A stretch of DNA of 64,000 bases from Holophagae bacterium (GTDB lineage Bacteria > Acidobacteriota > Holophagae > Acanthopleuribacterales > Acanthopleuribacteraceae): assembly GCA_029263455.1 (NCBI GenBank), contig JAJCXM010000020.1, forward strand, positions 186,753 to 250,752, in the 5' to 3' direction. Of the stretch, positions 1 to 64,000 are shown one piece after another. A model generated the notes under the pieces. It saw only the letters and a list, made by a program, of their open reading frames with translations, had not been told where the DNA came from and did not search any database. The position numbers and the translations under genes are program-made. Numbering within the stretch: the stretch's first letter is position 1; every line of letters starts with the position of its first letter.

Positions 1-1679
1 ATGCCCAGCGGAATATCTGCGCCAAGCAGGTGTAAGACAGTAGGGAAGACATCCTGATAACTCGCCAACGATTGCGAAAACTGAGCCTGTTGTTGCATCA
101 CTTGTTCTTCTTGGCCCGGAAGCCAAATGATGAATGGCATGCGGTAGGCGCGCATGGAGGCCAGGTTGACGCCGGTCAACGCTTGCATTTGGGCATATTC
201 GTCTTGGATGCCGGGTCCGGCATGGTCGCCAAAGAAAACAAACATCGTGTTGTCGTGGACGGCGCTCATCTCGTCAAGGAAGCTCCCGAGTGCAGCATCA
301 ACGTAATGACAGATGTTGAGGTACTGCTGAATGTTTGGTGCGTCCTTGAGGCTAGCAAACGCATAAGGCTGAGGTGCATCGGGATAGGGATGGTGGCTGG
401 ATAAGCTAATGACATAGGCGAAGAAGCGATCATTGACGCTTAGTTCCTGAGCTGTCTGTCGCAAGACATCCAGGTCATTGGGCCCCATGCCGAGGGTGGC
501 GTGTTGCTTGTAGCGTTCCCTGAACCACATGTCCGTAAACCCCAATGCCGGATGGTTGGCTCTCCGGTTCCAAAAATCGGCGTCGTTGGCATGGATAGAA
601 ATGGTTTGATAGCCCAAGTCACGCAGTGTTTCCGGCAAGGCGACTAAATCAAGATTCTCCGGGTAACTTAATGCGGCCACGCTGCGGTTATCTGGTAATA
701 ATCCGGCCAATACGCCGAACTCTGCGTCGGATGTTCCGCCGAGCGCAATATCATCCAAGAAATAGTCGCTTGAAAGTGATTGGCGTCTAAGTCGGTTCAG
801 TACCGGAGTGATTTCGACGCCGTCAACCACTAGGTCGAACAAGAAGTACTGGAAAGCTTCGATGGAAACCATTACTAGGTTGCGATCATTGGCCACGCCA
901 TGTAGCGGGCTTGTTTGATCATTGAGCGACTTGATGTGTGTCATTAAATCTGTGGCAAAGCTCAACTCGCCAGGACTTATTTGGCGAGGTTTGTGGCTCC
1001 ATCTTTGCAAGCCTGAATGGGCGAAATAGTTGATCAGACCTAGGGTTAAGGCAAACTCGCGTGGCGAACTTTGGTGCGGCAGGATGAACCGTTCTTGCGA
1101 TTGAGGTTCTTCCATGTGAACGGGAATATCTTCAATGTTTGATAGGCGCCTCGCCAGCACGGACGATTGCAAGGCAATAGCAAAAAAGAGGCAGGCAAAT
1201 ACCCAATCAACTTTGCGAAAACTGAGTCTGTTCTTTGGTGACCGGATGCTGAGTGTTTTGTGTCCGATGATGGCCGCGCCGATAATAATCACGGGAGCGA
1301 TCATTGCGGACCAGCCTAGTTCGTGGAAGAAACTGTCACGTACTTGCCAACCCTGACCAAAGAGCGCGAGGCTCTTCCAACCAAGAAAGGTTGAGAAAAA
1401 GCGAAAGTAGATCTGATTGGCGGTTAAGAAGGCGGACACAAGTAAGCCAAGAAAGGCATAAGACCACCAGCGCAAACGTGAGGGTATAAGTAAAACGATG
1501 AAGGCAGTGCCGCAGGGCAGCCAAAGTCGCCATGCCTCGCCCAACCACAACCATCCTCGTTGTTGGCGAAAGAGTTCAAGCAATGTTTGTCTGAAATCAT
1601 GTGGAGCTTGCGAACTAGCCCAAGCCATGATCTGCGACTCTTGGGCGTACAGAACGATCACCAACAAGCACATAAGCAT
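1..1679 (-). CDS. LTA-synthase/sulfatase-family (alkaline-phosphatase superfamily) membrane transferase, MdoB/LtaS-like; 3' end truncated by window start
   Basis: My manual minus-strand translation runs from position 3 up to a stop at 1773-1775 without interruption. The N-terminal third is multi-TM ('AMIAPVIIIGAAIIGH', 'LGLLVSAFLTANQIYF'). The C-terminal domain has sulfatase/LtaS hallmarks ('HANDADFWNR', 'YVISLSSHHPYP', 'NICHYVDAALGSFLDEM', 'NTMFVFFGDHAGPG'). It is absent from the ORF track only because it has no in-window stop. The start codon is uncertain: the first ATG after the stop is at 1677-1679, and a GTG at 1701-1703 is an alternative. Confidence 0.7.
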   Translation of the reverse strand, partial: MLMCLLVIVLYAQESQIMAWASSQAPHDFRQTLLELFRQQRGWLWLGEAWRLWLPCGTAFIVLLIPSRLRWWSYAFLGLLVSAFLTANQIYFRFFSTFLGWKSLALFGQGWQVRDSFFHELGWSAMIAPVIIIGAAIIGHKTLSIRSPKNRLSFRKVDWVFACLFFAIALQSSVLARRLSNIEDIPVHMEEPQSQERFILPHQSSPREFALTLGLINYFAHSGLQRWSHKPRQISPGELSFATDLMTHIKSLNDQTSPLHGVANDRNLVMVSIEAFQYFLFDLVVDGVEITPVLNRLRRQSLSSDYFLDDIALGGTSDAEFGVLAGLLPDNRSVAALSYPENLDLVALPETLRDLGYQTISIHANDADFWNRRANHPALGFTDMWFRERYKQHATLGMGPNDLDVLRQTAQELSVNDRFFAYVISLSSHHPYPDAPQPYAFASLKDAPNIQQYLNICHYVDAALGSFLDEMSAVHDNTMFVFFGDHAGPGIQDEYAQMQALTGVNLASMRAYRMPFIIWLPGQEEQVMQQQAQFSQSLASYQDVFPTVLHLLGADIPLG

Positions 1680-2026
1680 GAATTCGATGATCAATGCGCG
1701 CACAACGGCGTTCCCTTTTTGTGTTGTTGTCGGTTGCGCTGACGACAAATGCTCGCTCCTGTGTTGATTGGTTCAACATCCTAGCATTGCTGCGTTTCTT
1801 GAGTTGAGCTGACGGCGGTTAGCGATTGATTATTCTATGGTTAGTTAAACCGAAATGGGATTTTGCATATGAATGGTTGGGGTAGAGTTAACGAAGAGGT
1901 CGATGCGATCGACGACTAGTTGTAGAATAAGGTCCTTTCAAAATTACACCCCAATCGTAGTAGGTTCGTTTCGCGCTGATTTGTGGCACGCCATTACGTC
2001 TAGGGACGAGATACAGGGAGATTGAT

Positions 2027-5000
2027 ATGTTTCGATGGTCAACCATGATAGTCGTTCACTTCGCCTATTTTAGTTTTGCCCAAGTCGTGATCACAGAGAT
2101 CATGTACAACCCCAATTCGGCGGAGCCCTCGTCAAACGTGAGCCAGTTTGTGGAGATTGTTAATGTCACTGGCGTGCCGGTAGACCTGACGAATTGGGAA
2201 ATGGGCGATTCGCAAGATGACGAATGGAATGCGCTTCCCAGTGTTTCGATCCCCCCTTTCGGCATCCTGGTCGCCTTTGGCTCAACCACAGCCGAATTTA
2301 CCAGTGCTTGGGGTGCTGCGATAAATGGTAGTGCGGTGCTGGTTTCCTTTGCTGACTTGAGCCAGACCATGTTTAACCTGTCTAACAGCCCGTCTGCAAC
2401 TAATGAAACGGTAGCCATCCGCGATGCTGGCGACGTCATTATTGATGAAGTTAATTTTGACGACACATCGCCTTGGCCATCTGACAGTCCCGATGGGCCA
2501 TCCATTTATCTGACGATAGATGGTGCCACTGCTGTGGCTAATGGCGTCTTATTGAATGATGACGGTAGCAACTGGGCACGGTCCGCTGCGGGCGTCGATG
2601 GTGCGGTTGGAAACGTCATGACCACTATCTGGAACGGCGCCGATACGGGTTCGCCAGGCAACTTTCATGGTGATGGCGGCGTCAGTGCTTTCTTCTTAGT
2701 TAATGAGGTCGATGCGGTTACCGACAATGGCGATAACGCCGAATTTATTGAGATCCATGGACCCGCTAGTTCGAGTATGGATGGCTTTGTGCTTGTCCTA
2801 TACGACGGAGCCACAGACCAGTCTTACGACGCCATAGACCTGGACGGTTTCTCAACCAACGCCAACGGTTTTTTTGTGATTTGTATTGATGCCGCCAATG
2901 TGGAGAATTGTGACCTTGATGTGGCGGGCTCAAGTGCCTGGTTGAACGATGGCGTGGCAGCCGTCGCTATTTATGAAGACGATGCAACCAGTTTCCCCAA
3001 TGGAACGGCGGTCACCGATGTCAACTTGATTGATGCCGTTGTCTACGATACCGACGACGCCGATGACTCCGGCTTGATCGACGTGCTGACGCCAGCACAA
3101 GCTCAAATCAATGAGAACGGATTAAGCATGTCGTTAGCGCATGCCAATGCACGTCTACCAGATGGCGGCATGCCGCAAGTGACCTCGTCCTATGTCCAGC
3201 AGCCGCCAACACCAGGACTCACTAACCTGACTATTGCGGGCATTAAGATCAATGAATACGTGGCCAATCATGCCGGCATGGATATGGCCGAATTTGTTGA
3301 GATCCTTCACGAGCCGAACACGGATATTAGTAACTTCTGGGTGCTTCAAATCGAGGGTGACAGCGAAGATGGGCCCGGTGTGATTCATGCCGCCATTCAA
3401 TGCGGCATCACCAACGATGATGGACTCTGGTTTTCTGGATTTTCAGAAGACGTCTTTTCGAACGGCAGTATGACGCTACTTTTGGTCGATACCTTTACCG
3501 GTGCCTTACTTGACGATTTGGACACCAACGACGACGGCGTACTGGACACTACACCATGGATCGAAATCAAAGACCAGCTGGCGGTTAGCGACGCAGATAT
3601 TGGCGACCAAGTTTACTCGCCGATCCTTTTCCTGCCCGGATTTGACGGTGATATTTTTGCCCCCGGTGGCCTTTCCAGAATTCCAAACGGTCAGAACACA
3701 GGTATGACTTCAGATTGGAAGCGCAATAGCTTTTCAGGTGTGGGCATTCCTGGATTCACGGGCACAGTTGGCTCGAGCGAAGCCGCTAATACACCGAACG
3801 AAGCCAATAGCACTGTCCCGGGCATTTCTGCCGTTATTAACGAATTTGTGACCAGCCACGGGACGATCGTGGATGGTGTCTCGGAAGACCATGAATACTT
3901 GGAAATTTTTGGATTAGCTGAAGTCGACTATGCTGAATTTTCACTGCTGCAGATCGATGGTGATCTCGGTGGCAACCCAGGTAATATCATTTCTACCTAT
4001 ACACTTGGCGTCACGGATATCGGCGGATTTTGGGACACCGGCTTTTTGGACACGGTTCTCAGCAATAGTTCTGTCACCTTTCTCTTGGTAAAGAACTTCA
4101 ATGGCATGGTTAGTGACGATTTAGACAGCAATGATGACGGCGTATTTGATGCCACGCCTTGGGCGCTCATTCACGACAGCGTAGCGGTCATAACCGATGT
4201 AGGTGATTTAGCCTATTCGTCGACCGCGTTGGCGACTAATTTTGATGGGGTGATGTCTCCTCCGGCGGGTGCATCTAGAATTCCCAACGGACAGGACAGC
4301 AATATGGTGGCGGACTGGTCACGCAACGATTTTGACGGCGAAGGTTTGCCAGGCTTCCCGTCTGGCACTTTGGCTGCGCCTGAAGCGCTGAATACACCTG
4401 GGAATTACAATGTCACGACGGCTGCGTCTGGTCTAAATGCCATCATTAATGAATTCAATGCCAATCACACGGGCTCAGATGATCACGAATACATTGAAGT
4501 TTATGGGTTACCAGATACCAGCTACACGGATTTGTGGGTGTTGGTAGTCGAAGGTGACGACACCGAGAATCCGGGTTTAGTTGATCAATATTGGCAGGTA
4601 GGTCAAACCAATAGCGAAGGTTACTGGTTCTCCGGATTCTTGAATAATCAACTGGAAAACAATACGCTGACCTTGATGTTGGTGGAAGGGTTTAGCGGTC
4701 CCGTTGGCGTTGATATTGACGCCAACGACGATGGCGTCGTGGATGTGATGCCTTGGACGAATCTTGTCGATGACGTAGGCGTTCAGGACGACGGCATGAT
4801 GGATTTTGTTTATTCGGCATCCAATATGATGCAGGGTTTTGATGGTGTTGGGTTTACGGTAGGTGGCGCATCACGTATCCCCAATGGCGTAGATACTGAC
4901 ATGGTCGCGGATTGGTTGCGCAATGACTTTACGGGCGCTGGTTTAGAAGGCTTTATGGGGACATTAGACCCTATGGAGGCACTGAATACGCCAGGAATCG

Positions 5001-6538
5001 TCAACACCGATATGTTGCCGCCGGGAACAGGTGCCATCCTCAGCGAGTTTGTCATCGATCATACGGGCGCCGACACCCGTCAATTCATCGAAGTTTTTGG
5101 CTTGGCTCAAGTGTCTTATTACACAACCTGGATCCTGGTTGTTGACGCAGACCTGGACGGTAATCCGGGAAACATCGATCTCATTTTCCCCGTCGACTAT
5201 ATGAATAGTGCCGGGGTATGGGATACGGGCTACCTTAACGAGATGATCCCCATCGGCAGTCAAACCCTTTTGCTTGTAGAAGAATTTACCGGCATGGTTG
5301 GCGACGATTTGGATACCAACGACGACGGTGTCCTTGATCTGATGCCGTGGGACGTGGTCGCGGATTCGATATCCCTAATCGACAGTGACGCTGGCGACTT
5401 TACCTATAGCCCGGTTGTCTTGACGTTAGGTATGCGTGGACCGGTTGGCTTCCTTGGAGGCGCATCACGTGTGCCTTATGGACTGGATACCGACACCGCT
5501 TCCGACTGGATGGAAAATGACTTCGAAGGCGCCGGTCTTGACGGGTTCGTTGGTAACTTGGACTCCGGCGAAGCATTTAACTCTCGAGGTTTTGTCAATC
5601 GCGTTGGCGTGGACAATGGTGACTATTATGCAACGGCAGATGCTTCGAGCACGATGAACCTACGCGATTCACTGCACGCTATCATCCGCGATCATATCTA
5701 TTTCCCGTATACATCAGACTTCACCGATACATGGGATGTGTTGGAAATGGCAGACGAGGATCCCAATAACAGCGGCAACATCCTTTCGATCTATAAGAAT
5801 GCAACCTACCCCAAACAAGGCGGAGGTAACGCGTTTTATAATCGTGAGCATTCCTGGCCAAAATCCTTTGGCTTCCCCGATGACGAATTGAATGCCTATC
5901 CCTATACGGATATGCATCATTTGAGACTGGCCGATTCCGTTTACAACTCAACTCGAAACAACATCTCTTTTGGGACATGTAATGCGGGCTGTTCTGAATT
6001 GGTCACCGACGTCAATAACGGCGTTGGCGGAGGGTCAGGTATGTATCCAGGTAACTCCAACTGGCATACGGGCAGTGGCGGCAACGGCATTTTTGAAGTG
6101 TGGCAGGATCGGCGCGGTGACGTGGCACGTAGTCTCTTGTATTTGGACGTGCGCTACGAAGGCGGGAACCACACCATCACGGGCGCTTTTGAGCCTGACC
6201 TGATCCTTACCGACGATATAGGTCTCATCCAAACAACCGGTATTAACGGGTTAGTGGGTTACATGGGTCGCTTGGCGGTTTTATTGATGTGGCACCAGCA
6301 AGATCCTGTCAACGCACAGGAAGAACTGCGCAATGAGATTCTCTATCTTTGGCAAGGGAACCGGAACCCCTTTGTCGATCATCCCGAATGGGCTGACTGT
6401 GCGTTTGGTGATTGCTCCAACGTTTGTCTGGCTATTAATTTACCTGCTTGGAGAGTGGACCCCAGTCAATGTCAAGCAGGCATCACCACCATCCTGGATT
6501 TGGTGAGTATCAAGAACGGGACTTGTACATGTCCGTAG
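2027..6538 (+). CDS. Large secreted lamin-tail-domain (LTD) repeat protein with a C-terminal Endonuclease-I-family (EndA/Vvn-like) extracellular nuclease domain
   Basis: The 1503-aa ORF has a GGGAG RBS upstream and a hydrophobic N-terminal signal ('MIVVHFAYFSFAQV'). It contains at least six LTD-like signatures: 'ITEIMYNP...QFVEIVN', 'NEVDAVTDNGDNAEFIEIHG', 'INEYVANHAGMDMAEFVEIL', 'INEFVTSHG..DHEYLEIFG', 'INEFNANHTGSDDHEYIEVYG' and 'SEFVIDHTGADTRQFIEVFG'. There are about four internal repeats of roughly 230 aa ('LLLV..F.G...DDLD.NDDGV.D..PW....GGASRIPNG.D..M..DW.RNDF.G.GL.GF'). The C-terminal roughly 300 aa carry 'FYNREHSWPKSFGF' and 'LWQGNRNPFVDHPEW', which resemble the catalytic and C-terminal motifs of the Endonuclease I family. 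The Cys-containing tail ends 'TCTCP'. Confidence 0.65.
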   Translation: MFRWSTMIVVHFAYFSFAQVVITEIMYNPNSAEPSSNVSQFVEIVNVTGVPVDLTNWEMGDSQDDEWNALPSVSIPPFGILVAFGSTTAEFTSAWGAAINGSAVLVSFADLSQTMFNLSNSPSATNETVAIRDAGDVIIDEVNFDDTSPWPSDSPDGPSIYLTIDGATAVANGVLLNDDGSNWARSAAGVDGAVGNVMTTIWNGADTGSPGNFHGDGGVSAFFLVNEVDAVTDNGDNAEFIEIHGPASSSMDGFVLVLYDGATDQSYDAIDLDGFSTNANGFFVICIDAANVENCDLDVAGSSAWLNDGVAAVAIYEDDATSFPNGTAVTDVNLIDAVVYDTDDADDSGLIDVLTPAQAQINENGLSMSLAHANARLPDGGMPQVTSSYVQQPPTPGLTNLTIAGIKINEYVANHAGMDMAEFVEILHEPNTDISNFWVLQIEGDSEDGPGVIHAAIQCGITNDDGLWFSGFSEDVFSNGSMTLLLVDTFTGALLDDLDTNDDGVLDTTPWIEIKDQLAVSDADIGDQVYSPILFLPGFDGDIFAPGGLSRIPNGQNTGMTSDWKRNSFSGVGIPGFTGTVGSSEAANTPNEANSTVPGISAVINEFVTSHGTIVDGVSEDHEYLEIFGLAEVDYAEFSLLQIDGDLGGNPGNIISTYTLGVTDIGGFWDTGFLDTVLSNSSVTFLLVKNFNGMVSDDLDSNDDGVFDATPWALIHDSVAVITDVGDLAYSSTALATNFDGVMSPPAGASRIPNGQDSNMVADWSRNDFDGEGLPGFPSGTLAAPEALNTPGNYNVTTAASGLNAIINEFNANHTGSDDHEYIEVYGLPDTSYTDLWVLVVEGDDTENPGLVDQYWQVGQTNSEGYWFSGFLNNQLENNTLTLMLVEGFSGPVGVDIDANDDGVVDVMPWTNLVDDVGVQDDGMMDFVYSASNMMQGFDGVGFTVGGASRIPNGVDTDMVADWLRNDFTGAGLEGFMGTLDPMEALNTPGIVNTDMLPPGTGAILSEFVIDHTGADTRQFIEVFGLAQVSYYTTWILVVDADLDGNPGNIDLIFPVDYMNSAGVWDTGYLNEMIPIGSQTLLLVEEFTGMVGDDLDTNDDGVLDLMPWDVVADSISLIDSDAGDFTYSPVVLTLGMRGPVGFLGGASRVPYGLDTDTASDWMENDFEGAGLDGFVGNLDSGEAFNSRGFVNRVGVDNGDYYATADASSTMNLRDSLHAIIRDHIYFPYTSDFTDTWDVLEMADEDPNNSGNILSIYKNATYPKQGGGNAFYNREHSWPKSFGFPDDELNAYPYTDMHHLRLADSVYNSTRNNISFGTCNAGCSELVTDVNNGVGGGSGMYPGNSNWHTGSGGNGIFEVWQDRRGDVARSLLYLDVRYEGGNHTITGAFEPDLILTDDIGLIQTTGINGLVGYMGRLAVLLMWHQQDPVNAQEELRNEILYLWQGNRNPFVDHPEWADCAFGDCSNVCLAINLPAWRVDPSQCQAGITTILDLVSIKNGTCTCP

Positions 6539-6589
6539 GCCAAATGAAGGGCTGAAACATGCCCTGCTTGGTCTTGGGATCCAATTGAT

Positions 6590-7519
6590 ATGGTAGATGG
6601 CGGAATGGCTCATCTTCGAGCCAAGGCGCAGTTGATTGAACGACTGATTGAAGTTGGACAATTGGCACAGGCGACGTCGCTTACGAAAGAAATATTGACT
6701 GACTATCCCGAACACAGCGCATTTGTCGGTCTATTATCCTATATTTCAATACAAAAGGGCGATCTGACCGAAGCAATCCAGCTGCTACACGTAGCCTTAA
6801 AAATGGATCACGAGCATCAGGTTGTGCAGCACGTTCGTGGGATGATCGCCCTGAAACAGGGACAGTTTGATGTAGCTCTTGAGGCGGTTGATTTTGCTTT
6901 AAGACTGGCGCCTGAACATGTGAATTACCTTTTGCTCAAGTCAATTATTTTGTCTGCAAGCGGTCGTGGGAGTGAGTCGTTAGAAATAATGAATCGCGTG
7001 CTTGAGTTGGAGCCAGACTCTGCTAAGTTTAGAGTGGTCTGTGGAACCCTGCAATTGAAGTTTAAGAGCCTAAACGAAGCTGAAGAACAAGCCCTATCAG
7101 CACTAACAATGGAACCTAACAATTGTCGGGCCATGTTGTTGCTGGCGCATGTCTACTTCAGGCGAGGTTCCGTAAGTCGTGCATCGGAAGCAGCAAGTGA
7201 GGCTCTAAGGTTGTGTCCATCTGATAGTGAAGTAATTCGTATTAGCCATATTTATCAACCGAAAACATGGTGGGCAAAATGCTTAGTCACATGGGCTTGC
7301 TTAGAGGTCAAATTCTCATTGTTGAGATTCGTTGGAATTATTGGTGCCTTGGGCGCGCAACTGTTATTGGCTTTGTCTCTAATTGATGGGCCATATCGCC
7401 TAACGTTAAGAATCATCGCGGTTATGTTGTGGTGCCCAATGTTAATTCGATTAGCAACCAGGTTTTATTTTCGAAAGTCGTCCGCTGGAAAGAATCCGAT
7501 TGACTTGACCGAATTCTAA
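6590..7519 (+). CDS. TPR-repeat protein with C-terminal transmembrane segments
   Basis: 309-aa ORF with repeated TPR-like helical pairs ('EAIQLLHVALKMD', 'ALEAVDFALRLAPEH', 'LEIMNRVLELEPDS', 'AMLLLAHVYFRRG') and a hydrophobic C-terminal third ('IIGALGAQLLLALSLIDGPY', 'IIAVMLWCPMLIRL'). Confidence 0.5.
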   Translation: MVDGGMAHLRAKAQLIERLIEVGQLAQATSLTKEILTDYPEHSAFVGLLSYISIQKGDLTEAIQLLHVALKMDHEHQVVQHVRGMIALKQGQFDVALEAVDFALRLAPEHVNYLLLKSIILSASGRGSESLEIMNRVLELEPDSAKFRVVCGTLQLKFKSLNEAEEQALSALTMEPNNCRAMLLLAHVYFRRGSVSRASEAASEALRLCPSDSEVIRISHIYQPKTWWAKCLVTWACLEVKFSLLRFVGIIGALGAQLLLALSLIDGPYRLTLRIIAVMLWCPMLIRLATRFYFRKSSAGKNPIDLTEF

Positions 7520-7552
7520 TCAGCAACCAAACTCAAGTTGTCTCTTCAGTGA

Positions 7553-8272
7553 TTATTCTGCCGAAATTTTCACTAGGTTGTCAGTTCCTAGCCATTGGTC
7601 GCCTTGATGGGTGAGCCAGCGTCTGCTTTTGGGCAGTCTGAGACCTGCTCCTTGGGTCTCTCCCTCGAGTACGATGTACTCACCATCACCTTTCTCTTCG
7701 TCGCGATAAAAACGATATCCGATCAAGGCATAACTGCTGGGATCAAAATAGAAATACCAGATATCTCCGCCGACGTCAGGTTCATACGTGACTTTAACGG
7801 CTAGCGCCTCTTGATCATTAAATTGATCGGAGAAAGGCGCGCCCAGGTTCGTGCCGGGATCCCTGAGCTTCATCGGCAATCCCCAAAGATAGGTGTAGTA
7901 ATTACGCATGAGCTTAAGGCGTTCACAACTAAGGCGGTGTTCTTTCTTGAGCTCGTCGCTTACATCGGCTTTACCGTCTAGGGTCATTTCACAGGTGTCG
8001 GGATCGATTCTACCCGCCACCGTTACTTCCGATTGGCGGGTCATTTCAAATCGCTGTCCTGACACGTCAATCAACACGCTTGCGGCCCGTTTTGCTGCGT
8101 CGGGTATTTCATCTTCAAAATCAAGGCGGATGGCTTTGTTAAGGAAAATGCCATCAGGGTCGTGATACGCAATTGATTTGGATACCAGGGTTTGTGCATC
8201 GGGCAAATCTGACTGCGCGAATGCCATGGACAACGCGCTTAGCCAGAAGACCACACCAACAAAACATTTCAT
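7553..8272 (-). CDS. Secreted hypothetical protein
   Basis: 239-aa ORF with a classic signal peptide ('MKCFVGVVFWLSALSMAFAQS'). No recognisable catalytic motif. Confidence 0.5.
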   Translation of the reverse strand: MKCFVGVVFWLSALSMAFAQSDLPDAQTLVSKSIAYHDPDGIFLNKAIRLDFEDEIPDAAKRAASVLIDVSGQRFEMTRQSEVTVAGRIDPDTCEMTLDGKADVSDELKKEHRLSCERLKLMRNYYTYLWGLPMKLRDPGTNLGAPFSDQFNDQEALAVKVTYEPDVGGDIWYFYFDPSSYALIGYRFYRDEEKGDGEYIVLEGETQGAGLRLPKSRRWLTHQGDQWLGTDNLVKISAE

Positions 8273-8332
8273 GAATCCTCCGTGTCCATCTGATTTCTAC
8301 GACTTAGATCAACACCACAGCTGGGGTCATAA

Positions 8333-9499
8333 TTAAGGTAATGTGTCGCCTTTAATTTCGAACTCTGCTTTATAGTCGAGGCCCGGAATATCTGCCGTCA
8401 CTTCCAATAGCCAGCGTAAATTTTCTGAAGGTGGGACCATCAAACTGAAGGGTAGATATAACCCGGAGCGCCCACTATTCTGTGGGTAACTCTCGGTTTC
8501 GGCTAACACGTCCGGTTCTTTGTCTGAGCGAAACTTGACGGGTCTCTTTAATTGAATCTTGAAGCCATTGTCGAAACGTAACACGGCGTTATTTGTCAAA
8601 ACACATGACCATCGTTGACCGGCTTTAGGTGGTGCTTTAAGAGACAGGTTGGATAGGCCGAACTTTCGCCAGTGGATGGCGTCCAAAACAGCGGCGATGG
8701 CGAGGAGTGATCCGATTAACGGGAAAATCAATAGCATGGAGGTTAATAAATCGCCATCGGCCAATTTAGGCCAGGCAAACCAAGTGATAGGAATCGCGAA
8801 CAGGTTCCAGACAACGGCAATGACAATGTGGCGGACGATCTTTTTTGCGCCAGCTGTTTGGTAAAGACGCAGACCTTTTGTGGACGCCGTGCCTTGAATC
8901 GTTTTTATGTCGTCGGCAAGCGCCGGCTTGGGCGTCGTTTTTGATTTACTGATTGGTGCTGATTTGCTCTGACTCGATAAATGCTTAAACAGGCCAATAG
9001 CCACAACTTTCTTGAACAGTTGGTATCCGCTGAAGCCCATTATTCCGAATCCGGCACCGCCAAACATAAACACAAACACCATGTAAAAGATCAGCATGCC
9101 CCAACGCAGTTCAAGGTCGAGATAGGCTTCGGTTGGGTCCTCGGGATTGACATAGCATGGGACTTGTTGGTCTTCATCCATGGCTTTTCTAAGGCGATCG
9201 TAAACGCGTTCGTGATAGTCGCCGATGTTATCTGATCCTACGGTGAGCCCGACGCGCGTGCCACTGTAACGGCTGCCACCAAATTGGTAGTTGTAGCTGG
9301 CCGCGACTTCGTAGGTTGTTGAATCATCACTCGTATGTGAGTGTAAGTCGACACTCACCAGATGAGCTTTAACTTCTTGCCAAGTATTGGCACGCCGCCA
9401 CTGGTTCAAGACATTCAGTGTCATGAAGAACATCAAGACCCCGACCCCTGCGAAGGGAAGGGAGAACAGGAAAAGACAACCGGGCCCGCCGTTTTTCAC
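8333..9499 (-). CDS. Integral membrane protein (DUF3592-like N-terminus, multi-TM)
   Basis: 388-aa ORF. An N-terminal TM segment is followed by a W/Y-rich beta region ('YEVAASYNYQFGGSRYSGTRVGL') of the kind typical of DUF3592. Several further hydrophobic helices follow. Confidence 0.5.
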   Translation of the reverse strand: MKNGGPGCLFLFSLPFAGVGVLMFFMTLNVLNQWRRANTWQEVKAHLVSVDLHSHTSDDSTTYEVAASYNYQFGGSRYSGTRVGLTVGSDNIGDYHERVYDRLRKAMDEDQQVPCYVNPEDPTEAYLDLELRWGMLIFYMVFVFMFGGAGFGIMGFSGYQLFKKVVAIGLFKHLSSQSKSAPISKSKTTPKPALADDIKTIQGTASTKGLRLYQTAGAKKIVRHIVIAVVWNLFAIPITWFAWPKLADGDLLTSMLLIFPLIGSLLAIAAVLDAIHWRKFGLSNLSLKAPPKAGQRWSCVLTNNAVLRFDNGFKIQLKRPVKFRSDKEPDVLAETESYPQNSGRSGLYLPFSLMVPPSENLRWLLEVTADIPGLDYKAEFEIKGDTLP

Positions 9500-9777
9500 A
9501 TTTACCTCTGGATGATGATTGGCTGCTAGTTTAACTGAAAGCAGGCGAGCTTGGTCAACCGAAAGTTCGCAATCGGATAAGACCTTTCAATGGTAGGAAA
9601 GGTGTCATTTGCATCTATTTCAGAGCGCGGACGACGCCCTGCTGCCATCCTGCTGTCAGCAGTCTTCAAGAGTTGACCTGTGATCAGTGGGAATTTGATC
9701 TTGATAGCTATATATTAATTACATTGCCACGAACAATAAAGATGGTGGGCTAGGCTCGCCTCAATGAAGGAGTAACT

Positions 9778-10527
9778 ATGTTTCGGATATTATGTGTTGT
9801 GCTAGGCGTTTTGGGTCTGTTTGCAGGTGAAGGTGATGGACCGAAATTCTTTTCGGTTTACCAAGAACAAGTGAAGCCCAGTATGGTGGGTGCCTATGAA
9901 GAGGGTGCTAAAGCGATGATCGCTGTGTTAAAGGAGAAAACGGATCGTTCACCCTACGTGCGTTTCAATACGATATCGAATGATAAGTTCTTGTATACGT
10001 ATGTCACGCCGATCGAAAACTTTGCGGCGTTAGATTCGATGCGTTCAGCCTGGGACGAAACCTTCATGAGCTTGCCCCCAGAAATGCAGGGCAAAATGAT
10101 GGAATCCATGGAAACGGTTGATCACGTCAACACGTTTGTGGTGGGTCTGCGCCCCGAACTCTCGTATTCGCCCGAGAACATGAAGGTTTCCCCAGTTACC
10201 GCTAAATTCTTTCATTACAGCTTTTATTACGTCCTACCAGGCAAGGAACAGGCTTGGGAAGCGGTTGCCAAGGGTTTTAAGGACCTAATGGCCGAAAAGA
10301 AAATGGATGTCGGATTCTCGGTCTATCAGAAGTTTACCGGAGAGGATTTACCGGCCTATGCCGTTATTCACTTTGGCAATACGCAAACTGAGATCATGCA
10401 GTACTTCGAGTCATTCATGCAAACGGCTGGTGAGAAAGGGCAAAAGCTAGCTATGGAGGGTGTTTTGGCCACCCGCAAACACGAAACGATTTTTGGTATG
10501 GCACGTCCGGACCTGAGTTTGGAATAG
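9778..10527 (+). CDS. Secreted hypothetical protein
   Basis: 249-aa ORF with a GGAG-type RBS ('aaggagtaactATG') and a signal peptide ('[19 protein letters not shown]'). No recognisable domain. Confidence 0.5.
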
Positions 10528-10591
10528 GGCCATCGGGACGGGTGTCTTCTCTAAGGAAGGCACCTGCCTTTTCTGCAAAAGGAGATGGTCA

Positions 10592-11233
10592 ATGAGTTCT
10601 ACGTCCAAGAATCTGATACCCGATGGTCATGAATCTCTTGTCGGCCGTGCTCAGGCGATGCCTGTGACGGAGCCTCACGTTGTGTTGAAGCGTCCGATTG
10701 TGCCGCCATTCCCCCCGACCATGGAGCAGGTCATATTTGGGATGGGTTGTTTTTGGGGCGCTGAACGGCGTTTCTGGGAAATGGATGGCGTGTATGTAAC
10801 GGCAGTTGGATACGCAGCAGGCGCAACACCCAACCCCACTTACCGCGAAGTATGTAGCGGATTGACGGGCCATAACGAGGTCGTACTGGTCGTCTATGAT
10901 CCAGCGATCGTTGATTTTGAGTCCTTGCTCAAAAACTTTTGGGAGAGCCATGATCCGACACAAGGCATGAGGCAGGGTAATGATCGGGGCACACAATATA
11001 GGTCCGGTATTTACACAACTAGTCAAGCCCAAATGCTGCAAGCGACCAACTCTAGGTCGCGATTCAATCAACAACTTGAACGCCAGGGTAAGGGTGCCAT
11101 CACAACTGAAGTTATTGAAGCGGGCCCTTTTTATTACGCCGAAACCTATCATCAACAATACTTAGCCAGAAACCCGGGTGGTTATTGCGGATTAGGCGGT
11201 ACAGGCGTTTGTTATACAGCGAGTGAAGCGTGA
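10592..11233 (+). CDS. msrA: Peptide-methionine (S)-S-oxide reductase MsrA
   Basis: AGGAG RBS upstream. Catalytic 'GCFWGAE' motif, plus 'VVLVVYDP', 'ESHDPTQ', 'RSGIY' and 'YHQQYL', all characteristic of MsrA. Confidence 0.9.
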
Positions 11234-11521
11234 AAACCCTCAGACGTGTTGAGTTATAAGGCTTTGCTGCGCGGACCTGAGCCATGTCGGTTCCGTTCAG
11301 TCCCTTTAAATCAAGCTTTCGATTGAGCCGGTTTGTGCCAGCGTCTTGCTATCAGAAAAGAATGTGATCGAACATTTTTTATCCGCTTTTTTGAGACCGC
11401 TTGATCACATTACGGATTCCAATTCTTAATTCTCAGTGGATCCGGATGGCGCTTGACCCATGCGGCGTGGGCCAAGCAAACGTATCGGCGGGCACCGCGT
11501 TCACATGCTAGCGAATTGGAA

Positions 11522-12316
11522 TCACTTATTAGTCATTTTTTGTCGTTCATTTGCCTGAACAATGACATTCGTAACTCCGGCATCGATAGCTAAAGTCAGG
11601 CCAATTTCTGTATTAGTTGCCGTGTTGCGACCAGTGAGTGCACCTGCATCTGTGGCACCAGAAATACGGTTCACGCTGACATTAAAACCAACGTTTTCTA
11701 ATTTGTTCTTGTAGAAGTCCAAAACATCGTCAATGGAATCGTCGGTCGTGAACTGGAAGGTGAGAGAACGCCCTTTTTCGGTCTTTGCGTCGAACGCAGA
11801 TTTTGGTTCCGTTCCAGGATAGATCGGGATCCATTCAGGTTGATCTTTCAGATCCTCGCCGGCAGAGAAGGAGGCGCTTCCGTCGGGCCCATTGAACGTT
11901 AGACTACCTCCAGATTCTTCGTCCTCGTTAAATTCAATGGTTGATTCGCCGTCTTCGGTAACAAATGAAATCTTCCCCTCTTTGATGTCTTGGTAATTCA
12001 CCTGTATTTCTTCGCCTGTCTTTTCATTGCGGAAGGTGATGATTTGAGCTTCGTCGTCGCCGTCAACAAACTCAATCTCTGGGCTTCCGGCTGCAATCAG
12101 TTTAGCGGCCGTGATCTCTGGATGTTTTTCAACGTTGTCAACGAACTCCTTGCCCTTCTTAAACACAAAAGAAGTGACGACGACGGCAGCAATGATTCCA
12201 ATCAAAGTGATTGAACCGCAACCAATAAGCACCCATCCTAATGGGCCTAAACCCTTCTTTTCTGTGCCTGTCATAGAGACCTCCCTTGACCGATGATGTG
12301 TGTGTCTGAGAGCCAT
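11522..12316 (-). CDS. Membrane-anchored hypothetical protein
   Basis: 264-aa ORF with one N-terminal TM helix ('LGWVLIGCGSITLIGIIAAVVVTSFVF') and an acidic extracytoplasmic domain. Confidence 0.5.
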   Translation of the reverse strand: MALRHTHHRSREVSMTGTEKKGLGPLGWVLIGCGSITLIGIIAAVVVTSFVFKKGKEFVDNVEKHPEITAAKLIAAGSPEIEFVDGDDEAQIITFRNEKTGEEIQVNYQDIKEGKISFVTEDGESTIEFNEDEESGGSLTFNGPDGSASFSAGEDLKDQPEWIPIYPGTEPKSAFDAKTEKGRSLTFQFTTDDSIDDVLDFYKNKLENVGFNVSVNRISGATDAGALTGRNTATNTEIGLTLAIDAGVTNVIVQANERQKMTNK

Positions 12317-12499
12317 TTTCGGACAGTTACGCTCCGAATACCATCATCTTTGATAAATCGGCTGTCAAATGACCGCGACACCGACACCAATGCCGCTTTT
12401 GCGTACTGGTGTGAATCCTTTTGTTTACAGATAGATAGCCGGAACAGGTTGTCTCTGCCAGGAACAGACTCTGCACTTTGTAATCGTAGGAGGTGAATT

Positions 12500-13138
12500 A
12501 TGATCATGATTACATTGCTTTGCTTTTGGCAGGAATTGCCATGGCGTATTGAATTGGTGGATGGTACGGCTATGACGTCGGCAAAAGAGCCGTTACGGTT
12601 GGAAAACGAATGGCGCATGTATACAGAACAATGGGGTTGGGTTAGTTGCCCACTGAAGTTGGTACGTCGGGTTGCACCTATACCGACTATTAAGACGATA
12701 GAGAAGGGCGCTGAACCTACGTATGTCAAAACAATTACGTCCACTGGTTTACAAGCGCGAGAAAAGGAGAAGCCGATTGTCGTGACTAACAAGTCATTGG
12801 CTCACTATTCGCAAAGCCACCAACGTCAGCTTTCAGACACACAGGATCGCCAGCAAACGGAGATGGGGTCGGGGGCTGAAAAGCTTGAGCAAGCCAAAAA
12901 AGTGCGCATTGACTTTATCGAAAAGAGACTCAAGGTCAGTGCGCGTGTTGCTGTCTTAGAAAAGAAAATCAAGCACGTGGAACGACAACAATTCTTGGCA
13001 TTTGATGTGGAACTGAGGGCAAAACTAGAGGGTTTACGGAATGGCTTAAGAGACGATCTTCAAAGCCAAAAAGAAATCTTAAACCAACTTCGACGCCAAG
13101 AGAAATTGGCCCGCAGCCAAGCGTTGATTGGCGATTAA
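12500..13138 (+). CDS. Hypothetical protein with C-terminal charged coiled-coil
   Basis: 212-aa ATG ORF. I prefer it over the overlapping 12271..12792 minus ORF, which reads as low-complexity junk. The C-terminal half is K/E/R/Q-rich and heptad-like. Its end overlaps the PilZ gene stop by 4 nt. Confidence 0.3.
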   Translation: MIMITLLCFWQELPWRIELVDGTAMTSAKEPLRLENEWRMYTEQWGWVSCPLKLVRRVAPIPTIKTIEKGAEPTYVKTITSTGLQAREKEKPIVVTNKSLAHYSQSHQRQLSDTQDRQQTEMGSGAEKLEQAKKVRIDFIEKRLKVSARVAVLEKKIKHVERQQFLAFDVELRAKLEGLRNGLRDDLQSQKEILNQLRRQEKLARSQALIGD

Positions 13139-13530
13139 TCTTGAAAGAGCGATGTGTTCCTTAGCTCTTGATTGACAAACTCATCCAATTCACGGATTTG
13201 TTCGCTGGGTAACCCTTGAAAGGCAACGCCAATGCCTTTCAAGCGGTCCCGGTCTAGTTTATAAACAACGATGCCGTTGGGACGTATGTGAGTTATTTCG
13301 GTTTGTTCAAATTGGATCTGTTGCAGGATGCTGCCCACAGACAGTTGATTGAGTTGTTCGCCCGAAAGAATAAAAAATACACCACCAGCCGACAAACTAA
13401 TGACTAAACAGTCCTTGTGTTCAATTTCTTGGCAAGTGTAACTTGACCGGCATCGAGCCACGTCGTCAATGGCGAGGCGTTTGTAGCGTCGCTTGTCTTG
13501 CATGAAATTCCCTTGTATTAGATGCCGCAT
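13135..13530 (-). CDS. PilZ-domain (c-di-GMP-binding) protein, single domain
   Basis: The N-terminal 'KRRYKR' fits the PilZ RxxxR motif. 'ISLSAGGVFF' fits the second motif ([DN]xSxxG), with I in place of D/N. The 131-aa size is typical of stand-alone PilZ proteins. Confidence 0.6.
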   Translation of the reverse strand: MRHLIQGNFMQDKRRYKRLAIDDVARCRSSYTCQEIEHKDCLVISLSAGGVFFILSGEQLNQLSVGSILQQIQFEQTEITHIRPNGIVVYKLDRDRLKGIGVAFQGLPSEQIRELDEFVNQELRNTSLFQD

Positions 13531-13759
13531 CTTAACATGACTTCAACCATGCTAGCTTTCCATAATCTTACGGATAAGATTGACAATCGCTTTTAATGTG
13601 GGGCTGGACAGATATAGGATTGGCTGAGTTGAGATGCCTATTACGAACTCACATTAGACACATTGGGGCGGTACAAATTGTTTTTTTAAGTGTCTTCACT
13701 CTGTGGCTCTGGCTCAATGAACGAATATCCCTGGTTATCTAGTATTCGCAGACCAGGGT

Positions 13760-14107
13760 TCAAACAATGACACCGTGACGAAGGAAACGAACGATTTCGT
13801 CCGCTTGTTGTTCAGGTAAATCGAGAAATTGAACGCCGCAGCCAAGTGCGGTACGTACGGGCATCAGTCTCACAACTTGACCTTCAATTTGGAAATTGGC
13901 CAGTGAATCTAACTCCAATTGGATATCGTGTAGCGATTCTCCACGTTCAAACTTTTTGATAGGTTCATCCAGCCAAACTAGCATGCCGCCGGCCGATAAG
14001 TTGAGGACAGGCTGGTGAGTATAGTGCTGGCCGTTAACACGAAAGCTAGCGAAACACTTGATAACGCCCATGAAAGCGTATCGAGCAAAGGCACGTTGAT
14101 CTGTCAT
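13760..14107 (-). CDS. PilZ-domain (c-di-GMP-binding) protein, single domain
   Basis: 'DQRAFARY' gives RxxxR and 'NLSAGGM' gives NxSxxG. I trimmed the start to the second Met ('MTDQRAF'); the ORF track begins 10 codons earlier, at 14137. Confidence 0.6.
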   Translation of the reverse strand: MTDQRAFARYAFMGVIKCFASFRVNGQHYTHQPVLNLSAGGMLVWLDEPIKKFERGESLHDIQLELDSLANFQIEGQVVRLMPVRTALGCGVQFLDLPEQQADEIVRFLRHGVIV

Positions 14108-14223
14108 AAAGAGTTCCTTATGGCACAATAAAAGCATGGATTCTGTATATCGATCAAGAAAGGTTTGCCATTAGTAGGGTTGGTCACATAAGTTAAGAGA
14201 GAGGCTAGTGGAGGAGTGGAACG

Positions 14224-15162
14224 TTGACAGACGAACTGTGGCGTGTCGATTCGGGTGCGCGTGCCAAGTCGCGCATATCTGAAGAAGACAGAAAAGAAGG
14301 TGAATCACTCCTCAAATACACATTGAGCCGTCGGTATTTGATCGAGTCCTTTATTGGACGAGGTGGTATGGGCCTTATATTTGTGGCTCAGGATCTAGAC
14401 GAAGGTCGTCGAGTTGTCATCAAGATGATCAAGTCCAGCGAGTTGAAACGTGACACAGCTGTGACGGTCAAGCGCTTCCGGCGTGAGGCAATGGGATTAA
14501 TGCAGTTCAAGCACCCTAATATCGTGACGATCTTAGATTTTGATTTCGCCAATGAAGTAGCTCCGTATATCGTCATGGAACATATCGATGGATATACGCT
14601 ATTCGAATTTATGAAGCAGTTTCCCGATGGCTTACCCATTGATGTATTTTTGGGATTCATGGAGCACTTATGTAGTGCCGTTAGCTTAATTCATGAAAAT
14701 GGCATTATCCATCGAGACATAAAGCCGCATAACATGATGGTGGAGATCCATGAAGGTGCTTTTGTTTTGAAAGTTCTAGACTTTGGGCTCATTCTTTTTC
14801 AACACGCGCTGAAGGTCGAAGGCCCTTTGGGACTCACAAATCCGAATGAGGTGCTCGGGACACCGGGCTACATGTCGCCTGAACAGTGTCTCGGGATCAA
14901 AGTTAACTACGCGTCTGATATCTATAATCTGGGACTCATTGCTTATGAGTTGGTGACAGGCCAAGCCCCATTTGTCGAAAAACAGCTTGAGAAGTTACTC
15001 GTTCAACATATTCATCACCTACCCGAACCCGTGTCCAAGCTGCGTAAAGATGTACCGGCAAGTTTAGGTCGTGTCATTGCTCGTGCTCTCGAAAAAGAAC
15101 CGACAAGACGTCATTCGAGTAGTCAATTATTCTGGCAAGCGCTTCGATTATCTGCGCACTAA
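14224..15162 (+). CDS. Serine/threonine protein kinase (Hanks-type)
   Basis: Gly-rich loop 'IGRGGMGLIF', 'VVIK' lysine, catalytic loop 'HRDIKPHNMM', 'DFG', 'GTPGYMSPE'. TTG start, with GGAGGAG 7 nt upstream and an in-frame stop just before it. Confidence 0.8.
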   Translation: MTDELWRVDSGARAKSRISEEDRKEGESLLKYTLSRRYLIESFIGRGGMGLIFVAQDLDEGRRVVIKMIKSSELKRDTAVTVKRFRREAMGLMQFKHPNIVTILDFDFANEVAPYIVMEHIDGYTLFEFMKQFPDGLPIDVFLGFMEHLCSAVSLIHENGIIHRDIKPHNMMVEIHEGAFVLKVLDFGLILFQHALKVEGPLGLTNPNEVLGTPGYMSPEQCLGIKVNYASDIYNLGLIAYELVTGQAPFVEKQLEKLLVQHIHHLPEPVSKLRKDVPASLGRVIARALEKEPTRRHSSSQLFWQALRLSAH

Positions 15163-15271
15163 TCAATGTGGTTGCAAACTCCATTGGCTAAGTGCCTGAC
15201 TCGATTGACATAGTTCTCGCTGTAAGCTAGGGTTTCGGCATTCAATACAAAAGGCTTATTGGGGGCTAGAC

Positions 15272-16966
15272 ATGCGGTTTTGGCTTTTGCCGATGGTGGC
15301 AATAGCGTGCCACGCGGATATTTCAGGTTTTGTACTTGAGGACAGTACAGGTAACCCCATTTCAGGCGCCCGTGTGCATTTGCAGGCGGAGCCAGATATT
15401 TTCGTGTTTTCGGCAGCAGACGGAAGCTACCTCCTGCCTGTCAACCCGGGCTTACCTGTGAAGATTACGGCGTCGGTCCACTACGATCCTTTAAACCCAG
15501 TTAACTACATCATTGGTGGTACAGACACGACCAATGGCAGCACCAATGTCGAAATTCGACTTGTGCAGTTGCCCGGCTCAGATGTGATCGATTTGACTCA
15601 GGCAAGTTCAAGTGATTGTGCGAACTGCCACGCCGAACAGTTTTTCTCTTGGTTCTTTAGTGCACATGCGGGTGCAGGCACAGACGAGTGGGTGCGTGAC
15701 CTCTATTCGGGCGACGGAACGCCGGGCGGGAATGCCGGGTACGTTTTTCGGGACCTTCATGACGCCAACGATACCGGTCTATGCGCGACATGCCATACAG
15801 CGCTCGCCGATATTCAAGACCCTGGCAATGTGTTTCTTGACGAGGTGACGGATTCAATTGCGCTTGAGGGTGTGAACTGCATAGCCTGCCACAAGATTGC
15901 GCACGTCAACAACAACGTCAATGGCTTAAATCATTTAGGTAACTCTACCTATCGGTTTCCCGACGGACCGGAACCAACCTGGCAATATGTTTGGGGTCCG
16001 TTGGATGATGTGACCTATCCAGCTATGCAAGCTTCCCATCAATCACAATTTAGCGATTCCATTTTCTGTGCTTCCTGTCACCAATATACTAACCCTACGA
16101 ACGGAGCTCCTGGGCAATCGACCTACGAGGAGTGGCTACTTTCACCTTTTGCGGTGCCGGGTCCCAATTATCAGTCTTGCCAAGATTGTCATATGCCGCA
16201 ATTACCGGCCGATGTGATTTGCTCAGTGGGCACATCTATCATCCGTCCGCCAGAACGCAATCGTGACCATGGAATCGCCAGCGCCTCCATGGTGTCCCTC
16301 TCAGCGAGTATTGATTTAGCTACATCACTTTCGGATATGGACGGTCAACTTACGGTTTCGGCCATGGTAAGTAATGTCGGTGCCGGGCACAACTTCCCTG
16401 CTGGCGTCTCGATCCGAAACGCGTTTGTGGTTGTCGAGGCATGGCTTAATGGCCAGCCGTTATCGCAAATTGATGGTTCAACCATTCCTTTTTGGGCGAG
16501 TGACGATGTACCCGGAGAACAGCCCGGCGATTACGCCGGCATGCCCGGGCGGGGTTTTGCTAAGGTCTTACAAGGTCGTATCAACGGCCAGGGTCCAGTT
16601 GTAAGGCCAGTTTTGTTTATTGACGCCGAATCAGTTTATGAAGATAGCGCGATTCCTTCTGGTGGTTCAGTGGACACTCCTGTCGTTTTTGCGGTACCTG
16701 GCTTCGCTGTCGCTGGCGATACTGTGCTGGTACGTTCAAGGGTCATTTATCGGCGTGCATGGCGAGCGTTGGCTGTGACCAAGGGTTGGACAGAAACGCC
16801 ACAAGGAACCGATATCGAGCTTGAAATTGCTCGTATCGATGACAATTATGTGCTCACAAATGACGGCATACTGCCTCAGGTTCCGACGATGGGTCATTGG
16901 GGCAGGCTCATTTTGATTGCTGGATTGTTAAGTATGATCGTTTGGCACAAGAAACGAGTGGCTTGA
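15272..16966 (+). CDS. Pentaheme c-type cytochrome with N-terminal carboxypeptidase-regulatory-like (beta-sandwich) domain and C-terminal membrane anchor
   Basis: Five CxxCH motifs (CANCH, CATCH, CIACH, CASCH, CQDCH). Signal peptide present. The N-terminal 'ISGARVHLQAEPDIFVFSAADGSYLL' is CarbopepD_reg-like. A hydrophobic C-terminus is followed by 'HKKRVA'. Confidence 0.7.
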   Translation: MRFWLLPMVAIACHADISGFVLEDSTGNPISGARVHLQAEPDIFVFSAADGSYLLPVNPGLPVKITASVHYDPLNPVNYIIGGTDTTNGSTNVEIRLVQLPGSDVIDLTQASSSDCANCHAEQFFSWFFSAHAGAGTDEWVRDLYSGDGTPGGNAGYVFRDLHDANDTGLCATCHTALADIQDPGNVFLDEVTDSIALEGVNCIACHKIAHVNNNVNGLNHLGNSTYRFPDGPEPTWQYVWGPLDDVTYPAMQASHQSQFSDSIFCASCHQYTNPTNGAPGQSTYEEWLLSPFAVPGPNYQSCQDCHMPQLPADVICSVGTSIIRPPERNRDHGIASASMVSLSASIDLATSLSDMDGQLTVSAMVSNVGAGHNFPAGVSIRNAFVVVEAWLNGQPLSQIDGSTIPFWASDDVPGEQPGDYAGMPGRGFAKVLQGRINGQGPVVRPVLFIDAESVYEDSAIPSGGSVDTPVVFAVPGFAVAGDTVLVRSRVIYRRAWRALAVTKGWTETPQGTDIELEIARIDDNYVLTNDGILPQVPTMGHWGRLILIAGLLSMIVWHKKRVA

Positions 16967-16997
16967 CGTAAACACGGTTCAGGATCATGCTTAGTTC

Positions 16998-19880
16998 ATG
17001 CCCCGCTGCTTAGTCACAATCCTGTGCTTTTGTATCCATTTGACTGCGAGTGCTCAAGTACGGCTGACGTTTAACGACGGTCGTACGTTAATGGCTGATC
17101 GATGGACGATCAACGAAGGTTTACCTTTAGATACGGTCTATGCCATTAACCAAACAGACGACGGATTTTTGTGGTTATGCGTTGATGATGGTTTAACTCG
17201 GTTCGATGGTCTGGCGTTTAAGACGTGGTCAATCGAGGATGGTCTGTCCGATAACTCCTTGCAGGCTTTGAGCGTGGCGCAGGACGGTAAGTTGTGGGTC
17301 GGAAGTTACGATGGTGGCGTCAACATCATGGCGGATGGTGGAATTTCGCGTATCCGCCAGGCAGACGGCCTACTGAGTGACCGTATTTGGAGTATCGATC
17401 ATTCGTCCGATGGCTCCGTTTGGATAGCCACCAACGAAGGTGTCAGTTTTGGTCAAATCGGCCGGCCGTGGAGCCATCTGACTACAGAACACGGGTTACC
17501 TGCAAATTGGGTGAGAGTGGTTTTTGTAGATGCGGATAACCGGGTTTGGATTGGTACGGAAGGCGCAGGCATATGTGTTTGGAACGGGACCCATTTGCAG
17601 CTATTAAACGGCCCGGAGTTCCCGAAAGACGTTAGCGTTGTCGCTATACACCAAGATATCAATGGCGTGATTTGGATGGGAACACGCGACCACGGGCTTT
17701 GGCGTGTAGACAAAGATGCACTGGTCCGAGTTCCGTTATCTGGTCGTGACGCTCGCTGGGTGCGAGCCTTGGCCTCCGACAAAAATGGCACCCTCTGGGT
17801 TGGCACTATGGCACATGGTTTGGCGACTTTGATTGGAGACAAAGTTGAATGGCTTGCGGATGTTGGTCTCAAAATCGTGGACGTTCTCTCCCTGTTCGTG
17901 AGTCAGCAAGACACGGTTTGGGTGGGAACCGGTGGCGATGGCTTGGTCCAGATTCGACCTCCACAGGTTAAGGTTGTCGATGACGCAGATGGTTTACATG
18001 ATTCCTGGGTATTTGTCGTTACAGAAGATACGAAAGGTGTGCTTTGGGCGAGCACAAAGAGTGGACTATACCGAATCCTGCGGGGTCGTGCTGAGCCGGT
18101 CAGATTCGATGACGACGGCGTTTGGACATACAGTCTATTACCAGAAAACGATCACATGTGGCTCGGAACCGCAGGCAAAGGCTTGAAGAAGATCGACAGC
18201 TCAGGTCAGCTCAACATTTCGATTCCCCGTATTGGTGATCGATGGGTTTATGCACTTGCTCATGACAAGCAGGGGCAGTTGCTTATTGGTTCTGACCGCG
18301 GTTTAGCCGTTTATGACAGACAAAACGTGCGTTACTACACAGAATCAGATGGTTTACCTCCCTGCGATGTTCTGAATATTTTGCTAGCAGACTCGCGCGT
18401 TTGGCTTGGCACAGACAAGGGGCTTTACTCATTCGACGGACAACGATGCGAAAAGATCGAGCTACCATTCGAGGAACAGCCCGTTGTCCTTTCGCTTGCC
18501 CAACATGAATCTCTGGTGCTTATCGGAACAGATGAACGTGGGCTTTTGATCCTTGATGATGAAGGCGCAGTGAGTCGCTATTCACAACGAAACGGTCTAT
18601 TCCAAAATACAGTTTACCAACTATTAGTAACCGATAATCGCGTTTGGATTTCAAGTCCACGTGGCATTCAAGCGATCGACAGCGCACTCTTGGTAGGTCT
18701 CCATCAGGATGGTGGCGGGCAATTGGAAGGTTCACTCTTTGACCAGCGGGATGGGATGCCCAGTCGCGAATGCAATGGTGGAACGATGCCTGCCGGTACC
18801 ATTGCACGAGACGGTAGCGTATGGTTCCCAACCATTCGTGGACTGGTGGGCATTCGTCCTGATCAACTCAATGATCACCGCCCAAAATCTTACATAACTA
18901 AAGTTTTAGCCAATAACGAATCCCTGGCGTTTGATCAGAATTTCGTTGTCCCGGCGGGGACAGAACGACTCGAAATCCATTTCTCGGCGCTCGCCTTGAC
19001 GATGCCAGGACGAACACAGTTCCGCTATCGATTGGGGAATAGGTGGGTGCATACCATGGATCGACAGGTGATTTTTTCGCACCTGGCGCCGGGAAACTAC
19101 CAATTTGAGGTAGCAGCATCAAATGGCTCTGGTCAATGGGACACAAGCCGGGGTCGCGCATTGATTACGTTTTCGGTATCAGGATATTGGCTTCGGTCAC
19201 TCAAACTATGGGCCCTTTTATTCGTAGCCGTCGTTTTTGTTTTGTATCGTCTGTATTGGCGCCGCCCCGTCGAACTTGTTATGGCAGACGAGGGTGCATT
19301 CACGGCTTTGAAATCGGTTTCGCAAAGGGCGCTTTCAAGCGATTTGGTAGAAGAGTTGGCGCGCAAGCTTCGTGACTTGCGCAACGAAGTTTCCATACAT
19401 GGAGATCAAGGCGATGACGCACCAGCCTGGCGTGAGACACAGCGAAAAATCGACTATTTGCTCGAGTTCATAGGGACCCCAACACGTCAAAAGCAATTTA
19501 AGGTGACATGTGACCCGGACTTGAGGAGCCTATTTAGACTGTTGTTAAGACGAGAAATAGAACCTCAGCTGGTGCCAGTCCCTGATCTCGATATACCGTG
19601 GGTGACCCTATCAGCCGGTTTGATTGATCTCTTTGCCGATATCGATCGCAACGCGATAAACAACTCAATACACTTTGATTCACGAGGCCATGAAATAGTC
19701 CTCAAAGCTAAAGTCCACGGTAGTAACGATCAGGTATTGACGATAACAAGAAATAGGGTATCGGCAGCTTGGGCCCCGTTCCGTGGCCGATTGAGCTATC
19801 AGCAAAAAGGAAACGCCATTATTTGGTTACTCGAAATACCAATTAGGCCATCTTTTGGCGAAGTTGCAAAAAAACTGTAA
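16998..19880 (+). CDS. Periplasmic beta-propeller sensor (two-component-regulator-propeller repeats plus Y_Y_Y domain), one TM helix, atypical cytoplasmic output region
   Basis: Signal peptide. Many Reg_prop-type repeats ('LWVGSYDGGVNI', 'VWIATNEGVSF', 'VWIGTEGAGICVW', 'IWMGTRDHGLWRV', 'LWVGTMAHGLA'...). Y_Y_Y-like 'FRYRLGNRW...LAPGNYQFEVAASNGSGQWD'. TM helix 'LWALLFVAVVFVLY'. The cytoplasmic tail of about 220 aa has no clean H-box or G1/G2 boxes. Confidence 0.7.
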   Translation: MPRCLVTILCFCIHLTASAQVRLTFNDGRTLMADRWTINEGLPLDTVYAINQTDDGFLWLCVDDGLTRFDGLAFKTWSIEDGLSDNSLQALSVAQDGKLWVGSYDGGVNIMADGGISRIRQADGLLSDRIWSIDHSSDGSVWIATNEGVSFGQIGRPWSHLTTEHGLPANWVRVVFVDADNRVWIGTEGAGICVWNGTHLQLLNGPEFPKDVSVVAIHQDINGVIWMGTRDHGLWRVDKDALVRVPLSGRDARWVRALASDKNGTLWVGTMAHGLATLIGDKVEWLADVGLKIVDVLSLFVSQQDTVWVGTGGDGLVQIRPPQVKVVDDADGLHDSWVFVVTEDTKGVLWASTKSGLYRILRGRAEPVRFDDDGVWTYSLLPENDHMWLGTAGKGLKKIDSSGQLNISIPRIGDRWVYALAHDKQGQLLIGSDRGLAVYDRQNVRYYTESDGLPPCDVLNILLADSRVWLGTDKGLYSFDGQRCEKIELPFEEQPVVLSLAQHESLVLIGTDERGLLILDDEGAVSRYSQRNGLFQNTVYQLLVTDNRVWISSPRGIQAIDSALLVGLHQDGGGQLEGSLFDQRDGMPSRECNGGTMPAGTIARDGSVWFPTIRGLVGIRPDQLNDHRPKSYITKVLANNESLAFDQNFVVPAGTERLEIHFSALALTMPGRTQFRYRLGNRWVHTMDRQVIFSHLAPGNYQFEVAASNGSGQWDTSRGRALITFSVSGYWLRSLKLWALLFVAVVFVLYRLYWRRPVELVMADEGAFTALKSVSQRALSSDLVEELARKLRDLRNEVSIHGDQGDDAPAWRETQRKIDYLLEFIGTPTRQKQFKVTCDPDLRSLFRLLLRREIEPQLVPVPDLDIPWVTLSAGLIDLFADIDRNAINNSIHFDSRGHEIVLKAKVHGSNDQVLTITRNRVSAAWAPFRGRLSYQQKGNAIIWLLEIPIRPSFGEVAKKL

Positions 19881-19997
19881 AAAGACGGCACATTTCAAAC
19901 CCTTTTCCCCTGTAGATACGTCCATTAGTGTGACGTCACCTTTCTCGGAAGGCCTTCCTCAATTCGCAGTTTTATCTATAAAAATTGAGGAGGCACT

Positions 19998-21020
19998 GTG
20001 TTTATTGCATGGTTTAGTGTTCTTTTTGCCTTCTCAGGCAATGCAGAAAACAGGATAGATTTACTAAATGTCGACGACGAATTGAAAGCATTCGTTTCGC
20101 GACATGTTGATGCTGAGGCTGGTTCGTATCGGAAGATCCAGCAATTAAAAGACGCTCTTTTCTCAAATAGGGGCGCAGCCTTGGAATACGCTTATCGTGC
20201 CACTACCAGACCCAGCGCGACAGTTCGTAAAGGCGTCGCTGATTGTGTCTCGTTTTCGTTTTTGTTTGTGGCGTTGGCCAGAGAAATTGGTCTAGATGCG
20301 GTTTTTCAAGAAGTGAGGGGCGATGCTGGTTGGAGACAGATGGGTCGCTTTGGCATGCAGACAATTCATCTCAACGTTTTGGTGTTAGTGGATAGTCGAG
20401 AAATTGTAGTGGATTTCCCACGCTTCGAAAGTATGAAGTCTGCGTCCAAACATCAGATTTCAGACCTAAGGGCGATGGCTCATTTCTACAACAACCTTGG
20501 CGTTGATGCCATCATGGCGAACCAACTTGATCAAGCGGGTGGCTATTTGGAATTAGCCGCCGATTTAGCTCCTGACTTTGCTGGCTGTTTGGCGAACCTT
20601 GGCGTTTATTACAAACGGACGGGTCGCATCGCTGATGCCCAACAAGCCTATATGCAAGCGCTTGAATTCGACCCCAACTCGGCCGTTGTTTCGGCCAACC
20701 TAGCGCAGTTACTCTTCCATCAAGGTTTAACCGTTGAGGCTGAGAATATATATGCCAGTGTTGGCAAGAGCAAGTTTCAGAATCCCTTCTACCATTACAA
20801 TCGCGGCAAAGACGCACTCGATTCAGGCGATCTAGACAAAGCGAGAAAACGGTTCCGGAAGGCGGTCAAAATGTTACCTGAGATTTCAGGATTCCATAAA
20901 GCACTGGCGGTCGTAGATTTGCGGAAACGGGCCATCGACCAAGGCGTGAATTTAAATGAGAAGGCTAGCGGATTGATTGTCGTTGCTGGCGATGATGGTG
21001 GCGTTCATTTGGAACATTAA
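19998..21020 (+). CDS. Secreted transglutaminase-like domain protein with TPR repeats
   Basis: GTG start after a GAGGAGG RBS, and a signal peptide. 'GVADCVSFSFLFVALAREIGLDAVF' resembles the transglutaminase-like cysteine core. The C-terminal half has TPR-like repeats ('AHFYNNLGV', 'LANLGVYYKRTGRIADAQQAYMQALEFDPN'). Confidence 0.5.
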   Translation: MFIAWFSVLFAFSGNAENRIDLLNVDDELKAFVSRHVDAEAGSYRKIQQLKDALFSNRGAALEYAYRATTRPSATVRKGVADCVSFSFLFVALAREIGLDAVFQEVRGDAGWRQMGRFGMQTIHLNVLVLVDSREIVVDFPRFESMKSASKHQISDLRAMAHFYNNLGVDAIMANQLDQAGGYLELAADLAPDFAGCLANLGVYYKRTGRIADAQQAYMQALEFDPNSAVVSANLAQLLFHQGLTVEAENIYASVGKSKFQNPFYHYNRGKDALDSGDLDKARKRFRKAVKMLPEISGFHKALAVVDLRKRAIDQGVNLNEKASGLIVVAGDDGGVHLEH

Positions 21021-21152
21021 CCGCGAATAGGCCGGAGCTGGGTGAAAGCGTTAACGTCCCCCCCATGCGCGTTTTCTACTCGGCCCCAGACTCCGGCCTC
21101 CTGCGGTCATCTCATGTTAGGATAGCGCACGTCTTGAGCTCGTGAGGCATGC

Positions 21153-21701
21153 ATGGTCTGGTGGAGATGGTTTCCGCTAAATGTCATCGACTTTAGCGTC
21201 ATTCTGTTGATTTTGTTGGTCCTTGAACCGGGAAGTTTTAGCGTTAATAGTCTCGCCGCTGATGCGGTGAATTGGAGTTGGTTACCTCATTTTAACGGCT
21301 TGATGAATCTGGTCATTTGCTCGTTACTAACTGCAGGATATCTGGCTATACGGCGCGGAAACAAAACGCAGCACCCTAAATGGATGGTGACAGCTTGTGT
21401 CTTTGGAGCTATTTTTCTGGTTGGTTATATATTGCAAACCGTCATGCTGGGGCATCAGAAATTCCCCGGAGATGACTGGGTGCGCGTCTTCTTTTTGACG
21501 GTGCTCACAAGTCATACAATCCTAGCCGTTTTAGTGGTTCCATGCATTTTTGTAGTTTTGCGTCTTGCCATGCGAGGCGCCTTTGAAAAACATAAACGAT
21601 TTGCGCGTGTCACATTAGCGATTTGGGTATATGTCTCTGTGACAGGTTTGTATATTTACCTGATGAATAATCACGTGCGTCCAGCTGAATGGCACCCTTA
21701 G
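21153..21701 (+). CDS. DUF420-family membrane protein
   Basis: 182 aa with four predicted TM helices and conserved His positions. 'YLAIRRGNKTQHPKWM', 'GDDWVRVFFLTVLTSHTILA' and 'HKRFARVTLAIWVYVS' match the DUF420 pattern. Confidence 0.5.
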   Translation: MVWWRWFPLNVIDFSVILLILLVLEPGSFSVNSLAADAVNWSWLPHFNGLMNLVICSLLTAGYLAIRRGNKTQHPKWMVTACVFGAIFLVGYILQTVMLGHQKFPGDDWVRVFFLTVLTSHTILAVLVVPCIFVVLRLAMRGAFEKHKRFARVTLAIWVYVSVTGLYIYLMNNHVRPAEWHP

Positions 21702-22618
21702 ATTCCGAGATGGTCCCGATTGGGGGTCGCTATCAAGTCGTGCGTTTGCTTGGCCAAGGGGCGATGGGTCGAGTTTTTTTAGCGAATGATCTAAGCGATC
21801 ACAAAGAGGTCGCCATCAAACTAATCCATTCGGCTCAGATCGTCGACCAATCCGAGAGGCGTGAGTTTAGCTTACGATTAGAACGGGAAGTGGCTGTCTT
21901 GAAACGCCTAAAGCACGCTCACATAGTGGGTATGATGGGCGAGGGTAGCCATCAACAATCACCGTTCTTGGTGATGGAATTTGTTGATGGCGTGACGCTC
22001 AACTCGTTGAACCGTCAAAACGGATTAACGCCGCAGCTGTTTCAACGTGTGGTTCCTAGTGTGGCTTCGGCTCTTGACTACGCTCATCAAGAAGGTGTTA
22101 TTCATCGTGACGTTAAACCGGACAATATCCTTGTCACTTCTGATGGACACGCAAAATTACTTGATTTCGGCATTGCCAAAACGTGTGCCACGGGCTTGGC
22201 AAGCCTCACCCATTCCGCAGAATGGATTGGCACGCCCCACTATTCGAGTCCTGAACAAATCACCAACCAGGAATTAAGTCCTGCAACGGATATCTACTCA
22301 CTGGCGGTGATGTGTTACGAGTTACTAACAGGTAGATTCCCTTTTAAGGGCCATCATGTGAGTGCGATCCTTTTTGAGATCGTGCGCGGCGAGCCTGTTC
22401 TGGATTGGCATAACTTAGGTGAGTCCGCCCAAAAGGGCCATCTCAATAGAATCTTTCAAAGAGCACTAGGTAAGGACCCTTCCGCAAGACATAAGACCGC
22501 GACAGAATTTACGGCCGAATTGCTGCAGGCAATGAACGGAGCTTCTCTGGAACCACCAGTCCCAGAATCGCCAAGCAAGTCAATTCGATCGACCATGAAA
22601 TTGCCGTGGCGAAAATAA
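21689..22618 (+). CDS. Serine/threonine protein kinase (Hanks-type)
   Basis: 'LGQGAMGRVFLA', 'VAIK', 'HRDVKPDNIL', 'DFGIAK', 'GTPHYSSPEQ'. Overlaps the end of the DUF420 gene by 13 nt. Confidence 0.8.
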   Translation: MAPLDSEMVPIGGRYQVVRLLGQGAMGRVFLANDLSDHKEVAIKLIHSAQIVDQSERREFSLRLEREVAVLKRLKHAHIVGMMGEGSHQQSPFLVMEFVDGVTLNSLNRQNGLTPQLFQRVVPSVASALDYAHQEGVIHRDVKPDNILVTSDGHAKLLDFGIAKTCATGLASLTHSAEWIGTPHYSSPEQITNQELSPATDIYSLAVMCYELLTGRFPFKGHHVSAILFEIVRGEPVLDWHNLGESAQKGHLNRIFQRALGKDPSARHKTATEFTAELLQAMNGASLEPPVPESPSKSIRSTMKLPWRK

Positions 22619-22642
22619 TGGGCTGCACAGAAACATGAATCC

Positions 22643-23797
22643 TTAGCCGGGCTTTCCGTCCGCACGTGGGCCAACAAGAATGAGAAAATGGCCAACTAGG
22701 AATATCAGAAAAGCGCTCAAAAACATGACCATCGAGCTGTCTCTCGCCCATGTAATTTGAGGCATCCAGGCTGCCAGTTGTCTCAACAGTGTGGCTAGTA
22801 ATATAAGAACAAAGCTCCAGGTAACCAGCGTTGAATTCTTGATGATGCGGCCAGTATGGCCAAGGGTGACTCTAGTAATCATGCCGATGATCAATGTACT
22901 CATCGCGCCGACCGTTAAAATGTGGACCCAAGCTGTCCTGGGGACCGTATCAAAGAATAGAGTTGAACCCCGCATAAGGAGACCGAAGGGAATGAATGCG
23001 TAACCAATGTGGAGAATGCAAATGAGTGGATTTGAAATGGTTGCAAGACTCCGCCAGTACCGCATGCGGACCATTAATATTAATCCCAGTAACAAGGCGA
23101 TTGAATGAGCGTAAATGGGGCTTCGGACAAGCAATAGATCGCAGATCACTAAAGCAAGAACCGTTAGCACACTCATTTTCTCAGCGGTAGGGTTTGGCTT
23201 AATGATGTGTTGCGGGAATTGGTTCTTGGTAAAGAATGGGATGACACGGCCGCCAATAATAATTAGGAAAGCAAGCACACTATTCAGCGACAACAAATTA
23301 GCCGTGTTTAATAAATCACTTCGCCCATTCAAAAATCCGTAACACGACATCGCCTCAGCAATCATCAACGTAAGAATCCAAATCATCAGCCCGATGTTGC
23401 GCCATTTGCCCGCCTTAACCAGGCACGTGGATAAGGCCAGTAATAAAGCCACATGAAACGTCAAGCTGACCCAGATTAGAGCGACTGGTCCATGTACCCA
23501 AATCCATGCATATACAAAGCGCCCTACAAGCCAGGCCAAAACAATGAATGCTAACTTTGGTCCATGTAGACCTCGTGTCTGAGTCCAATTGGCAGAGGCG
23601 GTCAGTAGGAAGCCAGCGATTATCGCAGCCGCAAATCCCTGTAACATCTCATGTGCGTGCCAGGCAATCGGATCAATTCCGTGAGGAACCGATTGACCTT
23701 GAAAGAAAAACAGCCAAATACAACCGCTTACTATCGCAGCCAATGGGCCAAACAGAAAAAACGGCCGAAAACCCATACTAAATAGCTGTCGCATCAA
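22643..23797 (-). CDS. NnrS-family heme-copper membrane protein (NO-response associated)
   Basis: 384 aa with about 12 TM helices. The N-terminal 'LFSMGFRPFFLFGPL' is the signature start of NnrS proteins. Conserved His residues are spread through the helices. Confidence 0.6.
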   Translation of the reverse strand: MMRQLFSMGFRPFFLFGPLAAIVSGCIWLFFFQGQSVPHGIDPIAWHAHEMLQGFAAAIIAGFLLTASANWTQTRGLHGPKLAFIVLAWLVGRFVYAWIWVHGPVALIWVSLTFHVALLLALSTCLVKAGKWRNIGLMIWILTLMIAEAMSCYGFLNGRSDLLNTANLLSLNSVLAFLIIIGGRVIPFFTKNQFPQHIIKPNPTAEKMSVLTVLALVICDLLLVRSPIYAHSIALLLGLILMVRMRYWRSLATISNPLICILHIGYAFIPFGLLMRGSTLFFDTVPRTAWVHILTVGAMSTLIIGMITRVTLGHTGRIIKNSTLVTWSFVLILLATLLRQLAAWMPQITWARDSSMVMFLSAFLIFLVGHFLILVGPRADGKPG

Positions 23798-23850
23798 AGT
23801 CCTCCACGTATCAGTCTACAGAGGCTTGAATCTGTAGATTATGATCAACA

Positions 23851-24405
23851 TCATGAATCGTGCGACAAAAAGTGATTAACTGCTTTAAGCGCCTCACTCA
23901 TCCAATTCTGCTGACTGGAGTCGACAGACACCATTCTGGACCAATCGGGCTTTTCAAACCATTGAAGGCTCGATTCAAGCAATTCAGGGCCTGCGTCAGA
24001 TTCTGATCGTTGTTTTTGTCTTGCGCAGAGCCGTCGTCGAACGACCTCTTTTGGTGCTTGAACCCAGACGAGGATGGTGTGCTCGAAGTCCGCGACATAT
24101 TTACGCAATTTCCGATTGGCAAAAGTCGCGTCCAGGATGGCAAGCTGACCCTTATCCGACACAGTTTTCGCTTCCTCAACCATGGCTTGATACACGCGAT
24201 CGGTCCAGTCCATCGAATAGAAGCGTTCGTCCAATGATTGGTGTTCTAAGACGCCGGCCATATTTTTCCGAATACGATCAGATGAAATTCTTGTTGCCCT
24301 TAACTTAGTCGCAAGGTGGCGTGCGAGTGTTGTTTTACCTGAGCCTATGGAACCGCACATGATTATGAAGGCATAGGGTCGCGATCCTCGGGGAACTTGC
24401 GTCAA
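23851..24405 (-). CDS. Small P-loop kinase / AAA_33-like ATPase
   Basis: Walker A 'GSIGSGKTTLA' and Walker-B-like 'LAILDATF'. 184 aa. TTG start. Confidence 0.55.
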   Translation of the reverse strand: MTQVPRGSRPYAFIIMCGSIGSGKTTLARHLATKLRATRISSDRIRKNMAGVLEHQSLDERFYSMDWTDRVYQAMVEEAKTVSDKGQLAILDATFANRKLRKYVADFEHTILVWVQAPKEVVRRRLCARQKQRSESDAGPELLESSLQWFEKPDWSRMVSVDSSQQNWMSEALKAVNHFLSHDS

Positions 24406-24892
24406 AGTGGGTTAACCCTTGGTTTTGCAGGCGTGTGCTCCTTGACTAATTTTGTCGTACAAGGGGGTGTCCAAAACAAAGGAATTTGCTCACCAAACAC
24501 TTGCTTTCTTGCGCATTGAAGGACTCTACACTCGAATAGCGTTAAGTGTTCTACACGGTAGTTTGTTGGCCTTCTGGCTCTACTGTACCGGGCTCTTAAG
24601 AAAGGAATAGCTAGTGAGACGACAACATCAAAAACGGGTTGGCCTCTTGGTATCCAGTGGATCTCTTTTTCATGGGACCCGCCTACACGCCCGTGACTAA
24701 CGGATACGCCGTAGTAATTGGAGGCAGTGCTTGGCTCGACTCGAATGGTGGCGGCGTACCACTCACCGCGACCCGGACCCTTCTTAAATAATGCGAGTGG
24801 CAAAATTCAACCCTACCGTTGTGTCACGTTATGTCAGCATAGCAGAGGAATGGAGGACTAGCATCAGCCGCAAATCGAATTTGGTGTAGGCT

Positions 24893-25609
24893 TTGAAGGC
24901 TAGGTCGTCATTCTATAATACTGATTCTTCGGTTTGGGAGCTTTTGATGTCATTCAATAGGATTATGGAGCGGGCTGTGGCGCGCAAGGGCGGGATTGAT
25001 GCCCTATCAGAAACACTGCCAACTCCTTTGACGATAGGCAAACTGAGCTTGACGCCAGATCATCGCCTTTTGGCAGAAATGACGAGGCGAGTTTTTCAAG
25101 CGGGATTCGTATGGCGTGTGATTGATAACAAATGGGATGGCTTCGAGAAGGCCTTTCAAGGATTCGATCCAGAAAGATTCGCGGCTCTACCCGAAGAGGC
25201 GCTGAGACCACTTGTCCAGGATGAGCGCATCGTCCGCAATTGGCAAAAGATAAAGACGGTTAAGGTCAATGCGGAAATGATTGTACGAGAAGCCGAGGCT
25301 CATGGCTCGTTTGCTAAATTCATCGCTGATTGGCCGAGCCAAGAAATTGTGGATCTTTGGGCTTACCTCAAAAAGAATGGTGCGCGCTTGGGAGGGTTGA
25401 CCGGTCCTATGTTCCTGAGGTTAGTGGGCAAAGATACCTTTATTCTGACCGGTGACGTAGTTCAAGCCTTAATTGGCTGCGATGTAGTTAAGAAGACCCC
25501 TACCTCAAAGAGCGATTTGAAGCGTGTCCAACAGACCTTTAACGAGTGGGCCAGCGAGACGGGAATGCCTCTGAGCCATTTGAGTAAAATACTGGCGTGT
25601 TCCGTTTGA
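24893..25609 (+). CDS. DNA-3-methyladenine glycosylase I (Tag)-like protein
   Basis: The core ('LAEMTRRVFQAGFVWRVIDNKWDGFEKAFQGFDPERFAAL...VRNWQKIKTVKVNAEMI...FAKFIADW') aligns by eye with E. coli Tag ('LFEMICLEGQQAGLSWITVLKKRENYRACFHQFDPVKVAAM...IRHRGKIQAII...FVDFVW'). It has a longer, divergent N-terminus. Confidence 0.5.
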   Translation: MKARSSFYNTDSSVWELLMSFNRIMERAVARKGGIDALSETLPTPLTIGKLSLTPDHRLLAEMTRRVFQAGFVWRVIDNKWDGFEKAFQGFDPERFAALPEEALRPLVQDERIVRNWQKIKTVKVNAEMIVREAEAHGSFAKFIADWPSQEIVDLWAYLKKNGARLGGLTGPMFLRLVGKDTFILTGDVVQALIGCDVVKKTPTSKSDLKRVQQTFNEWASETGMPLSHLSKILACSV

Positions 25610-25628
25610 ATCGAAGGTTACAGGTTGT

Positions 25629-28600
25629 CTATTTGATGCTTTGAAGGATTTTGGTGGCGTAGTCTGAAGCCTTCTGTAAGGCGTCAAAAACCGATAGCCA
25701 CTTCAAGCCGTTCATGTCGGCCTTCTCAACCTTCACTTGAAGTTTTAAAGAATGACCGCCGTTCTTGATGCCCTTGGCAGAGAAACTGACTGGATAAATC
25801 CGCCGATTCAAACTCCTCAACTGTTTGATTAATTGCTCACTTTCTTGTTCAAGGAGTTGGCCCAGGTCTACTTCGTAACTGAGTTGTGTGCCTCGGGCAT
25901 TTAGATCGACAGGTACACCTTTATGGCGTCGAATTTCAAAATGTGAACCTCCCAGCTTCTTGACGTTGAATCCGTGTCTTTCGAGGAATCCTGAAGGAAG
26001 CCCTGTTTCTTTATCGACGACGAATTCGCTGTCTTCCTGAGGAGCCAATTGGCGAACCAGGTTCAACAGTTCTTGCCACTGGGGTTCTGACCATTGAGAT
26101 TCTATTTGCTTGGGGAATTCGGGGGCGGGCTTTTGTAGTGCCCTAACACCCACGCGCAGCGCTTTGCCAATCCGCTCCAAACCTTCTTGGAAGAGCACCA
26201 TCTGAGTCAACATCTGAGCAACGGAATCATTTTCGCCGCTTCCACGGAACATCGCATTGCGCGCGTAATCTTTCTTGATGTCCTGCCAACGTTTCACTTG
26301 TTCATCACTCTGCCAGCCCATCAACTCACGAAACTTCAGCATGTTTGACTCAGTCCCTTTTGCCAGGGTCTGGGCTTCGTTTTCGTAGTGGTCGAGGAGA
26401 ATAGCGTCAAGTTCGGCGTCATCGGTGATGGCGAGAACTTTTTCGGAAATTTTGTTCATGTTGCGATAGGAACCTTGGAGTTTGAAGGCTGGTTCCGTGC
26501 GGTACTCGTCGGCCTGAGCAGCACTTTCCATGTAGGCACTATTCACTTTCAACAAACATTCACGCACATAGATTAGCTTTCTGGCGACGCGAACGGCGTC
26601 TTCAACCAGGGTCGAAGCATAGTCACCAGACACTTTTGATGGGTCGAACTCGTCTCGCCCTTCGGCCACATCCAATAGGTGATGGATATCTTGTGGGTAG
26701 CTTCTGGCGATTTGGGCGAGCGTTTGGTTTGAAGTCATACAGTTCTCGACATAGCTGCGTTTGAAGGCATCAAATTCACCGCCGATGACGTCGCCCAAGT
26801 TATATGTGTCGGCGCGATTGGCGAGCATATCTGGTATCTGGAATCTAGCCCCGCTTTCTGTGTAAGGGTTTCCGGCCATGACGACACACACTTTTCGACC
26901 TCGCAAGTCATAAGACACCGATTCGCCTTTCCACACACCTTCAATGCGTCGTTGGGCATCACACAGTGAAATGAATTTTTGTAGTAACTCAGGGTTGCAG
27001 TGTTGAATGTCGTCTAGGTAGATCATGACATTGTCGCCAAGCTGAAATGCTAGGTTCAGTTTCTCGATTTCCTCGCGTGCAGAAGCGTGAGGGGCTTCCG
27101 CAGGGTCAAGTGACGTAGCCGCATGGCCAATCGATGGTCCATTTATCTTCACAAACACGAGTCCTAGGCGATCCGCGATGTATTCAATGAGTGTCGTTTT
27201 ACCGTATCCTGGAGGTGAGACAAGCAATAGTAGACCCATAAGATCTGTGCGTTTTTGGTCGCCGGAAGCACCAATCTGCTTGGCAAGGTTGTCACCGACC
27301 ATTGGTAAATAGACGGTATCAATTAGTCTGTTACGGACAAATGAGGTGAGCACTCGCGGTCTAAACCGGTCTAGTTTTAGCTGGTTCTGCCACTGACTGA
27401 TAATCTCCTTTTTACGTTGTTGGAAGCGATTGAATAGGTCGTTTATTCGGCCACAATGGTCACGTAATTGCGCGACTAGCTGACGGTAGCCAGTGCTAAG
27501 TACGCCTGCTTGCAAAGTTGAATGATTTCCCGCTAGTCCGCTTACTTCAAACCGTTCGCTGGTGTGATTAGGGATCCAGCTCTCGATCGGAGACAAGAGC
27601 ATGGCCGCAACTTCGTCTCTTAGTGGTTCATGTACGTCAAATCGGTTCAGCCAACCAAGGCACAACTCCCATTTAGTGACTTGCTGATTGGCTAGCGAAG
27701 AAACCGATTTCAGGAAAGCTTCTCCACGGCCTTGATTCTTGAGTGCGAGCTTAAAATTCAAAGCCGCGTCAAAGGCTGCTTGAGAAACCGAAGCGAACGA
27801 TTGATGCAAAAGTGCCCGACCCAGGAATTGAGCGGCCTCCTCAATGGCGCCAACAAAGCTTTGACAGTCCACCAAAGCTTCGTGACACTGTTGTAGAAAG
27901 TAGGCAGGAATACCCTTTGTCGGCTGCAAACGCAAAGCTTGAAAAGCGGCACTTGATTGCAGCAATTCTTGCCTATCTTCATCTTTGACCAAAAAGTGCC
28001 AGGCATAACAGACTCGACCTCGAGTTTCAGGTGAAAAGACCAAGCTACCCAAATCTTGTTTGCACTGCCAAAGGGCGGACGCAATTTTCGCAGCGTCTTG
28101 GTCGTGGACGCCTTTAACGTAGCCAGAAAGCGCGTGATCTTTTAGATACTGATCTACGAGTTTGGGCCAGTCAGGTTCGGTTGCTTGGGCATTGGCTGTC
28201 AAGACTTGATGCGCTAAGACGCAACCGGCGTACAGGCTTTCCGATTCAATAGCGCTTTCTTGTTGCCAGACTTCTTGAAAGTCAATGAGTTGCTGGTCCT
28301 CAATCTGTTCAAAGAATTGGGTGCCGGTAACCTGAACGCCCCATTTCTTTTGAACCTGAACGAGACTCACATCAAGGGCAAATGATTGCGTACTGAATGT
28401 GTGTTTACCGAGTCGAATGCTGTTATCGGCGTTGTAAAGGTCGCGTTTATCGCGCCATTGCCTCAGCGCGTCGTTGCGGGTCGCTTTGAAGCGCGCGTCT
28501 ATCTCCTCGGCACGTACTTCATCACCGAATGCTCTTAACTTGTCGACCAAACTGTGTAGTTTTTCGACCATCAGATCTGAAGCCAAAAAAGTATTTATTT

Positions 28601-30974
28601 CTTCCTCGGATTGGATCGATTCGAGCCGTCTTTTGATGCCTTGCACTATTCTTTCGCTAGCCTGAAAAACGCCCTGCACTTGCTGGTTGCGTTTTTCCAA
28701 TAAGCCGAAACGTCGATTTTCAAATGCGGTTATCAACTCTTCGCGCCGTTCCGCGAGAATGACTAAAAAACGAGTGCTGTCAGCAAACCGTGTTTCCATT
28801 TCCTCGAGATGCATGATCAAACGATTTAGGTTTTGGTCACAGCTTTCGGGGTTATCGGCGGCTTCGATGAGATGGGTCAGATTCTGTTGGAATAGATTGA
28901 GTTGAGCGGCAAAAGCTACTTGGTTTTCGCTTTCGGAAAATGCTTGAAGGCTTTGCTTGAGGCGAGCCTGAAAGTGGTTGAGCTTCTGGAAAAAGAGCGT
29001 GAGATGTTCGAGGATGGCACTTATTTGAGTGGCGTCCTCGACTTCAATGCGGTTGAGGATATCGAGCAGTAACTCAAGATCGGCGGTAAGTTGGTAACCG
29101 CGCTTTTCCAATTCGCGGCCTTCAGCGGCTTTGTTGATGTTGGTGAGCTCTTGGTCCAGATCATTGAGTTGATTGGCGTAAGGGTCAAGCGCCGAATCGC
29201 TGAGCAAGAAGGTAACGAGTAGACTTGTTGCTTCCTGAATTGCATGGGTTGCCTTTTCATTCAATCCAGCCAAATGTTCGAGATCCATATAAGGCTTTTC
29301 GCGATGACTTTCAATGGCACCCTTTGCCTGCCTCAAGTCGGTTAATACCGACAAGAAAGCGCTTACGTCTGGCATCGGAGCGCGCGTCCTGTCGATGGCG
29401 CCTTTTACAAGTTTCTCTAACGAGCCTGAATGTCGTTTGGCATCTCGTTGGTAAGCCAGCACCTTTTCATAGACTTCGATGGCTTGCTGCGATGTCGACC
29501 GTATTTCTTTGAGAGGACCTATTAAATCAATCTCGGACTGTTGTATCCAATGAAAGGCTTCTAACGTTTGGTCGACCATCTTGACGAGGTCACGAAAAAA
29601 GGATTCATGCAGTTGGGCGGAGCGAACGACCTTTATTAGTTCGTTTGATTCGCCCAGGAATCGGACCAGGTCGCGGTTGCCAATTTTGGTTATCATCGGA
29701 TCGTCGCCCGATTGGGCTACGGCAGGTTGACGGTTGTAAGGCGTATTCCAAATTTGGATCGCATGGTGTTTTTGCGGTTCGTCGTCAGCGCGAAAGAAAA
29801 GTAACTGGCCATCTTCAAATAGTGAATAGCCATGGCATTGAATGGGATTGCCCATCTCGGCCGCAATGAGGTTGTAAGACATCAATACGTAGACGCCGAT
29901 TTGTGGCTGAAAGAACACATACAGGTAGTCTTCTCCGTTTGGTGCTGATATCTTTCGCTCGAACTTTAAGCCTCGTATTTGGTTCTCGAAAACGCGCAAA
30001 TTGCCATTGATAGAATAGGTGCCACTGGAAAACACAAGTCCGGAATCGCTAGGCAAAAGTAGACAGCAATCCGCCATTCCATCTGCCCTATGCACCGTCT
30101 TGAGCTTTTCGTTGAATATGAAATAACGATCTGACTTTTCCTGGAATGGTCTGATCTTGAGAAAGATGAGGTGCCCAAAAATGGCGTAGCGAATGTCTGC
30201 GTCATCTAAGGTCTGGTCATGTTGTTCTACCGGCTCGGTGTAGATTCCGGCACCCGATTCCGTGTTGTCTTCCACTTTGATCGTCAGGTCGCCGCCGATT
30301 GTTTCGACGAAAACCCGATCCTCAATGGATACGTGTGGGTGAAGTCCACTACTATGGGAATCACGCGTTGTTCGGGTCCACTGAAAATCGAATTGATTGG
30401 GATAGACGAACTCGTGATCGCTGCGGTTATCCACATATTTCAGTTGGTCGCCTTCGTGAACCCATTTAAATGTTTTGAGTTCTTGGCCTTCCAGACTTAC
30501 CTGAAAAACCATAAACAGGTAGGGTCCCACTATTGAAAACTTATAGAAGCGGGTGTGTTTGTAGTATTTGTAAAGGCTCTTGAAGTCGGCTTGAAAACGA
30601 TCTGACGCAATTAAATTCAAGTCATCTTGAAGCATAATGCTGCCATCCCAGCGATGGATGGAGAAGACGTCTTCAAGATTCGTTTCTGTCTTTAGACCAA
30701 ATCTGACGTTGAAGCCAAACAGGAAGTGATGCCCAAGAGCCACCATATCGATAGGCACACAATTGTGCTCAGATATGATGTGCTCTGTTGTCACTAATTG
30801 GCTTGGCTGACTGCCAAACGTTGATTTACGTCGTGTATTAAGCTCAGTCAACCCTACATTGAATTGATCGCTCTGTTGAGTTAGCCGTTTCCGTATGGTC
30901 TCGAAAGTGGACTGGTCCCATGCTGAACCGGTTGGACTTTGTGCGGGCTCCATGCAATATCCTTCTTCACACAA
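25629..30974 (-). CDS. Giant (1781 aa) protein with a single MoxR/midasin-type AAA+ ATPase domain, long central coiled-coil region and a beta-rich N-terminal domain
   Basis: Walker A 'LLLVSPPGYGKTTLIEYIA', Walker B 'VMIYLDDIQ', sensor-1-like 'VCVVMAGNPYTESGARFQIPDMLANRADTYNL' (compare MoxR 'ATQNP...LPEAQLDRF'). These lie at about aa 1250-1440. Before them is roughly 500 aa of heptad-rich, Q/E/L-rich sequence. No VWA or nuclease motif seen. It is the last gene of the NfeD-flotillin operon. Confidence 0.75.
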   Translation of the reverse strand: MCEEGYCMEPAQSPTGSAWDQSTFETIRKRLTQQSDQFNVGLTELNTRRKSTFGSQPSQLVTTEHIISEHNCVPIDMVALGHHFLFGFNVRFGLKTETNLEDVFSIHRWDGSIMLQDDLNLIASDRFQADFKSLYKYYKHTRFYKFSIVGPYLFMVFQVSLEGQELKTFKWVHEGDQLKYVDNRSDHEFVYPNQFDFQWTRTTRDSHSSGLHPHVSIEDRVFVETIGGDLTIKVEDNTESGAGIYTEPVEQHDQTLDDADIRYAIFGHLIFLKIRPFQEKSDRYFIFNEKLKTVHRADGMADCCLLLPSDSGLVFSSGTYSINGNLRVFENQIRGLKFERKISAPNGEDYLYVFFQPQIGVYVLMSYNLIAAEMGNPIQCHGYSLFEDGQLLFFRADDEPQKHHAIQIWNTPYNRQPAVAQSGDDPMITKIGNRDLVRFLGESNELIKVVRSAQLHESFFRDLVKMVDQTLEAFHWIQQSEIDLIGPLKEIRSTSQQAIEVYEKVLAYQRDAKRHSGSLEKLVKGAIDRTRAPMPDVSAFLSVLTDLRQAKGAIESHREKPYMDLEHLAGLNEKATHAIQEATSLLVTFLLSDSALDPYANQLNDLDQELTNINKAAEGRELEKRGYQLTADLELLLDILNRIEVEDATQISAILEHLTLFFQKLNHFQARLKQSLQAFSESENQVAFAAQLNLFQQNLTHLIEAADNPESCDQNLNRLIMHLEEMETRFADSTRFLVILAERREELITAFENRRFGLLEKRNQQVQGVFQASERIVQGIKRRLESIQSEEEINTFLASDLMVEKLHSLVDKLRAFGDEVRAEEIDARFKATRNDALRQWRDKRDLYNADNSIRLGKHTFSTQSFALDVSLVQVQKKWGVQVTGTQFFEQIEDQQLIDFQEVWQQESAIESESLYAGCVLAHQVLTANAQATEPDWPKLVDQYLKDHALSGYVKGVHDQDAAKIASALWQCKQDLGSLVFSPETRGRVCYAWHFLVKDEDRQELLQSSAAFQALRLQPTKGIPAYFLQQCHEALVDCQSFVGAIEEAAQFLGRALLHQSFASVSQAAFDAALNFKLALKNQGRGEAFLKSVSSLANQQVTKWELCLGWLNRFDVHEPLRDEVAAMLLSPIESWIPNHTSERFEVSGLAGNHSTLQAGVLSTGYRQLVAQLRDHCGRINDLFNRFQQRKKEIISQWQNQLKLDRFRPRVLTSFVRNRLIDTVYLPMVGDNLAKQIGASGDQKRTDLMGLLLLVSPPGYGKTTLIEYIADRLGLVFVKINGPSIGHAATSLDPAEAPHASAREEIEKLNLAFQLGDNVMIYLDDIQHCNPELLQKFISLCDAQRRIEGVWKGESVSYDLRGRKVCVVMAGNPYTESGARFQIPDMLANRADTYNLGDVIGGEFDAFKRSYVENCMTSNQTLAQIARSYPQDIHHLLDVAEGRDEFDPSKVSGDYASTLVEDAVRVARKLIYVRECLLKVNSAYMESAAQADEYRTEPAFKLQGSYRNMNKISEKVLAITDDAELDAILLDHYENEAQTLAKGTESNMLKFRELMGWQSDEQVKRWQDIKKDYARNAMFRGSGENDSVAQMLTQMVLFQEGLERIGKALRVGVRALQKPAPEFPKQIESQWSEPQWQELLNLVRQLAPQEDSEFVVDKETGLPSGFLERHGFNVKKLGGSHFEIRRHKGVPVDLNARGTQLSYEVDLGQLLEQESEQLIKQLRSLNRRIYPVSFSAKGIKNGGHSLKLQVKVEKADMNGLKWLSVFDALQKASDYATKILQSIK

Positions 30975-31012
30975 TCAAACGTACTGGGGCGCCAGGGCGC
31001 CCCTTGGATGGA

Positions 31013-32989
31013 TTAGTCAAGCCACTTGGCGGCGCGCTCATTTTCCAGATTCTTGGATTCGGTCAGTTTCAAGAGTTGCGTCAATTCGGCCTTGATATCG
31101 GCAGAGGGAGCGGACTCCGATAAGCGCCACATCAGTTTGGCTAAGGACAGGTCACGCACGTCACTGGCCTGGACACCAAGTTGGTCGAGAATTTGTCGCA
31201 GTCTACTTCCGAATTGACCTTTATCGCCCGTTAGCAGGGCATCTTTTGCATCAGTTAGGAGTTGCGAGTTATCGACCATCCTATCAATGTAACGACCTTG
31301 CGAGATACCAGATACGATCTTGTCGAAGAAGGTTGTCTCGCCACCCACAATTTCGATTTTAGCGGCGCGCAATGCTTCGGATAGTACCTGTGCTTGAGCA
31401 TCGGCAATATCCTTCTGAATTCGAATTTGAGCCAGATCAATATCTCTTTCCTTGTTGAGTTTGAGCTTGAACTCTTCATGGTCTTTACCTACGCCGTCTA
31501 ATAACTTCATGCTTTCGGCTTTCTGACGTAGTCCTTGAGCTTCAGCTGAAGCCTTACGCTCGATCACGTTCGCTTCGGCCGTGCCTTCCTGTTCGAGCGC
31601 GTGTGCTCGCGCTTCCATGACACGTACTTCACTAAGTCCCATGGTCGCTTCTTCTACCGCTCGCGCGTCGGCCAGTGTTTTCATGGCCTCAGCCTTTTTG
31701 GAGGCGGCTTTGAATTCGGCTTCAGCCTCGATTAGCGTTTGTGCGGCCTGTAATTCGCTGGCCTGTTTGCCAGCCTCGGCAGCCCTAACCCGACTGACCA
31801 GTGATTCTTGTGCCTGCATTTCGGCGTGCGTCACAGCCACATTCTTGGTGCGGTTTGCAGCAGCTAGAGCTTGGACATCTTTGATGAGCTCTTGTTCTTC
31901 AACCACAGCTTTTTCAACGATGACACGCTCTCGAATTAGGTCTTGTATGTTCTTACGCTCCTGTTCGATGGCTCTTGTTTTTTCGAATTCAGCTAGCGCG
32001 ACGATGCGTTCGCGTTCATTGACTTCAAGGAGGCGATCCTTTTCAACCCGTTCCCGTTCAACTACCTGGGTTCGTTCTTTGCTCATTTGAGCGACGATCA
32101 CCTGGCGATCTTTATTCTCTTCTGCTACCTGTACTTCTTCATCCGTGATAATTCTTGCCCGTTCGGATTTCAACCTTTCCTCTTGGGTAACCTTGAGTGT
32201 TTCAGCACTTTCTCTAGCTTGGGCCGTCTCAACTTCACGCTTTTTGCGTGCTTCTGTCTCCGCCAACTGGCGTTTGAGTTCAAGGATGGCTTCGCGCGCT
32301 TCCACATCTTGTTTGGTGATCGTCTTTTCTCGTTCACGGTCGATTTGATTGGCAAGTACCTTTTGCTGAGCCGTGATTTCCGTGATCTTCTTGATGCCTT
32401 CGGAATCAAGGATATTGTCTGGATTCAAATGCTCCAGTGGCGTTTGCTCTAGAAAATCAATCGCGCAATCATCCAATACGAAGCCGTTGAGATCAGTCCC
32501 GATGATCTGAAGAATTTCCGTCTTAAATCGGTCTCGCGCCTCGTATAACTCAACAAAATCGAATTGCTTACCCACTGTCTTTAGGGCTTCTGAGAATTTG
32601 GCATCGAAGAGTTCAACTAATGACTGCTGTTTGGAGGCTCGTTCGCAACCGAGGCTTTGAGCGACTTTTAATGCGTCTTCTGAGGTTTTATTTACGCGTA
32701 CAAAAAATGCGACCTTAATATCGGCTCGCATGTTGTCCATACACACCAATCCCTCTTTACCTACGCGCTGAATCTCCACACGTTTTACGCTGAGATCCAG
32801 CACCTCAGCACGATGTAAAACTGGGAAAACGAAGGTGCCTGAAAAAGTAACCTTGGATCCTCCCATCCCGTTTCGAATCAAAGCTTTACCTTGATCTACC
32901 TTGACGTAACATTTGGTTACCATGGCAAGAATGCCCATGCCCATAACCAATATGATGCCAACAACTATCAATAACATTGCTTCTGGCAT
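31013..32989 (-). CDS. Flotillin / SPFH (band-7) family protein, YqiK/FloT-like, with extended coiled-coil tail
   Basis: N-terminal TM ('LLIVVGIILVMGMGILAMV'). SPFH core 'VKVDQGKALIRNG....KVTFSGTFVFPVLHRAEVLDLSVKRVEI...MRADIKVAFFVRV'. Long EA/ER-rich coiled coil. Only 18 nt from the upstream NfeD-like gene. Confidence 0.8.
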   Translation of the reverse strand: MPEAMLLIVVGIILVMGMGILAMVTKCYVKVDQGKALIRNGMGGSKVTFSGTFVFPVLHRAEVLDLSVKRVEIQRVGKEGLVCMDNMRADIKVAFFVRVNKTSEDALKVAQSLGCERASKQQSLVELFDAKFSEALKTVGKQFDFVELYEARDRFKTEILQIIGTDLNGFVLDDCAIDFLEQTPLEHLNPDNILDSEGIKKITEITAQQKVLANQIDREREKTITKQDVEAREAILELKRQLAETEARKKREVETAQARESAETLKVTQEERLKSERARIITDEEVQVAEENKDRQVIVAQMSKERTQVVERERVEKDRLLEVNERERIVALAEFEKTRAIEQERKNIQDLIRERVIVEKAVVEEQELIKDVQALAAANRTKNVAVTHAEMQAQESLVSRVRAAEAGKQASELQAAQTLIEAEAEFKAASKKAEAMKTLADARAVEEATMGLSEVRVMEARAHALEQEGTAEANVIERKASAEAQGLRQKAESMKLLDGVGKDHEEFKLKLNKERDIDLAQIRIQKDIADAQAQVLSEALRAAKIEIVGGETTFFDKIVSGISQGRYIDRMVDNSQLLTDAKDALLTGDKGQFGSRLRQILDQLGVQASDVRDLSLAKLMWRLSESAPSADIKAELTQLLKLTESKNLENERAAKWLD

Positions 32990-33006
32990 TTTTCCCCTCC
33001 TACGAC

Positions 33007-33651
33007 TTAATCTATCGGCTCTACGATATAACTGTGTGGACCATCAACCGCAATAATCCTAACCAGCTCGCCTTTCGCGACTTTAATGCCGGGCCGCGTT
33101 CGAATATTGATGCGCACGAATGAATCTCGTGATTTTGCTTCGGCCTGACCTAGTCGCTGGTCGTCAGCTGCGCTTAATACGGTACCTGTTAGTCCAATTA
33201 CATTTTTTAGCTGGTGTTCTTCAGACATCATGCGACCAAAAACAGCCCTCAATGGCCAAAGCAGTAATCGCGTGGTGATAAAACACAGCAACATGTTTGC
33301 AAGCAGAACTAATGCTGCCATTTTCCAACTGTCGGTTTGAAGCCAGTAGTTGGACATGATGACGGCGATCCACATAAGCAGTACAAAAGCGCTTGCTATG
33401 ACTGTGACTGGTACTTGACCGACATATAAGAAACTCAATAGCCCGTGTACTAATCCGCCACCTGTCTCGAGTTCAGTTTCCAATTCCGTTTCAACGTCAA
33501 GATCAGCTTCCGCCACGTCAATGTCAAAATCAAGCACGTCCAGATCCAGAACACCAATGATGACACTCAACCAATAGAAAACAGCCAAGCCCAACAACAT
33601 GGTGAAAACGACGTTGTATGGTTGTATGGAGAACTTGAGTAGTTCGATCAT
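33007..33651 (-). CDS. NfeD/YqiJ-like membrane protein (flotillin partner)
   Basis: 214 aa with TM helices, an acidic loop ('DVLDFDIDVAEADLDVETELETELE'), and a C-terminal OB-fold-like soluble domain ('IGLTGTVLSAADD...SFVRINIRTRPGIKVAKGELVRIIAVDGPHSYIVEP') typical of NfeD-family proteins encoded next to flotillins. Confidence 0.65.
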   Translation of the reverse strand: MIELLKFSIQPYNVVFTMLLGLAVFYWLSVIIGVLDLDVLDFDIDVAEADLDVETELETELETGGGLVHGLLSFLYVGQVPVTVIASAFVLLMWIAVIMSNYWLQTDSWKMAALVLLANMLLCFITTRLLLWPLRAVFGRMMSEEHQLKNVIGLTGTVLSAADDQRLGQAEAKSRDSFVRINIRTRPGIKVAKGELVRIIAVDGPHSYIVEPID

Positions 33652-33843
33652 GGGAACCTCCCCCTTGGCTCATTACCTGTATGCGTATGCTAGCGCATTC
33701 TATTTAAAGTGTGGAAATGGGCGGCTAATACAGTCGCGACCGAACCACAACTGAGTCCGCTTGGACTCATCATGTTCTGCTTGTTAATGTCGCTGATAAC
33801 CCCCCTCGTGACGATCAGCATTTTGACGCTATTTAATATCTAT

Positions 33844-34428
33844 TTACGTATTTTCTGGTAATTTTGTTTTGTTATCTCGTTGCGACCATTCGCGTTCAAG
33901 CCGCAGCGCCGCTTCCACGGCAGTCGTCAATGCGTCAGTAGCTTGCGTTAATGGCCGACCGTCCCATTGGAAATAACGGGGTGCGTCGACGGCAACCAGC
34001 TCGAGGGCTTGAATGACTTGTTGGGTGCGGTCCAGTAATTCGTCTCGCTGGGCTAGATTTTGTTCGATGCGTTGGTTTACTAAGGGAGAGTCGCTCTTTA
34101 TTTGACTTGACTGGTGAAGTTGCTGGGCTTGTAGGATAAGGCGTTTCCCTTCGCTAAACGCTTGCTGTGACTTGTTCAGCCAATCGTTGACCAAATCGCT
34201 GGGTCGCCTTTGTCGTTCTTTTTCTAGAATACGTAGAGCCTGATCTAGTGCTGAATCAAGTTGCGCAGAGGCCGTTTCTGCGCGACGCCAAATCGTCGTC
34301 GGACTTTCAACTGATTGGGATACTTCGTCTTTGTGACTTTGTCGACGAGCTCGTAAGATCCACCAAACCATGGCGCTGATGGCAGCGACATACAAGAACG
34401 CGATGCCTAGCCATTCCAACACGAGCAT
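33844..34428 (-). CDS. Hypothetical membrane-anchored coiled-coil protein
   Basis: 194 aa. N-terminal TM ('LEWLGIAFLYVAAISAMVWWIL'), then a Q/R/E/L-rich helical region. Same strand as the flotillin operon, between the Hsp70-like and NfeD-like genes. Confidence 0.45.
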   Translation of the reverse strand: MLVLEWLGIAFLYVAAISAMVWWILRARRQSHKDEVSQSVESPTTIWRRAETASAQLDSALDQALRILEKERQRRPSDLVNDWLNKSQQAFSEGKRLILQAQQLHQSSQIKSDSPLVNQRIEQNLAQRDELLDRTQQVIQALELVAVDAPRYFQWDGRPLTQATDALTTAVEAALRLEREWSQRDNKTKLPENT

Positions 34429-34548
34429 CTCCTAACAGGGCTGTGGTGGCGCGCGAACTTTTTGTTTTTGTAGCTGCCAACAAAGAGTGATTCTACGTAG
34501 ATGTTTATGCTACAGGTCCCTTTCGAATCAAGATTCTTGAGATTACTA

Positions 34549-36225
34549 TTACCTTAATTGTAAGACTGGGTGACGATCTAACAGTAGGTTTTTGTTCCGT
34601 AAGTCGCGCACGGTGGCGATTAGCCAGCGTTCTTCATCGATGCCGAACTGGATTTCGAGACGCGGATTCTTGTCCGATGGCCAGTGCGGTGGGTTCAAAT
34701 CGCCTAGCGTCGGGTTTTCTTCATTTAGAGCCACCACAATGCGGTCATCGCTATGACGCAATAAATGGGCCTGACCATCAGCGTCCCAGGCGACTTCGTT
34801 TTGGGTCCCAAGTTTACGGCCGATTTCGCAGATGACCAGTTTAAATGTTTCCTCTGGTTCGCCATGAGCACATGTTGGGATGAACCTGCCAGTCCAGTGA
34901 TTGTGCAAGGTTGGGTACTTCGTTCCGCCTCTAATCACGAGCTGGTGCTGGGCTTGATGGGTCTTCATGTCCCAGGCTCGAATGGCGTAGTCGTGGAATA
35001 TCTGGTCCTGAGCGGGTAGTGAGCCAGAGCTAAATACAGCTGCGCCCAAGGTAACCGCGTGAAATGGCTGCCATGCCTTTATGTTCGCCCGTCCGAAACG
35101 CTGTTCTACACGTGAATAGACCTCTGGCAAGAGGGTGGAGCCGCCGACCAGTAGGACCTGTTCATAAAGGGTGTGATTACGTTGCGAGGCGTTGATCACT
35201 TGATCTATCGCATGATCAAGGCGTTGATAAAATTGCTTAGCCGCGAGTAGACCAATCAAATCAGCGCGCGCCATGCTAAATTCACGCGGTTTCTTTCGCG
35301 CTGTTCGGCGAATTAGGCTTGGCGGTATTTCGAGTGAAAAAGGGACAGGGTCCTGGAAGAAAAGACGCTCCTTTATTTGACAACATTCTTCAAGAACGAG
35401 TTTCATCCACCAGTTCGTCAGGTGATCAGAGGCAACGTTGGGGTCAGGTAAACCGAGCTGTTCGCACACAAATTGGGCTATCCAATTGTCCACGTCATTG
35501 CCGCCCAGTTGCTCACCCCACTTTCCTAACACCTGAGCATGCCCTTCTTTCATGCTCTCGTAGTTGATGGACATCGCTACCAGATCCAATGTGCCAGCGC
35601 CAAAATCGATGACCAAGACATGCGTGTCTTTTTGTATTTGCGCACCATATCCAAGCGCCGCGGCAACCGGCTCGTCTACAAAGCGAGCGGTCATTCCAAG
35701 GGAAGCTGCGATCTGTTTGAGTGCACCGCGATAGGATTCGTAGCAATCGACTGGCGTGCCAAAAACGATTTCGTTGGGCCGCCAACCCAAGGTTCGTGTG
35801 GCGCTCGCAAGTAACTCACGAACGTATAGCTGGGTTGTCTTATAGACAGCGGTTTGTGTCACCTTTCCCCTTGCGCATAGATCTAATAATTCGCTTTTGA
35901 ATCCAATGCGATAGTTTTTTTGCCGCTGATGGGCGTCGGCGTTAGCTGCCTCTAAGCCAATCTTTGCCCTCGATCCGATAAAACGAGTGCGTTCAATCCA
36001 AGGCCATGAGCCTAACCTGCTTAACCAGTTTGGAGCCTGATCTATTAATACAGCAGAGGGGATGGTTGCCGCGTCATCGATGGTGACATCGCTAAAGCTA
36101 CTCTTTTGCCGTGAAATGCCTGGCAGGCGGATCAGATCGGGCAGTTCACGTTGGCTATCCCAAATGGAGAGTCCCGTGTTGGTGGTGCCCAAATCCAAGG
36201 CAATAGTGCGTTTTGACAAGATCAC
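34549..36225 (-). CDS. Hsp70-family (actin-fold) ATPase, nucleotide-binding domain only, no canonical DnaK substrate-binding domain
   Basis: Phosphate-1 'IALDLGTTNTGLSIWD', phosphate-2 'VLVIDFGAGTLDLVAM' and the adenosine motif 'VLLVGGSTLLPEV' match DnaK NBD signatures. The C-terminal roughly 170 aa are unrelated to the DnaK SBD. Confidence 0.75.
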   Translation of the reverse strand: MILSKRTIALDLGTTNTGLSIWDSQRELPDLIRLPGISRQKSSFSDVTIDDAATIPSAVLIDQAPNWLSRLGSWPWIERTRFIGSRAKIGLEAANADAHQRQKNYRIGFKSELLDLCARGKVTQTAVYKTTQLYVRELLASATRTLGWRPNEIVFGTPVDCYESYRGALKQIAASLGMTARFVDEPVAAALGYGAQIQKDTHVLVIDFGAGTLDLVAMSINYESMKEGHAQVLGKWGEQLGGNDVDNWIAQFVCEQLGLPDPNVASDHLTNWWMKLVLEECCQIKERLFFQDPVPFSLEIPPSLIRRTARKKPREFSMARADLIGLLAAKQFYQRLDHAIDQVINASQRNHTLYEQVLLVGGSTLLPEVYSRVEQRFGRANIKAWQPFHAVTLGAAVFSSGSLPAQDQIFHDYAIRAWDMKTHQAQHQLVIRGGTKYPTLHNHWTGRFIPTCAHGEPEETFKLVICEIGRKLGTQNEVAWDADGQAHLLRHSDDRIVVALNEENPTLGDLNPPHWPSDKNPRLEIQFGIDEERWLIATVRDLRNKNLLLDRHPVLQLR

Positions 36226-36400
36226 TCCATGAAAATCTACGATTGCGAGTGGTTTAATTGCTCATATCTGAGTGACATTTTTCTATTGACCTATTGAGTC
36301 TCAAATAGAGAGAAATGACTTGGCCAAATGGTTCGGGCTTGGCTTTTGTCTGTATAATGCGGATCTGTGCCGCGAAGACAATATATCATTAAGGGGAATC

Positions 36401-38638
36401 ATGCGTAATCAATTGAGTTCTTATATTTTATGGCTGATAGCAATCAGTGCAGGCGTCTGTTATGGACAGCAAATCGAACTAAAGGTAGGCTCGCTGACGG
36501 TTGATCCTGCTTCCGCGACTGTGGCTTCGTGTGTACAGATCCCCATTCTAATCAATGACCCGATGAGTGGTCGTGATTTACGTGATATGACCTTCACCGT
36601 CGAATTTTCAGGCGATACCGGCATTATTGATGGTGGTATCGCGGTCAATATGGTCGTCGCCAATGCTTTTTCAGGCGCACCCCAAACTGGCTTATCTAAT
36701 CCCGGTACGGATTTAGATAATATTAACCCGGCGCCAGGTCCCGGCAGTCCCTCTTGCTCGGCTATTTTTAATCAGGCGACAGAGGGTAGTGGCGCTCCCA
36801 TAGACTTTTTGCAGGGGACCGGCGCCGCCAGTTGGTTTATTAATAACAATCAGGGTGCGATAGGTCGCAAGCAAGGATTTGTGATCGATCCATTTGCAAA
36901 TGGATCGATTTCGAGCAGCGTGGCTGGAGATCAACTTATTGCCGTGCTTGAAATACCCATTATCGCTAACCCGGGCGTCGCGCAGCTTCTAATTACGGCA
37001 ACGCCCAATGGGGTCGTTACAGATGCCAACGTATTTACCTGGGATGATGGCACCGACAGCGACGGCAAGCGTGTCCAAATTTCGGAATCCTTATCCTTGC
37101 CAGTCGCTCCTGCAGTGGTTAACTTTTTTGATGTTGTTGATTGCGCAGGCGCAACAGCCAGCCCGGACCCGGCCACCTGGGCAGACCCCAACGATGGCGG
37201 GCTTGGCGGCGTTTTGTTCTTTTCCTTTCCTGGCACAAGCCTCGTCGATCATGTCCATTTAACGGGAAGCGGCGGTCTAGATCTGACGATCGGTTCCGGT
37301 GGAGCTACAACGGCGGTTGCGATCGATACAACAACTGATAGCTCTCCAGATCCCGCAACAAACCCGAACACTTATACAGCTGTATATAATGTCGAATTTC
37401 CACCGGCTTCAGGTACCTTCGTATCGGGAGCGCCTTGCAATATCAATGTGCCCTGGGCGGCGCCTTCGTGCACGGTGGCCTTTACCAACACGCCAGTCGT
37501 GGGTATGAGTACCGATATTAATGTGACGCTCGTAAATGCGCAGTGGGATGGGGCTCGTTACGGGGTGCTTGATGCCAACGGTATGATGGTTGATCTAGTG
37601 GTTCCGTCAGCAGGCGCGGGCACCAACACATTACAATTCAATGGTGTTTTCCCCATTGCGGCGGTCGCACCTGGTGATGCAGGTATTTACCAAGTTACGG
37701 GTTCCGGACCTGGTGGGCCATTTAACTGTTCGGTGAATTTGGTGCTTGACCCGCCCGTCAATATGACTAACTGCGCAACCATCACAACGGCCGTCATTGG
37801 TGGATCGGTTGATATTGATCTCCAAGGCAACGCGGGAACCATCGATTTTACCGTTATCTATAACGGCACCACATATGACAATCTCCCGGCCGGCGTATTT
37901 TCATTACCAAATATAAGTAGCAATGCACCTACTATTGAAATCAGAGCCAACGGCTTTGATGCCATGGGTAATCCTATTTTTGACTCGATCATATGTAACT
38001 TGAACTTTGCTGCAGCCACTTGTTTTGCAACTCAAAACCCAGATAGCACAGTGACGCCAGTCGATGTTGGCACGGTCATTACGTTGACTTTGACGACGAC
38101 GGGTGCCGTTAGTGCGACAGCTAATGGTGTTCCGATGTCGGTTGTCGCTGGCACCCCCGGCGTGACTGACATGGTGACGTGGGAAGCAACTCATGTGGCC
38201 GTTGCAGATACGATCATTAGTGGTGTCGCGACTAATCCCGATGCTATGACGGTTCAATGTGACTGGGCCATCGACATCAACTGCATTGATCCCTCCATCG
38301 TTTCGGTCGCCCAGGTAGGTGACGTAGGTGTCACAATTGCAGGTACATTCGGTTGTACTTACACCGTCAGAATCACGCAGCACAATAGTGGCACCAGCAG
38401 CGATTATGACGTGTCGATTGATACGTTAATCGATCCGCTCCTTAACACGGGAACGGGAACTTTGAATGTCGTCGTACCGCCTGACTCTTGGATCGAAGTG
38501 GGACAGCAAGGATTCCCAACTGCCACTGCAATGGTACATACCGTGCCTACCTTGGGGATTTGGGCATTGATCGGCTTTGTGATCCTGCTTATGGCATCAG
38601 CTTTGTACTTCATGAGGCGCCCGTCTCTTTCGAAGTAA
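36401..38638 (+). CDS. Large Thr/Gly/Ala-rich secreted surface protein with C-terminal IPTL-CTERM-like sorting signal
   Basis: Start trimmed to the ATG at 36401, which gives a signal peptide ('MRNQLSSYILWLIAISAGVCYGQQ') after an AAGGGGA RBS; the track ORF starts at 36320. The C-terminus 'VPTLGIWALIGFVILLMASALYFMRRPSLSK' is a motif, TM helix and basic tail in the pattern of IPTL-CTERM/PEP-CTERM-class sorting signals. The body is low-complexity and T/G/A/V-rich, so beta-rich and adhesin-like. Confidence 0.6.
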   Translation: MRNQLSSYILWLIAISAGVCYGQQIELKVGSLTVDPASATVASCVQIPILINDPMSGRDLRDMTFTVEFSGDTGIIDGGIAVNMVVANAFSGAPQTGLSNPGTDLDNINPAPGPGSPSCSAIFNQATEGSGAPIDFLQGTGAASWFINNNQGAIGRKQGFVIDPFANGSISSSVAGDQLIAVLEIPIIANPGVAQLLITATPNGVVTDANVFTWDDGTDSDGKRVQISESLSLPVAPAVVNFFDVVDCAGATASPDPATWADPNDGGLGGVLFFSFPGTSLVDHVHLTGSGGLDLTIGSGGATTAVAIDTTTDSSPDPATNPNTYTAVYNVEFPPASGTFVSGAPCNINVPWAAPSCTVAFTNTPVVGMSTDINVTLVNAQWDGARYGVLDANGMMVDLVVPSAGAGTNTLQFNGVFPIAAVAPGDAGIYQVTGSGPGGPFNCSVNLVLDPPVNMTNCATITTAVIGGSVDIDLQGNAGTIDFTVIYNGTTYDNLPAGVFSLPNISSNAPTIEIRANGFDAMGNPIFDSIICNLNFAAATCFATQNPDSTVTPVDVGTVITLTLTTTGAVSATANGVPMSVVAGTPGVTDMVTWEATHVAVADTIISGVATNPDAMTVQCDWAIDINCIDPSIVSVAQVGDVGVTIAGTFGCTYTVRITQHNSGTSSDYDVSIDTLIDPLLNTGTGTLNVVVPPDSWIEVGQQGFPTATAMVHTVPTLGIWALIGFVILLMASALYFMRRPSLSK

Positions 38639-38654
38639 CGGCTTCATAAACGAC

Positions 38655-38686
38655 AGAAGCCCCTCGTTGTGTGGGGCTTCTTTCTT
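38655..38686. terminator. Bidirectional intrinsic terminator between convergent genes
   Basis: Perfect 9-bp GC-rich inverted repeat 'agaagcccc'(38655-63) and 'ggggcttct'(38673-81) with a 9-nt loop, followed by 'ttcttg'. It lies between the IPTL-CTERM-like protein gene (+ strand, ends 38638) and pilT (minus strand, ends 38768). Confidence 0.6.
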
Positions 38687-38767
38687 GAGGCCAGCTGGTG
38701 CCAAGTAAATAGTGTTGGCGGTTTATGCGTGGTACGCGGGCCTTCCGCCTGAGCGATTTACGACGCT

Positions 38768-39844
38768 TTAGTCGAAACTAAGGGCTCGTTCGAAATCGGA
38801 AGGGCTGGTCGCGGCTTCACGTGCCACTTCCAAAGCTATTAGACCGTCTTTGTATAGACGGGAGAGGTGCATGTCAAAGGTCTGCATACCGTATTGCAAG
38901 TGACCTTCCATAATGACGTCTTTGAGACCACCTGTTTTGTCTTCGTCAACAATGTATTCGCGGACGCGGGGGGTAACGATCATGATTTCGACAGCGGGCA
39001 CGCGTCCGCTGCCGTCGCAACGTTGAATCAGCCTTTGCGATATGGTGGCTTGTAATGCATCTGCCAAACGGTAACGAGCCGCTTGTTGGGCTTGTGAAGG
39101 AAAAACCGAGATCAGTCGTCCGATGGTTTTAGCCGCATCGGTTGTGTGCGCGGTTGAAAAGACTAGATGACCTGTTTCGGCCGCTTTGATAGCGGTATCA
39201 ATGGTTTCGTAATCCCGCATTTCGCCAACCAATATAATGTCAGGATCCTGACGAAGAGCCGCTCTCAGTGCTGCCGCAAACGTTTCTGTGTCCCGTTCAA
39301 CTTCGCGTTGCGTTACGAAACATTTTTGATGGCTGTGCAAATACTCGATGGGATCTTCAATGGTCAGAATATGTTTGCCAGATCGTTTGAGGTTTATTTC
39401 GTTGATTAAGGCGGCAAGCGTTGAGGACTTACCGCTTCCGGTTACGCCCGTTACCAAGACCAGTCCGCGTTCTTCAAAGGCAATCTTGCGGATGGTGTCC
39501 GGTAGATTCAATGAATCAATGGTGGGAATATCTGGAGAGATGATTCGCAAAACGACACCAAAGCTGCCGCGCTGTCGAAATATGTTGACGCGGAAGCGCG
39601 ACAATTGCGGAATGCTATAGCTTGTGTCGTATTCCATAACTTCTTCGATATGCATTCGGTTGTCATTACGTAGAATGATTTCTGCTACTTTTTGGGTGTC
39701 AAGCGGGTCGAGTAGTTTACCCTTGATCGGGATTAACGTACCTTTCATGCGGTAGCAGGGTGGGGCACCGACAAAAAAATGGATGTCACTGGCGCCATGC
39801 TTAACGCCAGCAGTGAGTAGCTGATTCAGTAGCAGCTGGTCCAT
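38768..39844 (-). CDS. pilT: Type IV pilus retraction ATPase PilT
   Basis: 'ASDIHF', Walker A 'VLVTGVTGSGKSSTLAALINEIN', 'ILTIEDPIEY', 'DIILVGEMRD', 'GHLVFSTAHT'. The 358-aa size is typical of PilT/PilU. Confidence 0.9.
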   Translation of the reverse strand: MDQLLLNQLLTAGVKHGASDIHFFVGAPPCYRMKGTLIPIKGKLLDPLDTQKVAEIILRNDNRMHIEEVMEYDTSYSIPQLSRFRVNIFRQRGSFGVVLRIISPDIPTIDSLNLPDTIRKIAFEERGLVLVTGVTGSGKSSTLAALINEINLKRSGKHILTIEDPIEYLHSHQKCFVTQREVERDTETFAAALRAALRQDPDIILVGEMRDYETIDTAIKAAETGHLVFSTAHTTDAAKTIGRLISVFPSQAQQAARYRLADALQATISQRLIQRCDGSGRVPAVEIMIVTPRVREYIVDEDKTGGLKDVIMEGHLQYGMQTFDMHLSRLYKDGLIALEVAREAATSPSDFERALSFD

Positions 39845-40012
39845 AGGTACCTCTGTTGTAGCCGATTACTTAAACATCCACCTTAGGATGCGGCGAACGT
39901 GCCGTCAAGTTAGATTGATGGCTTGCCTTAAAATAGCCGCCTACCGCAATTTCACCGTGGTGGCTGGGGATTTGGGGTATAGTTTGCGTTGTTCTAATTA
40001 CGGAGGTACTGA

Positions 40013-40787
40013 AATGTTAGATTGCCTACTCTTGTCACTGATGGTGTTCATTCCCGGGGATGACGCCGATAAATGGCTGCAAAAAATGGCCGATGTGTAT
40101 AAAAAAGCACCGCTTTCAATGGATATCGAAGCCAAGATGAACATCAACCAAATGGGCATGCAAATGGCGATGGACATGACGGGAACCATGACCTACAAAG
40201 ATGAAACGCACCAGCACACCACCATGGCGGTGCAAATGAAAATGCCTGAATCTTCCGCTCAACAGGGCATGCCTAGTTCCATGGACATGGCCATCAAAAC
40301 CGTTTTTGACGGCGAAATCATGTGGATCGAAACCAATATGATCAGCATGGGCATGAAGCAAGTGATGAAAATGTCCAAAGAGACGATGGAGACAATGGCC
40401 GAAAAACAAGGCTTGCAGGGAATGAGCTTCACCAGTGGAGGCCTAGATCCCAGTAAAATGATCGAAACCATGAAAAGCATGATGGAAATTCAAGTTGCGG
40501 GTCAGGCTGACGGCAAGGTCACCTTGGAAGCCGAACTAACTGAAGAAACCAAAGCAACAATGGGTGATTCCGGTCTCGATATCGGCAAATTCACCATTGT
40601 GATGGATGAAGCTAACGTTTTTCCAATGCAAATCCAAGTGATGTCTGGCGATGCGCCCATGATGGACATGACCTATTCGAATGTTAAGTTTCTGGAGACC
40701 GTTGAAGACGCGCTCTTTGAATATGAGCCACCAGAAGGCGTTATGGTTCAAGACATGGACACCATGCTCGGAGCCGCGGCTCAGTAA
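40013..40787 (+). CDS. Extremely methionine-rich protein with LolA-like C-terminal signature
   Basis: Start set at the ATG 8 nt after 'ACGGAGGT' (40013); the track ORF starts at 39888. About 40 Met in about 258 aa (roughly 15%), with MxM runs ('MGMQMAMDMTGTMTY', 'MISMGMKQVMKMSKETMETM') and an 'HQH' motif. The C-terminal 'KFLETVEDALFEYEPPEGVMVQDM' resembles the tail of LolA/DUF4367-fold proteins. Confidence 0.55.
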
Positions 40788-40824
40788 TAATCTCGGGCGT
40801 GGCAATCACTTGTCACGCCCTTGT

Positions 40825-43326
40825 TCATTGTCGCTGGTTCAACATGTCTGCTACCTGTATTGCCGCAGGGGTCTGTGTAGAAGATAGCTGACTCGTAAGC
40901 TGATCCATTTCAGGGATACTAGGATCCAATGCCCTCCATGCCTGAAATGACGATATCGCATCTTGCGATTGGTTCAATCTGGCATAGGCAAGGATTAGAC
41001 GGGGATATTCTGATTTCATTTCTGGTCGGTCTCGGATGACTGCCGCTAACCAGTCAGCTAACAATTGGTCCTTGCCTTGCAATTCCAAGATGACTGCTTT
41101 GTAGCTTAGCGTGTCTGTTAAGTTAGGATCGATCTCAATCAGTGTTTCCGTGTGTTTCATGGCTTTTGGATATTGCTTGTGTGCTATCAGCAACTTGATG
41201 TAATTCAAAGTTGTTCTGACGTACTCAACGTGTGATGCTCCAACGCTGGGTTCTAGGATGCTAAGCGCTTGTTGATAAAGAGATTCGGCTGCCGAGAAGT
41301 GGCCCATTCGCCGTTGTACATTGGCCAAATTGTTGAGCGACATGGCCACATCGACGTGTTCAGGACCCAATACCTTAACCTGGCGTTGATAGGTGTCTTG
41401 ATACCAGCGTTGTGCTTCCTCATAGGCGCGTTGTGCATAACTGACCGCACCAATATTATTGGCTGATAGAAGGGTTTGCTGATGATCGGGTCCTAGTACA
41501 CTCATACGCGAAGCATATGCTTGGCGGTATATCCGCTCTGCTTCAGGCAGTTGACCGTCTGCAAATAGTGCGTTGGCCAAATTGTTCAGCGTCTCGATCG
41601 TGTCAGGGTGGTGTTTGCCGAGCACTTTCTCACGCCGAGCAAGCACCTCGCGATAGATTCTTTCTGCGTCTTGTAATTGGTCTCGTCGCCTTAGCAAATT
41701 TGCTAGCTGATGTTGAGAATACAGTGTGTCTTGATGGTCAGCACCAAGGATACGGATTTGGTTCTTTAGGTTTACGCGTAACATGGACTCGGCTTCAATA
41801 ATACGATCCGCTCTGTAGATCGCGTGCGCACACAGGGTGGTTGCATAGAGCACGATGGGATCGTCGATGCCCATTATTTTACGGCGCTCACTGATGACGG
41901 CTCGCGCTAGATCCTCAGCTAACTGGAATTGACCTTGTCGCAGTCGGATATCGGCAAGGCATAGTTTCGTATCAAGCGTCTCGAGGTGCTCGGCGCCCAT
42001 GAGCCTAAGTTGGCTTGTAAGTGCCGCTTCTAGCATTTCTTCTGCTCGTTCATAGTCACCGAGCGCTGTAAACGTTTTACCAAGTGTCCGTTGAACGCGG
42101 GCTTTAAGTTCAGGTTGGTCCTCAAAAAATGAATCGAGCCTTTGGGCTTGTGTTTCTAAAACCTGGCTCATTCTGATTTGGCGACCATCATGCCTTGGAT
42201 CGGGCGACGTCAATAACTGTTCCAAAAAGGCGTTGATGGTTCGGTTCTGCTCGGATTCGAGCTGTAACTGCTTAGCGGAAGCTTTGACTTGGATGAGACT
42301 GTAAATGGTCATCGTCGTAGCCGTAAAGAGAGCCAAGGTCATCAACAAGCCAGTTAGGACCCCAAATCGATGGCGTTGGGTGAATTTCTTGATGCGATAG
42401 GTGCGTGAGTGAGGACCCGCCGAGACCGGCTCGTTGCGTAATAAGTGTCGAATGTCAGCTGCGAAATCGGCAACGGATTCGTAGCGCCCGTTCATATCTC
42501 GTGCTAACGCTTTGACGGCGATCCAGTCCAGCTCACCCTTGAGTTCCTTTAATAGGCTAGCAGGGTCGGTGCGACGAAAAATCGCGATGTCGCTAGCGGA
42601 ATCGCCTAAAGAGAGAAGTCTCTGGCTAGGACATGGCGGATCTTCATCAAGCACATGTTTGATATATGAAAAAGCAGATTTTGCTCGGAGATCGAAGGGG
42701 AGATGGCCAATTAATAGTTCGTAGAGAATCAAGCCGAGCGAGTAGATGTCCGTGCGCACGTCGACAGTTTGACCGGCCGCTTGTTCTGGACTCATGTAGA
42801 AAGGGGTCCCGATCATTTGACCATCTTGCGTCATCTCACCCTTATTGCTGAGATCTTTGGCCAGCCCAAAGTCGATGATCTTGATTTTGTAATTGCCGTT
42901 CTCCTTGAATCCCAAGATGTTGGAGGGTTTCAGATCACGGTGGATGATGCCCTTTTGATGCGCGTGCTGGACCCCGTTGCAAACGGCAAGAAAAAGTTCC
43001 AAGCGGGACCGAGCGGTAAGGTGATGTTTGTCGGCGAAATGAATAATGGGCTGTCCTGGTACGTATTCCATGGCGAAATAGGGTCGACCATCGTCCGTTG
43101 TGCCAGCATCGAGGATCGTTGCCACACACGCATGATTCATCATGGCTAGCGCATCGCGCTCTAGTTGGAAGCGTTCAAGAACGGCTTCAGACAGTTTTCC
43201 TTGATGAAGAAGTTTGAGGGCCACGATTCTGTGAACCGGATGCTTCTGTTCAGCACGGTAAACAACACCCATGCCGCCGCTCCCTAGCTCCTCAAGTACG
43301 TAATACGGCCCAATCATTTCTGCCAA
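40825..43326 (-). CDS. Serine/threonine protein kinase with TM segment and C-terminal TPR repeats
   Basis: Kinase motifs 'LGSGGMGVVYRA', 'VALK', 'HRDLKPSNIL', 'DFGLAK', 'GTPFYMSPEQ'. TM helix 'LLMTLALFTATTMTIY'. About 450 aa of TPR-like repeats ('LNNLANVQRRMGHFSAAESLYQQAL', etc.). Confidence 0.8.
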   Translation of the reverse strand: MAEMIGPYYVLEELGSGGMGVVYRAEQKHPVHRIVALKLLHQGKLSEAVLERFQLERDALAMMNHACVATILDAGTTDDGRPYFAMEYVPGQPIIHFADKHHLTARSRLELFLAVCNGVQHAHQKGIIHRDLKPSNILGFKENGNYKIKIIDFGLAKDLSNKGEMTQDGQMIGTPFYMSPEQAAGQTVDVRTDIYSLGLILYELLIGHLPFDLRAKSAFSYIKHVLDEDPPCPSQRLLSLGDSASDIAIFRRTDPASLLKELKGELDWIAVKALARDMNGRYESVADFAADIRHLLRNEPVSAGPHSRTYRIKKFTQRHRFGVLTGLLMTLALFTATTMTIYSLIQVKASAKQLQLESEQNRTINAFLEQLLTSPDPRHDGRQIRMSQVLETQAQRLDSFFEDQPELKARVQRTLGKTFTALGDYERAEEMLEAALTSQLRLMGAEHLETLDTKLCLADIRLRQGQFQLAEDLARAVISERRKIMGIDDPIVLYATTLCAHAIYRADRIIEAESMLRVNLKNQIRILGADHQDTLYSQHQLANLLRRRDQLQDAERIYREVLARREKVLGKHHPDTIETLNNLANALFADGQLPEAERIYRQAYASRMSVLGPDHQQTLLSANNIGAVSYAQRAYEEAQRWYQDTYQRQVKVLGPEHVDVAMSLNNLANVQRRMGHFSAAESLYQQALSILEPSVGASHVEYVRTTLNYIKLLIAHKQYPKAMKHTETLIEIDPNLTDTLSYKAVILELQGKDQLLADWLAAVIRDRPEMKSEYPRLILAYARLNQSQDAISSFQAWRALDPSIPEMDQLTSQLSSTQTPAAIQVADMLNQRQ

Positions 43327-43671
43327 AAGATGTCCCCACTTCTTTTATGGACCTATTATCACGATGGATGTCGAAGAATGTAAGGCTTTTTGACGGTCGT
43401 ATGTGCGTTAAGAGTAAGCAGACCGAGGAAGTCAATTGACAATGCCAGTACGCGTTGAGTCGAATTGTGGGCGATTGGTCTTAAAAAAAGATAAGCGAAC
43501 CTAAACGACGTTGAATGGTTGCCTGGTCTTTTGCAATTGGTCGAAATATTGCAATTCATACTAAGACAGTGCCTTGAGAGGCGCAGCCAGACGAATCGAT
43601 TCCATACCAGCACCATCCAGAATTTTCTCGAAACTGCGGTGGAGTCAAAACGGTTCAGAATGGGAGTTGAC

Positions 43672-44871
43672 ATGCACTATAAGATTGGGACGGCTACCAT
43701 TGACTTGGATCGAGCGACGGTTCGGAACAGGAGTGGTTTGGTCCATTTACGGGAACAGTGTACGGCGGTGTTGGCACTGCTAATGAAACAGCCAGAAACG
43801 CTAATAACGAGGGCGGAGCTGATAGATCAGGTGTGGGATGGTAACGGTTACGTTGGCACGAAGGCTGTTTCTGATGTTATTTGGGAAATTAGGCGCGCAC
43901 TCGAGGATCCCGACAAATGCGTCATCGCTACCATTCGAAATAGAGGATATGAACTTCGTGTAAGGCCTATTGAAAAGCCAGAGGGTCGTTATCTTTGGCG
44001 GCTATTTTGGTTGTCAATTGCTTCGGGAACCTTGCTTTTGGTTCTCAGTGTCCTGTGGTTTCGTCACATTCCAAATTTGTTCGGAATTGGAATTTTTGAA
44101 CAACCTGTTGTCCGCAGCTTCGATATCGAGATGGTCGAAACAGGTTTAAATGATGTCCAGCGTCAAGTGCGAATGGGCAATTATAGGGAAGCACAGCGAT
44201 TGTTGGAACATTTGGACTTGGGCTTGTTGGAGAGGGGAACGGATCCCTATCAATCCATGAATTCTATAAGTCTTCAATTATCTAGAAACTGCCTTTCAAC
44301 AGATTTCGCCTGTCTTGATACAAGTCTCGACATGATGGATAGCGACAATTCTGAACGCAGTTATTACGAGGGCGTTGTCTGGATCGATCAGGGTGAATAT
44401 GACAAAGCGGCGCGTCATTTCCAAGATTTGATAGAGCAAGGTAATCATAAGCCTGACTATCAAGCTGTCTACATAAATGCGTTGGGCTTTTGCGAGTCAA
44501 AACTGGCTAACTATGGGCGAGCTCAAATCTTGTTTGAGCATGCCATTGAGGTAGCGAAGTCACGCAAACAGAAGCATGTTGAACTGAAGGCTTTGGGCAA
44601 CTTAGCCGCCAACTGCGGCCGACTAGAAGATTATGATCAAGCGGTTGCCTTGTACAAAGAATGCATGCGTATCGTGCCCGTTTATGATGAACAGACTAAG
44701 ATCGCGATCGATTTCAATATCCAGCAATTTGAGTTACTGAGCAAGGACCTAAAAGATTGGCGTCTGCTTCATAATCTTGCGACCAGTGGTATGGCTAAAG
44801 CGATCGAATATGATGACCGTAGGCGTCAGCAAGATTGGAACCGTGTATTGCTGTCACTCAAACTGCATTGA
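43672..44871 (+). CDS. Membrane-bound OmpR/PhoB-type winged-helix transcriptional regulator (CadC/ToxR-like) with TPR region
   Basis: Start trimmed to the ATG at 43672, which follows a GGGAG; the track ORF starts at 43519 and an alternative ATG lies at 43660. trans_reg_C-like 'LITRAELIDQVWDGNGYVGTKAVSDVIWEIRRAL...IRNRGYEL'. TM 'LFWLSIASGTLLLVLSVLWF'. TPR-like C-terminus. Confidence 0.6.
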   Translation: MHYKIGTATIDLDRATVRNRSGLVHLREQCTAVLALLMKQPETLITRAELIDQVWDGNGYVGTKAVSDVIWEIRRALEDPDKCVIATIRNRGYELRVRPIEKPEGRYLWRLFWLSIASGTLLLVLSVLWFRHIPNLFGIGIFEQPVVRSFDIEMVETGLNDVQRQVRMGNYREAQRLLEHLDLGLLERGTDPYQSMNSISLQLSRNCLSTDFACLDTSLDMMDSDNSERSYYEGVVWIDQGEYDKAARHFQDLIEQGNHKPDYQAVYINALGFCESKLANYGRAQILFEHAIEVAKSRKQKHVELKALGNLAANCGRLEDYDQAVALYKECMRIVPVYDEQTKIAIDFNIQQFELLSKDLKDWRLLHNLATSGMAKAIEYDDRRRQQDWNRVLLSLKLH

Positions 44872-44928
44872 TAAAATCTCGCAAACAGCAGTAATACGGG
44901 TGAAGCGGTTGGTTCGTCTAAAGATGTG

Positions 44929-44951
44929 AAGGACCCGCGAGGCGGGTCCTT
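44929..44951 (-). terminator. Putative hairpin terminator downstream of the TonB-dependent receptor gene
   Basis: 10-bp inverted repeat 'aaggacccgc'/'gcgggtcctt' with a 3-nt loop. On the minus strand it is followed by 'CACATCTTT'. It lies between convergent genes ending at 44871 (+ strand) and 44983 (minus strand). Confidence 0.4.
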
Positions 44952-44982
44952 CGATGATCCGTCGTAGTAACGGGCTAATGTT

Positions 44983-47900
44983 TTAGAATCTTAGACCAAA
45001 GTCGATTCTGAATGAGAAGGGTGATTGGAAGGCGCTGTTTTGGGCGATGGGATCGCCTTCGAGCGGTTGGCCGAAGCCAGGTCCAAAGTTATAGTGAACG
45101 CCTTCTTGGGGCGTTTCTGTGTATAGGTTGAACGGAACTCCCGTCGCGTTGACGGTTGTATCGATCCAACCGTTATTTGGATAGACCGCAGCCGATTCGT
45201 CAAACAAGTTGAACAGGTTGATTTGTGTGAAGAACTCCACTTTCCATAGTTTAAGTGAATAGTTCACACCCAAATCTGTCTGCGTCATGTCCTCGCCATT
45301 AAATTGACCTCGTTTGCCGTCGACGAAATAGGTGGTTGTGTTTTGGTTGGTTGCATAACCTAGAGAACCACGCGCTGGTAGTCCGTAGGCCTCTTCTTGG
45401 TTGCGGAAGTTGACGGTAAATGCTGCGCTATATGCGGCACCCGATTCGTACCTTTGAGTCGCGCTGAAGTTAAAGTCACCAAAGCGAGTGCTCACGTCAT
45501 ACATGGCGAAGATACGGCCCACATGACGTTGATCACCATCGAGATAGCCAACCGGTGAGCGTGCATCAAAGTTATTGTATTCCGGATAGAATGTTACGGA
45601 TGACGCTGAAACGGCTGCTTGCCCTTCTGTTTCACCGATAAAGTTACCGATGTTTTGCGACCAAGTCCAGTTGCCAGCAAGGTTGAAGTTGTCTGCGACA
45701 CGGAACTGTGCCTGCATTTGTACAGCAGTATAGTCGCGTTGGTAGTTGGTATCATCGTTGGTTAGGACACGACGATCCGTGCCGGAAGGCGTCACACCGA
45801 ATTCTGGGCCTTGATCTTCTCTAAAGAGATGAGTGGCATAAAAATCACCGTACTCTCTGGAAATGAGATCAGCCTTAAAGAAACCTCTGTTAAAGCTAGT
45901 GCTGTAGCCAATGCGGGTCTCTTGTGCTCCGGGCGAGGTTAAGTTGGGATCTACGGTGGTAACGATATTGGCTGGATCTGGTGATAAGTTGATGCTGGTA
46001 GCAACGGCTGTCTGCCAGAAGTCATTGAGGTAAGGATCGACGGTGCTATTGGCGTCTCCGCCGTTGTTCTCGCCAATCCAGCGATAGACATCTTCGATAC
46101 TGGTGGTCGTTGAACCGTAATAGTACCAGACGGCATAACTAGGACTGCCTGCCGTTGAGGCTTGCTGACCCGCATCGTTCAAGCGCGCCACATAATTCGC
46201 ATAGCTTGCGGTAATGCGGTGTCGTCCATCGCCATGGATGTCATACTCGACGGCCAATCGAGGACTGATCTTGTCTGAATTTGCAACGGCTTTCCCGTCT
46301 TCGGCTGACGCATTACTTTTATCGTAGCGTGCGCCTAGATTAAACGAGAAGTGGTTGTTAAATGTCCAGCGGTCATTGATGAACGCTGACTGTGTGTTGA
46401 AGTCCGATCCTTGTGATTGATTCACAATTGGCCACCAGATCAACTGTGTAGGTAATGTGTTGGGACCGCCGCCGCCAAATACAGGGGTTGGTTCAAGGTC
46501 GTCAGGGCTATTCCATACGGGGAGTGTATCCCACATTTCCCAGCCTGAGGCGGATTGAGCGTTGTTGGCTTCTCTTCTATTGGTCTGGTCTTGCACACCG
46601 ACAACAATATCGTGTGAGCCAGCGTTTTCAGTGGATATAAAATAGGAACCCTTGATCATAACGGATTCGTTGTCACGATGTTCATCGTCTGGACCCTTAA
46701 GTGGTTCAGCGAAATAGCGACCTCCGCCGTTTCGGTCGCGAAGCACGGTTTCAGTGAAACGCAGGTCGGCGTTAATGTCTCCGCCTGCGCCGCCAAAGGT
46801 TGTTTTCTTTTCCGTGTAAAGCGCTTCAAGCGTCAGTGAGGGCGTTAAAATACCGCGATAGTTGATAGAGAGATGTTCTTCAGGGTTTATGGTGTCTAGA
46901 GCCGCATTTATTCCCAAAGGACCTCTTCTTGTGGAGCCCAATGACTCATCCGTTTCATCTGCATATGAAAAGACAAGTTCGTGGCCATCAAAGATTTTTC
47001 CTGTCAATTTGAGATTGATCTTGTCGTTATCTCGAGAAGACGCGATTTGGCGTACACCGGGTGCCGTCTGTCCGCCGGGAAGTCCTACGTCGGCCGCTTC
47101 TGCGTCTGTTAAGGGCACTCCGGCAATCAATTGACCGGGCTGTTGGCTACGAAAGCGGGAACCACTTATGTGGAACCAAATTCGATCTTTCATGATGGGG
47201 CCGCCAATGGAAATCGAGTCTGTGCGAACGATGTCGTCTGCATGTTTGAGCTGGTTGGCTTCTTCTAGAGGTGTTGTGCCGGTCCAGTCGTCGTTTTGCA
47301 ACGCTGATCGAAAAACACCCGAAAAGGAGTTACCGCCTGATTTCGTGATCGAGTTAACCAGACCTCCGGTGAATTGACCAAATTCTGCCGTCACTGATGC
47401 CGTAGAAACCGAGGTCTCTTGAATCGCGTCAGGGATGACGATAAAACTAGCTGCGCCGCGGACATTGTCCGACGCAATATTGCCGCCGTCGAGTAAGAAT
47501 GCGTTTTCAAACGTCTGCGCCCCTGAAATGGATACAGCTCCGTTGACACCGCTCTGGGTTGTGCCCGGTGCAAGTAGTGTACGGTCGCGTATATTTCTCA
47601 AAGTGGCGATGTTATCAACAAACTTCGGGTTGAAATTGGCGACCACATCCGTTGTATCGAGAACTGGATCGACGCTTGCCGTCACCACTAACTCCTCGGA
47701 TGTGGCTTCAGGTGCCAGGGTTAGTTTGGGTCTAGATGTTTGTCCTAAACCCAACGCAACATTCATCTTGGCAGTTTGCATGCCTGGCATTGTTGCGGTT
47801 ATGGTGTAAGCACCGGGATTGAGGAGACGAAATAGAAAATCGCCGCTCGACGTGGTCGTAGCCGATCGACTACCTTGCATGTTTTCCGACTCAATCACGA

Positions 47901-48036
47901 TCACTACGCCAGGTAGTGAATCACCGTTTGTGTCGGACACTAGGCCTTGAATGCTGGCCGTTTGTTGAGCCCAAGCCATGGATCCCATGGCCATGAACAC
48001 GAGTAGAACAAATCTACAACTCGTTTTCCGTTTCAT
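44983..48036 (-). CDS. TonB-dependent outer-membrane receptor, Oar/SusC-like, with N-terminal carboxypeptidase-regulatory-like domain
   Basis: Signal peptide 'LLVFMAMGSMAWAQQ'. CarbopepD_reg-like 'IQGLVSDTNGDSLPGVVIVIESE...SSGDFLFRLLNPGAYTITA'. About 1000 aa with beta-strand-rich Y/G/N/T composition. The C-terminus 'SFRIDFGLRF' ends in Phe, as in TonB-dependent barrels. Confidence 0.75.
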   Translation of the reverse strand: MKRKTSCRFVLLVFMAMGSMAWAQQTASIQGLVSDTNGDSLPGVVIVIESENMQGSRSATTTSSGDFLFRLLNPGAYTITATMPGMQTAKMNVALGLGQTSRPKLTLAPEATSEELVVTASVDPVLDTTDVVANFNPKFVDNIATLRNIRDRTLLAPGTTQSGVNGAVSISGAQTFENAFLLDGGNIASDNVRGAASFIVIPDAIQETSVSTASVTAEFGQFTGGLVNSITKSGGNSFSGVFRSALQNDDWTGTTPLEEANQLKHADDIVRTDSISIGGPIMKDRIWFHISGSRFRSQQPGQLIAGVPLTDAEAADVGLPGGQTAPGVRQIASSRDNDKINLKLTGKIFDGHELVFSYADETDESLGSTRRGPLGINAALDTINPEEHLSINYRGILTPSLTLEALYTEKKTTFGGAGGDINADLRFTETVLRDRNGGGRYFAEPLKGPDDEHRDNESVMIKGSYFISTENAGSHDIVVGVQDQTNRREANNAQSASGWEMWDTLPVWNSPDDLEPTPVFGGGGPNTLPTQLIWWPIVNQSQGSDFNTQSAFINDRWTFNNHFSFNLGARYDKSNASAEDGKAVANSDKISPRLAVEYDIHGDGRHRITASYANYVARLNDAGQQASTAGSPSYAVWYYYGSTTTSIEDVYRWIGENNGGDANSTVDPYLNDFWQTAVATSINLSPDPANIVTTVDPNLTSPGAQETRIGYSTSFNRGFFKADLISREYGDFYATHLFREDQGPEFGVTPSGTDRRVLTNDDTNYQRDYTAVQMQAQFRVADNFNLAGNWTWSQNIGNFIGETEGQAAVSASSVTFYPEYNNFDARSPVGYLDGDQRHVGRIFAMYDVSTRFGDFNFSATQRYESGAAYSAAFTVNFRNQEEAYGLPARGSLGYATNQNTTTYFVDGKRGQFNGEDMTQTDLGVNYSLKLWKVEFFTQINLFNLFDESAAVYPNNGWIDTTVNATGVPFNLYTETPQEGVHYNFGPGFGQPLEGDPIAQNSAFQSPFSFRIDFGLRF

Positions 48037-48860
48037 TATGGAAACTCCTTGTCATCTGCAACGAGACTGATCAATGACCGATGCAATCTCGTTACATGTA
48101 CGTCGTTGAAATAGTCGTCTGTTTTGGATAGGTGACTAAGGAGAGTCCGTAATCTGGGGCAGTAATCAACACAACGATGGTTTGGTATATCGTCGGTTTG
48201 GTTAAGATCAAGTCCTGTGCCAGATCGCATCAACAGGTCGTAAGATACTTGAAATATTATGTTTAAGTATCGTGGTGAAAATATTATGGGTGCTTTGCCG
48301 GGGTCCAGATCCAAGATCGTGAATCCAAGCTGTTGTGTCCTGCTGGGGAGCCATGTCTATGTTCTTAGGTGGATAGTTCTTGACCCTGGCGTCATCTTGA
48401 TTGCTGACGCTACTAGGTGTCTCTAAACTGTCTGATAACTAGACGGTGAGCACAATGAATCACACAAATGGCTCATCGGAACAGGTAATTGACAATAGTT
48501 GGCTGTGTCAAACATCTGTAATCGTATGATCAGACTGAGGCAGATCGTTTTGGAGTTGGCGGCACCGGAGTGCCGCCTTTCCATACTGCTCCCCTATCCA
48601 AAGGAGACTTTGAGGCGGCGTCATGAGACCAAACCAGCCGCCTCGAAAGCAAGATAGGCGACGGCAATCCGCTCATCCATTCGAATTGGATCGATTGTTT
48701 AAGAATCGAAAGTAACGTTGCTGGTACCGAGCATTTGATTATGGGGTACGGCAGGGTATTTGGCTTTTGGCCTGATTTTTTGTGGCTGTGTGCCGGGATT
48801 GATCGAATTGCGTCGATTCGAAGTAATGAATGGTGTTTCCAGACTAATTCAATGACATTT

Positions 48861-49403
48861 TCACTTCCACTTGATGCCCATGCTCAACATGTGAAAGTTT
48901 ATGCCCGGATTTGGTGCGCCAATACCTCCGTTCGAGAAGTGCTGGAACTGGTAGGAAAAAGTGTATTGCACGCGTTTGCCGATAGAAGCGCCGATTCCGA
49001 TATGGTCGCCAAACTGGAAATTGGTTGAAAAATATTTAGCGCCCACATCTCGTTCGGTCAGGTAATGGGCCCCAATTCCAAATTCCATGAAGGGTTCAAT
49101 CGATTTGAAGACTCGCTTGGGGGTGAGTTTGACAACTGGCGTCGCGCCCAGATCGCGCAGTTGGCCCGCCCGTGACTCAATATTGGGATTGTCAAAGGTG
49201 GCATAGTTAAGCGCCCAACTGGCTTCCATTGACATGTGTTCAAATTCGCGTTGGTACACCTGCCAGTGCAGCGCAAGTCTAAAGTTCCGTGTATCTTCGC
49301 CGTACCCAGCCACGATTTCCAATGCGTCGATATGTGTCAATTCAGCAAAGGAGTAGGTATGGTCCTGTTGTAATTGCATGATCCAAGTAAAAAGCAAAAT
49401 CAC
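48861..49403 (-). CDS. PagL-like lipid A 3-O-deacylase / outer-membrane acyloxyacyl hydrolase family beta-barrel
   Basis: The C-terminal 'HFSNGGIGAPNPGINFHMLSMGIKWK' matches the PagL-family active-site region (H..SN..........N). The body is aromatic-rich. The track start is a GTG and has no obvious signal peptide, so the true start is uncertain. Confidence 0.5.
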   Translation of the reverse strand: MILLFTWIMQLQQDHTYSFAELTHIDALEIVAGYGEDTRNFRLALHWQVYQREFEHMSMEASWALNYATFDNPNIESRAGQLRDLGATPVVKLTPKRVFKSIEPFMEFGIGAHYLTERDVGAKYFSTNFQFGDHIGIGASIGKRVQYTFSYQFQHFSNGGIGAPNPGINFHMLSMGIKWK

Positions 49404-49476
49404 GATCCACCTCGGTTGAAAGTAGACCGGTCGATTAGTAATAAGCTATATTGAAATAGCTAGCGTTGCAGGCATG

Positions 49477-50055
49477 TCAGGCCAACAGCTGACTGAAGGT
49501 GATGTCCATGAACTGCTCAAGTGGCTTGCTTGTATGGGTTACCTTCATGCGCATAAGCGCGCCTTGCCAGCCATTGATCAAGTAATCGGCCATGTCAGAA
49601 GCAGAACTGGTGGTTTTCAGGTCACCCTTGGTCTGCGCTTCTTCAAGGTTGCTGCGAAATAGTTCGCGCTGTTGCGACCACTTTCTCGCCAAGAGTTGCG
49701 CAAAACGAGGGCTCTGATCCGCCATTTCCTGACTAAGATTACCGATCAAACAGCCGCCGGTACAACCGCCTTCTTGACACATAAGTATCACTTGTTCGAA
49801 GAATTGGCGCATACGCTGCAGGGGTGGCACGTCATCCTGTAAGAGAATCTGTTCCGCCATCTGCTGGTTCATTTGCGCATAATGTTCTAGAACCTGCTCG
49901 CCGAAGTCTTCTTTAGAAGTGAAAAAGTGGTAGAAGGAGCCTTTGGGCACATCAGCTCTAGCGAGGACTTCTTGTAAGCCCGTGTGGTTGAATCCTTTTT
50001 CGCGCATGATGTCGAGACCGGATTCAATGAGTTTGCTTTTGGTGACGTGTTGCAT
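49477..50055 (-). CDS. TetR/AcrR-family transcriptional regulator
   Basis: N-terminal HTH 'KGFNHTGLQEVLARADVPKGSFYHFFTSKEDF' is the TetR signature. 192 aa. Confidence 0.8.
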   Translation of the reverse strand: MQHVTKSKLIESGLDIMREKGFNHTGLQEVLARADVPKGSFYHFFTSKEDFGEQVLEHYAQMNQQMAEQILLQDDVPPLQRMRQFFEQVILMCQEGGCTGGCLIGNLSQEMADQSPRFAQLLARKWSQQRELFRSNLEEAQTKGDLKTTSSASDMADYLINGWQGALMRMKVTHTSKPLEQFMDITFSQLLA

Positions 50056-50180
50056 ACTAAACCGACTGGTCTATTAAATCAGAATGACATTAAAGATGTC
50101 AATGCCATTTCTGGTTTCAATTCCTACGCTTATAGCTCAGTGAAAGTTGCGCCTTAGCTAAGATTTTTCGCCAACAGCTT

Positions 50181-51149
50181 TCATCCGTTCAGGAATCCTT
50201 CAGATTCGAATTCCCATTTCAAGATGTCTTGGGTGTTGTATTCTGGTCGTAGATGATGATCTGCAGAATGGGAAGCCGTCATATCCACCAACATCTCGTG
50301 GAATGCATGATCCTCGAAAAGGTGACTCAATGCTTCTGCAAGGGCGATGGCTGAGTCAAATCGTGCCATGGGATTTTCATTTAACGCTTTACTCATAATC
50401 TGTTGGAAATGCTCGGTTACGGCTGAGATTGCGGGTTTATTGAGTGTTCGCCAAGGTACGGACGCCGGGTAGGGCGAATGACCGGTGATCAATTCGTGGG
50501 CAATGACGCCAAATGAAAAGATATCTGCGCGAAAGTCCAACTTTTGTTTGGTGAACAGTTCAGGAGCAATATATCCTGGTGTGCCATAGGCTCCCTCGCG
50601 TATGACGGCTTTGGGTGGCCTGCGTGGTGTTTGACCAAATGGAACGTAGGTCGCTTCGGTTTTGGCGATACCAAAGTCCAGGATTTTGACTAGCATTTGA
50701 CCCTTCTGGTCGCGTGTAAGGATGATGTTTTGGGGGTTTAAATCACCATGTGAGACACCTAGTTGATGGACATAACTTAAGCCATCGCCAATTTGCTCTA
50801 AGATGCGGGCAGTGGCACCAAGTTCGAAACGAATACCTGTGCTTATCGCTTTGGAAAGTGCTTTACCTTCAACATATTCCATGACGATATAGGGATTTGG
50901 ATGGCTCTTGACTTCAAAAGGGATGACCAGATTAGGGTGAATCAGGTTTTGGTAAATAAGCATTTCGCGATTGAAGTGCTCACGAAAAGAATCGGTTGCT
51001 TCGTAATGCTTCAAGCATTTGATTGCGACCTTGCGATGCGAGCGGTCGCGCGCTAAATAGACGATGCCCATCGCACCTTCGCCGATGATGTGGTCGACGC
51101 GATATTCTCCTATATGTTTGGGCACGGAATCATTCATGGCTTGTGTCAT
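50181..51149 (-). CDS. Serine/threonine protein kinase (Hanks-type, atypical catalytic loop)
   Basis: 'IGEGAMGIVYLA', 'VAIK', 'SHGDLNPQNIIL' (a variant of HRDLKPxN), 'DFGIAK', 'GTPGYIAPE'. Confidence 0.75.
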   Translation of the reverse strand: MTQAMNDSVPKHIGEYRVDHIIGEGAMGIVYLARDRSHRKVAIKCLKHYEATDSFREHFNREMLIYQNLIHPNLVIPFEVKSHPNPYIVMEYVEGKALSKAISTGIRFELGATARILEQIGDGLSYVHQLGVSHGDLNPQNIILTRDQKGQMLVKILDFGIAKTEATYVPFGQTPRRPPKAVIREGAYGTPGYIAPELFTKQKLDFRADIFSFGVIAHELITGHSPYPASVPWRTLNKPAISAVTEHFQQIMSKALNENPMARFDSAIALAEALSHLFEDHAFHEMLVDMTASHSADHHLRPEYNTQDILKWEFESEGFLNG

Positions 51150-51319
51150 TCAATATATGCCCTAAGCGCTCGACATCCAACCTAAACCACGAAATTATTT
51201 GCCGAGCCCCTTGATTGGATGTTTGTTGCCATACTTCAAAGCCATTGTCAGGCCCAAAACACTCGTTACCTCACCTAACATGAAAGTTCATGGTTTAGAC
51301 ATCCGGACTAAGCCACGTT

Positions 51320-51724
51320 TCAGTGCCAAGCGCCGAGGATGGCTCCCATGATCGTGAAAGCGACGACTTGGTAGCCCGCGTTGATGAAAAATAGTTTGAG
51401 TGATCGTCTTTCAAATAGGTAAATGGTCGCAATGGCCATCGATACCCAACCTATACCTGTTAATGCGCCCGCTGTTGCACCCCATACCAAGTCGGCTTCG
51501 CTGCCAAGGAACGCGGCCAAATTAAAAGACATGATCAGAGCCGCCACGAAAGCGCCGCCGAATATGACGCCGGCATTGCCCTTCTTAAGCTGATCTTCGG
51601 TGAATCCGTTTTCCTTCATCCATGCATTGGCAAACATAATTGGTGAATACCAGATACCTCCAATCAAAAAAGTGGAAAGTGCACCTACTGCAATGGCGAG
51701 ATAATTAAGTTGACTTAAATCCAT
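51320..51724 (-). CDS. Small multi-TM membrane protein (DUF1761-like)
   Basis: 134 aa with four hydrophobic helices. 'LIGGIWYSPIMFANAW' fits the DUF1761 pattern. Confidence 0.45.
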   Translation of the reverse strand: MDLSQLNYLAIAVGALSTFLIGGIWYSPIMFANAWMKENGFTEDQLKKGNAGVIFGGAFVAALIMSFNLAAFLGSEADLVWGATAGALTGIGWVSMAIATIYLFERRSLKLFFINAGYQVVAFTIMGAILGAWH

Positions 51725-51785
51725 GATCTTCTCCTAGTTTGGAATCAGTTGTGTATATAGACTAATAGAGGTAGGTCGTATTGCC

Positions 51786-52874
51786 ATGAACATGTTGCTG
51801 AACTCGCCTATGGGGCGACCGAAATCGTCGTTAGAGGTCATGAACTCGCCAGGCGAAGTGCATCTCAACGATTTTTGGATCAGATTCTTGATGATTCCGT
51901 CATTTGGAATCTTCATCCCTCATGCTACCGGCCTCTTTCGCGGCACGAATCGATTCAGTATTGATCATGCATTTGGTTATCTGCTGTTTGTCTCTCTTGC
52001 GTTCCTTATTTGGCATGGTAATAGGTGGTTTCTAATCAAGCAGCGAACTCATTACGACTGGTTCCATCACCCCATTCGCAAGTTGGTGCTCCTGGTCTTT
52101 GCCAACGTCTTCTTCACGGTTCCCATCACAGTCCTTGTATTGTGGAATTGGTACTATTTCGTTGCTATGCCCAGCGATTGGAACGTGATTCGTATCGTGT
52201 GTCTGGTCAATGTCATTTGTGTCCTTTTCATCACCCATGTCTATGAAACGATCTATTTGATCCGACAACGTGAAGAAGACCAGTTACGACTTGAAAAGAC
52301 GCATCGCGCGCGTGCTGAAGCCGAACTGGAGGCACTCAAACAGCAATTGGACCCACACTTTATATTCAATAGTTTGAACACGTTGTCGCAGCTCATTGAG
52401 GAGCAATCGGAGCAGGCAGGCATCTTCACGGAGCATTTGGGAGATGTGTATCGCTATATTTTGGCCAGTAAAGATCGGGCCCTGGTTCCACTTAAGGACG
52501 AAGTCCACTTTGTGCGGTCATATCTATGCCTATTACAACTTAGATTTGGTTCCGCTATTGATATTCGATGGCCGGATCTTGAAGCTCAAAACACGTTAAT
52601 CCCACCAATGTCTCTGCAAATACTGATTGAGAATGCAGTCAAGCACAACCAACTTTCTGCCGATCGGCCACTAAAAATTGACTGTGACATTGTTGAATCA
52701 AGCATCATTGTTAGTCATCAACGAAGACCGCGCCGGAAGACACAGCCTGGAACTGGAACGGGGTTACGAAATTTAAGTGAACGTTTCCTACTGATTACGC
52801 AATCGTCAATAAGGATAGAACCAGACACTGATTACTTTCGGGTAGCTCTGCCCTTGGTTCAGATGCCAACATGA
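51786..52874 (+). CDS. LytS/YehU-type sensor histidine kinase
   Basis: The His_kinase internal region 'LKQQLDPHFIFNSLNTLSQLIEE' is the signature of LytS-family histidine kinases. It follows TM helices. The C-terminal HATPase region is short or degenerate. Overlaps the downstream LytTR response regulator gene by 4 nt. Confidence 0.65.
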   Translation: MNMLLNSPMGRPKSSLEVMNSPGEVHLNDFWIRFLMIPSFGIFIPHATGLFRGTNRFSIDHAFGYLLFVSLAFLIWHGNRWFLIKQRTHYDWFHHPIRKLVLLVFANVFFTVPITVLVLWNWYYFVAMPSDWNVIRIVCLVNVICVLFITHVYETIYLIRQREEDQLRLEKTHRARAEAELEALKQQLDPHFIFNSLNTLSQLIEEQSEQAGIFTEHLGDVYRYILASKDRALVPLKDEVHFVRSYLCLLQLRFGSAIDIRWPDLEAQNTLIPPMSLQILIENAVKHNQLSADRPLKIDCDIVESSIIVSHQRRPRRKTQPGTGTGLRNLSERFLLITQSSIRIEPDTDYFRVALPLVQMPT

Positions 52875-53614
52875 AAGTTTTAATCGTTGAGGACGAGTTA
52901 CCGGCCGCTCGTCGTTTGATTAGCATCCTAAAAAAGCATGTTGCCGCAGTGGAAGTTGTGGCTCAATTGGGTAGCGTGCAAGAAACCGTGAGTTGGTTTG
53001 AAATGCGGCCGGAAGTTGACCTCATCTTTTTGGACATCCAATTGAGTGATGGCCAGTCGTTTGATATTTTCAAACACGTTGAACCTGAGTGCCCGGTTGT
53101 CTTTACAACCGCTTATGATCGATACATGTTGGATGCCTTCCAATACAATGGCATCGATTACCTACTAAAACCCATAAAAGAACAAGACGTATTGGCGGCC
53201 CTAAAAAAGTACCGCCGGCTAAAGGGTCATTTCTTCTCGTCCTGGAAGGAATTACTGGATCAACGAGTAGTTCAAAAGCGAACGCGTGTGGTGGTCCGTG
53301 TTGCCGGTGGCTTTCAGACAATTGCAGTCCGTCAAATCGCTTATATCTTTAGTGAACACAGAATGTCATTTGTGACCACGTTTCAAGGTGCCAAATATAT
53401 GGCCGACCAAAATCTCAAAGAACTTGAAGCTCAGTTAGATCCAACTTTGTTTTTTCGTGTCAATCGTAAGTATCTGGTTTGTATTAACGCCATCAAACGA
53501 TTTCGACCATTCGACCGTGGCCGGCTACTGGTTGAATTGGAGCCAGAGACACAAGACGAGCTACTGATCTCACAAGAGCGAGCACTTGCTTTCAAGTCCT
53601 GGGTTAGTCAATAG
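52871..53614 (+). CDS. LytTR-family response regulator
   Basis: Receiver domain 'MKVLIVEDELPAARRL...VDLIFLDIQLSDG...TTAYDRY'. C-terminal LytTR DNA-binding region ('IAVRQIAYIFSEHRMSFV...FFRVNRKYLVCINAIK'). Confidence 0.8.
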   Translation: MKVLIVEDELPAARRLISILKKHVAAVEVVAQLGSVQETVSWFEMRPEVDLIFLDIQLSDGQSFDIFKHVEPECPVVFTTAYDRYMLDAFQYNGIDYLLKPIKEQDVLAALKKYRRLKGHFFSSWKELLDQRVVQKRTRVVVRVAGGFQTIAVRQIAYIFSEHRMSFVTTFQGAKYMADQNLKELEAQLDPTLFFRVNRKYLVCINAIKRFRPFDRGRLLVELEPETQDELLISQERALAFKSWVSQ

Positions 53615-53642
53615 GACTCGGCCATTCAACGGTCAAGCTGAA

Positions 53643-55751
53643 TTATTGTGGCGCGGCAGTCGGCAATGGTTGGCCAGCCGCCCATTTGACATCGGTCTTA
53701 TCGTGGTAGGCATGGCAAGTGAGGCAGCTACGACGAACCCCACCGGGCTCATGGCAGCCTTTGCAGGTGTCGATATTGACAGGCGCAAAGTTGGACAATC
53801 TTTTGTCATCGGTTGTATAAAAGCTATCCAAGAATTCGCTATCGGGATCAGTTATGTGGCAGGTAGCGCAAGCTAACGCGGATCCACCGACATGGGGACC
53901 ATGGTCAAAGTGGGTTAGTGCGTGCGTTGTCTTTTTTGTTTTGGGCTGCCAGGTGATTTGTGATCCATTTTCTGACTCTCGCACCCCGTGACATTTGATG
54001 CAGGCGCCTGGACTCTTCTCGGAGAATAGCTTCTTTAGACTTTTCGGATCCCGATCGTGAGCTAATAGTTCGAGCCAAGATTTGATAAACAAATCACGAT
54101 GCACTGCTGGGCGGTAATAAAGGCCTTCATTACGTTGATACCATCCGCCTTCGGCCACCCAATCGCTGGACTGTGCCGGCGCAGGACTTTGGTTGGTTTC
54201 AGTGACGTTCGATAAGTCCGGGTCAAGTAAATCGCCACCAAGGATGTCGTCGCTAAGATCAGAATCTCCAAGGAGGTCGTCACTGAGAAGATCACCTAGA
54301 TCGTCGCCGCCCAAGATACTATCGTTTTCTAAGGGTTTTGCGATGTCGCTCTTTGCTGTTTTGTTTGCCGGTACTGGCGCCGCGGCTGGAAGTTGTTTAC
54401 CTTGTTTCCATAGCTCCATCTCCGACTCTAAACGTGGAAACCAATCCGCTGCCGCTTCTTTGAAACTGGCCTCAGGTAAACCGCCAAAGAAGGTGGGATC
54501 AAGCGTATTTGGTCCATTCCTAAACGCAAGATGACCCTGTTGTTGTATATCAAATGTTGTTTTCTTTATTTTCAAAGCTACACGTTGAATAGCCTTGAGT
54601 TCTTCATCATCAGCGTCCAATAAATCTAACAGGTCTATGCTGACCCATACTTTCAAATCTTCCTCTGAAACGTCAACCATGCTTCGTTGAAAAGGACTCA
54701 TGGTTAAGTCGCTGTAGGGTGGCCAGTCGCCAACGTTAAAACCTTTCTCCTCTAAAGTTTCAATATCCAGACCTGGCGCTGACCAAACCAACAATCCAGG
54801 TTCACCCGATTGTGAAAGACCCTTGATGTCTTGCGCATGGCAGGAAACACAGCTTTTATCAAAAGTAATGGTACCCATAGCACCTGAATCGATTGTTTGG
54901 TGGCAACTTAGACAGTCGAAGGGCGTGCTTTGTTCCGGGAAATGTTTGTTCTCGTGCAAAACATGATCAAAAGCCACGCTTGTAAATTCGGAGTAGGGGT
55001 AGTCGGTAAAACTAGGGTGATCGGAATTGAAATCATCGATTTTGGTTTGGTGACAAGCATCGCAGGTCGTTTCACTTACATCGCGCGGGTCATGTTGACG
55101 GCCGCGATGATCGACGTGACAAGTAGCACAGGCCAGTTTTGCGTGCTTGGTCCCGCGCCAGCGTGTCTCCGGCTCTTGAGAGAGAAATTGATCCGACAAG
55201 CTGTGTACGGCAAAGGAATGGGTACCCAGATCGTGACAACGCAAACATTTCTGACCGTCATGTATGGCATTTGAATTGAGCCCATTCAATAGTGCGGCCT
55301 GAAATCCACCGTCCATGGTGCTGTGGCAAGATTGGCAGTTGGATTCGATATCGGCATGCACGGAACTCAAGGGTCCGGGCGAAATAAACGCTAAACCAAA
55401 GCCAGCTGCCATGATAACAACGAAGGCCAATAGTGTCGTTGCGATCGCGCCCCAAACCAGACGACCGCGCTTTGCTCGCATACTTAATTCTGGTTGGCAC
55501 ACTGGGTTTGGTAAACAGCATGTTCCATCTGGATTGGGTCCTTTTTCACAGGGACCGCCCGCAGGTGATGAGCGCGCACAGAGGTAGCGGTAACCTTTCA
55601 TCTTAGGCTGACAGGCAAAGCCGCCTGGACAAACGCCCCGGTGATTGGGACCCTTGAAACAGGGTTCGCCTTCCCGTTTCCGTCCGCAAACCCACGTCCT
55701 GTCGGGACGTTCGTAAGGAAAGTCACGGTGTTTAAGCGACTGTAATTTCAC
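53643..55751 (-). CDS. Decaheme c-type cytochrome with duplicated Cys-rich N-terminal cytoplasmic module and one TM helix
   Basis: Ten CxxCH motifs (CQSCH, CLRCH, CATCH, CDACH, CLSCH, CVSCH, CIKCH, CATCH, CKGCH, CLTCH). The N-terminal roughly 95 aa holds two copies of 'C-x7-PC-x-KGPN-x3-C-x5-CQP' before the TM helix ('LVWGAIATTLLAFVVIMAAGFG'). Confidence 0.75.
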   Translation of the reverse strand: MKLQSLKHRDFPYERPDRTWVCGRKREGEPCFKGPNHRGVCPGGFACQPKMKGYRYLCARSSPAGGPCEKGPNPDGTCCLPNPVCQPELSMRAKRGRLVWGAIATTLLAFVVIMAAGFGLAFISPGPLSSVHADIESNCQSCHSTMDGGFQAALLNGLNSNAIHDGQKCLRCHDLGTHSFAVHSLSDQFLSQEPETRWRGTKHAKLACATCHVDHRGRQHDPRDVSETTCDACHQTKIDDFNSDHPSFTDYPYSEFTSVAFDHVLHENKHFPEQSTPFDCLSCHQTIDSGAMGTITFDKSCVSCHAQDIKGLSQSGEPGLLVWSAPGLDIETLEEKGFNVGDWPPYSDLTMSPFQRSMVDVSEEDLKVWVSIDLLDLLDADDEELKAIQRVALKIKKTTFDIQQQGHLAFRNGPNTLDPTFFGGLPEASFKEAAADWFPRLESEMELWKQGKQLPAAAPVPANKTAKSDIAKPLENDSILGGDDLGDLLSDDLLGDSDLSDDILGGDLLDPDLSNVTETNQSPAPAQSSDWVAEGGWYQRNEGLYYRPAVHRDLFIKSWLELLAHDRDPKSLKKLFSEKSPGACIKCHGVRESENGSQITWQPKTKKTTHALTHFDHGPHVGGSALACATCHITDPDSEFLDSFYTTDDKRLSNFAPVNIDTCKGCHEPGGVRRSCLTCHAYHDKTDVKWAAGQPLPTAAPQ

Positions 55752-56590
55752 TACAAGCCGCCAGCGTTAAATGCCAAGACAAGAGCCACATGTAGCCCGG
55801 CCAGAACAATTAACGAATAAGAAAGGGGGATATGGATGAATAACCACGTGCGTAATGCCCATAGTCCGGCGTGCTGTACGTCGAGTTTATGTTTTTCGTC
55901 GGTAAGTGTTTTTAGTTTGGCGAGAATGGTTTGTTCCGTGTCATCCAGAAAGGGTTTAACATGACGAAACTCACGATTCAGCATGAATTGAACTCGGTAG
56001 GAGCCGAGCAAGTGAGACCACCGATTGCGTGGACCCTCAAAGTAATGGGCCAACCTACGATGAAAAAACTCGGCAATAGTTGTTGAATGGGTGCCGTCGA
56101 TTGAATCTAACACCAGCTGTTGGGCGTCGCGTCTCAAATTATTGGTAAATTGAGGGATGCGTTCAAAAATCAGCGTTTCGTTATGACGCGCAAGACGTGT
56201 TGGGATCGTGACCGTTAAAAACAAGCCAAGTACGCCACTCAAAAACGTGAATGCAAAGATCAGGGCCAGTGTCACCTCAAGCCCTCCTCGCGGAACCTGC
56301 CAGCGTATGTGAAACCCAAAGACTGCTAATGCTAGGAAGGCAATCCAAATATGCCAACGCATCCATGTTTTTGCTGAACCCAAGGGAATAACACTTATCT
56401 TTTTGCGCACGTTGAAAGCAAGTAGATAGACGATGAGTGTTAATAGCAGCCAGCCTGTTAGGTTAGAAGCTGGCGCCAACGATTTCTGCATAGAAATATC
56501 CCAATACCAAACGGCAGCAACCATGATTGAAAGGGCTACGCATGCCGGGCCCCACTGTCTCCAGGATGATCTTATTAGCGCCGAAACCAT
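55751..56590 (-). CDS. Integral membrane protein of the cytochrome operon (possible b-type haem/quinol-interacting subunit)
   Basis: 279 aa. Four N-terminal TM helices carry conserved His ('MRWHIWIAFLALAVFGFHIRW'), and there is one C-terminal TM. Its ends overlap both neighbouring genes. Confidence 0.45.
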   Translation of the reverse strand: MVSALIRSSWRQWGPACVALSIMVAAVWYWDISMQKSLAPASNLTGWLLLTLIVYLLAFNVRKKISVIPLGSAKTWMRWHIWIAFLALAVFGFHIRWQVPRGGLEVTLALIFAFTFLSGVLGLFLTVTIPTRLARHNETLIFERIPQFTNNLRRDAQQLVLDSIDGTHSTTIAEFFHRRLAHYFEGPRNRWSHLLGSYRVQFMLNREFRHVKPFLDDTEQTILAKLKTLTDEKHKLDVQHAGLWALRTWLFIHIPLSYSLIVLAGLHVALVLAFNAGGL

Positions 56591-58308
56591 TGTGCCAGTT
56601 CCTTGGTATTGCGCATGTCGGTACGAATTAGAGCATCATGTGGGCAAGCGTATTGGCATGCAGGACCGGTTGTTTGATCGAGACATAAGTTACACTTTGT
56701 CGCTTGTAATCGGGGTAATTCGGTGTCCAAATCGAAATGAGTCTCGCCACTTTCGTCGCCCACTTCTACCATGCGGATATTGTCGTAAGGGCAGTTGTTG
56801 GCGCAGTTCGAGCACCCAATACAGGTTGAAGTAGAGATCTCGACTTCGCCATTTAGTGCCGTGCGATGGATGGCACCCGTTGGACATCCCAACATACATA
56901 CGGGATCCACACAGTGCATGCAAGCGTTGGCCACCATCACGTGGTCAAACGTTTTGCCGTGACGTGCGAAGCGCGGATTACCGTCATGTGCCGATGCGCA
57001 TGCGCGTACACAATCATCACATCCCGTGCAGCGATTGAGGTCAATCAGCATGGTGGCCTTGCCATTGCTAACCCGCTCGCTGGCGATGAAATTCATAAAA
57101 CCTTCGTTCATAACCGAGGCTTTTTCGACATAGTCCCATGTTGATGATGTTGACTGACGCTCTGGCAGCTCGTCGGGCATGTCTTCGGCGCCTAATTGCG
57201 GCAACACCATTTGTTCAATCATTTGGGCTGGCACACGCAAGACGTTGACGTAACCCAGCGCTCTTAACGTATGCTGCAGCGCCACGTTTTTTTTTGATTT
57301 CCAACTCTTAACCAATTCTTCGAGTCCAAAAACATCACCAGTACCAAGATAAGACAAAGTACGATGACCGTGATTAATTTGCACACTCTTACGTGCGAAC
57401 CCAGCCCGAATAAGCAACAAGTCGTTGAGGTAATCGCCCTCCTGCGCGATTAACGGTTCGCGGGCAATGCGCTCAGTGTGGGATTCGCTGTCGGTGCCCT
57501 TGTATTCAGGGTACCAATCAAAGTCGCCGTAGCTCTCAAACTGCGTCGCATTGACAATTTTGTCCAGATCGACGGATTTGAGGCGACGAAACAGAGGGGA
57601 CTCTGCTAAGTGAGTTTTGAGACTGCGTTCGCGATAGATTTGATCGATATCTTCACGAAACTCCGGAGAAAAACGCCGAATATCCCGCAGTCCCTGCCAG
57701 CGTATTTCCATTACCTGGCACACATTTTCCGCAAAAATAGTGGCGGTTCGGGGCGTGCGGCTCAACGCGGCTATTTCACCGAAGAATTGGCCAGCCCGGA
57801 TGGGGATCGTTTTGTACTCATCAATGACACTGTTGACGTTGGGTAGAAAAGAGCGCAGTTCGTGCGTGTCTCGGGCAAGTCGGGTTTGAGTCTGTAGCCC
57901 CCCTGTTTGAGTTTTGACAGGATCTCGATATTCACTTTCGTCGTGGTTACGCCAAATCTGTGAGAGTGCCTGGCTCCATGACTTTCGTTTCGTTGCCTTA
58001 CGGCCCATCGCTTGTTCATCCAACTCGTGACTTAACATCACACGCACCGTGCCGCGAATAATGAAAAAAGCAGAGGTTCCGTAGTCGCCACGGCGGATGA
58101 TGATGTCGCCAGGCATATAGGTGTGCATGCGGGCGTCATCCGTGATCAGTTTTTCCAGGGGTTTTGAGGCTGGGAAACGGCTGGCGTCTATATTGGAGAA
58201 AGGTGAGATCTCCAGCACTTTTTCGACGTCCTTAAAGCGCATCTTACGCTCCAAGGAGTTTCCGAACATCGAGAATTCGAGTTTATCGTCGTGAGTGGGG
58301 ATATTCAC
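56575..58308 (-). CDS. Fusion protein: two cyclic-nucleotide-binding (cNMP) domains plus an NrfC/HybA-like four-cluster 4Fe-4S ferredoxin domain
   Basis: cNMP-like regions: 'YMPGDIIIRRGDYGTSAFFIIRGTV' ... 'GQFFGEIAALSRTPRTATIFAE', and 'LIAQEGDYLNDLLLIRAGFA...LGTGDVFGLEEL'. C-terminal Cys clusters: 'CTGCDDCVRAC', 'CMHCVDPVCMLGCP', 'CIGCSNCANNCP', 'CNLCLDQTTGPACQYACP'. Confidence 0.7.
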   Translation of the reverse strand: MNIPTHDDKLEFSMFGNSLERKMRFKDVEKVLEISPFSNIDASRFPASKPLEKLITDDARMHTYMPGDIIIRRGDYGTSAFFIIRGTVRVMLSHELDEQAMGRKATKRKSWSQALSQIWRNHDESEYRDPVKTQTGGLQTQTRLARDTHELRSFLPNVNSVIDEYKTIPIRAGQFFGEIAALSRTPRTATIFAENVCQVMEIRWQGLRDIRRFSPEFREDIDQIYRERSLKTHLAESPLFRRLKSVDLDKIVNATQFESYGDFDWYPEYKGTDSESHTERIAREPLIAQEGDYLNDLLLIRAGFARKSVQINHGHRTLSYLGTGDVFGLEELVKSWKSKKNVALQHTLRALGYVNVLRVPAQMIEQMVLPQLGAEDMPDELPERQSTSSTWDYVEKASVMNEGFMNFIASERVSNGKATMLIDLNRCTGCDDCVRACASAHDGNPRFARHGKTFDHVMVANACMHCVDPVCMLGCPTGAIHRTALNGEVEISTSTCIGCSNCANNCPYDNIRMVEVGDESGETHFDLDTELPRLQATKCNLCLDQTTGPACQYACPHDALIRTDMRNTKELAQWFRR

Positions 58309-58323
58309 ACAGGTTCCTTCTTG

Positions 58324-59313
58324 TTAAGGTGACGGCTTTCCTTTGTATGTGTCGGCTGCGGGCAGCATAGCGTCAAGTGCGGCAAAGGTACTGCCGTCAT
58401 AATTGGCGCTTAATTGACGCGCCAACTCTGCGATCTGATTTGCCGCCGCTTCCAGCTCTTCAGCGTGGTTTAGTTTCAATTCAACAGCAGTAGTTGCATC
58501 GAGCATTTGTTGGAGTTCAGGAACGGGTTGCGTCTCCAAGATCTTTTTGATCCGTAACATGGCAAGTTGTGTGCGTTTCGCCATGGCAACGGCATAGTCG
58601 GCCTTTACCGTTGCTTTGGCCGTTCCCCTTAATCCGTACTCAAGGTCTAAGGCTTGACCAACTAATAACATCATTCTTTGGCGCTCAACACTTGTGGGCC
58701 GGTTATTTTCGGGGTCGTCACTGTGCAAGAAGTTATGGCGGATTTCGCCCTGTGACCATGCCACTAATTCAAAGGCACTACCGGCGGTGTGGCCGCCCTC
58801 ATTGACGAGGCGCTCGTTTGGTACGGAATGGCATTGATAGCAATTTTGGGCAACATCGTAAAGACTTTCGGGTCGCAACATACCAAGCTGACCGGCTTTC
58901 GTAATTCGCTGAGTCCGGTGTTCGGGTGATTCTTGTTCTTTCTTTATGTCCTTGCCGCCGTAATCGTTGTGAACATTGATCCAGTCTCGAGCGGCACCGT
59001 GGCATGACTCACATGAGGTGCCCGCGATAGGCTTAACCACATCGTCCACTTTCACCGATGTAAAGTGGCAATCTAAACAATCGCTTTCTCTCTTGATGCG
59101 CTTGATACCCATTTTCTCGGCAATTTTCCTGCCCTCTTCTGAACGGGTGAGTTCGAAAAAGCTCTTATGGTGTTTCGTCTCTTTCCAGACGGCCATTTCC
59201 GATTTGTGGCATTCTCCGCATTCATCTGGGCCGACCGTCTTCTCGACGTCCATATGCTGGGCCGTGGCCCATTGGGCGAAGATACATGTGGCAATCAGAA
59301 CTGCTCGAATCAT
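58324..59313 (-). CDS. Tetraheme c-type cytochrome (periplasmic)
   Basis: Start trimmed to the ATG at 59311-59313, which follows an AGGAGGA RBS and gives the signal peptide 'MIRAVLIATCIFAQWATAQ'; the track ORF starts at 59391. Four CxxCH motifs (CGECH, CLDCH, CESCH, CYQCH). Confidence 0.7.
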   Translation of the reverse strand: MIRAVLIATCIFAQWATAQHMDVEKTVGPDECGECHKSEMAVWKETKHHKSFFELTRSEEGRKIAEKMGIKRIKRESDCLDCHFTSVKVDDVVKPIAGTSCESCHGAARDWINVHNDYGGKDIKKEQESPEHRTQRITKAGQLGMLRPESLYDVAQNCYQCHSVPNERLVNEGGHTAGSAFELVAWSQGEIRHNFLHSDDPENNRPTSVERQRMMLLVGQALDLEYGLRGTAKATVKADYAVAMAKRTQLAMLRIKKILETQPVPELQQMLDATTAVELKLNHAEELEAAANQIAELARQLSANYDGSTFAALDAMLPAADTYKGKPSP

Positions 59314-59348
59314 GGTAAGAGTCCTCCTATAGGAATTCAGGAACAGAT

Positions 59349-60698
59349 TTAGGCATCCAAAACGATATCCGACTGGGGGATGGCAATGCAAGTGAGGCAG
59401 GTTCCGTCTTCTAGGATTGCATCGGGTTGAGACAGATACTTAACTTGTCCGCTTCGAATAGCGACGCAGCAGGCACCGCAACTACCCGCGCGACAACCGG
59501 AATCGATGGGTACGCCCTGTGACTCAGCAAACTCAAGCAGAGAGCCGGCTTTGAGGCTCCATTCGGCTTTGGTTTCGGATTTTGAGAACGTGACTTGGGC
59601 CTTTATGTCGTCGCTTGCGGTGGTCGCAGACTTGGCGCTTGCGCTGGCAAAGGCTTCTTGTTTAATGTCGGCCTCAGGCACACCCCATGCTTTTAGAGCG
59701 CTTGTCATATCTTTCATGAGCGAATCAGGTCCACAAATCATGAACTGATAGTTGTTTGAGGGTAAAAGCCTTTTGAGTAACTCGATGGTGATACGCCCGT
59801 TGTGTTGGTTCTTAGCTTCCAAGGCAGGGTTTAAACCCAAGCGACTGTAACAAATGTGGAGGTGGATGTTATCGTGATGCTCGGCGACCTCGGCCAGGGA
59901 TTCGCTAAATATCTGACCGTCAAAATCGCACACACCGTAAAAAAACCACATTTCCCGTTGATGTGCTCGCCCGCCAAGACTCGCTGCGCGCAACATGCTG
60001 TATAGAGGAGTGACCCCAATACCGCCAGCTATGAAGACAACAGGTCTTGCTTCGTCGGGATCCAGTGTGAAATGACCGGATGGGGCCATCAGATCCAAAA
60101 TGTCGCCTTCGTCGATGTTGTTGTGGATGTAATTGGAAATTAAACCGTCGGGCTGATCGTCGTAACCGAAAAGGCGCTTTATCGTTACTCTATAGCTGGG
60201 CTGCACGTAGACACTACTGCCCTTCAGATCGGCTGGAGGCAGGTGAGGGGCGTCGGAAATCGAGTAACAGCGTCGAATAGGTTTATTCATTCCAGGTATC
60301 TGAAATTTGAACGTAAGGTATTGGCCAGCCAAGAATCTGGGCAGCGGCTTGCGATCATGTGGCCTTAGTTCCAATGAAATGACACTGTGTGACTCGGCGA
60401 CACGTTTTTCGACGCGAAATTTACGAAACCCTGACCATGCTTGAGGAGAGACCTGCGCGCGTTTTAAGTTAATCTCCGCCATTTCAAGTTGCTTATGCCA
60501 GATGGCACGCTCCTGGGCGAGTTTTTCCTTGAAAGCACGCATACGTAACCAGCGCTCACGTAAGCTAATGGCGAGTTGGGCCAATGCCAATAACAGCAGA
60601 GACAAAACAACGAGCTTTACCGTAACGGGATTGAAAATCCAATCGCTCATGGAGCACCAGATGAAGGCTGTCTGAATGAGGCACGAAGTCTCGTGCAC
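59349..60698 (-). CDS. Membrane-anchored FNR-family FAD/NAD(P)-binding oxidoreductase with C-terminal plant-type 2Fe-2S ferredoxin domain
   Basis: N-terminal TM ('VKLVVLSLLLLALAQLAISL'). FAD-binding 'RCYSISD' is the RxYS motif. NAD-binding 'VFIAGGIGVTPLYSML'. C-terminal 'CRAGSCGACCVAIRSG...CLTCIAIP' is a 2Fe-2S ferredoxin motif. Confidence 0.7.
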   Translation of the reverse strand: MHETSCLIQTAFIWCSMSDWIFNPVTVKLVVLSLLLLALAQLAISLRERWLRMRAFKEKLAQERAIWHKQLEMAEINLKRAQVSPQAWSGFRKFRVEKRVAESHSVISLELRPHDRKPLPRFLAGQYLTFKFQIPGMNKPIRRCYSISDAPHLPPADLKGSSVYVQPSYRVTIKRLFGYDDQPDGLISNYIHNNIDEGDILDLMAPSGHFTLDPDEARPVVFIAGGIGVTPLYSMLRAASLGGRAHQREMWFFYGVCDFDGQIFSESLAEVAEHHDNIHLHICYSRLGLNPALEAKNQHNGRITIELLKRLLPSNNYQFMICGPDSLMKDMTSALKAWGVPEADIKQEAFASASAKSATTASDDIKAQVTFSKSETKAEWSLKAGSLLEFAESQGVPIDSGCRAGSCGACCVAIRSGQVKYLSQPDAILEDGTCLTCIAIPQSDIVLDA

Positions 60699-60918
60699 AA
60701 GTATACCAACGACTGGATCACTAGCAGTGGGCCTAAATTTCTTATGACTGGACTCATGATTGCCTCATCGCGAATGCTTAAACATAGCTCATCTTTTGGC
60801 GTGAGGAAAAGTTTTAACAAAAACTCACAAGTCCTTTCTAAACGTTCTGAATGCAATGGATTGCACGATAAGCCTGTGATTGAGTAACGAAGCGCCTGGG
60901 CGCAATGAATAAGACAGC

Positions 60919-61563
60919 TCAATCTTCGTGAGAACGTTTCGTGCTTGCGCCCATCAAAACGTGTTCAAACCCGTCTCGCTCTCGAGCTGTTAGGCCGAAT
61001 AGCTTGCGGTCATGGGCGTCGTCTAAAAACCCTTTGTGGTCCATGATGTCGACCAGTTTCTTGACTCCAGTGATAGAACCATAACGTTCTTTGAATGCGT
61101 GTAGCGTGAACTGGCCAATGACTTGCTCTTGGCGTGCAACCTCTTCATCGGAAAGAGTCTGAACGATGCTGGACTGTTTTTGAGCGCGGCGGAAGCGCGC
61201 TAATCGCTCCATCGCATAACGCATAATCTGAGGTAGCTTTCGCTTTGAAGCGCGGCTAAGGTCGTTACTTGAGATTCGTAGGGCGTTCTCTACCAGATCT
61301 TCCCAATCTTCAGGCTGTATTTGTGGATCGCTGCCCAACCAGAATAAAGCCGTCAGTTCTGCTTTCTCTTGCTCGGAAAGCTCGCTGAGATAACCCTCAA
61401 ATGCTTTGACATTAGGGTCATCCATCAACTCGATTAAATTCTCTACATTTGGCAGCGTGATGTCTTGGTCCACGCCAAAGTCTAGGTGTTCGCAAGCTCT
61501 GGCTAACAAAATAAATGCCTGAACGGTTTGCTTCTTTAATTTCATGGGCGAAGTTGTTTCCAA
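60919..61563 (-). CDS. Hypothetical cytoplasmic protein
   Basis: 214-aa ATG ORF, acidic and helical. No recognisable catalytic motif. Confidence 0.4.
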   Translation of the reverse strand: METTSPMKLKKQTVQAFILLARACEHLDFGVDQDITLPNVENLIELMDDPNVKAFEGYLSELSEQEKAELTALFWLGSDPQIQPEDWEDLVENALRISSNDLSRASKRKLPQIMRYAMERLARFRRAQKQSSIVQTLSDEEVARQEQVIGQFTLHAFKERYGSITGVKKLVDIMDHKGFLDDAHDRKLFGLTARERDGFEHVLMGASTKRSHED

Positions 61564-61663
61564 GTATCAAGTTATTAAATTTTAGCAGAAAATGTTTGAT
61601 TCGGAATGGTTGGCAAAACTTAGTCCCTATTCGGCAATGATTGTAACGTTAGAGCCAATGTTC

Positions 61664-62041
61664 CTAATCGCTGCCCGGTTCAGAGGAGAAAGGCACGAAT
61701 CCTTCAGGCGCACCTGTGGGCTGGAACTTGATCATACCGTTATTTTTCAGGTCCTGAACCATGCGCTGTGCGGTTTCCAGTAAACTCAACGCTCCTTGCG
61801 GCGAGAGAGAAAAGCGATTGGTGACGTAAAGTGAAGTCTCTGCGGCGTCACCTTTTTGGGCGGCTTGTATGGCGGCGCTAAGTTCTACCAAATCAAAATG
61901 GCCTACCTCCAACATAATGTCCGGCCCTACACGGGCATAGGTAAACTTATGGGCAAGCGTTGGCGCGGCCTCCTTGTTTTGCACCACCCTCGTTGTCTTG
62001 ATCGAAAGTGGTTTCGGCTGATTCATGAATAGGCCTCCCAA
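61664..62041 (-). CDS. Hypothetical small protein
   Basis: 125-aa ORF. The real start is possibly the internal 'MNQPKPL'. No recognisable motif. Confidence 0.35.
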   Translation of the reverse strand: MGGLFMNQPKPLSIKTTRVVQNKEAAPTLAHKFTYARVGPDIMLEVGHFDLVELSAAIQAAQKGDAAETSLYVTNRFSLSPQGALSLLETAQRMVQDLKNNGMIKFQPTGAPEGFVPFSSEPGSD

Positions 62042-62202
62042 GCGCTGTCTGTGTTCTATTCTAGCGGACCGATGGCTTTAGGTCGTTGTTCAATTAATCA
62101 TTGTTCTAATGTGTCAAGGCAATTTGGCCTGTCACTATGATCAATAAGCACAAATTCAACTTCAAGAGCTAGAATAGGATTAATAACAAACGAGGAGACC
62201 CC

Positions 62203-62829
62203 ATGCCCGTTCACGTGGTCGATCACCCGCTCGTTCAGCACAAACTCGGATTGATGCGTCAGGCCAATATTTCCACCAAAGATTTTCGCGACCTGTGTCT
62301 GGAAATGGGTCGACTGCTTACTTATGAAGCAACCAAAGATTTTGAGCTTGAGAAGATCCACACTCAAGGTTGGGCTGGCGAAGTTGAAGTAGAACAAATT
62401 AAAGGTAAGAAAGTTACGGTGGTGCCCATCTTGAGGGCTGGGCTCGGTATGATGCCCGGTGTGCTTGATCTTTTACCTAGTGCTCGCGTGAGCGTCGTTG
62501 GGCTTTACCGCGACGAAGTCACTTTAGAACCATTCTACTACTATAAAAAGATGGCGAACGATCTTGATGAGCGTACCGCGATCGTTCTGGATCCCATGCT
62601 GGCAACTGGCGGTAGTCTCATCGCGGCCATAGACATGCTTAAAGATTCGGGCGCTCTGGAAATACGCTGTCTCCATTTGGTCGCAGCACCTGAAGGCGTG
62701 GCTCGCGTGCTGGAACAACATCCAGACGTTCATATCTTTGTGGCTGCCATCGATACTTGTCTCGACGAACGCGGATACATCCTGCCGGGATTAGGAGACG
62801 CCGGCGATAAAATATTTGGGACAAAATGA
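62203..62829 (+). CDS. upp: Uracil phosphoribosyltransferase
   Basis: 'HPLVQHKL', 'ILRAGLGM', '[13 protein letters not shown]' (PRPP-binding), '[17 protein letters not shown]'. 208 aa. Near-full-length identity of motifs to Upp. Confidence 0.9.
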
Positions 62830-62830
62830 A

Positions 62831-63313
62831 ATGACGATTTATGAATTCAGCGTCAAAGACGCCAACAACCAAGACGTAACCCTCTCCGAATACCAAGGTA
62901 AATGGGTACTCATCGCTAATACCGCCAGCCAGTGCGGGTTCACACCCCAATACCAAGGAATGCAGGAATTGGCAGACCAATATCCAGATCAACTAGCCGT
63001 ACTTGCCTTTCCTTGTAATCAGTTTGGTGGACAGGAGCCTGGCGACGACAACGCAATCCAACAGTTCTGCCAAGTTAATTACGGCGTGTCATTTCCGGTG
63101 CTGGCGAAAGTTGATGTTAATGGCGACGAAGCTGAACCCTTGTTTCAGTACCTCAAGTCCGCGTTGCCAGGATTGTTAGGTACCGAAACGATTAAGTGGA
63201 ATTTCACCAAATTCTTGGTAGCACCAGATGGCGAGCCGTTACGGCGCTTTGCGCCCAGCGACAAACCAAGAACTATTGGCCGATTCTTAGCCGATCGCAT
63301 CAAAGAGGCTTAG
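62831..63313 (+). CDS. gpx: Glutathione peroxidase
   Basis: Start set at the ATG at 62831, immediately after the upp stop; the track ORF begins 15 nt earlier and overlaps upp. 'IYEFSVKD', 'WVLIANTASQCGFTPQY', 'LAFPCNQFGGQEPG' and 'KWNFTKFLV' are canonical GPx motifs. Confidence 0.9.
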   Translation: MTIYEFSVKDANNQDVTLSEYQGKWVLIANTASQCGFTPQYQGMQELADQYPDQLAVLAFPCNQFGGQEPGDDNAIQQFCQVNYGVSFPVLAKVDVNGDEAEPLFQYLKSALPGLLGTETIKWNFTKFLVAPDGEPLRRFAPSDKPRTIGRFLADRIKEA

Positions 63314-63317
63314 TGCT

Positions 63318-64000
63318 TTGGGAACCCAACGACTTGAGCAAAAAGATGCCTATTTGACTTCCTGCCAAGCACGCGTCGTTCAAATACGAGAGGAATCGAA
63401 GCAGTTGGCTTTGGACGAAAGTGTCTTTTATCCTGAGTCCGGAGGTCAACTGGGCGACCTTGGACACCTGGTGTTTCAAGACGGGTCCGTTCAGGTGTTC
63501 GATACCCAAATTGAAGAAGGCGTTGTGTGGCATAAGCTGGATCAATTGCCGACCTGGATAGAGAACAAAAAAACTTGCAGGGCGGAAATTGATTGGGCTC
63601 ACCGCCGTGATCAAATGAGTCAACACACAGCGCAGCATATGTTGTCTGCCGGTGTTTTTCAGCTTTTTGGGGGCGAAACCGTATCTGCACGTTTGGGCTC
63701 ACAGTCGTCGACGATCGACCTGGATTTGACCCAACTTAACGACCCGATGCTGGCTGATCTGCAAGCTTCTATCAATCAAGAGGTTATGAACGACCGCAAC
63801 ATTCACATTCACTATCCTAGTCAGCAAGAACTAGCCAAGTTTGAGTTGAGACGGGAAAGTAAAGTTAAAGATGGAATTCGCTTAATTGATATTGAGGGGT
63901 ATGACGTCACGCCCTGCGGCGGCACACATTGCTCTGAGACGGGTGAGGTTGGACCGGTCATTCTGACGGCCACACAAAATACGAAGGGCCTGGTACGTCT
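63318..64000 (+). CDS. AlaX-like alanyl-tRNA editing protein (misacylated tRNA-Ala deacylase), 3' end beyond window
   Basis: Not in the ORF track because it has no in-window stop. My + frame translation from the TTG at 63318 reads 'LGTQRLEQKDAYLTSCQARVVQ...', which matches the AlaX N-terminus. It has the Zn-binding 'HTAQHML' motif and 'CGGTHC'. It continues to 64000 without a stop. Confidence 0.65.
   Translation, partial: MGTQRLEQKDAYLTSCQARVVQIREESKQLALDESVFYPESGGQLGDLGHLVFQDGSVQVFDTQIEEGVVWHKLDQLPTWIENKKTCRAEIDWAHRRDQMSQHTAQHMLSAGVFQLFGGETVSARLGSQSSTIDLDLTQLNDPMLADLQASINQEVMNDRNIHIHYPSQQELAKFELRRESKVKDGIRLIDIEGYDVTPCGGTHCSETGEVGPVILTATQNTKGLVR

Follow-up and report, generated by a model that had tools for sequence, protein, structure and literature searches.

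A conserved YqiJ-flotillin gene pair coupled to a giant AAA+ ATPase of the DUF3686 family in a Holophagae genome

Introduction

Which of five consecutive genes in a Holophagae genome belong together, and what might a giant AAA+ ATPase do beside a flotillin? The question is raised by a locus within a 64,000-nucleotide stretch of contig JAJCXM010000020.1 (assembly GCA_029263455.1), hereafter the window. A preliminary description had read the locus as a five-gene operon encoding a candidate undescribed membrane-microdomain machine. Two of its components have well-known counterparts, since E. coli YqiJ-YqiK and B. subtilis YuaF-FloT are SPFH2/NfeD2 pairs (Hinderhofer et al. 2009; PMC2636767), and their two-gene order is the same as that in the window. 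However, in E. coli there is no third gene, yqiK being followed by sibD/ibsD, whereas in the window the flotillin is coupled to the giant.

Results

The five minus-strand open reading frames of the preliminary description are all present, and the locus is organized as follows.

25629..30953 from the ATG (ORF 25629-30974), minus strand: giant AAA+ ATPase, 1774 aa, DUF3686 / 'DNA repair ATPase' family
30986..31003, minus strand: 7-bp GC-rich hairpin (RNAfold) in the flotillin/giant intercistronic position
31013..32989, minus strand: YqiK-type flotillin, 658 aa
33007..33651, minus strand: YqiJ/YuaF-type (NfeD2) polytopic membrane protein, 214 aa
33844..34428, minus strand: p194, fourth gene of this lineage, 192/194 aa, orphan family
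34549..36225, minus strand: Hsp70/actin-fold ATPase, 556-558 aa, a neighbour placed outside the module

The intergenic gaps (NfeD-flotillin 17, flotillin-giant 38, p194-NfeD 192 and Hsp70-p194 120 nt) match the sizes given beforehand, the flotillin-giant gap being 38-59 nt in the window. The ORF of the giant extends to a TTG at 30974, but translation probably begins at the ATG at 30953 (1774 aa), which is preceded by a GAAGGA ribosome-binding site; the database copy P0001 has the same length. Translation of p194 probably begins at the GTG at 34422, for a protein of 192 aa.

Conservation of the gene order was measured at 80 giant loci from at least eight phyla, 65 of which had enough upstream DNA to be testable. 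In 61 of these 65 loci the gene immediately upstream of the giant is a same-strand flotillin, and a YqiJ-like gene precedes the flotillin in 56 of the 61 flotillin-bearing ones; at the other four testable loci the giant has no adjacent flotillin. The groups represented are Planctomycetota, Verrucomicrobiota, Bacteroidota, Desulfobacterota, Clostridia, Acidobacteriota, Kiritimatiellota and Omnitrophota. Among the loci compared, no other broadly conserved gene was found near the giant. On this synteny, the universally conserved core consists of three genes (YqiJ/NfeD-like, YqiK-type flotillin and giant), with four in the present lineage. The pairing with NfeD and flotillin is thus borne out, and the gene order supports the view that the giant is a dedicated partner of the NfeD-flotillin pair. 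Mirror-tree correlations were 0.63-0.68, values that denote co-inheritance and not necessarily interaction.

The fourth gene is, from its distribution, specific to this lineage. Four p194 sequences exist in total among 5.8 billion proteins, each encoded directly upstream of NfeD-flotillin-giant. The protein combines a predicted N-terminal transmembrane helix with a mostly helical cytoplasmic part; it belongs to no Pfam family and has no similarity to PspA.

The Hsp70-like protein had been described as lacking the DnaK substrate-binding domain, and this holds: its Pfam HSP70 match is restricted to nucleotide-binding-domain positions 118-372 of 599, and no canonical substrate-binding domain is detected by Pfam. 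Its inclusion with the other four genes in one machine could be argued from the common strand, from gaps that never exceed 192 nt, and from the chaperone-like CesT/Tir gene that takes an upstream operon position in other phyla. The sole sigma-70-like minus-strand site near the cluster also lies upstream of the Hsp70-like gene (36304-36277), in a scan that returned fewer sites than shuffled sequence and does not count as evidence; the five genes may still share a transcript in this genome. Against this, the Hsp70-like gene adjoins the cassette in one of four related genomes, the present one, and is absent beside it in L083 and L002. In the Acidobacteria MAG GCA_020439745.1 it keeps its own flanks, T2SSE (85% identity) on one side and Tag (60%) with NnrS on the other, whereas the cassette is found about 65 kb away. 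Moreover, it is upstream of the giant in none of the 80 loci, and its family, with at least 1,412 homologues, is widespread in unrelated contexts. The cassette relocates as a unit among the four related genomes while the Hsp70-like gene stays in the backbone, to which, by comparative gene order, it belongs as an unrelated neighbour of the cassette. The five-gene machine is largely refuted by these comparisons and retains a very slim chance; what is left of the proposed operon is the universal trio, plus p194 in four known genomes.

The flotillin of the window gives no Pfam or PDB sequence match by itself, and the YqiJ-like protein falls under the Pfam thresholds. Orthologues make the assignments clear: Band_7 is matched by 7 of 43 flotillin orthologues and YqiJ_N by 20 of 45 orthologues of the YqiJ-like protein, and in hhalign comparisons the orthologue profiles match E. 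coli YqiK (probability 100%, E 2e-42) and YqiJ (probability 96.6%, E 5e-10). Both identities proposed at first are upheld. The YqiJ-like protein is predicted to have three or four hydrophobic segments. The flotillin comprises an N-terminal membrane anchor (hydrophobic residues 1-31), a divergent SPFH domain, a long helical region rich in Glu, Lys, Arg and Ala, and a C-terminal module. Residues 481-560 are 63% conserved and unrelated to the YqiK C-terminus. With about 55% identity between phyla, as compared with 29% to YqiK, the giant-linked flotillins are, by sequence, a distinct and much more conserved subfamily with its own C-terminal block.

Far from being unplaceable in any named family, as had been thought, the giant matches Pfam PF12458 (DUF3686; E 1.1e-165) and PF25472 (E 2e-15), together with AAA and AAA_5, both over their cut-offs, AAA_5 just so. 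There are 3,746 homologue clusters. Its domains are the following.

29745..30800, minus strand: N-terminal all-beta, beta-propeller-like domain (ORF residues about 59-410), with a long helix ahead of it
28437..29699, minus strand: helical stalk (about 426-846), DUF7902 included
27594..28421, minus strand: small beta unit and helical domain from stalk to AAA+ (about 852-1127; secondary structure of model m897f5756f47d)
26295..27332, minus strand: single AAA+ module (about 1215-1560)
25632..25997, minus strand: variable C-terminal alpha/beta domain (about 1660-1781)

The N-terminal domain is predicted with about 27 strands (AlphaFold2 model m897f5756f47d, pLDDT 83), and Foldseek returns beta-propellers at E 5e-6 to 1e-4, namely CyRPA, prolyl oligopeptidase, YncE, PON1, the clathrin N-terminal domain and IFT-A. 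It occurs in a single architecture (624 clusters at 50% identity), with none outside. The stalk consists of spectrin-like helical bundles over about 400 residues, and the C-terminal domain is modelled as beta strands with a terminal helix and shares about 20% identity with homologues. No transmembrane segment is predicted. Sequence and models together demonstrate a soluble protein in which a propeller-like head, a stalk and a helical domain precede a single intact AAA+ module.

Model m072d39bb93bc (pLDDT 83) confirms the AAA+ fold, and its Foldseek matches include NorQ/CbbQ, RuvB and Lon, with E about 1e-6. The strings reported initially ('SPPGYGKT', 'IYLDD' and 'MAGNP…IPDMLANRADTYNL') are all in the translation. 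Sets of 14 and of 63 homologues show no variation in Walker A (GYGKTT), Walker B (YLDD), sensor-1 (AGNP), the Arg in LANRAD and the sensor-2-like GSYRNMN, and identity over the AAA core is about 80% between phyla; from these motifs and this identity, the ATPase looks intact. A beta-hairpin precedes the sensor-1 strand. Since Walker B reads DD and not DE, hydrolysis may be slow, or the module may act as a switch instead of a processive motor. The aromatic pore-loop motif of threading unfoldases is absent, the equivalent conserved loop being NGPxIGH.

The affiliation of this module had been given as MoxR/midasin-type. NorQ and CbbQ are indeed its top Foldseek matches (TM about 0.55-0.60, normalised to target), and MoxR proteins (RavA, CbbQ, NorQ) likewise have a single AAA+ module; the marginal AAA_5 match points the same way. 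However, RuvB and Lon score equally in Foldseek, the flanks contain no recurrent VWA partner, and with the AAA-core profile hhalign ranks RavA last (probability 20%), behind FtsH, ClpX and Lon (89-93%) and RuvB (96%, a generic P-loop region of 43 aligned columns). The giant also has just one AAA module. The affiliation is not supported.

The NCBI name of the family is 'DNA repair ATPase' and the PF12458 title is 'ATPase involved in DNA repair'. A repair function would agree with these names, with the weak RuvB-like matches, with a nearby DNA-3-methyladenine glycosylase gene (Tag) and with the LexA-family regulator beside the Bacteroidota versions. Yet no DNA-binding or nuclease domain was detected in the giant, the RuvB similarity is generic, the constant partners are two membrane proteins, and Tag belongs to the backbone, adjoining the Hsp70-like gene also where the cassette has another location. 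No paper was found that backs the name. We give a role in DNA repair next to no credence; the name is most likely an annotation artefact, which probably stems from coiled coils resembling those of SbcC/Rad50-type entries.

Among 150 flanking ORFs, the sole recurrent families are PspA_IM30 (16 ORFs) and CesT_Tir_1 (12 ORFs). The full Bacteroidota form, with a LexA-like regulator, CesT/Tir, PspA, YqiJ, flotillin and giant, is found at 13-17 loci and on a Hymenobacter plasmid (Tir chaperone-PspA-DUF1449-flotillin-giant). On plasmid pQBR103, the order YjfI-PspA-…-YqiJ-like-SPFH-giant lies on one strand. PspA and CesT/Tir are absent from the window.

Relocation between related genomes and presence on a few megaplasmids could also suggest a membrane-acting anti-phage or abortive-infection system, as SPFH and AAA+ proteins are known in some defence systems and flanking ORFs match PADLOC SWIM_XIII, MzaA and mad2, once each. 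Nevertheless, PADLOC returns no significant match for any of the five proteins, the matches in the flanks are singletons among housekeeping families and PspA/CesT, which dominate, and no match was found in 50,697 phage records. The AAA core, so similar between phyla, is unlike fast-evolving defence genes, and the family keeps to its single architecture. Neither a defence island nor a phage origin is indicated, and the defence idea put forward earlier appears very unlikely.

Discussion

The trio is already known from comparative genomics and is not undescribed. Ravi et al. (mSystems 2024; bioRxiv 2020; PMC11237479) reported that an ATPase combining beta-propeller, coiled coil and AAA+ is encoded with flotillin and YqiJ/YuaF, often linked to CesT-PspA, with Dokdonia donghaensis as an example, so that the giant belongs to a known family routinely encoded beside flotillins. 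Their account is one paragraph, without structure, clade assignment, statistics or experiment, and it notes that 'abbreviated' PspA-less operons are widely distributed (PMC11237479). Proteins, order and giant architecture are the same in the window, which represents the abbreviated form; it differs from the full operon by the lack of CesT/Tir and PspA and by the orphan transmembrane-plus-helical 192/194-aa protein just upstream of YqiJ. In Acidobacteriota, PspA-flotillin-NfeD links have also been reported (PMC9239133).

What, then, could the giant do at the membrane? The remodelling role in membrane stress suggested at the outset fits the recurrent joining to CesT-PspA operons. SPFH proteins form a large membrane-anchored oligomeric ring or cage. 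By this precedent, the flotillin and the polytopic YqiJ-type NfeD protein would jointly build such an assembly on the cytoplasmic side of the membrane. Gene order suggests that giant and flotillin are in physical contact: the giant, oligomeric through its AAA+ ring, would probably dock through its propeller head and the subfamily-specific C-terminal module of the flotillin. Driven by ATP, it would then build up, take apart or reshape the flotillin scaffold at places where the membrane is damaged and, if PspA is co-encoded, could also act on the PspA/ESCRT-III-like polymer. We put at about an even chance the proposal that the giant is an ATP-driven remodeller of the flotillin scaffold, possibly with PspA, in membrane stress.

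Functional parallels would be Vps4 acting on ESCRT-III, or FtsH inside HflK/C. PspA is a member of the ESCRT-III superfamily. In Bacteroidota and Proteobacteria PspA stands in the operon of the giant, whereas the window lacks it; the likeness lies in a membrane-remodelling polymer served by a dedicated AAA+ ATPase. M. sedula Vps4 is among the Foldseek matches of the AAA+ module, but the giant lacks an MIT domain, has about four times the size and, unlike the classical-clade Vps4, carries the pre-sensor-1 hairpin. HflK/C-FtsH likewise couples an SPFH assembly to an AAA+ ATPase at the inner membrane, a coupling that gene order suggests here. However, FtsH is membrane-anchored with a zinc protease, whereas the giant is soluble, lacks a protease and combines a propeller with a long stalk.

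Alternatively, the giant could be a client-processing machine that extracts or unfolds damaged or unfolded membrane proteins in the flotillin-NfeD cage and leaves the scaffold itself unremodelled. S. aureus FloA-NfeD stabilises unfolded proteins without ATP use (PMC11222466), and an ATP-dependent partner would be complementary. The Foldseek neighbours Lon, FtsH, ClpX and Cdc48 and the hhalign matches to FtsH, ClpX and Lon agree with such a function, and synteny supports it equally. Nonetheless, a peptidase domain is neither found in the giant nor recurrent in the flanks, the canonical aromatic-hydrophobic-Gly pore loop is missing, and Walker B is DD. The large propeller and stalk are also more in keeping with an adaptor that binds the scaffold than with a simple unfoldase. 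We regard client processing as unlikely.

The amount of the giant relative to the flotillin may be set at the flotillin/giant junction, where the hairpin, perhaps as an attenuator or mRNA stabiliser, would probably keep the ATPase sub-stoichiometric to the flotillin. A hairpin of other sequence is found at the same position in L083 and L002.

Results

Gene content of the minus-strand cluster

Five open reading frames lie on the minus strand where the preliminary description had placed them, and the Walker A, Walker B and sensor strings reported for the largest product were found in its translation. The ORF calls are as follows.

25629-30974, minus strand, giant ATPase gene
31013-32989, minus strand, flotillin-like gene
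33007-33651, minus strand, NfeD/YqiJ-like gene
33844-34428, minus strand, gene of a 194-aa protein (p194)
34549-36225, minus strand, Hsp70-like gene

From the giant ATPase gene to the Hsp70-like gene the intergenic gaps measure 38, 17, 192 and 120 nt, the YqiJ-like gene ending 17 nt upstream of the flotillin gene. The most likely start codon of the giant is the ATG at position 30953, preceded by a GAAGGA ribosome-binding site; the database contains an identical protein of 1774 aa (P0001). No hydrophobic segment was found in the giant or in the Hsp70-like protein. A single N-terminal transmembrane helix is present both in the flotillin, whose residues 1-31 are hydrophobic, and in p194, and three or four hydrophobic segments are predicted in the NfeD-like protein. 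Scans of the whole 64-kb window against Rfam and for rRNA and tRNA gave no match, and the promoter and terminator scan was uninformative, the number of sites being below, or not above, that of shuffled sequence. Divergent from the Hsp70-like gene is a 745-aa ORF (36401-38638, plus strand) with no Pfam match recorded; in L084, a locus of a related MAG, a 421-aa gene that shares its strand with Hsp70 stands in its place between the T2SSE and Hsp70 genes. Other window genes encode multihaem cytochromes, Ser/Thr kinases with TPR repeats and NnrS, and several have their closest relatives in Acidobacteria MAGs.

The conserved unit

When one genome per species was scanned, at least 595 species were found to carry a relative of the giant, and 80 loci were retrieved. 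They come from Planctomycetota, Verrucomicrobiota, Bacteroidota, Desulfobacterota, Clostridia, Acidobacteriota, Kiritimatiellota and Omnitrophota; most belong to PVC-group bacteria and Bacteroidota, and Acidobacteriota loci are among the rest. A flotillin gene lies directly upstream of the giant gene and on the same strand in 61 of the 65 loci whose upstream DNA extends for 2.5 kb or more, and a YqiJ-like gene stands upstream of the flotillin in 56 of these 61. All-against-all clustering of the locus ORFs revealed no other broadly conserved neighbour. Therefore, the core is a trio composed of the YqiJ-like protein, the flotillin and the giant. Across loci the flotillin and giant genes overlap at one extreme, and at the other about 1.6 kb separates them. 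Small selfish-looking genes were observed between the two; by eye, they look like Vsr-type endonuclease genes in three retrieved loci (L012, 809-1255; L041, 9494-9937; L046, 9290-9919) and like GxxExxY-type genes in two others (L028, 9456-9908; L072, 9505-9921).

The Hsp70-like gene had been counted as a member of the unit. Its product matches the HSP70 profile at positions 118-372 of 599 only, which is the nucleotide-binding part, and reaches about 90 bits with the DnaK and HscA NCBIfam models, far under their cut-offs of more than 600; the earlier statement that it has no DnaK substrate-binding domain thus holds. It represents a separate widespread family of about 560 aa. The related Acidobacteria MAG GCA_020439745.1 keeps the backbone found in the window, in the order T2SSE (85% identity), then Hsp70 (61%), Tag (60%), AAA_33, NnrS and Pkinase. 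At its Hsp70-Tag site there is an IS200-type Y1 transposase gene and no cassette of p194 plus the trio (comparison loci L084, 8656-9462, and L092); the cassette lies elsewhere on this contig, at a distance of about 65 kb. The location of this four-gene cassette (25629-34428 in the window) differs among four related Acidobacteria-like genomes, and in the loci L083 and L002 it is present without an Hsp70-like gene. Since the backbone is kept without the cassette and the cassette occurs without the Hsp70-like gene, the latter, as well as the Tag glycosylase gene, are chance neighbours. Synteny leads us to reject a five-gene machine that includes the Hsp70-like gene: the five ORFs exist, but the unit consists of three genes plus one lineage-specific gene, so that the original observation was real but over-extended.

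The lineage-specific gene encodes p194, whose family comprises four sequences only among 5.8 billion proteins, all directly upstream of the trio. The protein matched no Pfam family. Its conserved motifs are LEWLGI..LY, in the N-terminal transmembrane segment, and FFQWDGRP.TQATDAL, at the C-terminus.

Relation to PspA-linked operons

The cluster had been presented as an undescribed machine, but the operon was already described by comparative genomics in 2020 and 2024, and the family is named in Pfam. Ravi et al. (bioRxiv 2020; mSystems 2024, PMC11237479) reported operons joining CesT/Tir-PspA to three further genes, including that of a YqiJ/YuaF protein, together with more widely distributed abbreviated operons made of flotillin, YqiJ/YuaF and sometimes the ATPase. 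PspA-flotillin-NfeD neighbourhoods have been described in Acidobacteriota (Popp et al. 2022, PMC9239133). We saw the CesT/Tir-PspA-linked operon in 13-17 Bacteroidota loci and on a Hymenobacter plasmid; PspA_IM30 was present in 16 and CesT_Tir_1 in 12 of 150 flanking ORFs. On pQBR103, a megaplasmid of P. fluorescens SBW25 (L086, record positions 84437-97641), the trio comes last in a ten-gene same-strand cluster, in the order YjfI, PspA, rhomboid, DUF2491, DUF350, DUF1190, glutathionylspermidine synthase, YqiJ-like, SPFH and 'DNA repair ATPase'. PspA is absent throughout the 64-kb window. The slot of PspA in the Bacteroidota operons is occupied here by p194; the idea that p194 is a disguised PspA was rejected (hhalign probability 0.07%). 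As the window has no PspA and p194 is unrelated to it, the locus matches the abbreviated form. Altogether, the locus adds one more member to a kind of module that Pfam already names and the literature describes, and its discovery is not in itself new. Our literature search found no paper that mentions DUF3686 or PF12458, none that pairs 'DNA repair ATPase' with flotillin, and no experimental work on the giant.

Upstream of the Bacteroidota operon we also observed a divergent gene for an XRE-HTH and S24-peptidase-like regulator (L005, 4456-5208, minus strand; L087, 3574-4359, minus strand; and 14 other loci), annotated as LexA family in L087. The arrangement suggests that the Bacteroidota operon may be under the control of a self-cleaving repressor.

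Family and anatomy of the giant ATPase

The giant, which had been considered unplaceable in any named family, matches PF12458 (DUF3686, 'ATPase involved in DNA repair') over residues 42-475 with 551.9 bits (cut-off 25, E 1.1e-165), PF25472 (DUF7902) with 57.1 bits (cut-off 26), Pfam AAA (PF00004) with 31.4 bits (cut-off 21.2) and AAA_5 with 26.2 bits. The protein search gave 3,746 clusters of homologues; the best 120 of these show 40-66% identity over 89-100% of the query and nearly all measure 1,600-1,950 aa. Many homologues bear the NCBI name 'DNA repair ATPase'. Judging from the sequence, in which PF12458, PF25472 and AAA are collinear over nearly the full length, the giant belongs to the DUF3686/'DNA repair ATPase' family. 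A search of 1.84 billion representatives with the N-terminal domain alone retrieved 624 clusters (50% identity level). The PF12458-type domain is N-terminal in every full-length member (proteins of about 1,600-1,900 aa), and the family therefore has a single architecture. Two AlphaFold2 models built on 63-sequence alignments, both with a mean pLDDT of 83, predict the following anatomy.

Predicted regions of the giant (AlphaFold2 models, ORF residue numbering)
about 18-53, N-terminal long helix
about 59-410, all-beta domain of about 27 strands
about 426-846, stalk with helices of 20-58 residues
about 852-1127, linker domains, a small beta unit followed by a helical domain
about 1215-1560, single AAA+ module
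about 1660-1781, variable alpha/beta C-terminal domain

Across phyla, identity is about 80% in the AAA core, 50-77% in the propeller-like all-beta domain, 27-47% in the stalk and about 20% at the C-terminus. The ATPase motifs are intact and invariant among homologues, namely Walker A GYGKTT, Walker B YLDD, sensor-1 AGNP, the arginine of LANRAD and a sensor-2-like GSYRNMN. Walker B reads YLDDIQH (ORF residues 1321-1327; window 26994-27014, minus strand) and is of the hhhhDD type, not hhhhDE, both aspartates being invariant in 63 homologues; this DD may reflect slow or regulated ATP hydrolysis. In the model, a predicted beta-hairpin precedes the sensor-1 strand.

The AAA+ module had been assigned to the MoxR/midasin type. 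MoxR proteins are recognized by a VWA/MIDAS partner gene, and midasin by six tandem AAA modules and a MIDAS domain. The giant has one AAA module only, and a VWA gene is absent among the recurrent flanking families and in the window cluster. The top Foldseek matches of the AAA+ model were NorQ and CbbQ, of the MoxR family (E 1.4e-6 to 1.9e-6), with RuvB (2.3e-6) and Lon (3.2e-6) essentially equal. With the AAA-core profile, hhalign gave probabilities of 96% for RuvB, 93% for FtsH, 92% for ClpX, 89% for Lon and, lowest of all, 20% for RavA; these targets being single E. coli sequences and the alignments short and limited to the P-loop region, the comparison suffices to reject a specific MoxR affinity, not to assign a clade. 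No helix-2 hairpin was evident in the secondary-structure string of the model. Because RavA ranks last, NorQ and CbbQ stand level with RuvB and Lon, PF00004 outscores AAA_5 and the single module has no VWA partner, MoxR/midasin membership is unsupported, and it is safest to call the protein a divergent AAA+ with a pre-sensor-1 hairpin.

The flotillin and its YqiJ-like partner

The window flotillin gave no match in Pfam, NCBIfam and PDB sequence searches. Its label as a YqiK-type (SPFH2) flotillin is nonetheless right, since Band_7 is matched by 7 of 43 orthologues (best E 7e-14) and the orthologue profile aligns with E. coli YqiK at an hhalign probability of 100% (E 2e-42, 29% identity over 405 columns, from residue 13). 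Against the PDB, this profile gave one weak coiled-coil match, QmcA, and PF15975 (Flot) was matched by none of the 43 orthologues at E<=0.1. The C-terminal 219 residues differ from YqiK, showing no similarity to its C-terminus (probability below 1%). The giant-linked flotillins are unusually conserved, sharing a mean pairwise identity of 55% across phyla, compared with 29% to YqiK; within residues 481-560 the cross-phylum identity is 63%, with no detectable similarity to the YqiK C-terminus. We suggest from this pattern of conservation that residues 481-560 are a candidate subfamily-specific docking site for the giant. The NfeD/YqiJ label (NfeD2, YqiJ/YuaF type) could also be retained, though the window protein itself scores only 18.2 bits with YqiJ_N (cut-off 23): 20 of 45 orthologues match YqiJ_N (best E 3.6e-8), and their profile aligns with E. 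coli YqiJ through the C-terminus (hhalign probability 96.6%). The signal of PF01957, the C-terminal NfeD OB-fold that serves for partner binding, is weak, with E 0.08 in the window protein and matches in 6 of 45 orthologues (best E 0.005), and the profile found no match in the PDB.

A GC-rich 7-bp hairpin (30986-31003, minus strand) separates the flotillin stop codon from the start of the giant. In the two closest relatives (L083, about 9955-9972; L002, about 9912-9930) its position and structure are kept and its sequence is not, which suggests that the ATPase may be kept sub-stoichiometric to the flotillin. In L002, a T-run follows the hairpin. The element may act as an attenuator or as a protector of the mRNA end that sets the flotillin/ATPase ratio.

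Discussion

The mechanistic role of bacterial flotillins is still debated. In hundreds of species the genes of one flotillin subfamily are directly followed by that of a very large and highly conserved ATPase, and in several phyla the unit is fused to PspA operons. This makes the ATPase a strong candidate for the missing component that consumes energy in a flotillin/PspA membrane-maintenance system. What makes it interesting is the still open biology of a mislabelled ATPase tied to flotillin, and not the novelty of the find. Indeed, the databases name the giant a DNA repair ATPase, but it has no DNA-related domain, its likeness to RuvB is confined to the P-loop region, its constant partners are membrane proteins and the neighbouring Tag gene is part of the backbone; an annotation artefact is the probable origin of the name.

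Starting from the observed gene content, synteny, domain composition, ATPase motifs and PspA linkage in other phyla, we propose, with about even confidence, that the giant works as a soluble, oligomeric ATPase, docking on a membrane assembly of YqiJ and YqiK-type flotillin and remodelling this scaffold during membrane stress. The giant would oligomerise, bind the membrane assembly and spend ATP to assemble, disassemble or reshape the flotillin scaffold, its presumed substrate; where PspA is co-encoded, it might be acted on as well. Alternatively, the giant could unfold client proteins in the manner of HflKC-FtsH. This is a viable explanation, which we rank second because the giant has neither a protease domain nor a canonical pore loop.

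A membrane-associated defence role had also been put forward. The best PADLOC match of the trio (E about 0.007) is not significant, and the Hsp70-like protein matches PDC-M61B (1.3e-5). The 150 flanking ORFs, mostly housekeeping genes, contain singleton PADLOC matches only, and 50,697 phage records gave no match; on the PADLOC and phage searches we reject the idea of a defence system. Among 72,556 plasmid records, 13 carry the giant family, mostly megaplasmids or chromids.

A bolder reading starts from the predicted shape of the giant. A beta-propeller head on a long helical leg is the layout of clathrin heavy chain and IFT-A, both among the Foldseek matches, to which the giant adds its own AAA+ motor. 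One could imagine a self-contained bacterial coat and uncoating machine that would bend, pinch or excise damaged membrane with a flotillin cage, and with PspA/ESCRT-III where present, in an endocytosis-like or vesicle-shedding repair for which p194 would be a lineage-specific membrane receptor; we regard this as very improbable. Beyond the scaffold-remodelling proposal, the present analysis adds a corrected gene content of three plus one genes, a quantitative synteny, domain models and tractable hosts, since the giant is carried by Pseudomonas fluorescens SBW25 with pQBR103, Proteus mirabilis, Hymenobacter and flavobacteria.

Follow-up and report, generated by a model that had tools for sequence, protein, structure and literature searches.

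A probable ptdCDEFG (PCC4) operon in a Holophagae bacterium and its candidate role as a possibly cNMP-regulated NAD(P)H-to-periplasm electron-transfer module

Which electron-transfer system is encoded by five adjacent reductase, ferredoxin and cytochrome genes in a Holophagae bacterium, and in which direction would it carry electrons? The genes lie in a 64,000-nt stretch of DNA (GCA_029263455.1, JAJCXM010000020.1:186753-250752; hereafter the window). An initial annotation of this DNA placed five minus-strand genes at 53643-60698, and all five co-directional ORFs are indeed found there, with the predicted content: a TM-anchored FNR/2Fe-2S reductase, a tetraheme cytochrome, a fusion of cNMP-binding and four-cluster Fe-S domains, a His-bearing membrane subunit and a decaheme cytochrome. 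We name them, 5' to 3', ptdC, ptdD, ptdE, ptdF and ptdG (Table 1). The annotated overlaps of 16 nt (ptdE/ptdF, 56575-56590) and 1 nt (ptdF/ptdG, 55751) and the 15-nt spacing of ptdD and ptdE stand, but the ptdC/ptdD gap, given as 36 nt, is 35 nt provided that ptdD starts at ATG 59313. The longest ptdD ORF (355 aa) opens at TTG 59391; ATG 59313 is preceded by an AGGAGG ribosome-binding site and is where the signal peptide begins. For ptdC, the true start is probably ATG 60650 rather than GTG 60698. The five-gene arrangement is not due to chance because the same gene order recurs across several phyla, i.e. in Acidobacteriota, Verrucomicrobiota, Planctomycetota, Nitrospirota/Nitrospinota and Alpha-, Gamma- and Zetaproteobacteria.

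Table 1. Genes, domains and motifs of the ptdCDEFG region, with window coordinates (all on the minus strand)
Feature	Coordinates (nt)	Strand	Details and basis
ptdC, membrane-tethered NAD(P)H:acceptor reductase (predicted)	59349..60698	-	449 aa; Pfam, motifs, TM prediction
PtdC N-terminal TM helix	60567-60623	-	residues 26-44; TM prediction
PtdC FNR-like FAD/NAD(P)H module	59637-60419	-	
PtdC C-terminal plant-type [2Fe-2S] ferredoxin domain	59355-59594	-	
ptdD, secreted periplasmic tetraheme cytochrome c	58324..59313	-	329 aa from ATG 59313; Sec signal peptide
ptdE, predicted cytoplasmic fusion of two CNB domains and a four-[4Fe-4S] ferredoxin domain	56575..58308	-	577 aa
PtdE CNB-1	57619-58164	-	family-specific insert of ~70 aa
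PtdE CNB-1 phosphate-binding cassette: GQFFGEIAALSRTPRTAT	57739..57792	-	alignment of 121 homologues
PtdE CNB-2	57193-57576	-	
PtdE HycB/HydN/NrfC-type ferredoxin domain, four [4Fe-4S] motifs	56629-57051	-	
ptdF, 5-TM inner-membrane protein, putative di-heme cytochrome b	55751..56590	-	279 aa
PtdF W76-x3-H80-x13-H94 on TM3	56309-56365	-	alignment of 35 homologues
PtdF W249-x3-H253-x13-H267 on TM5	55790-55846	-	alignment of 35 homologues
ptdG, bitopic membrane-anchored decaheme cytochrome c	53643..55751	-	702 aa
PtdG N-terminal predicted cytoplasmic domain, two tandem Cys4 repeats	55488-55715	-	
PtdG single TM helix	55383-55454	-	

The region is very probably the ptdCDEFG operon, alias PCC4 subgroup II, because its domain set, gene order and homology to a complete Nitrospirales A-G locus (L005) match. 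As in the published cluster, an FAD/NAD(P)/2Fe-2S gene lies directly upstream of a periplasmic tetraheme gene, a cNMP/PF13247 gene lies directly upstream of the gene for a 5-TM protein, and a decaheme gene is present. Identities with the L005 proteins are 47% (PtdC), 51% (PtdD), 47% (PtdE), 37% (PtdF) and 26% (PtdG), and L005 has 5-, 4- and 10-heme proteins. The initial annotation would fall, on its own terms, with a known, named respiratory complex of this exact architecture, and this largely applies: the architecture had already been published, from sequence alone, as PCC4 subgroup II (He et al. 2017; PMC5566968) and as part of the ptdABCDEFG operon (2024; bioRxiv 10.1101/2023.11.21.568154), and the preprint already includes Acidobacteriota, the host phylum here, in its Table S7. 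The published entity is a gene cluster rather than a characterised complex.

This locus lacks the adjacent pentaheme gene ptdA and porin gene ptdB of the published cluster, and a LytS-type kinase and a LytTR regulator (51786-53614, plus strand) lie convergently downstream. The cluster has been described as marine or saline, whereas the record titles of many relatives suggest soil, peat, river or groundwater. In tblastn searches of the window with PtdA and PtdB of loci L003 and L005, PtdB has no match, and PtdA matches only a 24%-identical pentaheme gene 38 kb away (15272-16966). The LytS/LytTR pair is present where the initial annotation had it, but its adjacency is not conserved, as it recurs at one of 80 genome loci, that of the closest relative. 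The window also holds nnrS (22643-23797).

PtdE relatives are encoded in at least 597 species genomes from many phyla; MAGs of Verrucomicrobiota, Planctomycetota, Acidobacteriota and Alphaproteobacteria make up the majority of hosts, and the family is also present in Fe(II) and nitrite oxidisers. The genes ptdE, ptdF and ptdG are contiguous in 80 loci wherever the contig permits. Of the 38 well-flanked loci, i.e. those with 7.5 kb or more of sequence on each side, 37 carry ptdC and 28 the whole seven-gene set; four, like the window, contain ptdCDEFG only.

Profile searches assign Pfam families to four of the five ORFs; the 279-aa PtdF has none above threshold. PtdC matches NAD_binding_1 (2e-15), Fer2 (5e-10), FAD_binding_6 and NAD_binding_6, and has motifs for FAD, NAD(P)H and 2Fe-2S sites (i.e. 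RCYS, GGIGVTP and C-x4-C-x2-C). Its NCBIfam matches, all under the cut-offs, are to the flavohaemoprotein reductase half (2.7e-61) and to PaaE- and Hcr-type reductases.

PtdE has no Tat (twin-arginine) signal, hydrophobic signal or TM segment, and its N-terminus consists of the CNB domains. In its C-terminal domain, 15 of the 16 Cys residues in the four ferredoxin motifs are present in all 121 homologues and the remaining one in 120, a pattern that indicates four Fe–S clusters rather than the two 4Fe-4S clusters of the published descriptions (bioRxiv 10.1101/2023.11.21.568154; PMC5566968). Pfam 4Fe-4S dicluster/Fer4 families are present here (PF13247 at 1.3e-8), and PDB profile matches of PtdE include HycB3/HycB4 of HDCR, ArrB, PsrB/NrfC, PKG and PKA-R. 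The cNMP-binding assignment of the initial annotation is borne out by PF00027, which matches over three stretches (1.5e-21; 76.6 bits against a cut-off of 27.5). The annotation also called the cNMP/Fe–S fusion unusual, which holds among characterised systems but not within this very large family, where it is the invariant state.

CNB-1 probably binds a cyclic nucleotide and would thereby tune electron flow or subunit docking. Its cassette has the canonical form F-G-E-[IL]-A-[AL]-x4-R-T-A-T; Glu178 and Arg187, which in such cassettes serve the ribose 2'-OH and the phosphate, respectively, occur in 121 of 121 homologues, Ala189 in 112 and Thr188 in 109, and the motif around them (G-x-F-G-E-I-A-A-L...R-T-A-T) is nearly invariant. 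The R-T-A-T form presumably resembles the cGMP-type cassette of PKG, which we take as a lead only. Some PtdE variants bear an additional FHA domain, as would fit a regulatory input role of the N-terminal half. Alternatively, the CNB domains could be structural or degenerate, i.e. docking or dimerisation modules without a ligand that leave PtdE an ungated ferredoxin wire and adaptor. This is possible but doubtful. It would suit the divergent CNB-2 cassette, which contains a long insertion and whose Glu is displaced (Arg349 is retained in 118 of 121 sequences), the conserved ~70-aa insert that interrupts CNB-1, where model confidence is poor (pLDDT 38-64), and the lack of a cyclase gene among window ORFs of at least 200 aa and in the relatives' neighbourhoods inspected. 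The constancy of Glu178, Arg187 and their adjoining motif is nevertheless what is expected of a selected ligand site, and the Pfam cNMP score lies far over threshold. On balance, genuine cNMP regulation of PtdE, which the initial annotation took to be allosteric control by a second messenger, seems to us about evenly poised.

The AF2 model of PtdF is all-helical (pLDDT 92). W76, H80, H94, W249, H253 and H267, including all four candidate heme-ligating His residues, are invariant in the 35 homologues; in the SGxxG motif on TM4, within L-S-G-V-L-G, G122 is invariant and G119 is present in at least 90% of these sequences. The paired W-x3-H-x13-H motifs (TM3 and TM5) and the TM4 motif SGxxG are those given for the PCC4 inner-membrane protein (PMC5566968). 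Between TM4 and TM5 is a helical insert of ~110 aa, cytoplasmic by predicted topology, with invariant Glu143 and Pro146 in a highly conserved FERIP motif. Sub-threshold Pfam matches of the homologues are to DUF4405 (22/35), Ni_hydr_CYTB (11/35) and Ferric_reduct (6/35), and for PtdF itself there is no above-threshold profile match to the ferric-reductase superfamily (PF01794) or the related two-heme cytochromes b (DUF4405 and Ni_hydr_CYTB), and no solved member with significant fold similarity. The 16-nt gene overlap and the existence of fused E-F proteins (P0309 and P0320) suggest that PtdE and PtdF are physically coupled, although these fusions may be frameshift artefacts because ptdE and ptdF overlap.

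The two c-type cytochromes differ in heme number. PtdG has ten CxxCH motifs, as do 63 of its 64 orthologues; they are arranged as six and four in the periplasmic part, with a variable region between that includes an acidic D/L/G-rich linker. It matches the Pfam Cytochrome_C7 and an MtrC/MtrF-like domain, and eight Cys residues of its N-terminal domain reach at least 80% conservation across the 64 orthologues. PtdD has four CxxCH motifs and matches Cytochrome_C554 (2.1e-15). To the published descriptions of the cluster we thus add four probable Fe–S clusters, a canonical CNB-1 cassette, the conserved 8-Cys PtdG domain and a likely non-marine occurrence.

How might these proteins work together? 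The initial annotation proposed a chain from NAD(P)H through Fe–S clusters and the membrane to multiheme cytochromes, and this is the most economical reading. Gene content, motifs, conservation and synteny are observed, whereas cofactor binding, flow direction, the assembly of a complex and control by nucleotides are inferred. We favour, with some confidence, a conserved inner-membrane module, NOX-like and possibly cNMP-regulated, that transfers electrons from NAD(P)H to the periplasm. A cytoplasmic PtdE is suggested by its lack of an export signal and a periplasmic PtdD by its signal peptide; in PtdC and PtdG, positive-inside residues lie beside the TM helix. If the subunits form a complex, (i) PtdC, tethered to the cytoplasmic side of the membrane through its single TM helix, would oxidise NAD(P)H at FAD and pass single electrons to its own [2Fe-2S] cluster; (ii) electrons would hop through the four [4Fe-4S] clusters of PtdE; (iii) they would cross the membrane via two bis-His b hemes of PtdF (H80/H253 inner and H94/H267 outer); (iv) they would enter the ten c hemes of PtdG; and (v) soluble PtdD would deliver them to periplasmic acceptors or, elsewhere, to PtdA/PtdB at the outer membrane. 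At ~ -320 mV, NAD(P)H can donate electrons downhill to c-type hemes, and the inside-negative membrane potential favours outward electron movement, from which we infer that the outward direction is somewhat the likelier one. Nucleotide control is plausible because such export would dissipate reductant and membrane potential.

We count several observations against this overall reading, namely the opposite direction of the original PCC4 model, the occurrence of the family in Fe(II) and nitrite oxidisers, the CNB-2 divergence, the missing cyclase, the possible artefact status of the E-F fusions and the absence from the window of ptdAB, which bears on the terminal acceptor. In that PCC4 model (He et al. 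2017; PMC5566968), a donor outside the cell supplies electrons to the quinone pool. Applied here, PtdD and PtdG would take up electrons supplied outside the cell or in the periplasm, e.g. by Fe(II) or Mn(II), PtdF would act as a quinone-reducing cytochrome b, and PtdE and PtdC would be accessory or form a side branch. Such uptake appears unlikely, as it leaves unexplained the near-constant cytoplasmic ferredoxin and NAD(P)H/FAD/2Fe-2S reductase (37 of the 38 well-flanked loci), no quinone-site motif was identified, and electrons taken as far as NAD(P)+ would have to move against both the redox and the membrane potential. Moreover, the groups that contain most hosts are not known as lithotrophic metal oxidisers.

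Still less probable is an outward chain that serves periplasmic nitrogen-oxide or reactive-species chemistry rather than respiratory or mineral EET, e.g. NAD(P)H-driven reduction of nitrite, NO or hydroxylamine by PtdA-like pentahemes, or deliberate superoxide or ferric reduction. The preprint places PtdA in the NrfA COG, likens PtdC to the NO-dioxygenase flavohaemoprotein reductase and reports high transcription of ptdAB in ODZ bacteria that express nod (bioRxiv 10.1101/2023.11.21.568154); in our data, the best match of PtdC is the Hmp reductase half, PtdD shows similarity to the c554 family, and the window holds both the PtdA-like gene and nnrS. However, the matches concerned are all below family cut-offs, the PtdA-like gene is distant in both position and sequence, and a motif scan found no CxxCK or other catalytic-heme signature in PtdD or PtdG. 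The resemblance to Nrf or alternative complex III modules drawn by the initial annotation does not hold. In those modules a Tat-exported four-cluster Fe–S subunit in the periplasm partners a polytopic, quinol-interacting subunit of NrfD/PsrC type, whereas PtdE is cytoplasmic (NrfC NCBIfam score 48.8 bits against a cut-off of 377.6) and PtdF is a 5-TM, putatively di-heme-b protein of ferric-reductase/DUF4405 type with no NrfD match.

Finally, we compared the putative export module with known systems. Its Fe–S subunit resembles HycB3/HycB4 of HDCR (7qv7), HydN, FdnH and PsrB/NrfC in the four CxxCxxCxxxC-type motifs of its C-terminal 150 aa (E 7.8e-21 against HycB3 in the PDB profile search) and, like FdnH with FdnI, is paired with a putative di-heme b membrane subunit. 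Unlike these four-cluster ferredoxin subunits, PtdE is predicted to be cytoplasmic, starts with two CNB domains, has neither a Tat signal nor a TM anchor at its C-terminus, and is not accompanied by a catalytic molybdopterin or hydrogenase subunit. The canonical CNB-1 cassette is shared with PKA-R, PKG, CRP and HCN/CNG, but CNB-1 carries the family-specific insert, CNB-2 is divergent, and the output would be an Fe–S wire instead of a kinase, DNA-binding domain or channel.

Among multi-subunit systems, Hmc, Tmc and Qrc of sulfate reducers likewise join periplasm and cytoplasm through a periplasmic multiheme c, a membrane heme-b and a cytoplasmic Fe–S protein, and their families match ptd subunits below the cut-offs (HmcA 6.9e-5, HmcB 2.7e-9, QrcA and QrcC weakly); ptd differs in having an NAD(P)H reductase and no NrfD-like or HdrD-like subunit. 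CymA/MtrCAB and other porin-cytochrome conduits (Shewanella, Geobacter Pcc) share periplasmic deca- and tetraheme wires and, with complete ptd loci, a porin-cytochrome pair. In contrast to these conduits, the window has no adjacent porin, and the ptd entry would be a di-heme-b, Fe–S and NAD(P)H reductase assembly rather than a NapC/NirT-type quinol dehydrogenase.

The proposed path is also that of NOX, ferric reductases (FRE/FRO) and bacterial Fre-MsrQ, in which two stacked b hemes with bis-His ligation receive electrons from an NAD(P)H/flavin module in the cytoplasm and carry them outward; the H80-x13-H94 and H253-x13-H267 pairs of PtdF on two TM helices fit this pattern. PtdF, however, has five TM helices instead of six and scores below threshold for PF01794, ptd is split over separate polypeptides with a 2Fe-2S and a four-cluster ferredoxin between flavin and hemes, and its acceptor would be a multiheme cytochrome c instead of O2, Fe(III) or MsrP. 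If the export reading is true, the ptd system would be a multi-subunit analogue of NADPH oxidase/ferric reductase with a cytochrome wire attached.

The window operon is ptdC-D-E-F-G, a member of the published ptd/PCC4-II family, because its gene set matches that of the named ptd/PCC4 cluster. [quoted passage not shown] The same cluster had earlier been named "PCC4" (He et al. 2017, PMC5566968); in its subgroup II, a pfam13247 Fe-S gene precedes the gene of a 5-TM inner-membrane protein with two W-x3-H-x13-H motifs and SGxxG. Five of the six defining ptd/PCC4-II components are present in the window, with the porin/pentaheme pair missing locally. Identities to a complete Nitrospirales locus with 5-, 4- and 10-heme cytochromes (L005) are 47% (C), 51% (D), 47% (E), 37% (F) and 26% (G). 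Literature searches found no experimental follow-up on ptd/PCC4 function. The locus belongs, as a porin-less member, to a known but functionally uncharacterised kind of cluster, and its novelty is low because the family is already published. The initial annotation described the five genes accurately; its claim of novelty fails against these two sources, where the cluster is already named.

Coordinates of the ptd genes, subdomains of PtdG and other features in the window
Feature	Coordinates	Strand	Description
ptdC, 449 aa	59349-60698	minus	FNR-type FAD/NAD(P)H and plant-type 2Fe-2S domains; 1 N-terminal TM helix
ptdD, 355 aa	58324-59391	minus	Cytochrome_C554 match; 4 CxxCH
ptdE, 577 aa	56575-58308	minus	cNMP_binding and 4Fe-4S dicluster families (Pfam/NCBIfam)
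ptdF, 279 aa membrane protein	55751-56590	minus	no family above threshold
ptdG, 702 aa	53643-55751	minus	10 CxxCH
PtdG N-terminal Cys domain, residues 13-88	55488-55715	minus	two tandem Cys4 repeats, before the TM helix
PtdG acidic D/L/G-rich low-complexity linker GGDDLGDLLSDDLLGDSDLSDDILGGDLLDPDLS, residues ~470-515	~54200-54340	minus	between hemes 6 and 7
LytS-type histidine kinase and LytTR response regulator	51786-53614	plus	convergent with ptdG; 28 nt between stop codons
DUF3686/AAA ATPase, 1781 aa	25629-30974	minus	annotated 'ATPase involved in DNA repair'
NnrS-family protein	22643-23797	minus	PF05940, 4.5e-89; ~30 kb from the ptd genes
PtdA-like pentaheme cytochrome, secreted, 564 aa	15272-16966	plus	5 CxxCH; PtdA similarity weak (24% identity, E 8e-12)

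All five minus-strand ORFs were recovered with the coordinates first assigned to them, and a profile-HMM check with Pfam and NCBIfam bore out each domain assignment (e.g. a Pfam cNMP_binding score of 76.6 bits for PtdE, cut-off 27.5). PtdC carries RCYS, GGIGVTP and C-x4-C-x2-C motifs, and its true start is probably ATG 60650. In ptdD, ATG 59313 has AGGAGG upstream and begins a Sec signal peptide. Between the genes, the reported overlaps of 16 and 1 nt and the gap of 15 nt are exact; the gap at the fourth junction, put at 36 nt, is 35 nt if ptdD is read from ATG 59313.

Four ferredoxin-type motifs in PtdE together hold 16 Cys, of which 15 occur in 121/121 homologues and one in 120/121. This indicates that PtdE would hold four [4Fe-4S] clusters, as do HycB/HydN/NrfC-type wires, rather than the two stated in the preprint (bioRxiv 10.1101/2023.11.21.568154). 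No Tat signal, Sec signal or TM segment was found in PtdE, which argues that the protein is cytoplasmic. The phosphate-binding cassette of the first cNMP-binding domain (CNB-1) is canonical (G-x-F-G-E-I-A-A-L-x-R-x-P-R-T-A-T), with Glu178 and Arg187 in all 121 sequences and Thr188 in 109, and this strict conservation suggests a real nucleotide ligand. Its R-T-A-T form, which we take to resemble cGMP-type cassettes, serves as a lead only. A conserved insert of ~70 residues that is specific to the family also lies within CNB-1. In the second domain (CNB-2), Arg349 is present in 118/121 sequences, the cassette is longer and its Glu is shifted. The AF2 model of PtdE is of moderate quality (pLDDT 69.8), and its Fe-S part, modelled without clusters, is poor. 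A few PtdE variants (e.g. database proteins P0019, P0054 and P0091; ~691 aa) have an extra N-terminal FHA domain, a phospho-Thr-binding module that hints at Ser/Thr-kinase input in some lineages. In two database entries, P0309 (843 aa) and P0320 (856 aa), PtdE and PtdF form one polypeptide, whose PtdE part shares 43-48% identity with the PtdE of the window. If these fusions are genuine, they fit a physical E-F complex and an N-in topology of PtdF; since ptdE and ptdF overlap, they may instead be frameshift artefacts.

The four invariant His of PtdF lie in two motifs, W76-x3-H80-x13-H94 and W249-x3-H253-x13-H267. A confident model of the protein (pLDDT 92) comprises helices 2-36, 41-64, 73-94 and 103-134, a helical domain at 142-214 whose highly conserved FERIP motif includes the invariant residues Glu143 and Pro146, and a last long helix at 217-276. 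The predicted topology would place the 142-214 domain in the cytoplasm, and the positive-inside rule would put H80/H253 near the cytoplasmic and H94/H267 near the periplasmic face. The window PtdF matches DUF4405, Ni_hydr_CYTB and Ferric_reduct weakly, below their cut-offs; these families are matched at E <= 1 by 22, 11 and 6 of 35 members, respectively. Fold searches with PtdF yielded no decisive match. PtdG is bitopic, with an N-terminal stretch of ~90 residues followed by R/K residues, one TM helix and 6 + 4 hemes. The N-terminal domain, predicted to be cytoplasmic by the positive-inside rule, repeats the motif W-x-C-G-x5-G-x2-C-x2-G-P-x4-G-x-C-x4-8-C-x-P, and its eight Cys are conserved at >=80% across phyla. 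Candidate roles are the binding of Zn or Fe and the docking of PtdE; a mention of the domain was not found in the accessible parts of bioRxiv 10.1101/2023.11.21.568154 or PMC5566968. Orthologues of PtdG range from 568 to 1317 aa, yet 63/64 have exactly 10 CxxCH.

A search with the PtdE fusion returned >4,700 matches, of which the best 120 all have the cNMP plus Fe-S architecture, nearly all at ~50% identity. The closest named relative among the matches listed is an Acidobacteria MAG, whose PtdE is 66% identical and whose gene neighbourhood is syntenic. Counting one genome per species, PtdE relatives occur in at least 597 species genomes of at least eight phyla; hosts include Acidobacteriota, Planctomycetota, Verrucomicrobiota, Alpha-, Gamma- and Zetaproteobacteria, Nitrospinota, SAR324 and Poribacteria, and the isolates Ca. 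Uabimicrobium amorphum, Hwanghaeella grinnelliae and Ferruginivarius sediminum. Members also occur outside saline habitats, because the record titles of many of these genomes point to what we take to be MAGs from peat, rivers, groundwater or soil. Clustered at 50% identity, the PtdF family counts 796 representatives at E <= 1e-30.

The five genes keep the same order in Acidobacteria MAG, Chthoniobacterales and Nitrospirales neighbourhoods, which often add a pentaheme cytochrome gene and a gene for a ~500-aa protein. Genes E-F-G are contiguous in 80 loci wherever the contig goes on. Among the 38 loci flanked on both sides by at least 7.5 kb, 28 have A-G, four have only C-D-E-F-G as in the window, five have C-E-F-G (mostly Verrucomicrobiota MAGs by record title) and one lacks C. 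The C-E-F-G arrangement was seen in the compared loci L041, L042, L050-L052, L062, L066, L068, L070, L079 and L086, likewise mostly Verrucomicrobiota MAGs by title, where no tetraheme gene intervenes between C and E and similarity at the G position is weak (bit scores 60-164); these may form a distinct subgroup with another terminal cytochrome.

Tblastn searches gave no match to PtdB anywhere in the window and, for PtdA, only the 24%-identical pentaheme gene, which could be a distant PtdA stand-in or unrelated. Its product has an N-terminal CarboxypepD_reg-like domain and a hydrophobic C-terminal anchor ending in KKRVA. The gene is flanked by a Ser/Thr kinase gene (14224-15162) and a Reg_prop/Y_Y_Y protein gene (16998-19880), with no adjoining porin gene.

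The LytS/LytTR pair noted beside ptdG in the initial annotation is real. It adjoins ptd genes only in the closest relative (L001/L007) among 80 loci compared, and for this reason we reject it as a dedicated ptd regulator of general occurrence. No regulatory RNA was found in the window with Rfam, a promoter/terminator scan gave no more than chance, and no cyclase that could supply cNMP was found among the window ORFs of >=200 aa. At least four Pkinase genes lie in the window (14224-15162, 21689-22618, 40825-43326 and 50181-51149). The NnrS family is annotated in connection with nitric oxide. Next to the DUF3686/AAA gene are ORFs without a Pfam match, of 658 aa and 214 aa.

The most economical reading of the gene set is an outward electron path. 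Electrons would pass from NAD(P)H through FAD to [2Fe-2S] in PtdC, to the four [4Fe-4S] clusters of PtdE, to the inner and then the outer heme b of PtdF, to the 10 hemes c of PtdG and the 4 hemes c of PtdD, and finally to a periplasmic acceptor, or to PtdA/PtdB where present. This direction is favoured because the NAD(P)H reductase and the cytoplasmic ferredoxin are hardly ever missing and, from established bioenergetics, because NAD(P)H donates electrons at low potential and the inside-negative membrane potential favours outward electron movement. We tentatively propose that in PtdCEFG(D) bacteria have a multi-subunit equivalent of NADPH oxidase/ferric reductase, whose wire is switched at CNB-1 of PtdE by a cyclic nucleotide, and that the porin-less form serves a periplasmic rather than an extracellular acceptor. 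Binding of cAMP, cGMP or a related cyclic nucleotide to CNB-1 would open or close the export. A sensor domain on the wire makes sense because export would cost both reductant and membrane potential. The cNMP-gated chain put forward in the initial annotation coincides with published speculation and extends it slightly. Catalytic N-oxide, ROS or Fe(III) chemistry would be a sub-case of outward flow. The inward model, in which a donor feeds the quinone pool (He et al., PMC5566968), fits the fact that Fe(II) oxidisers and nitrite oxidisers carry the cluster but is unlikely: it does not account for PtdC and PtdE, and inward flow could not energetically reach NAD(P)+.

The ptd/PCC4 module is among the most widespread uncharacterised multiheme systems. 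If the export of NAD(P)H electrons under cyclic-nucleotide control is true, it would give hosts that are mostly aerobic heterotrophs and lithotrophs a new route of extracytoplasmic reduction, with iron acquisition, reactive-oxygen or nitrogen chemistry and mineral interaction as candidate uses. Ptd would then add a new class of output to cNMP signalling, and PtdE would be the first Fe-S electron-transfer protein directly controlled by a second messenger. The window locus adds one more, porin-less instance, and its value is that of a clean, compact candidate for expression rather than a discovery. We reject the resemblance to Nrf or ACIII suggested earlier, as the ptd cluster has no Tat-exported Fe-S, NrfD-type or molybdopterin-like subunit. 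Ptd, as known here from sequence, can be likened to a split NOX/ferric reductase joined to an Mtr-like cytochrome wire.
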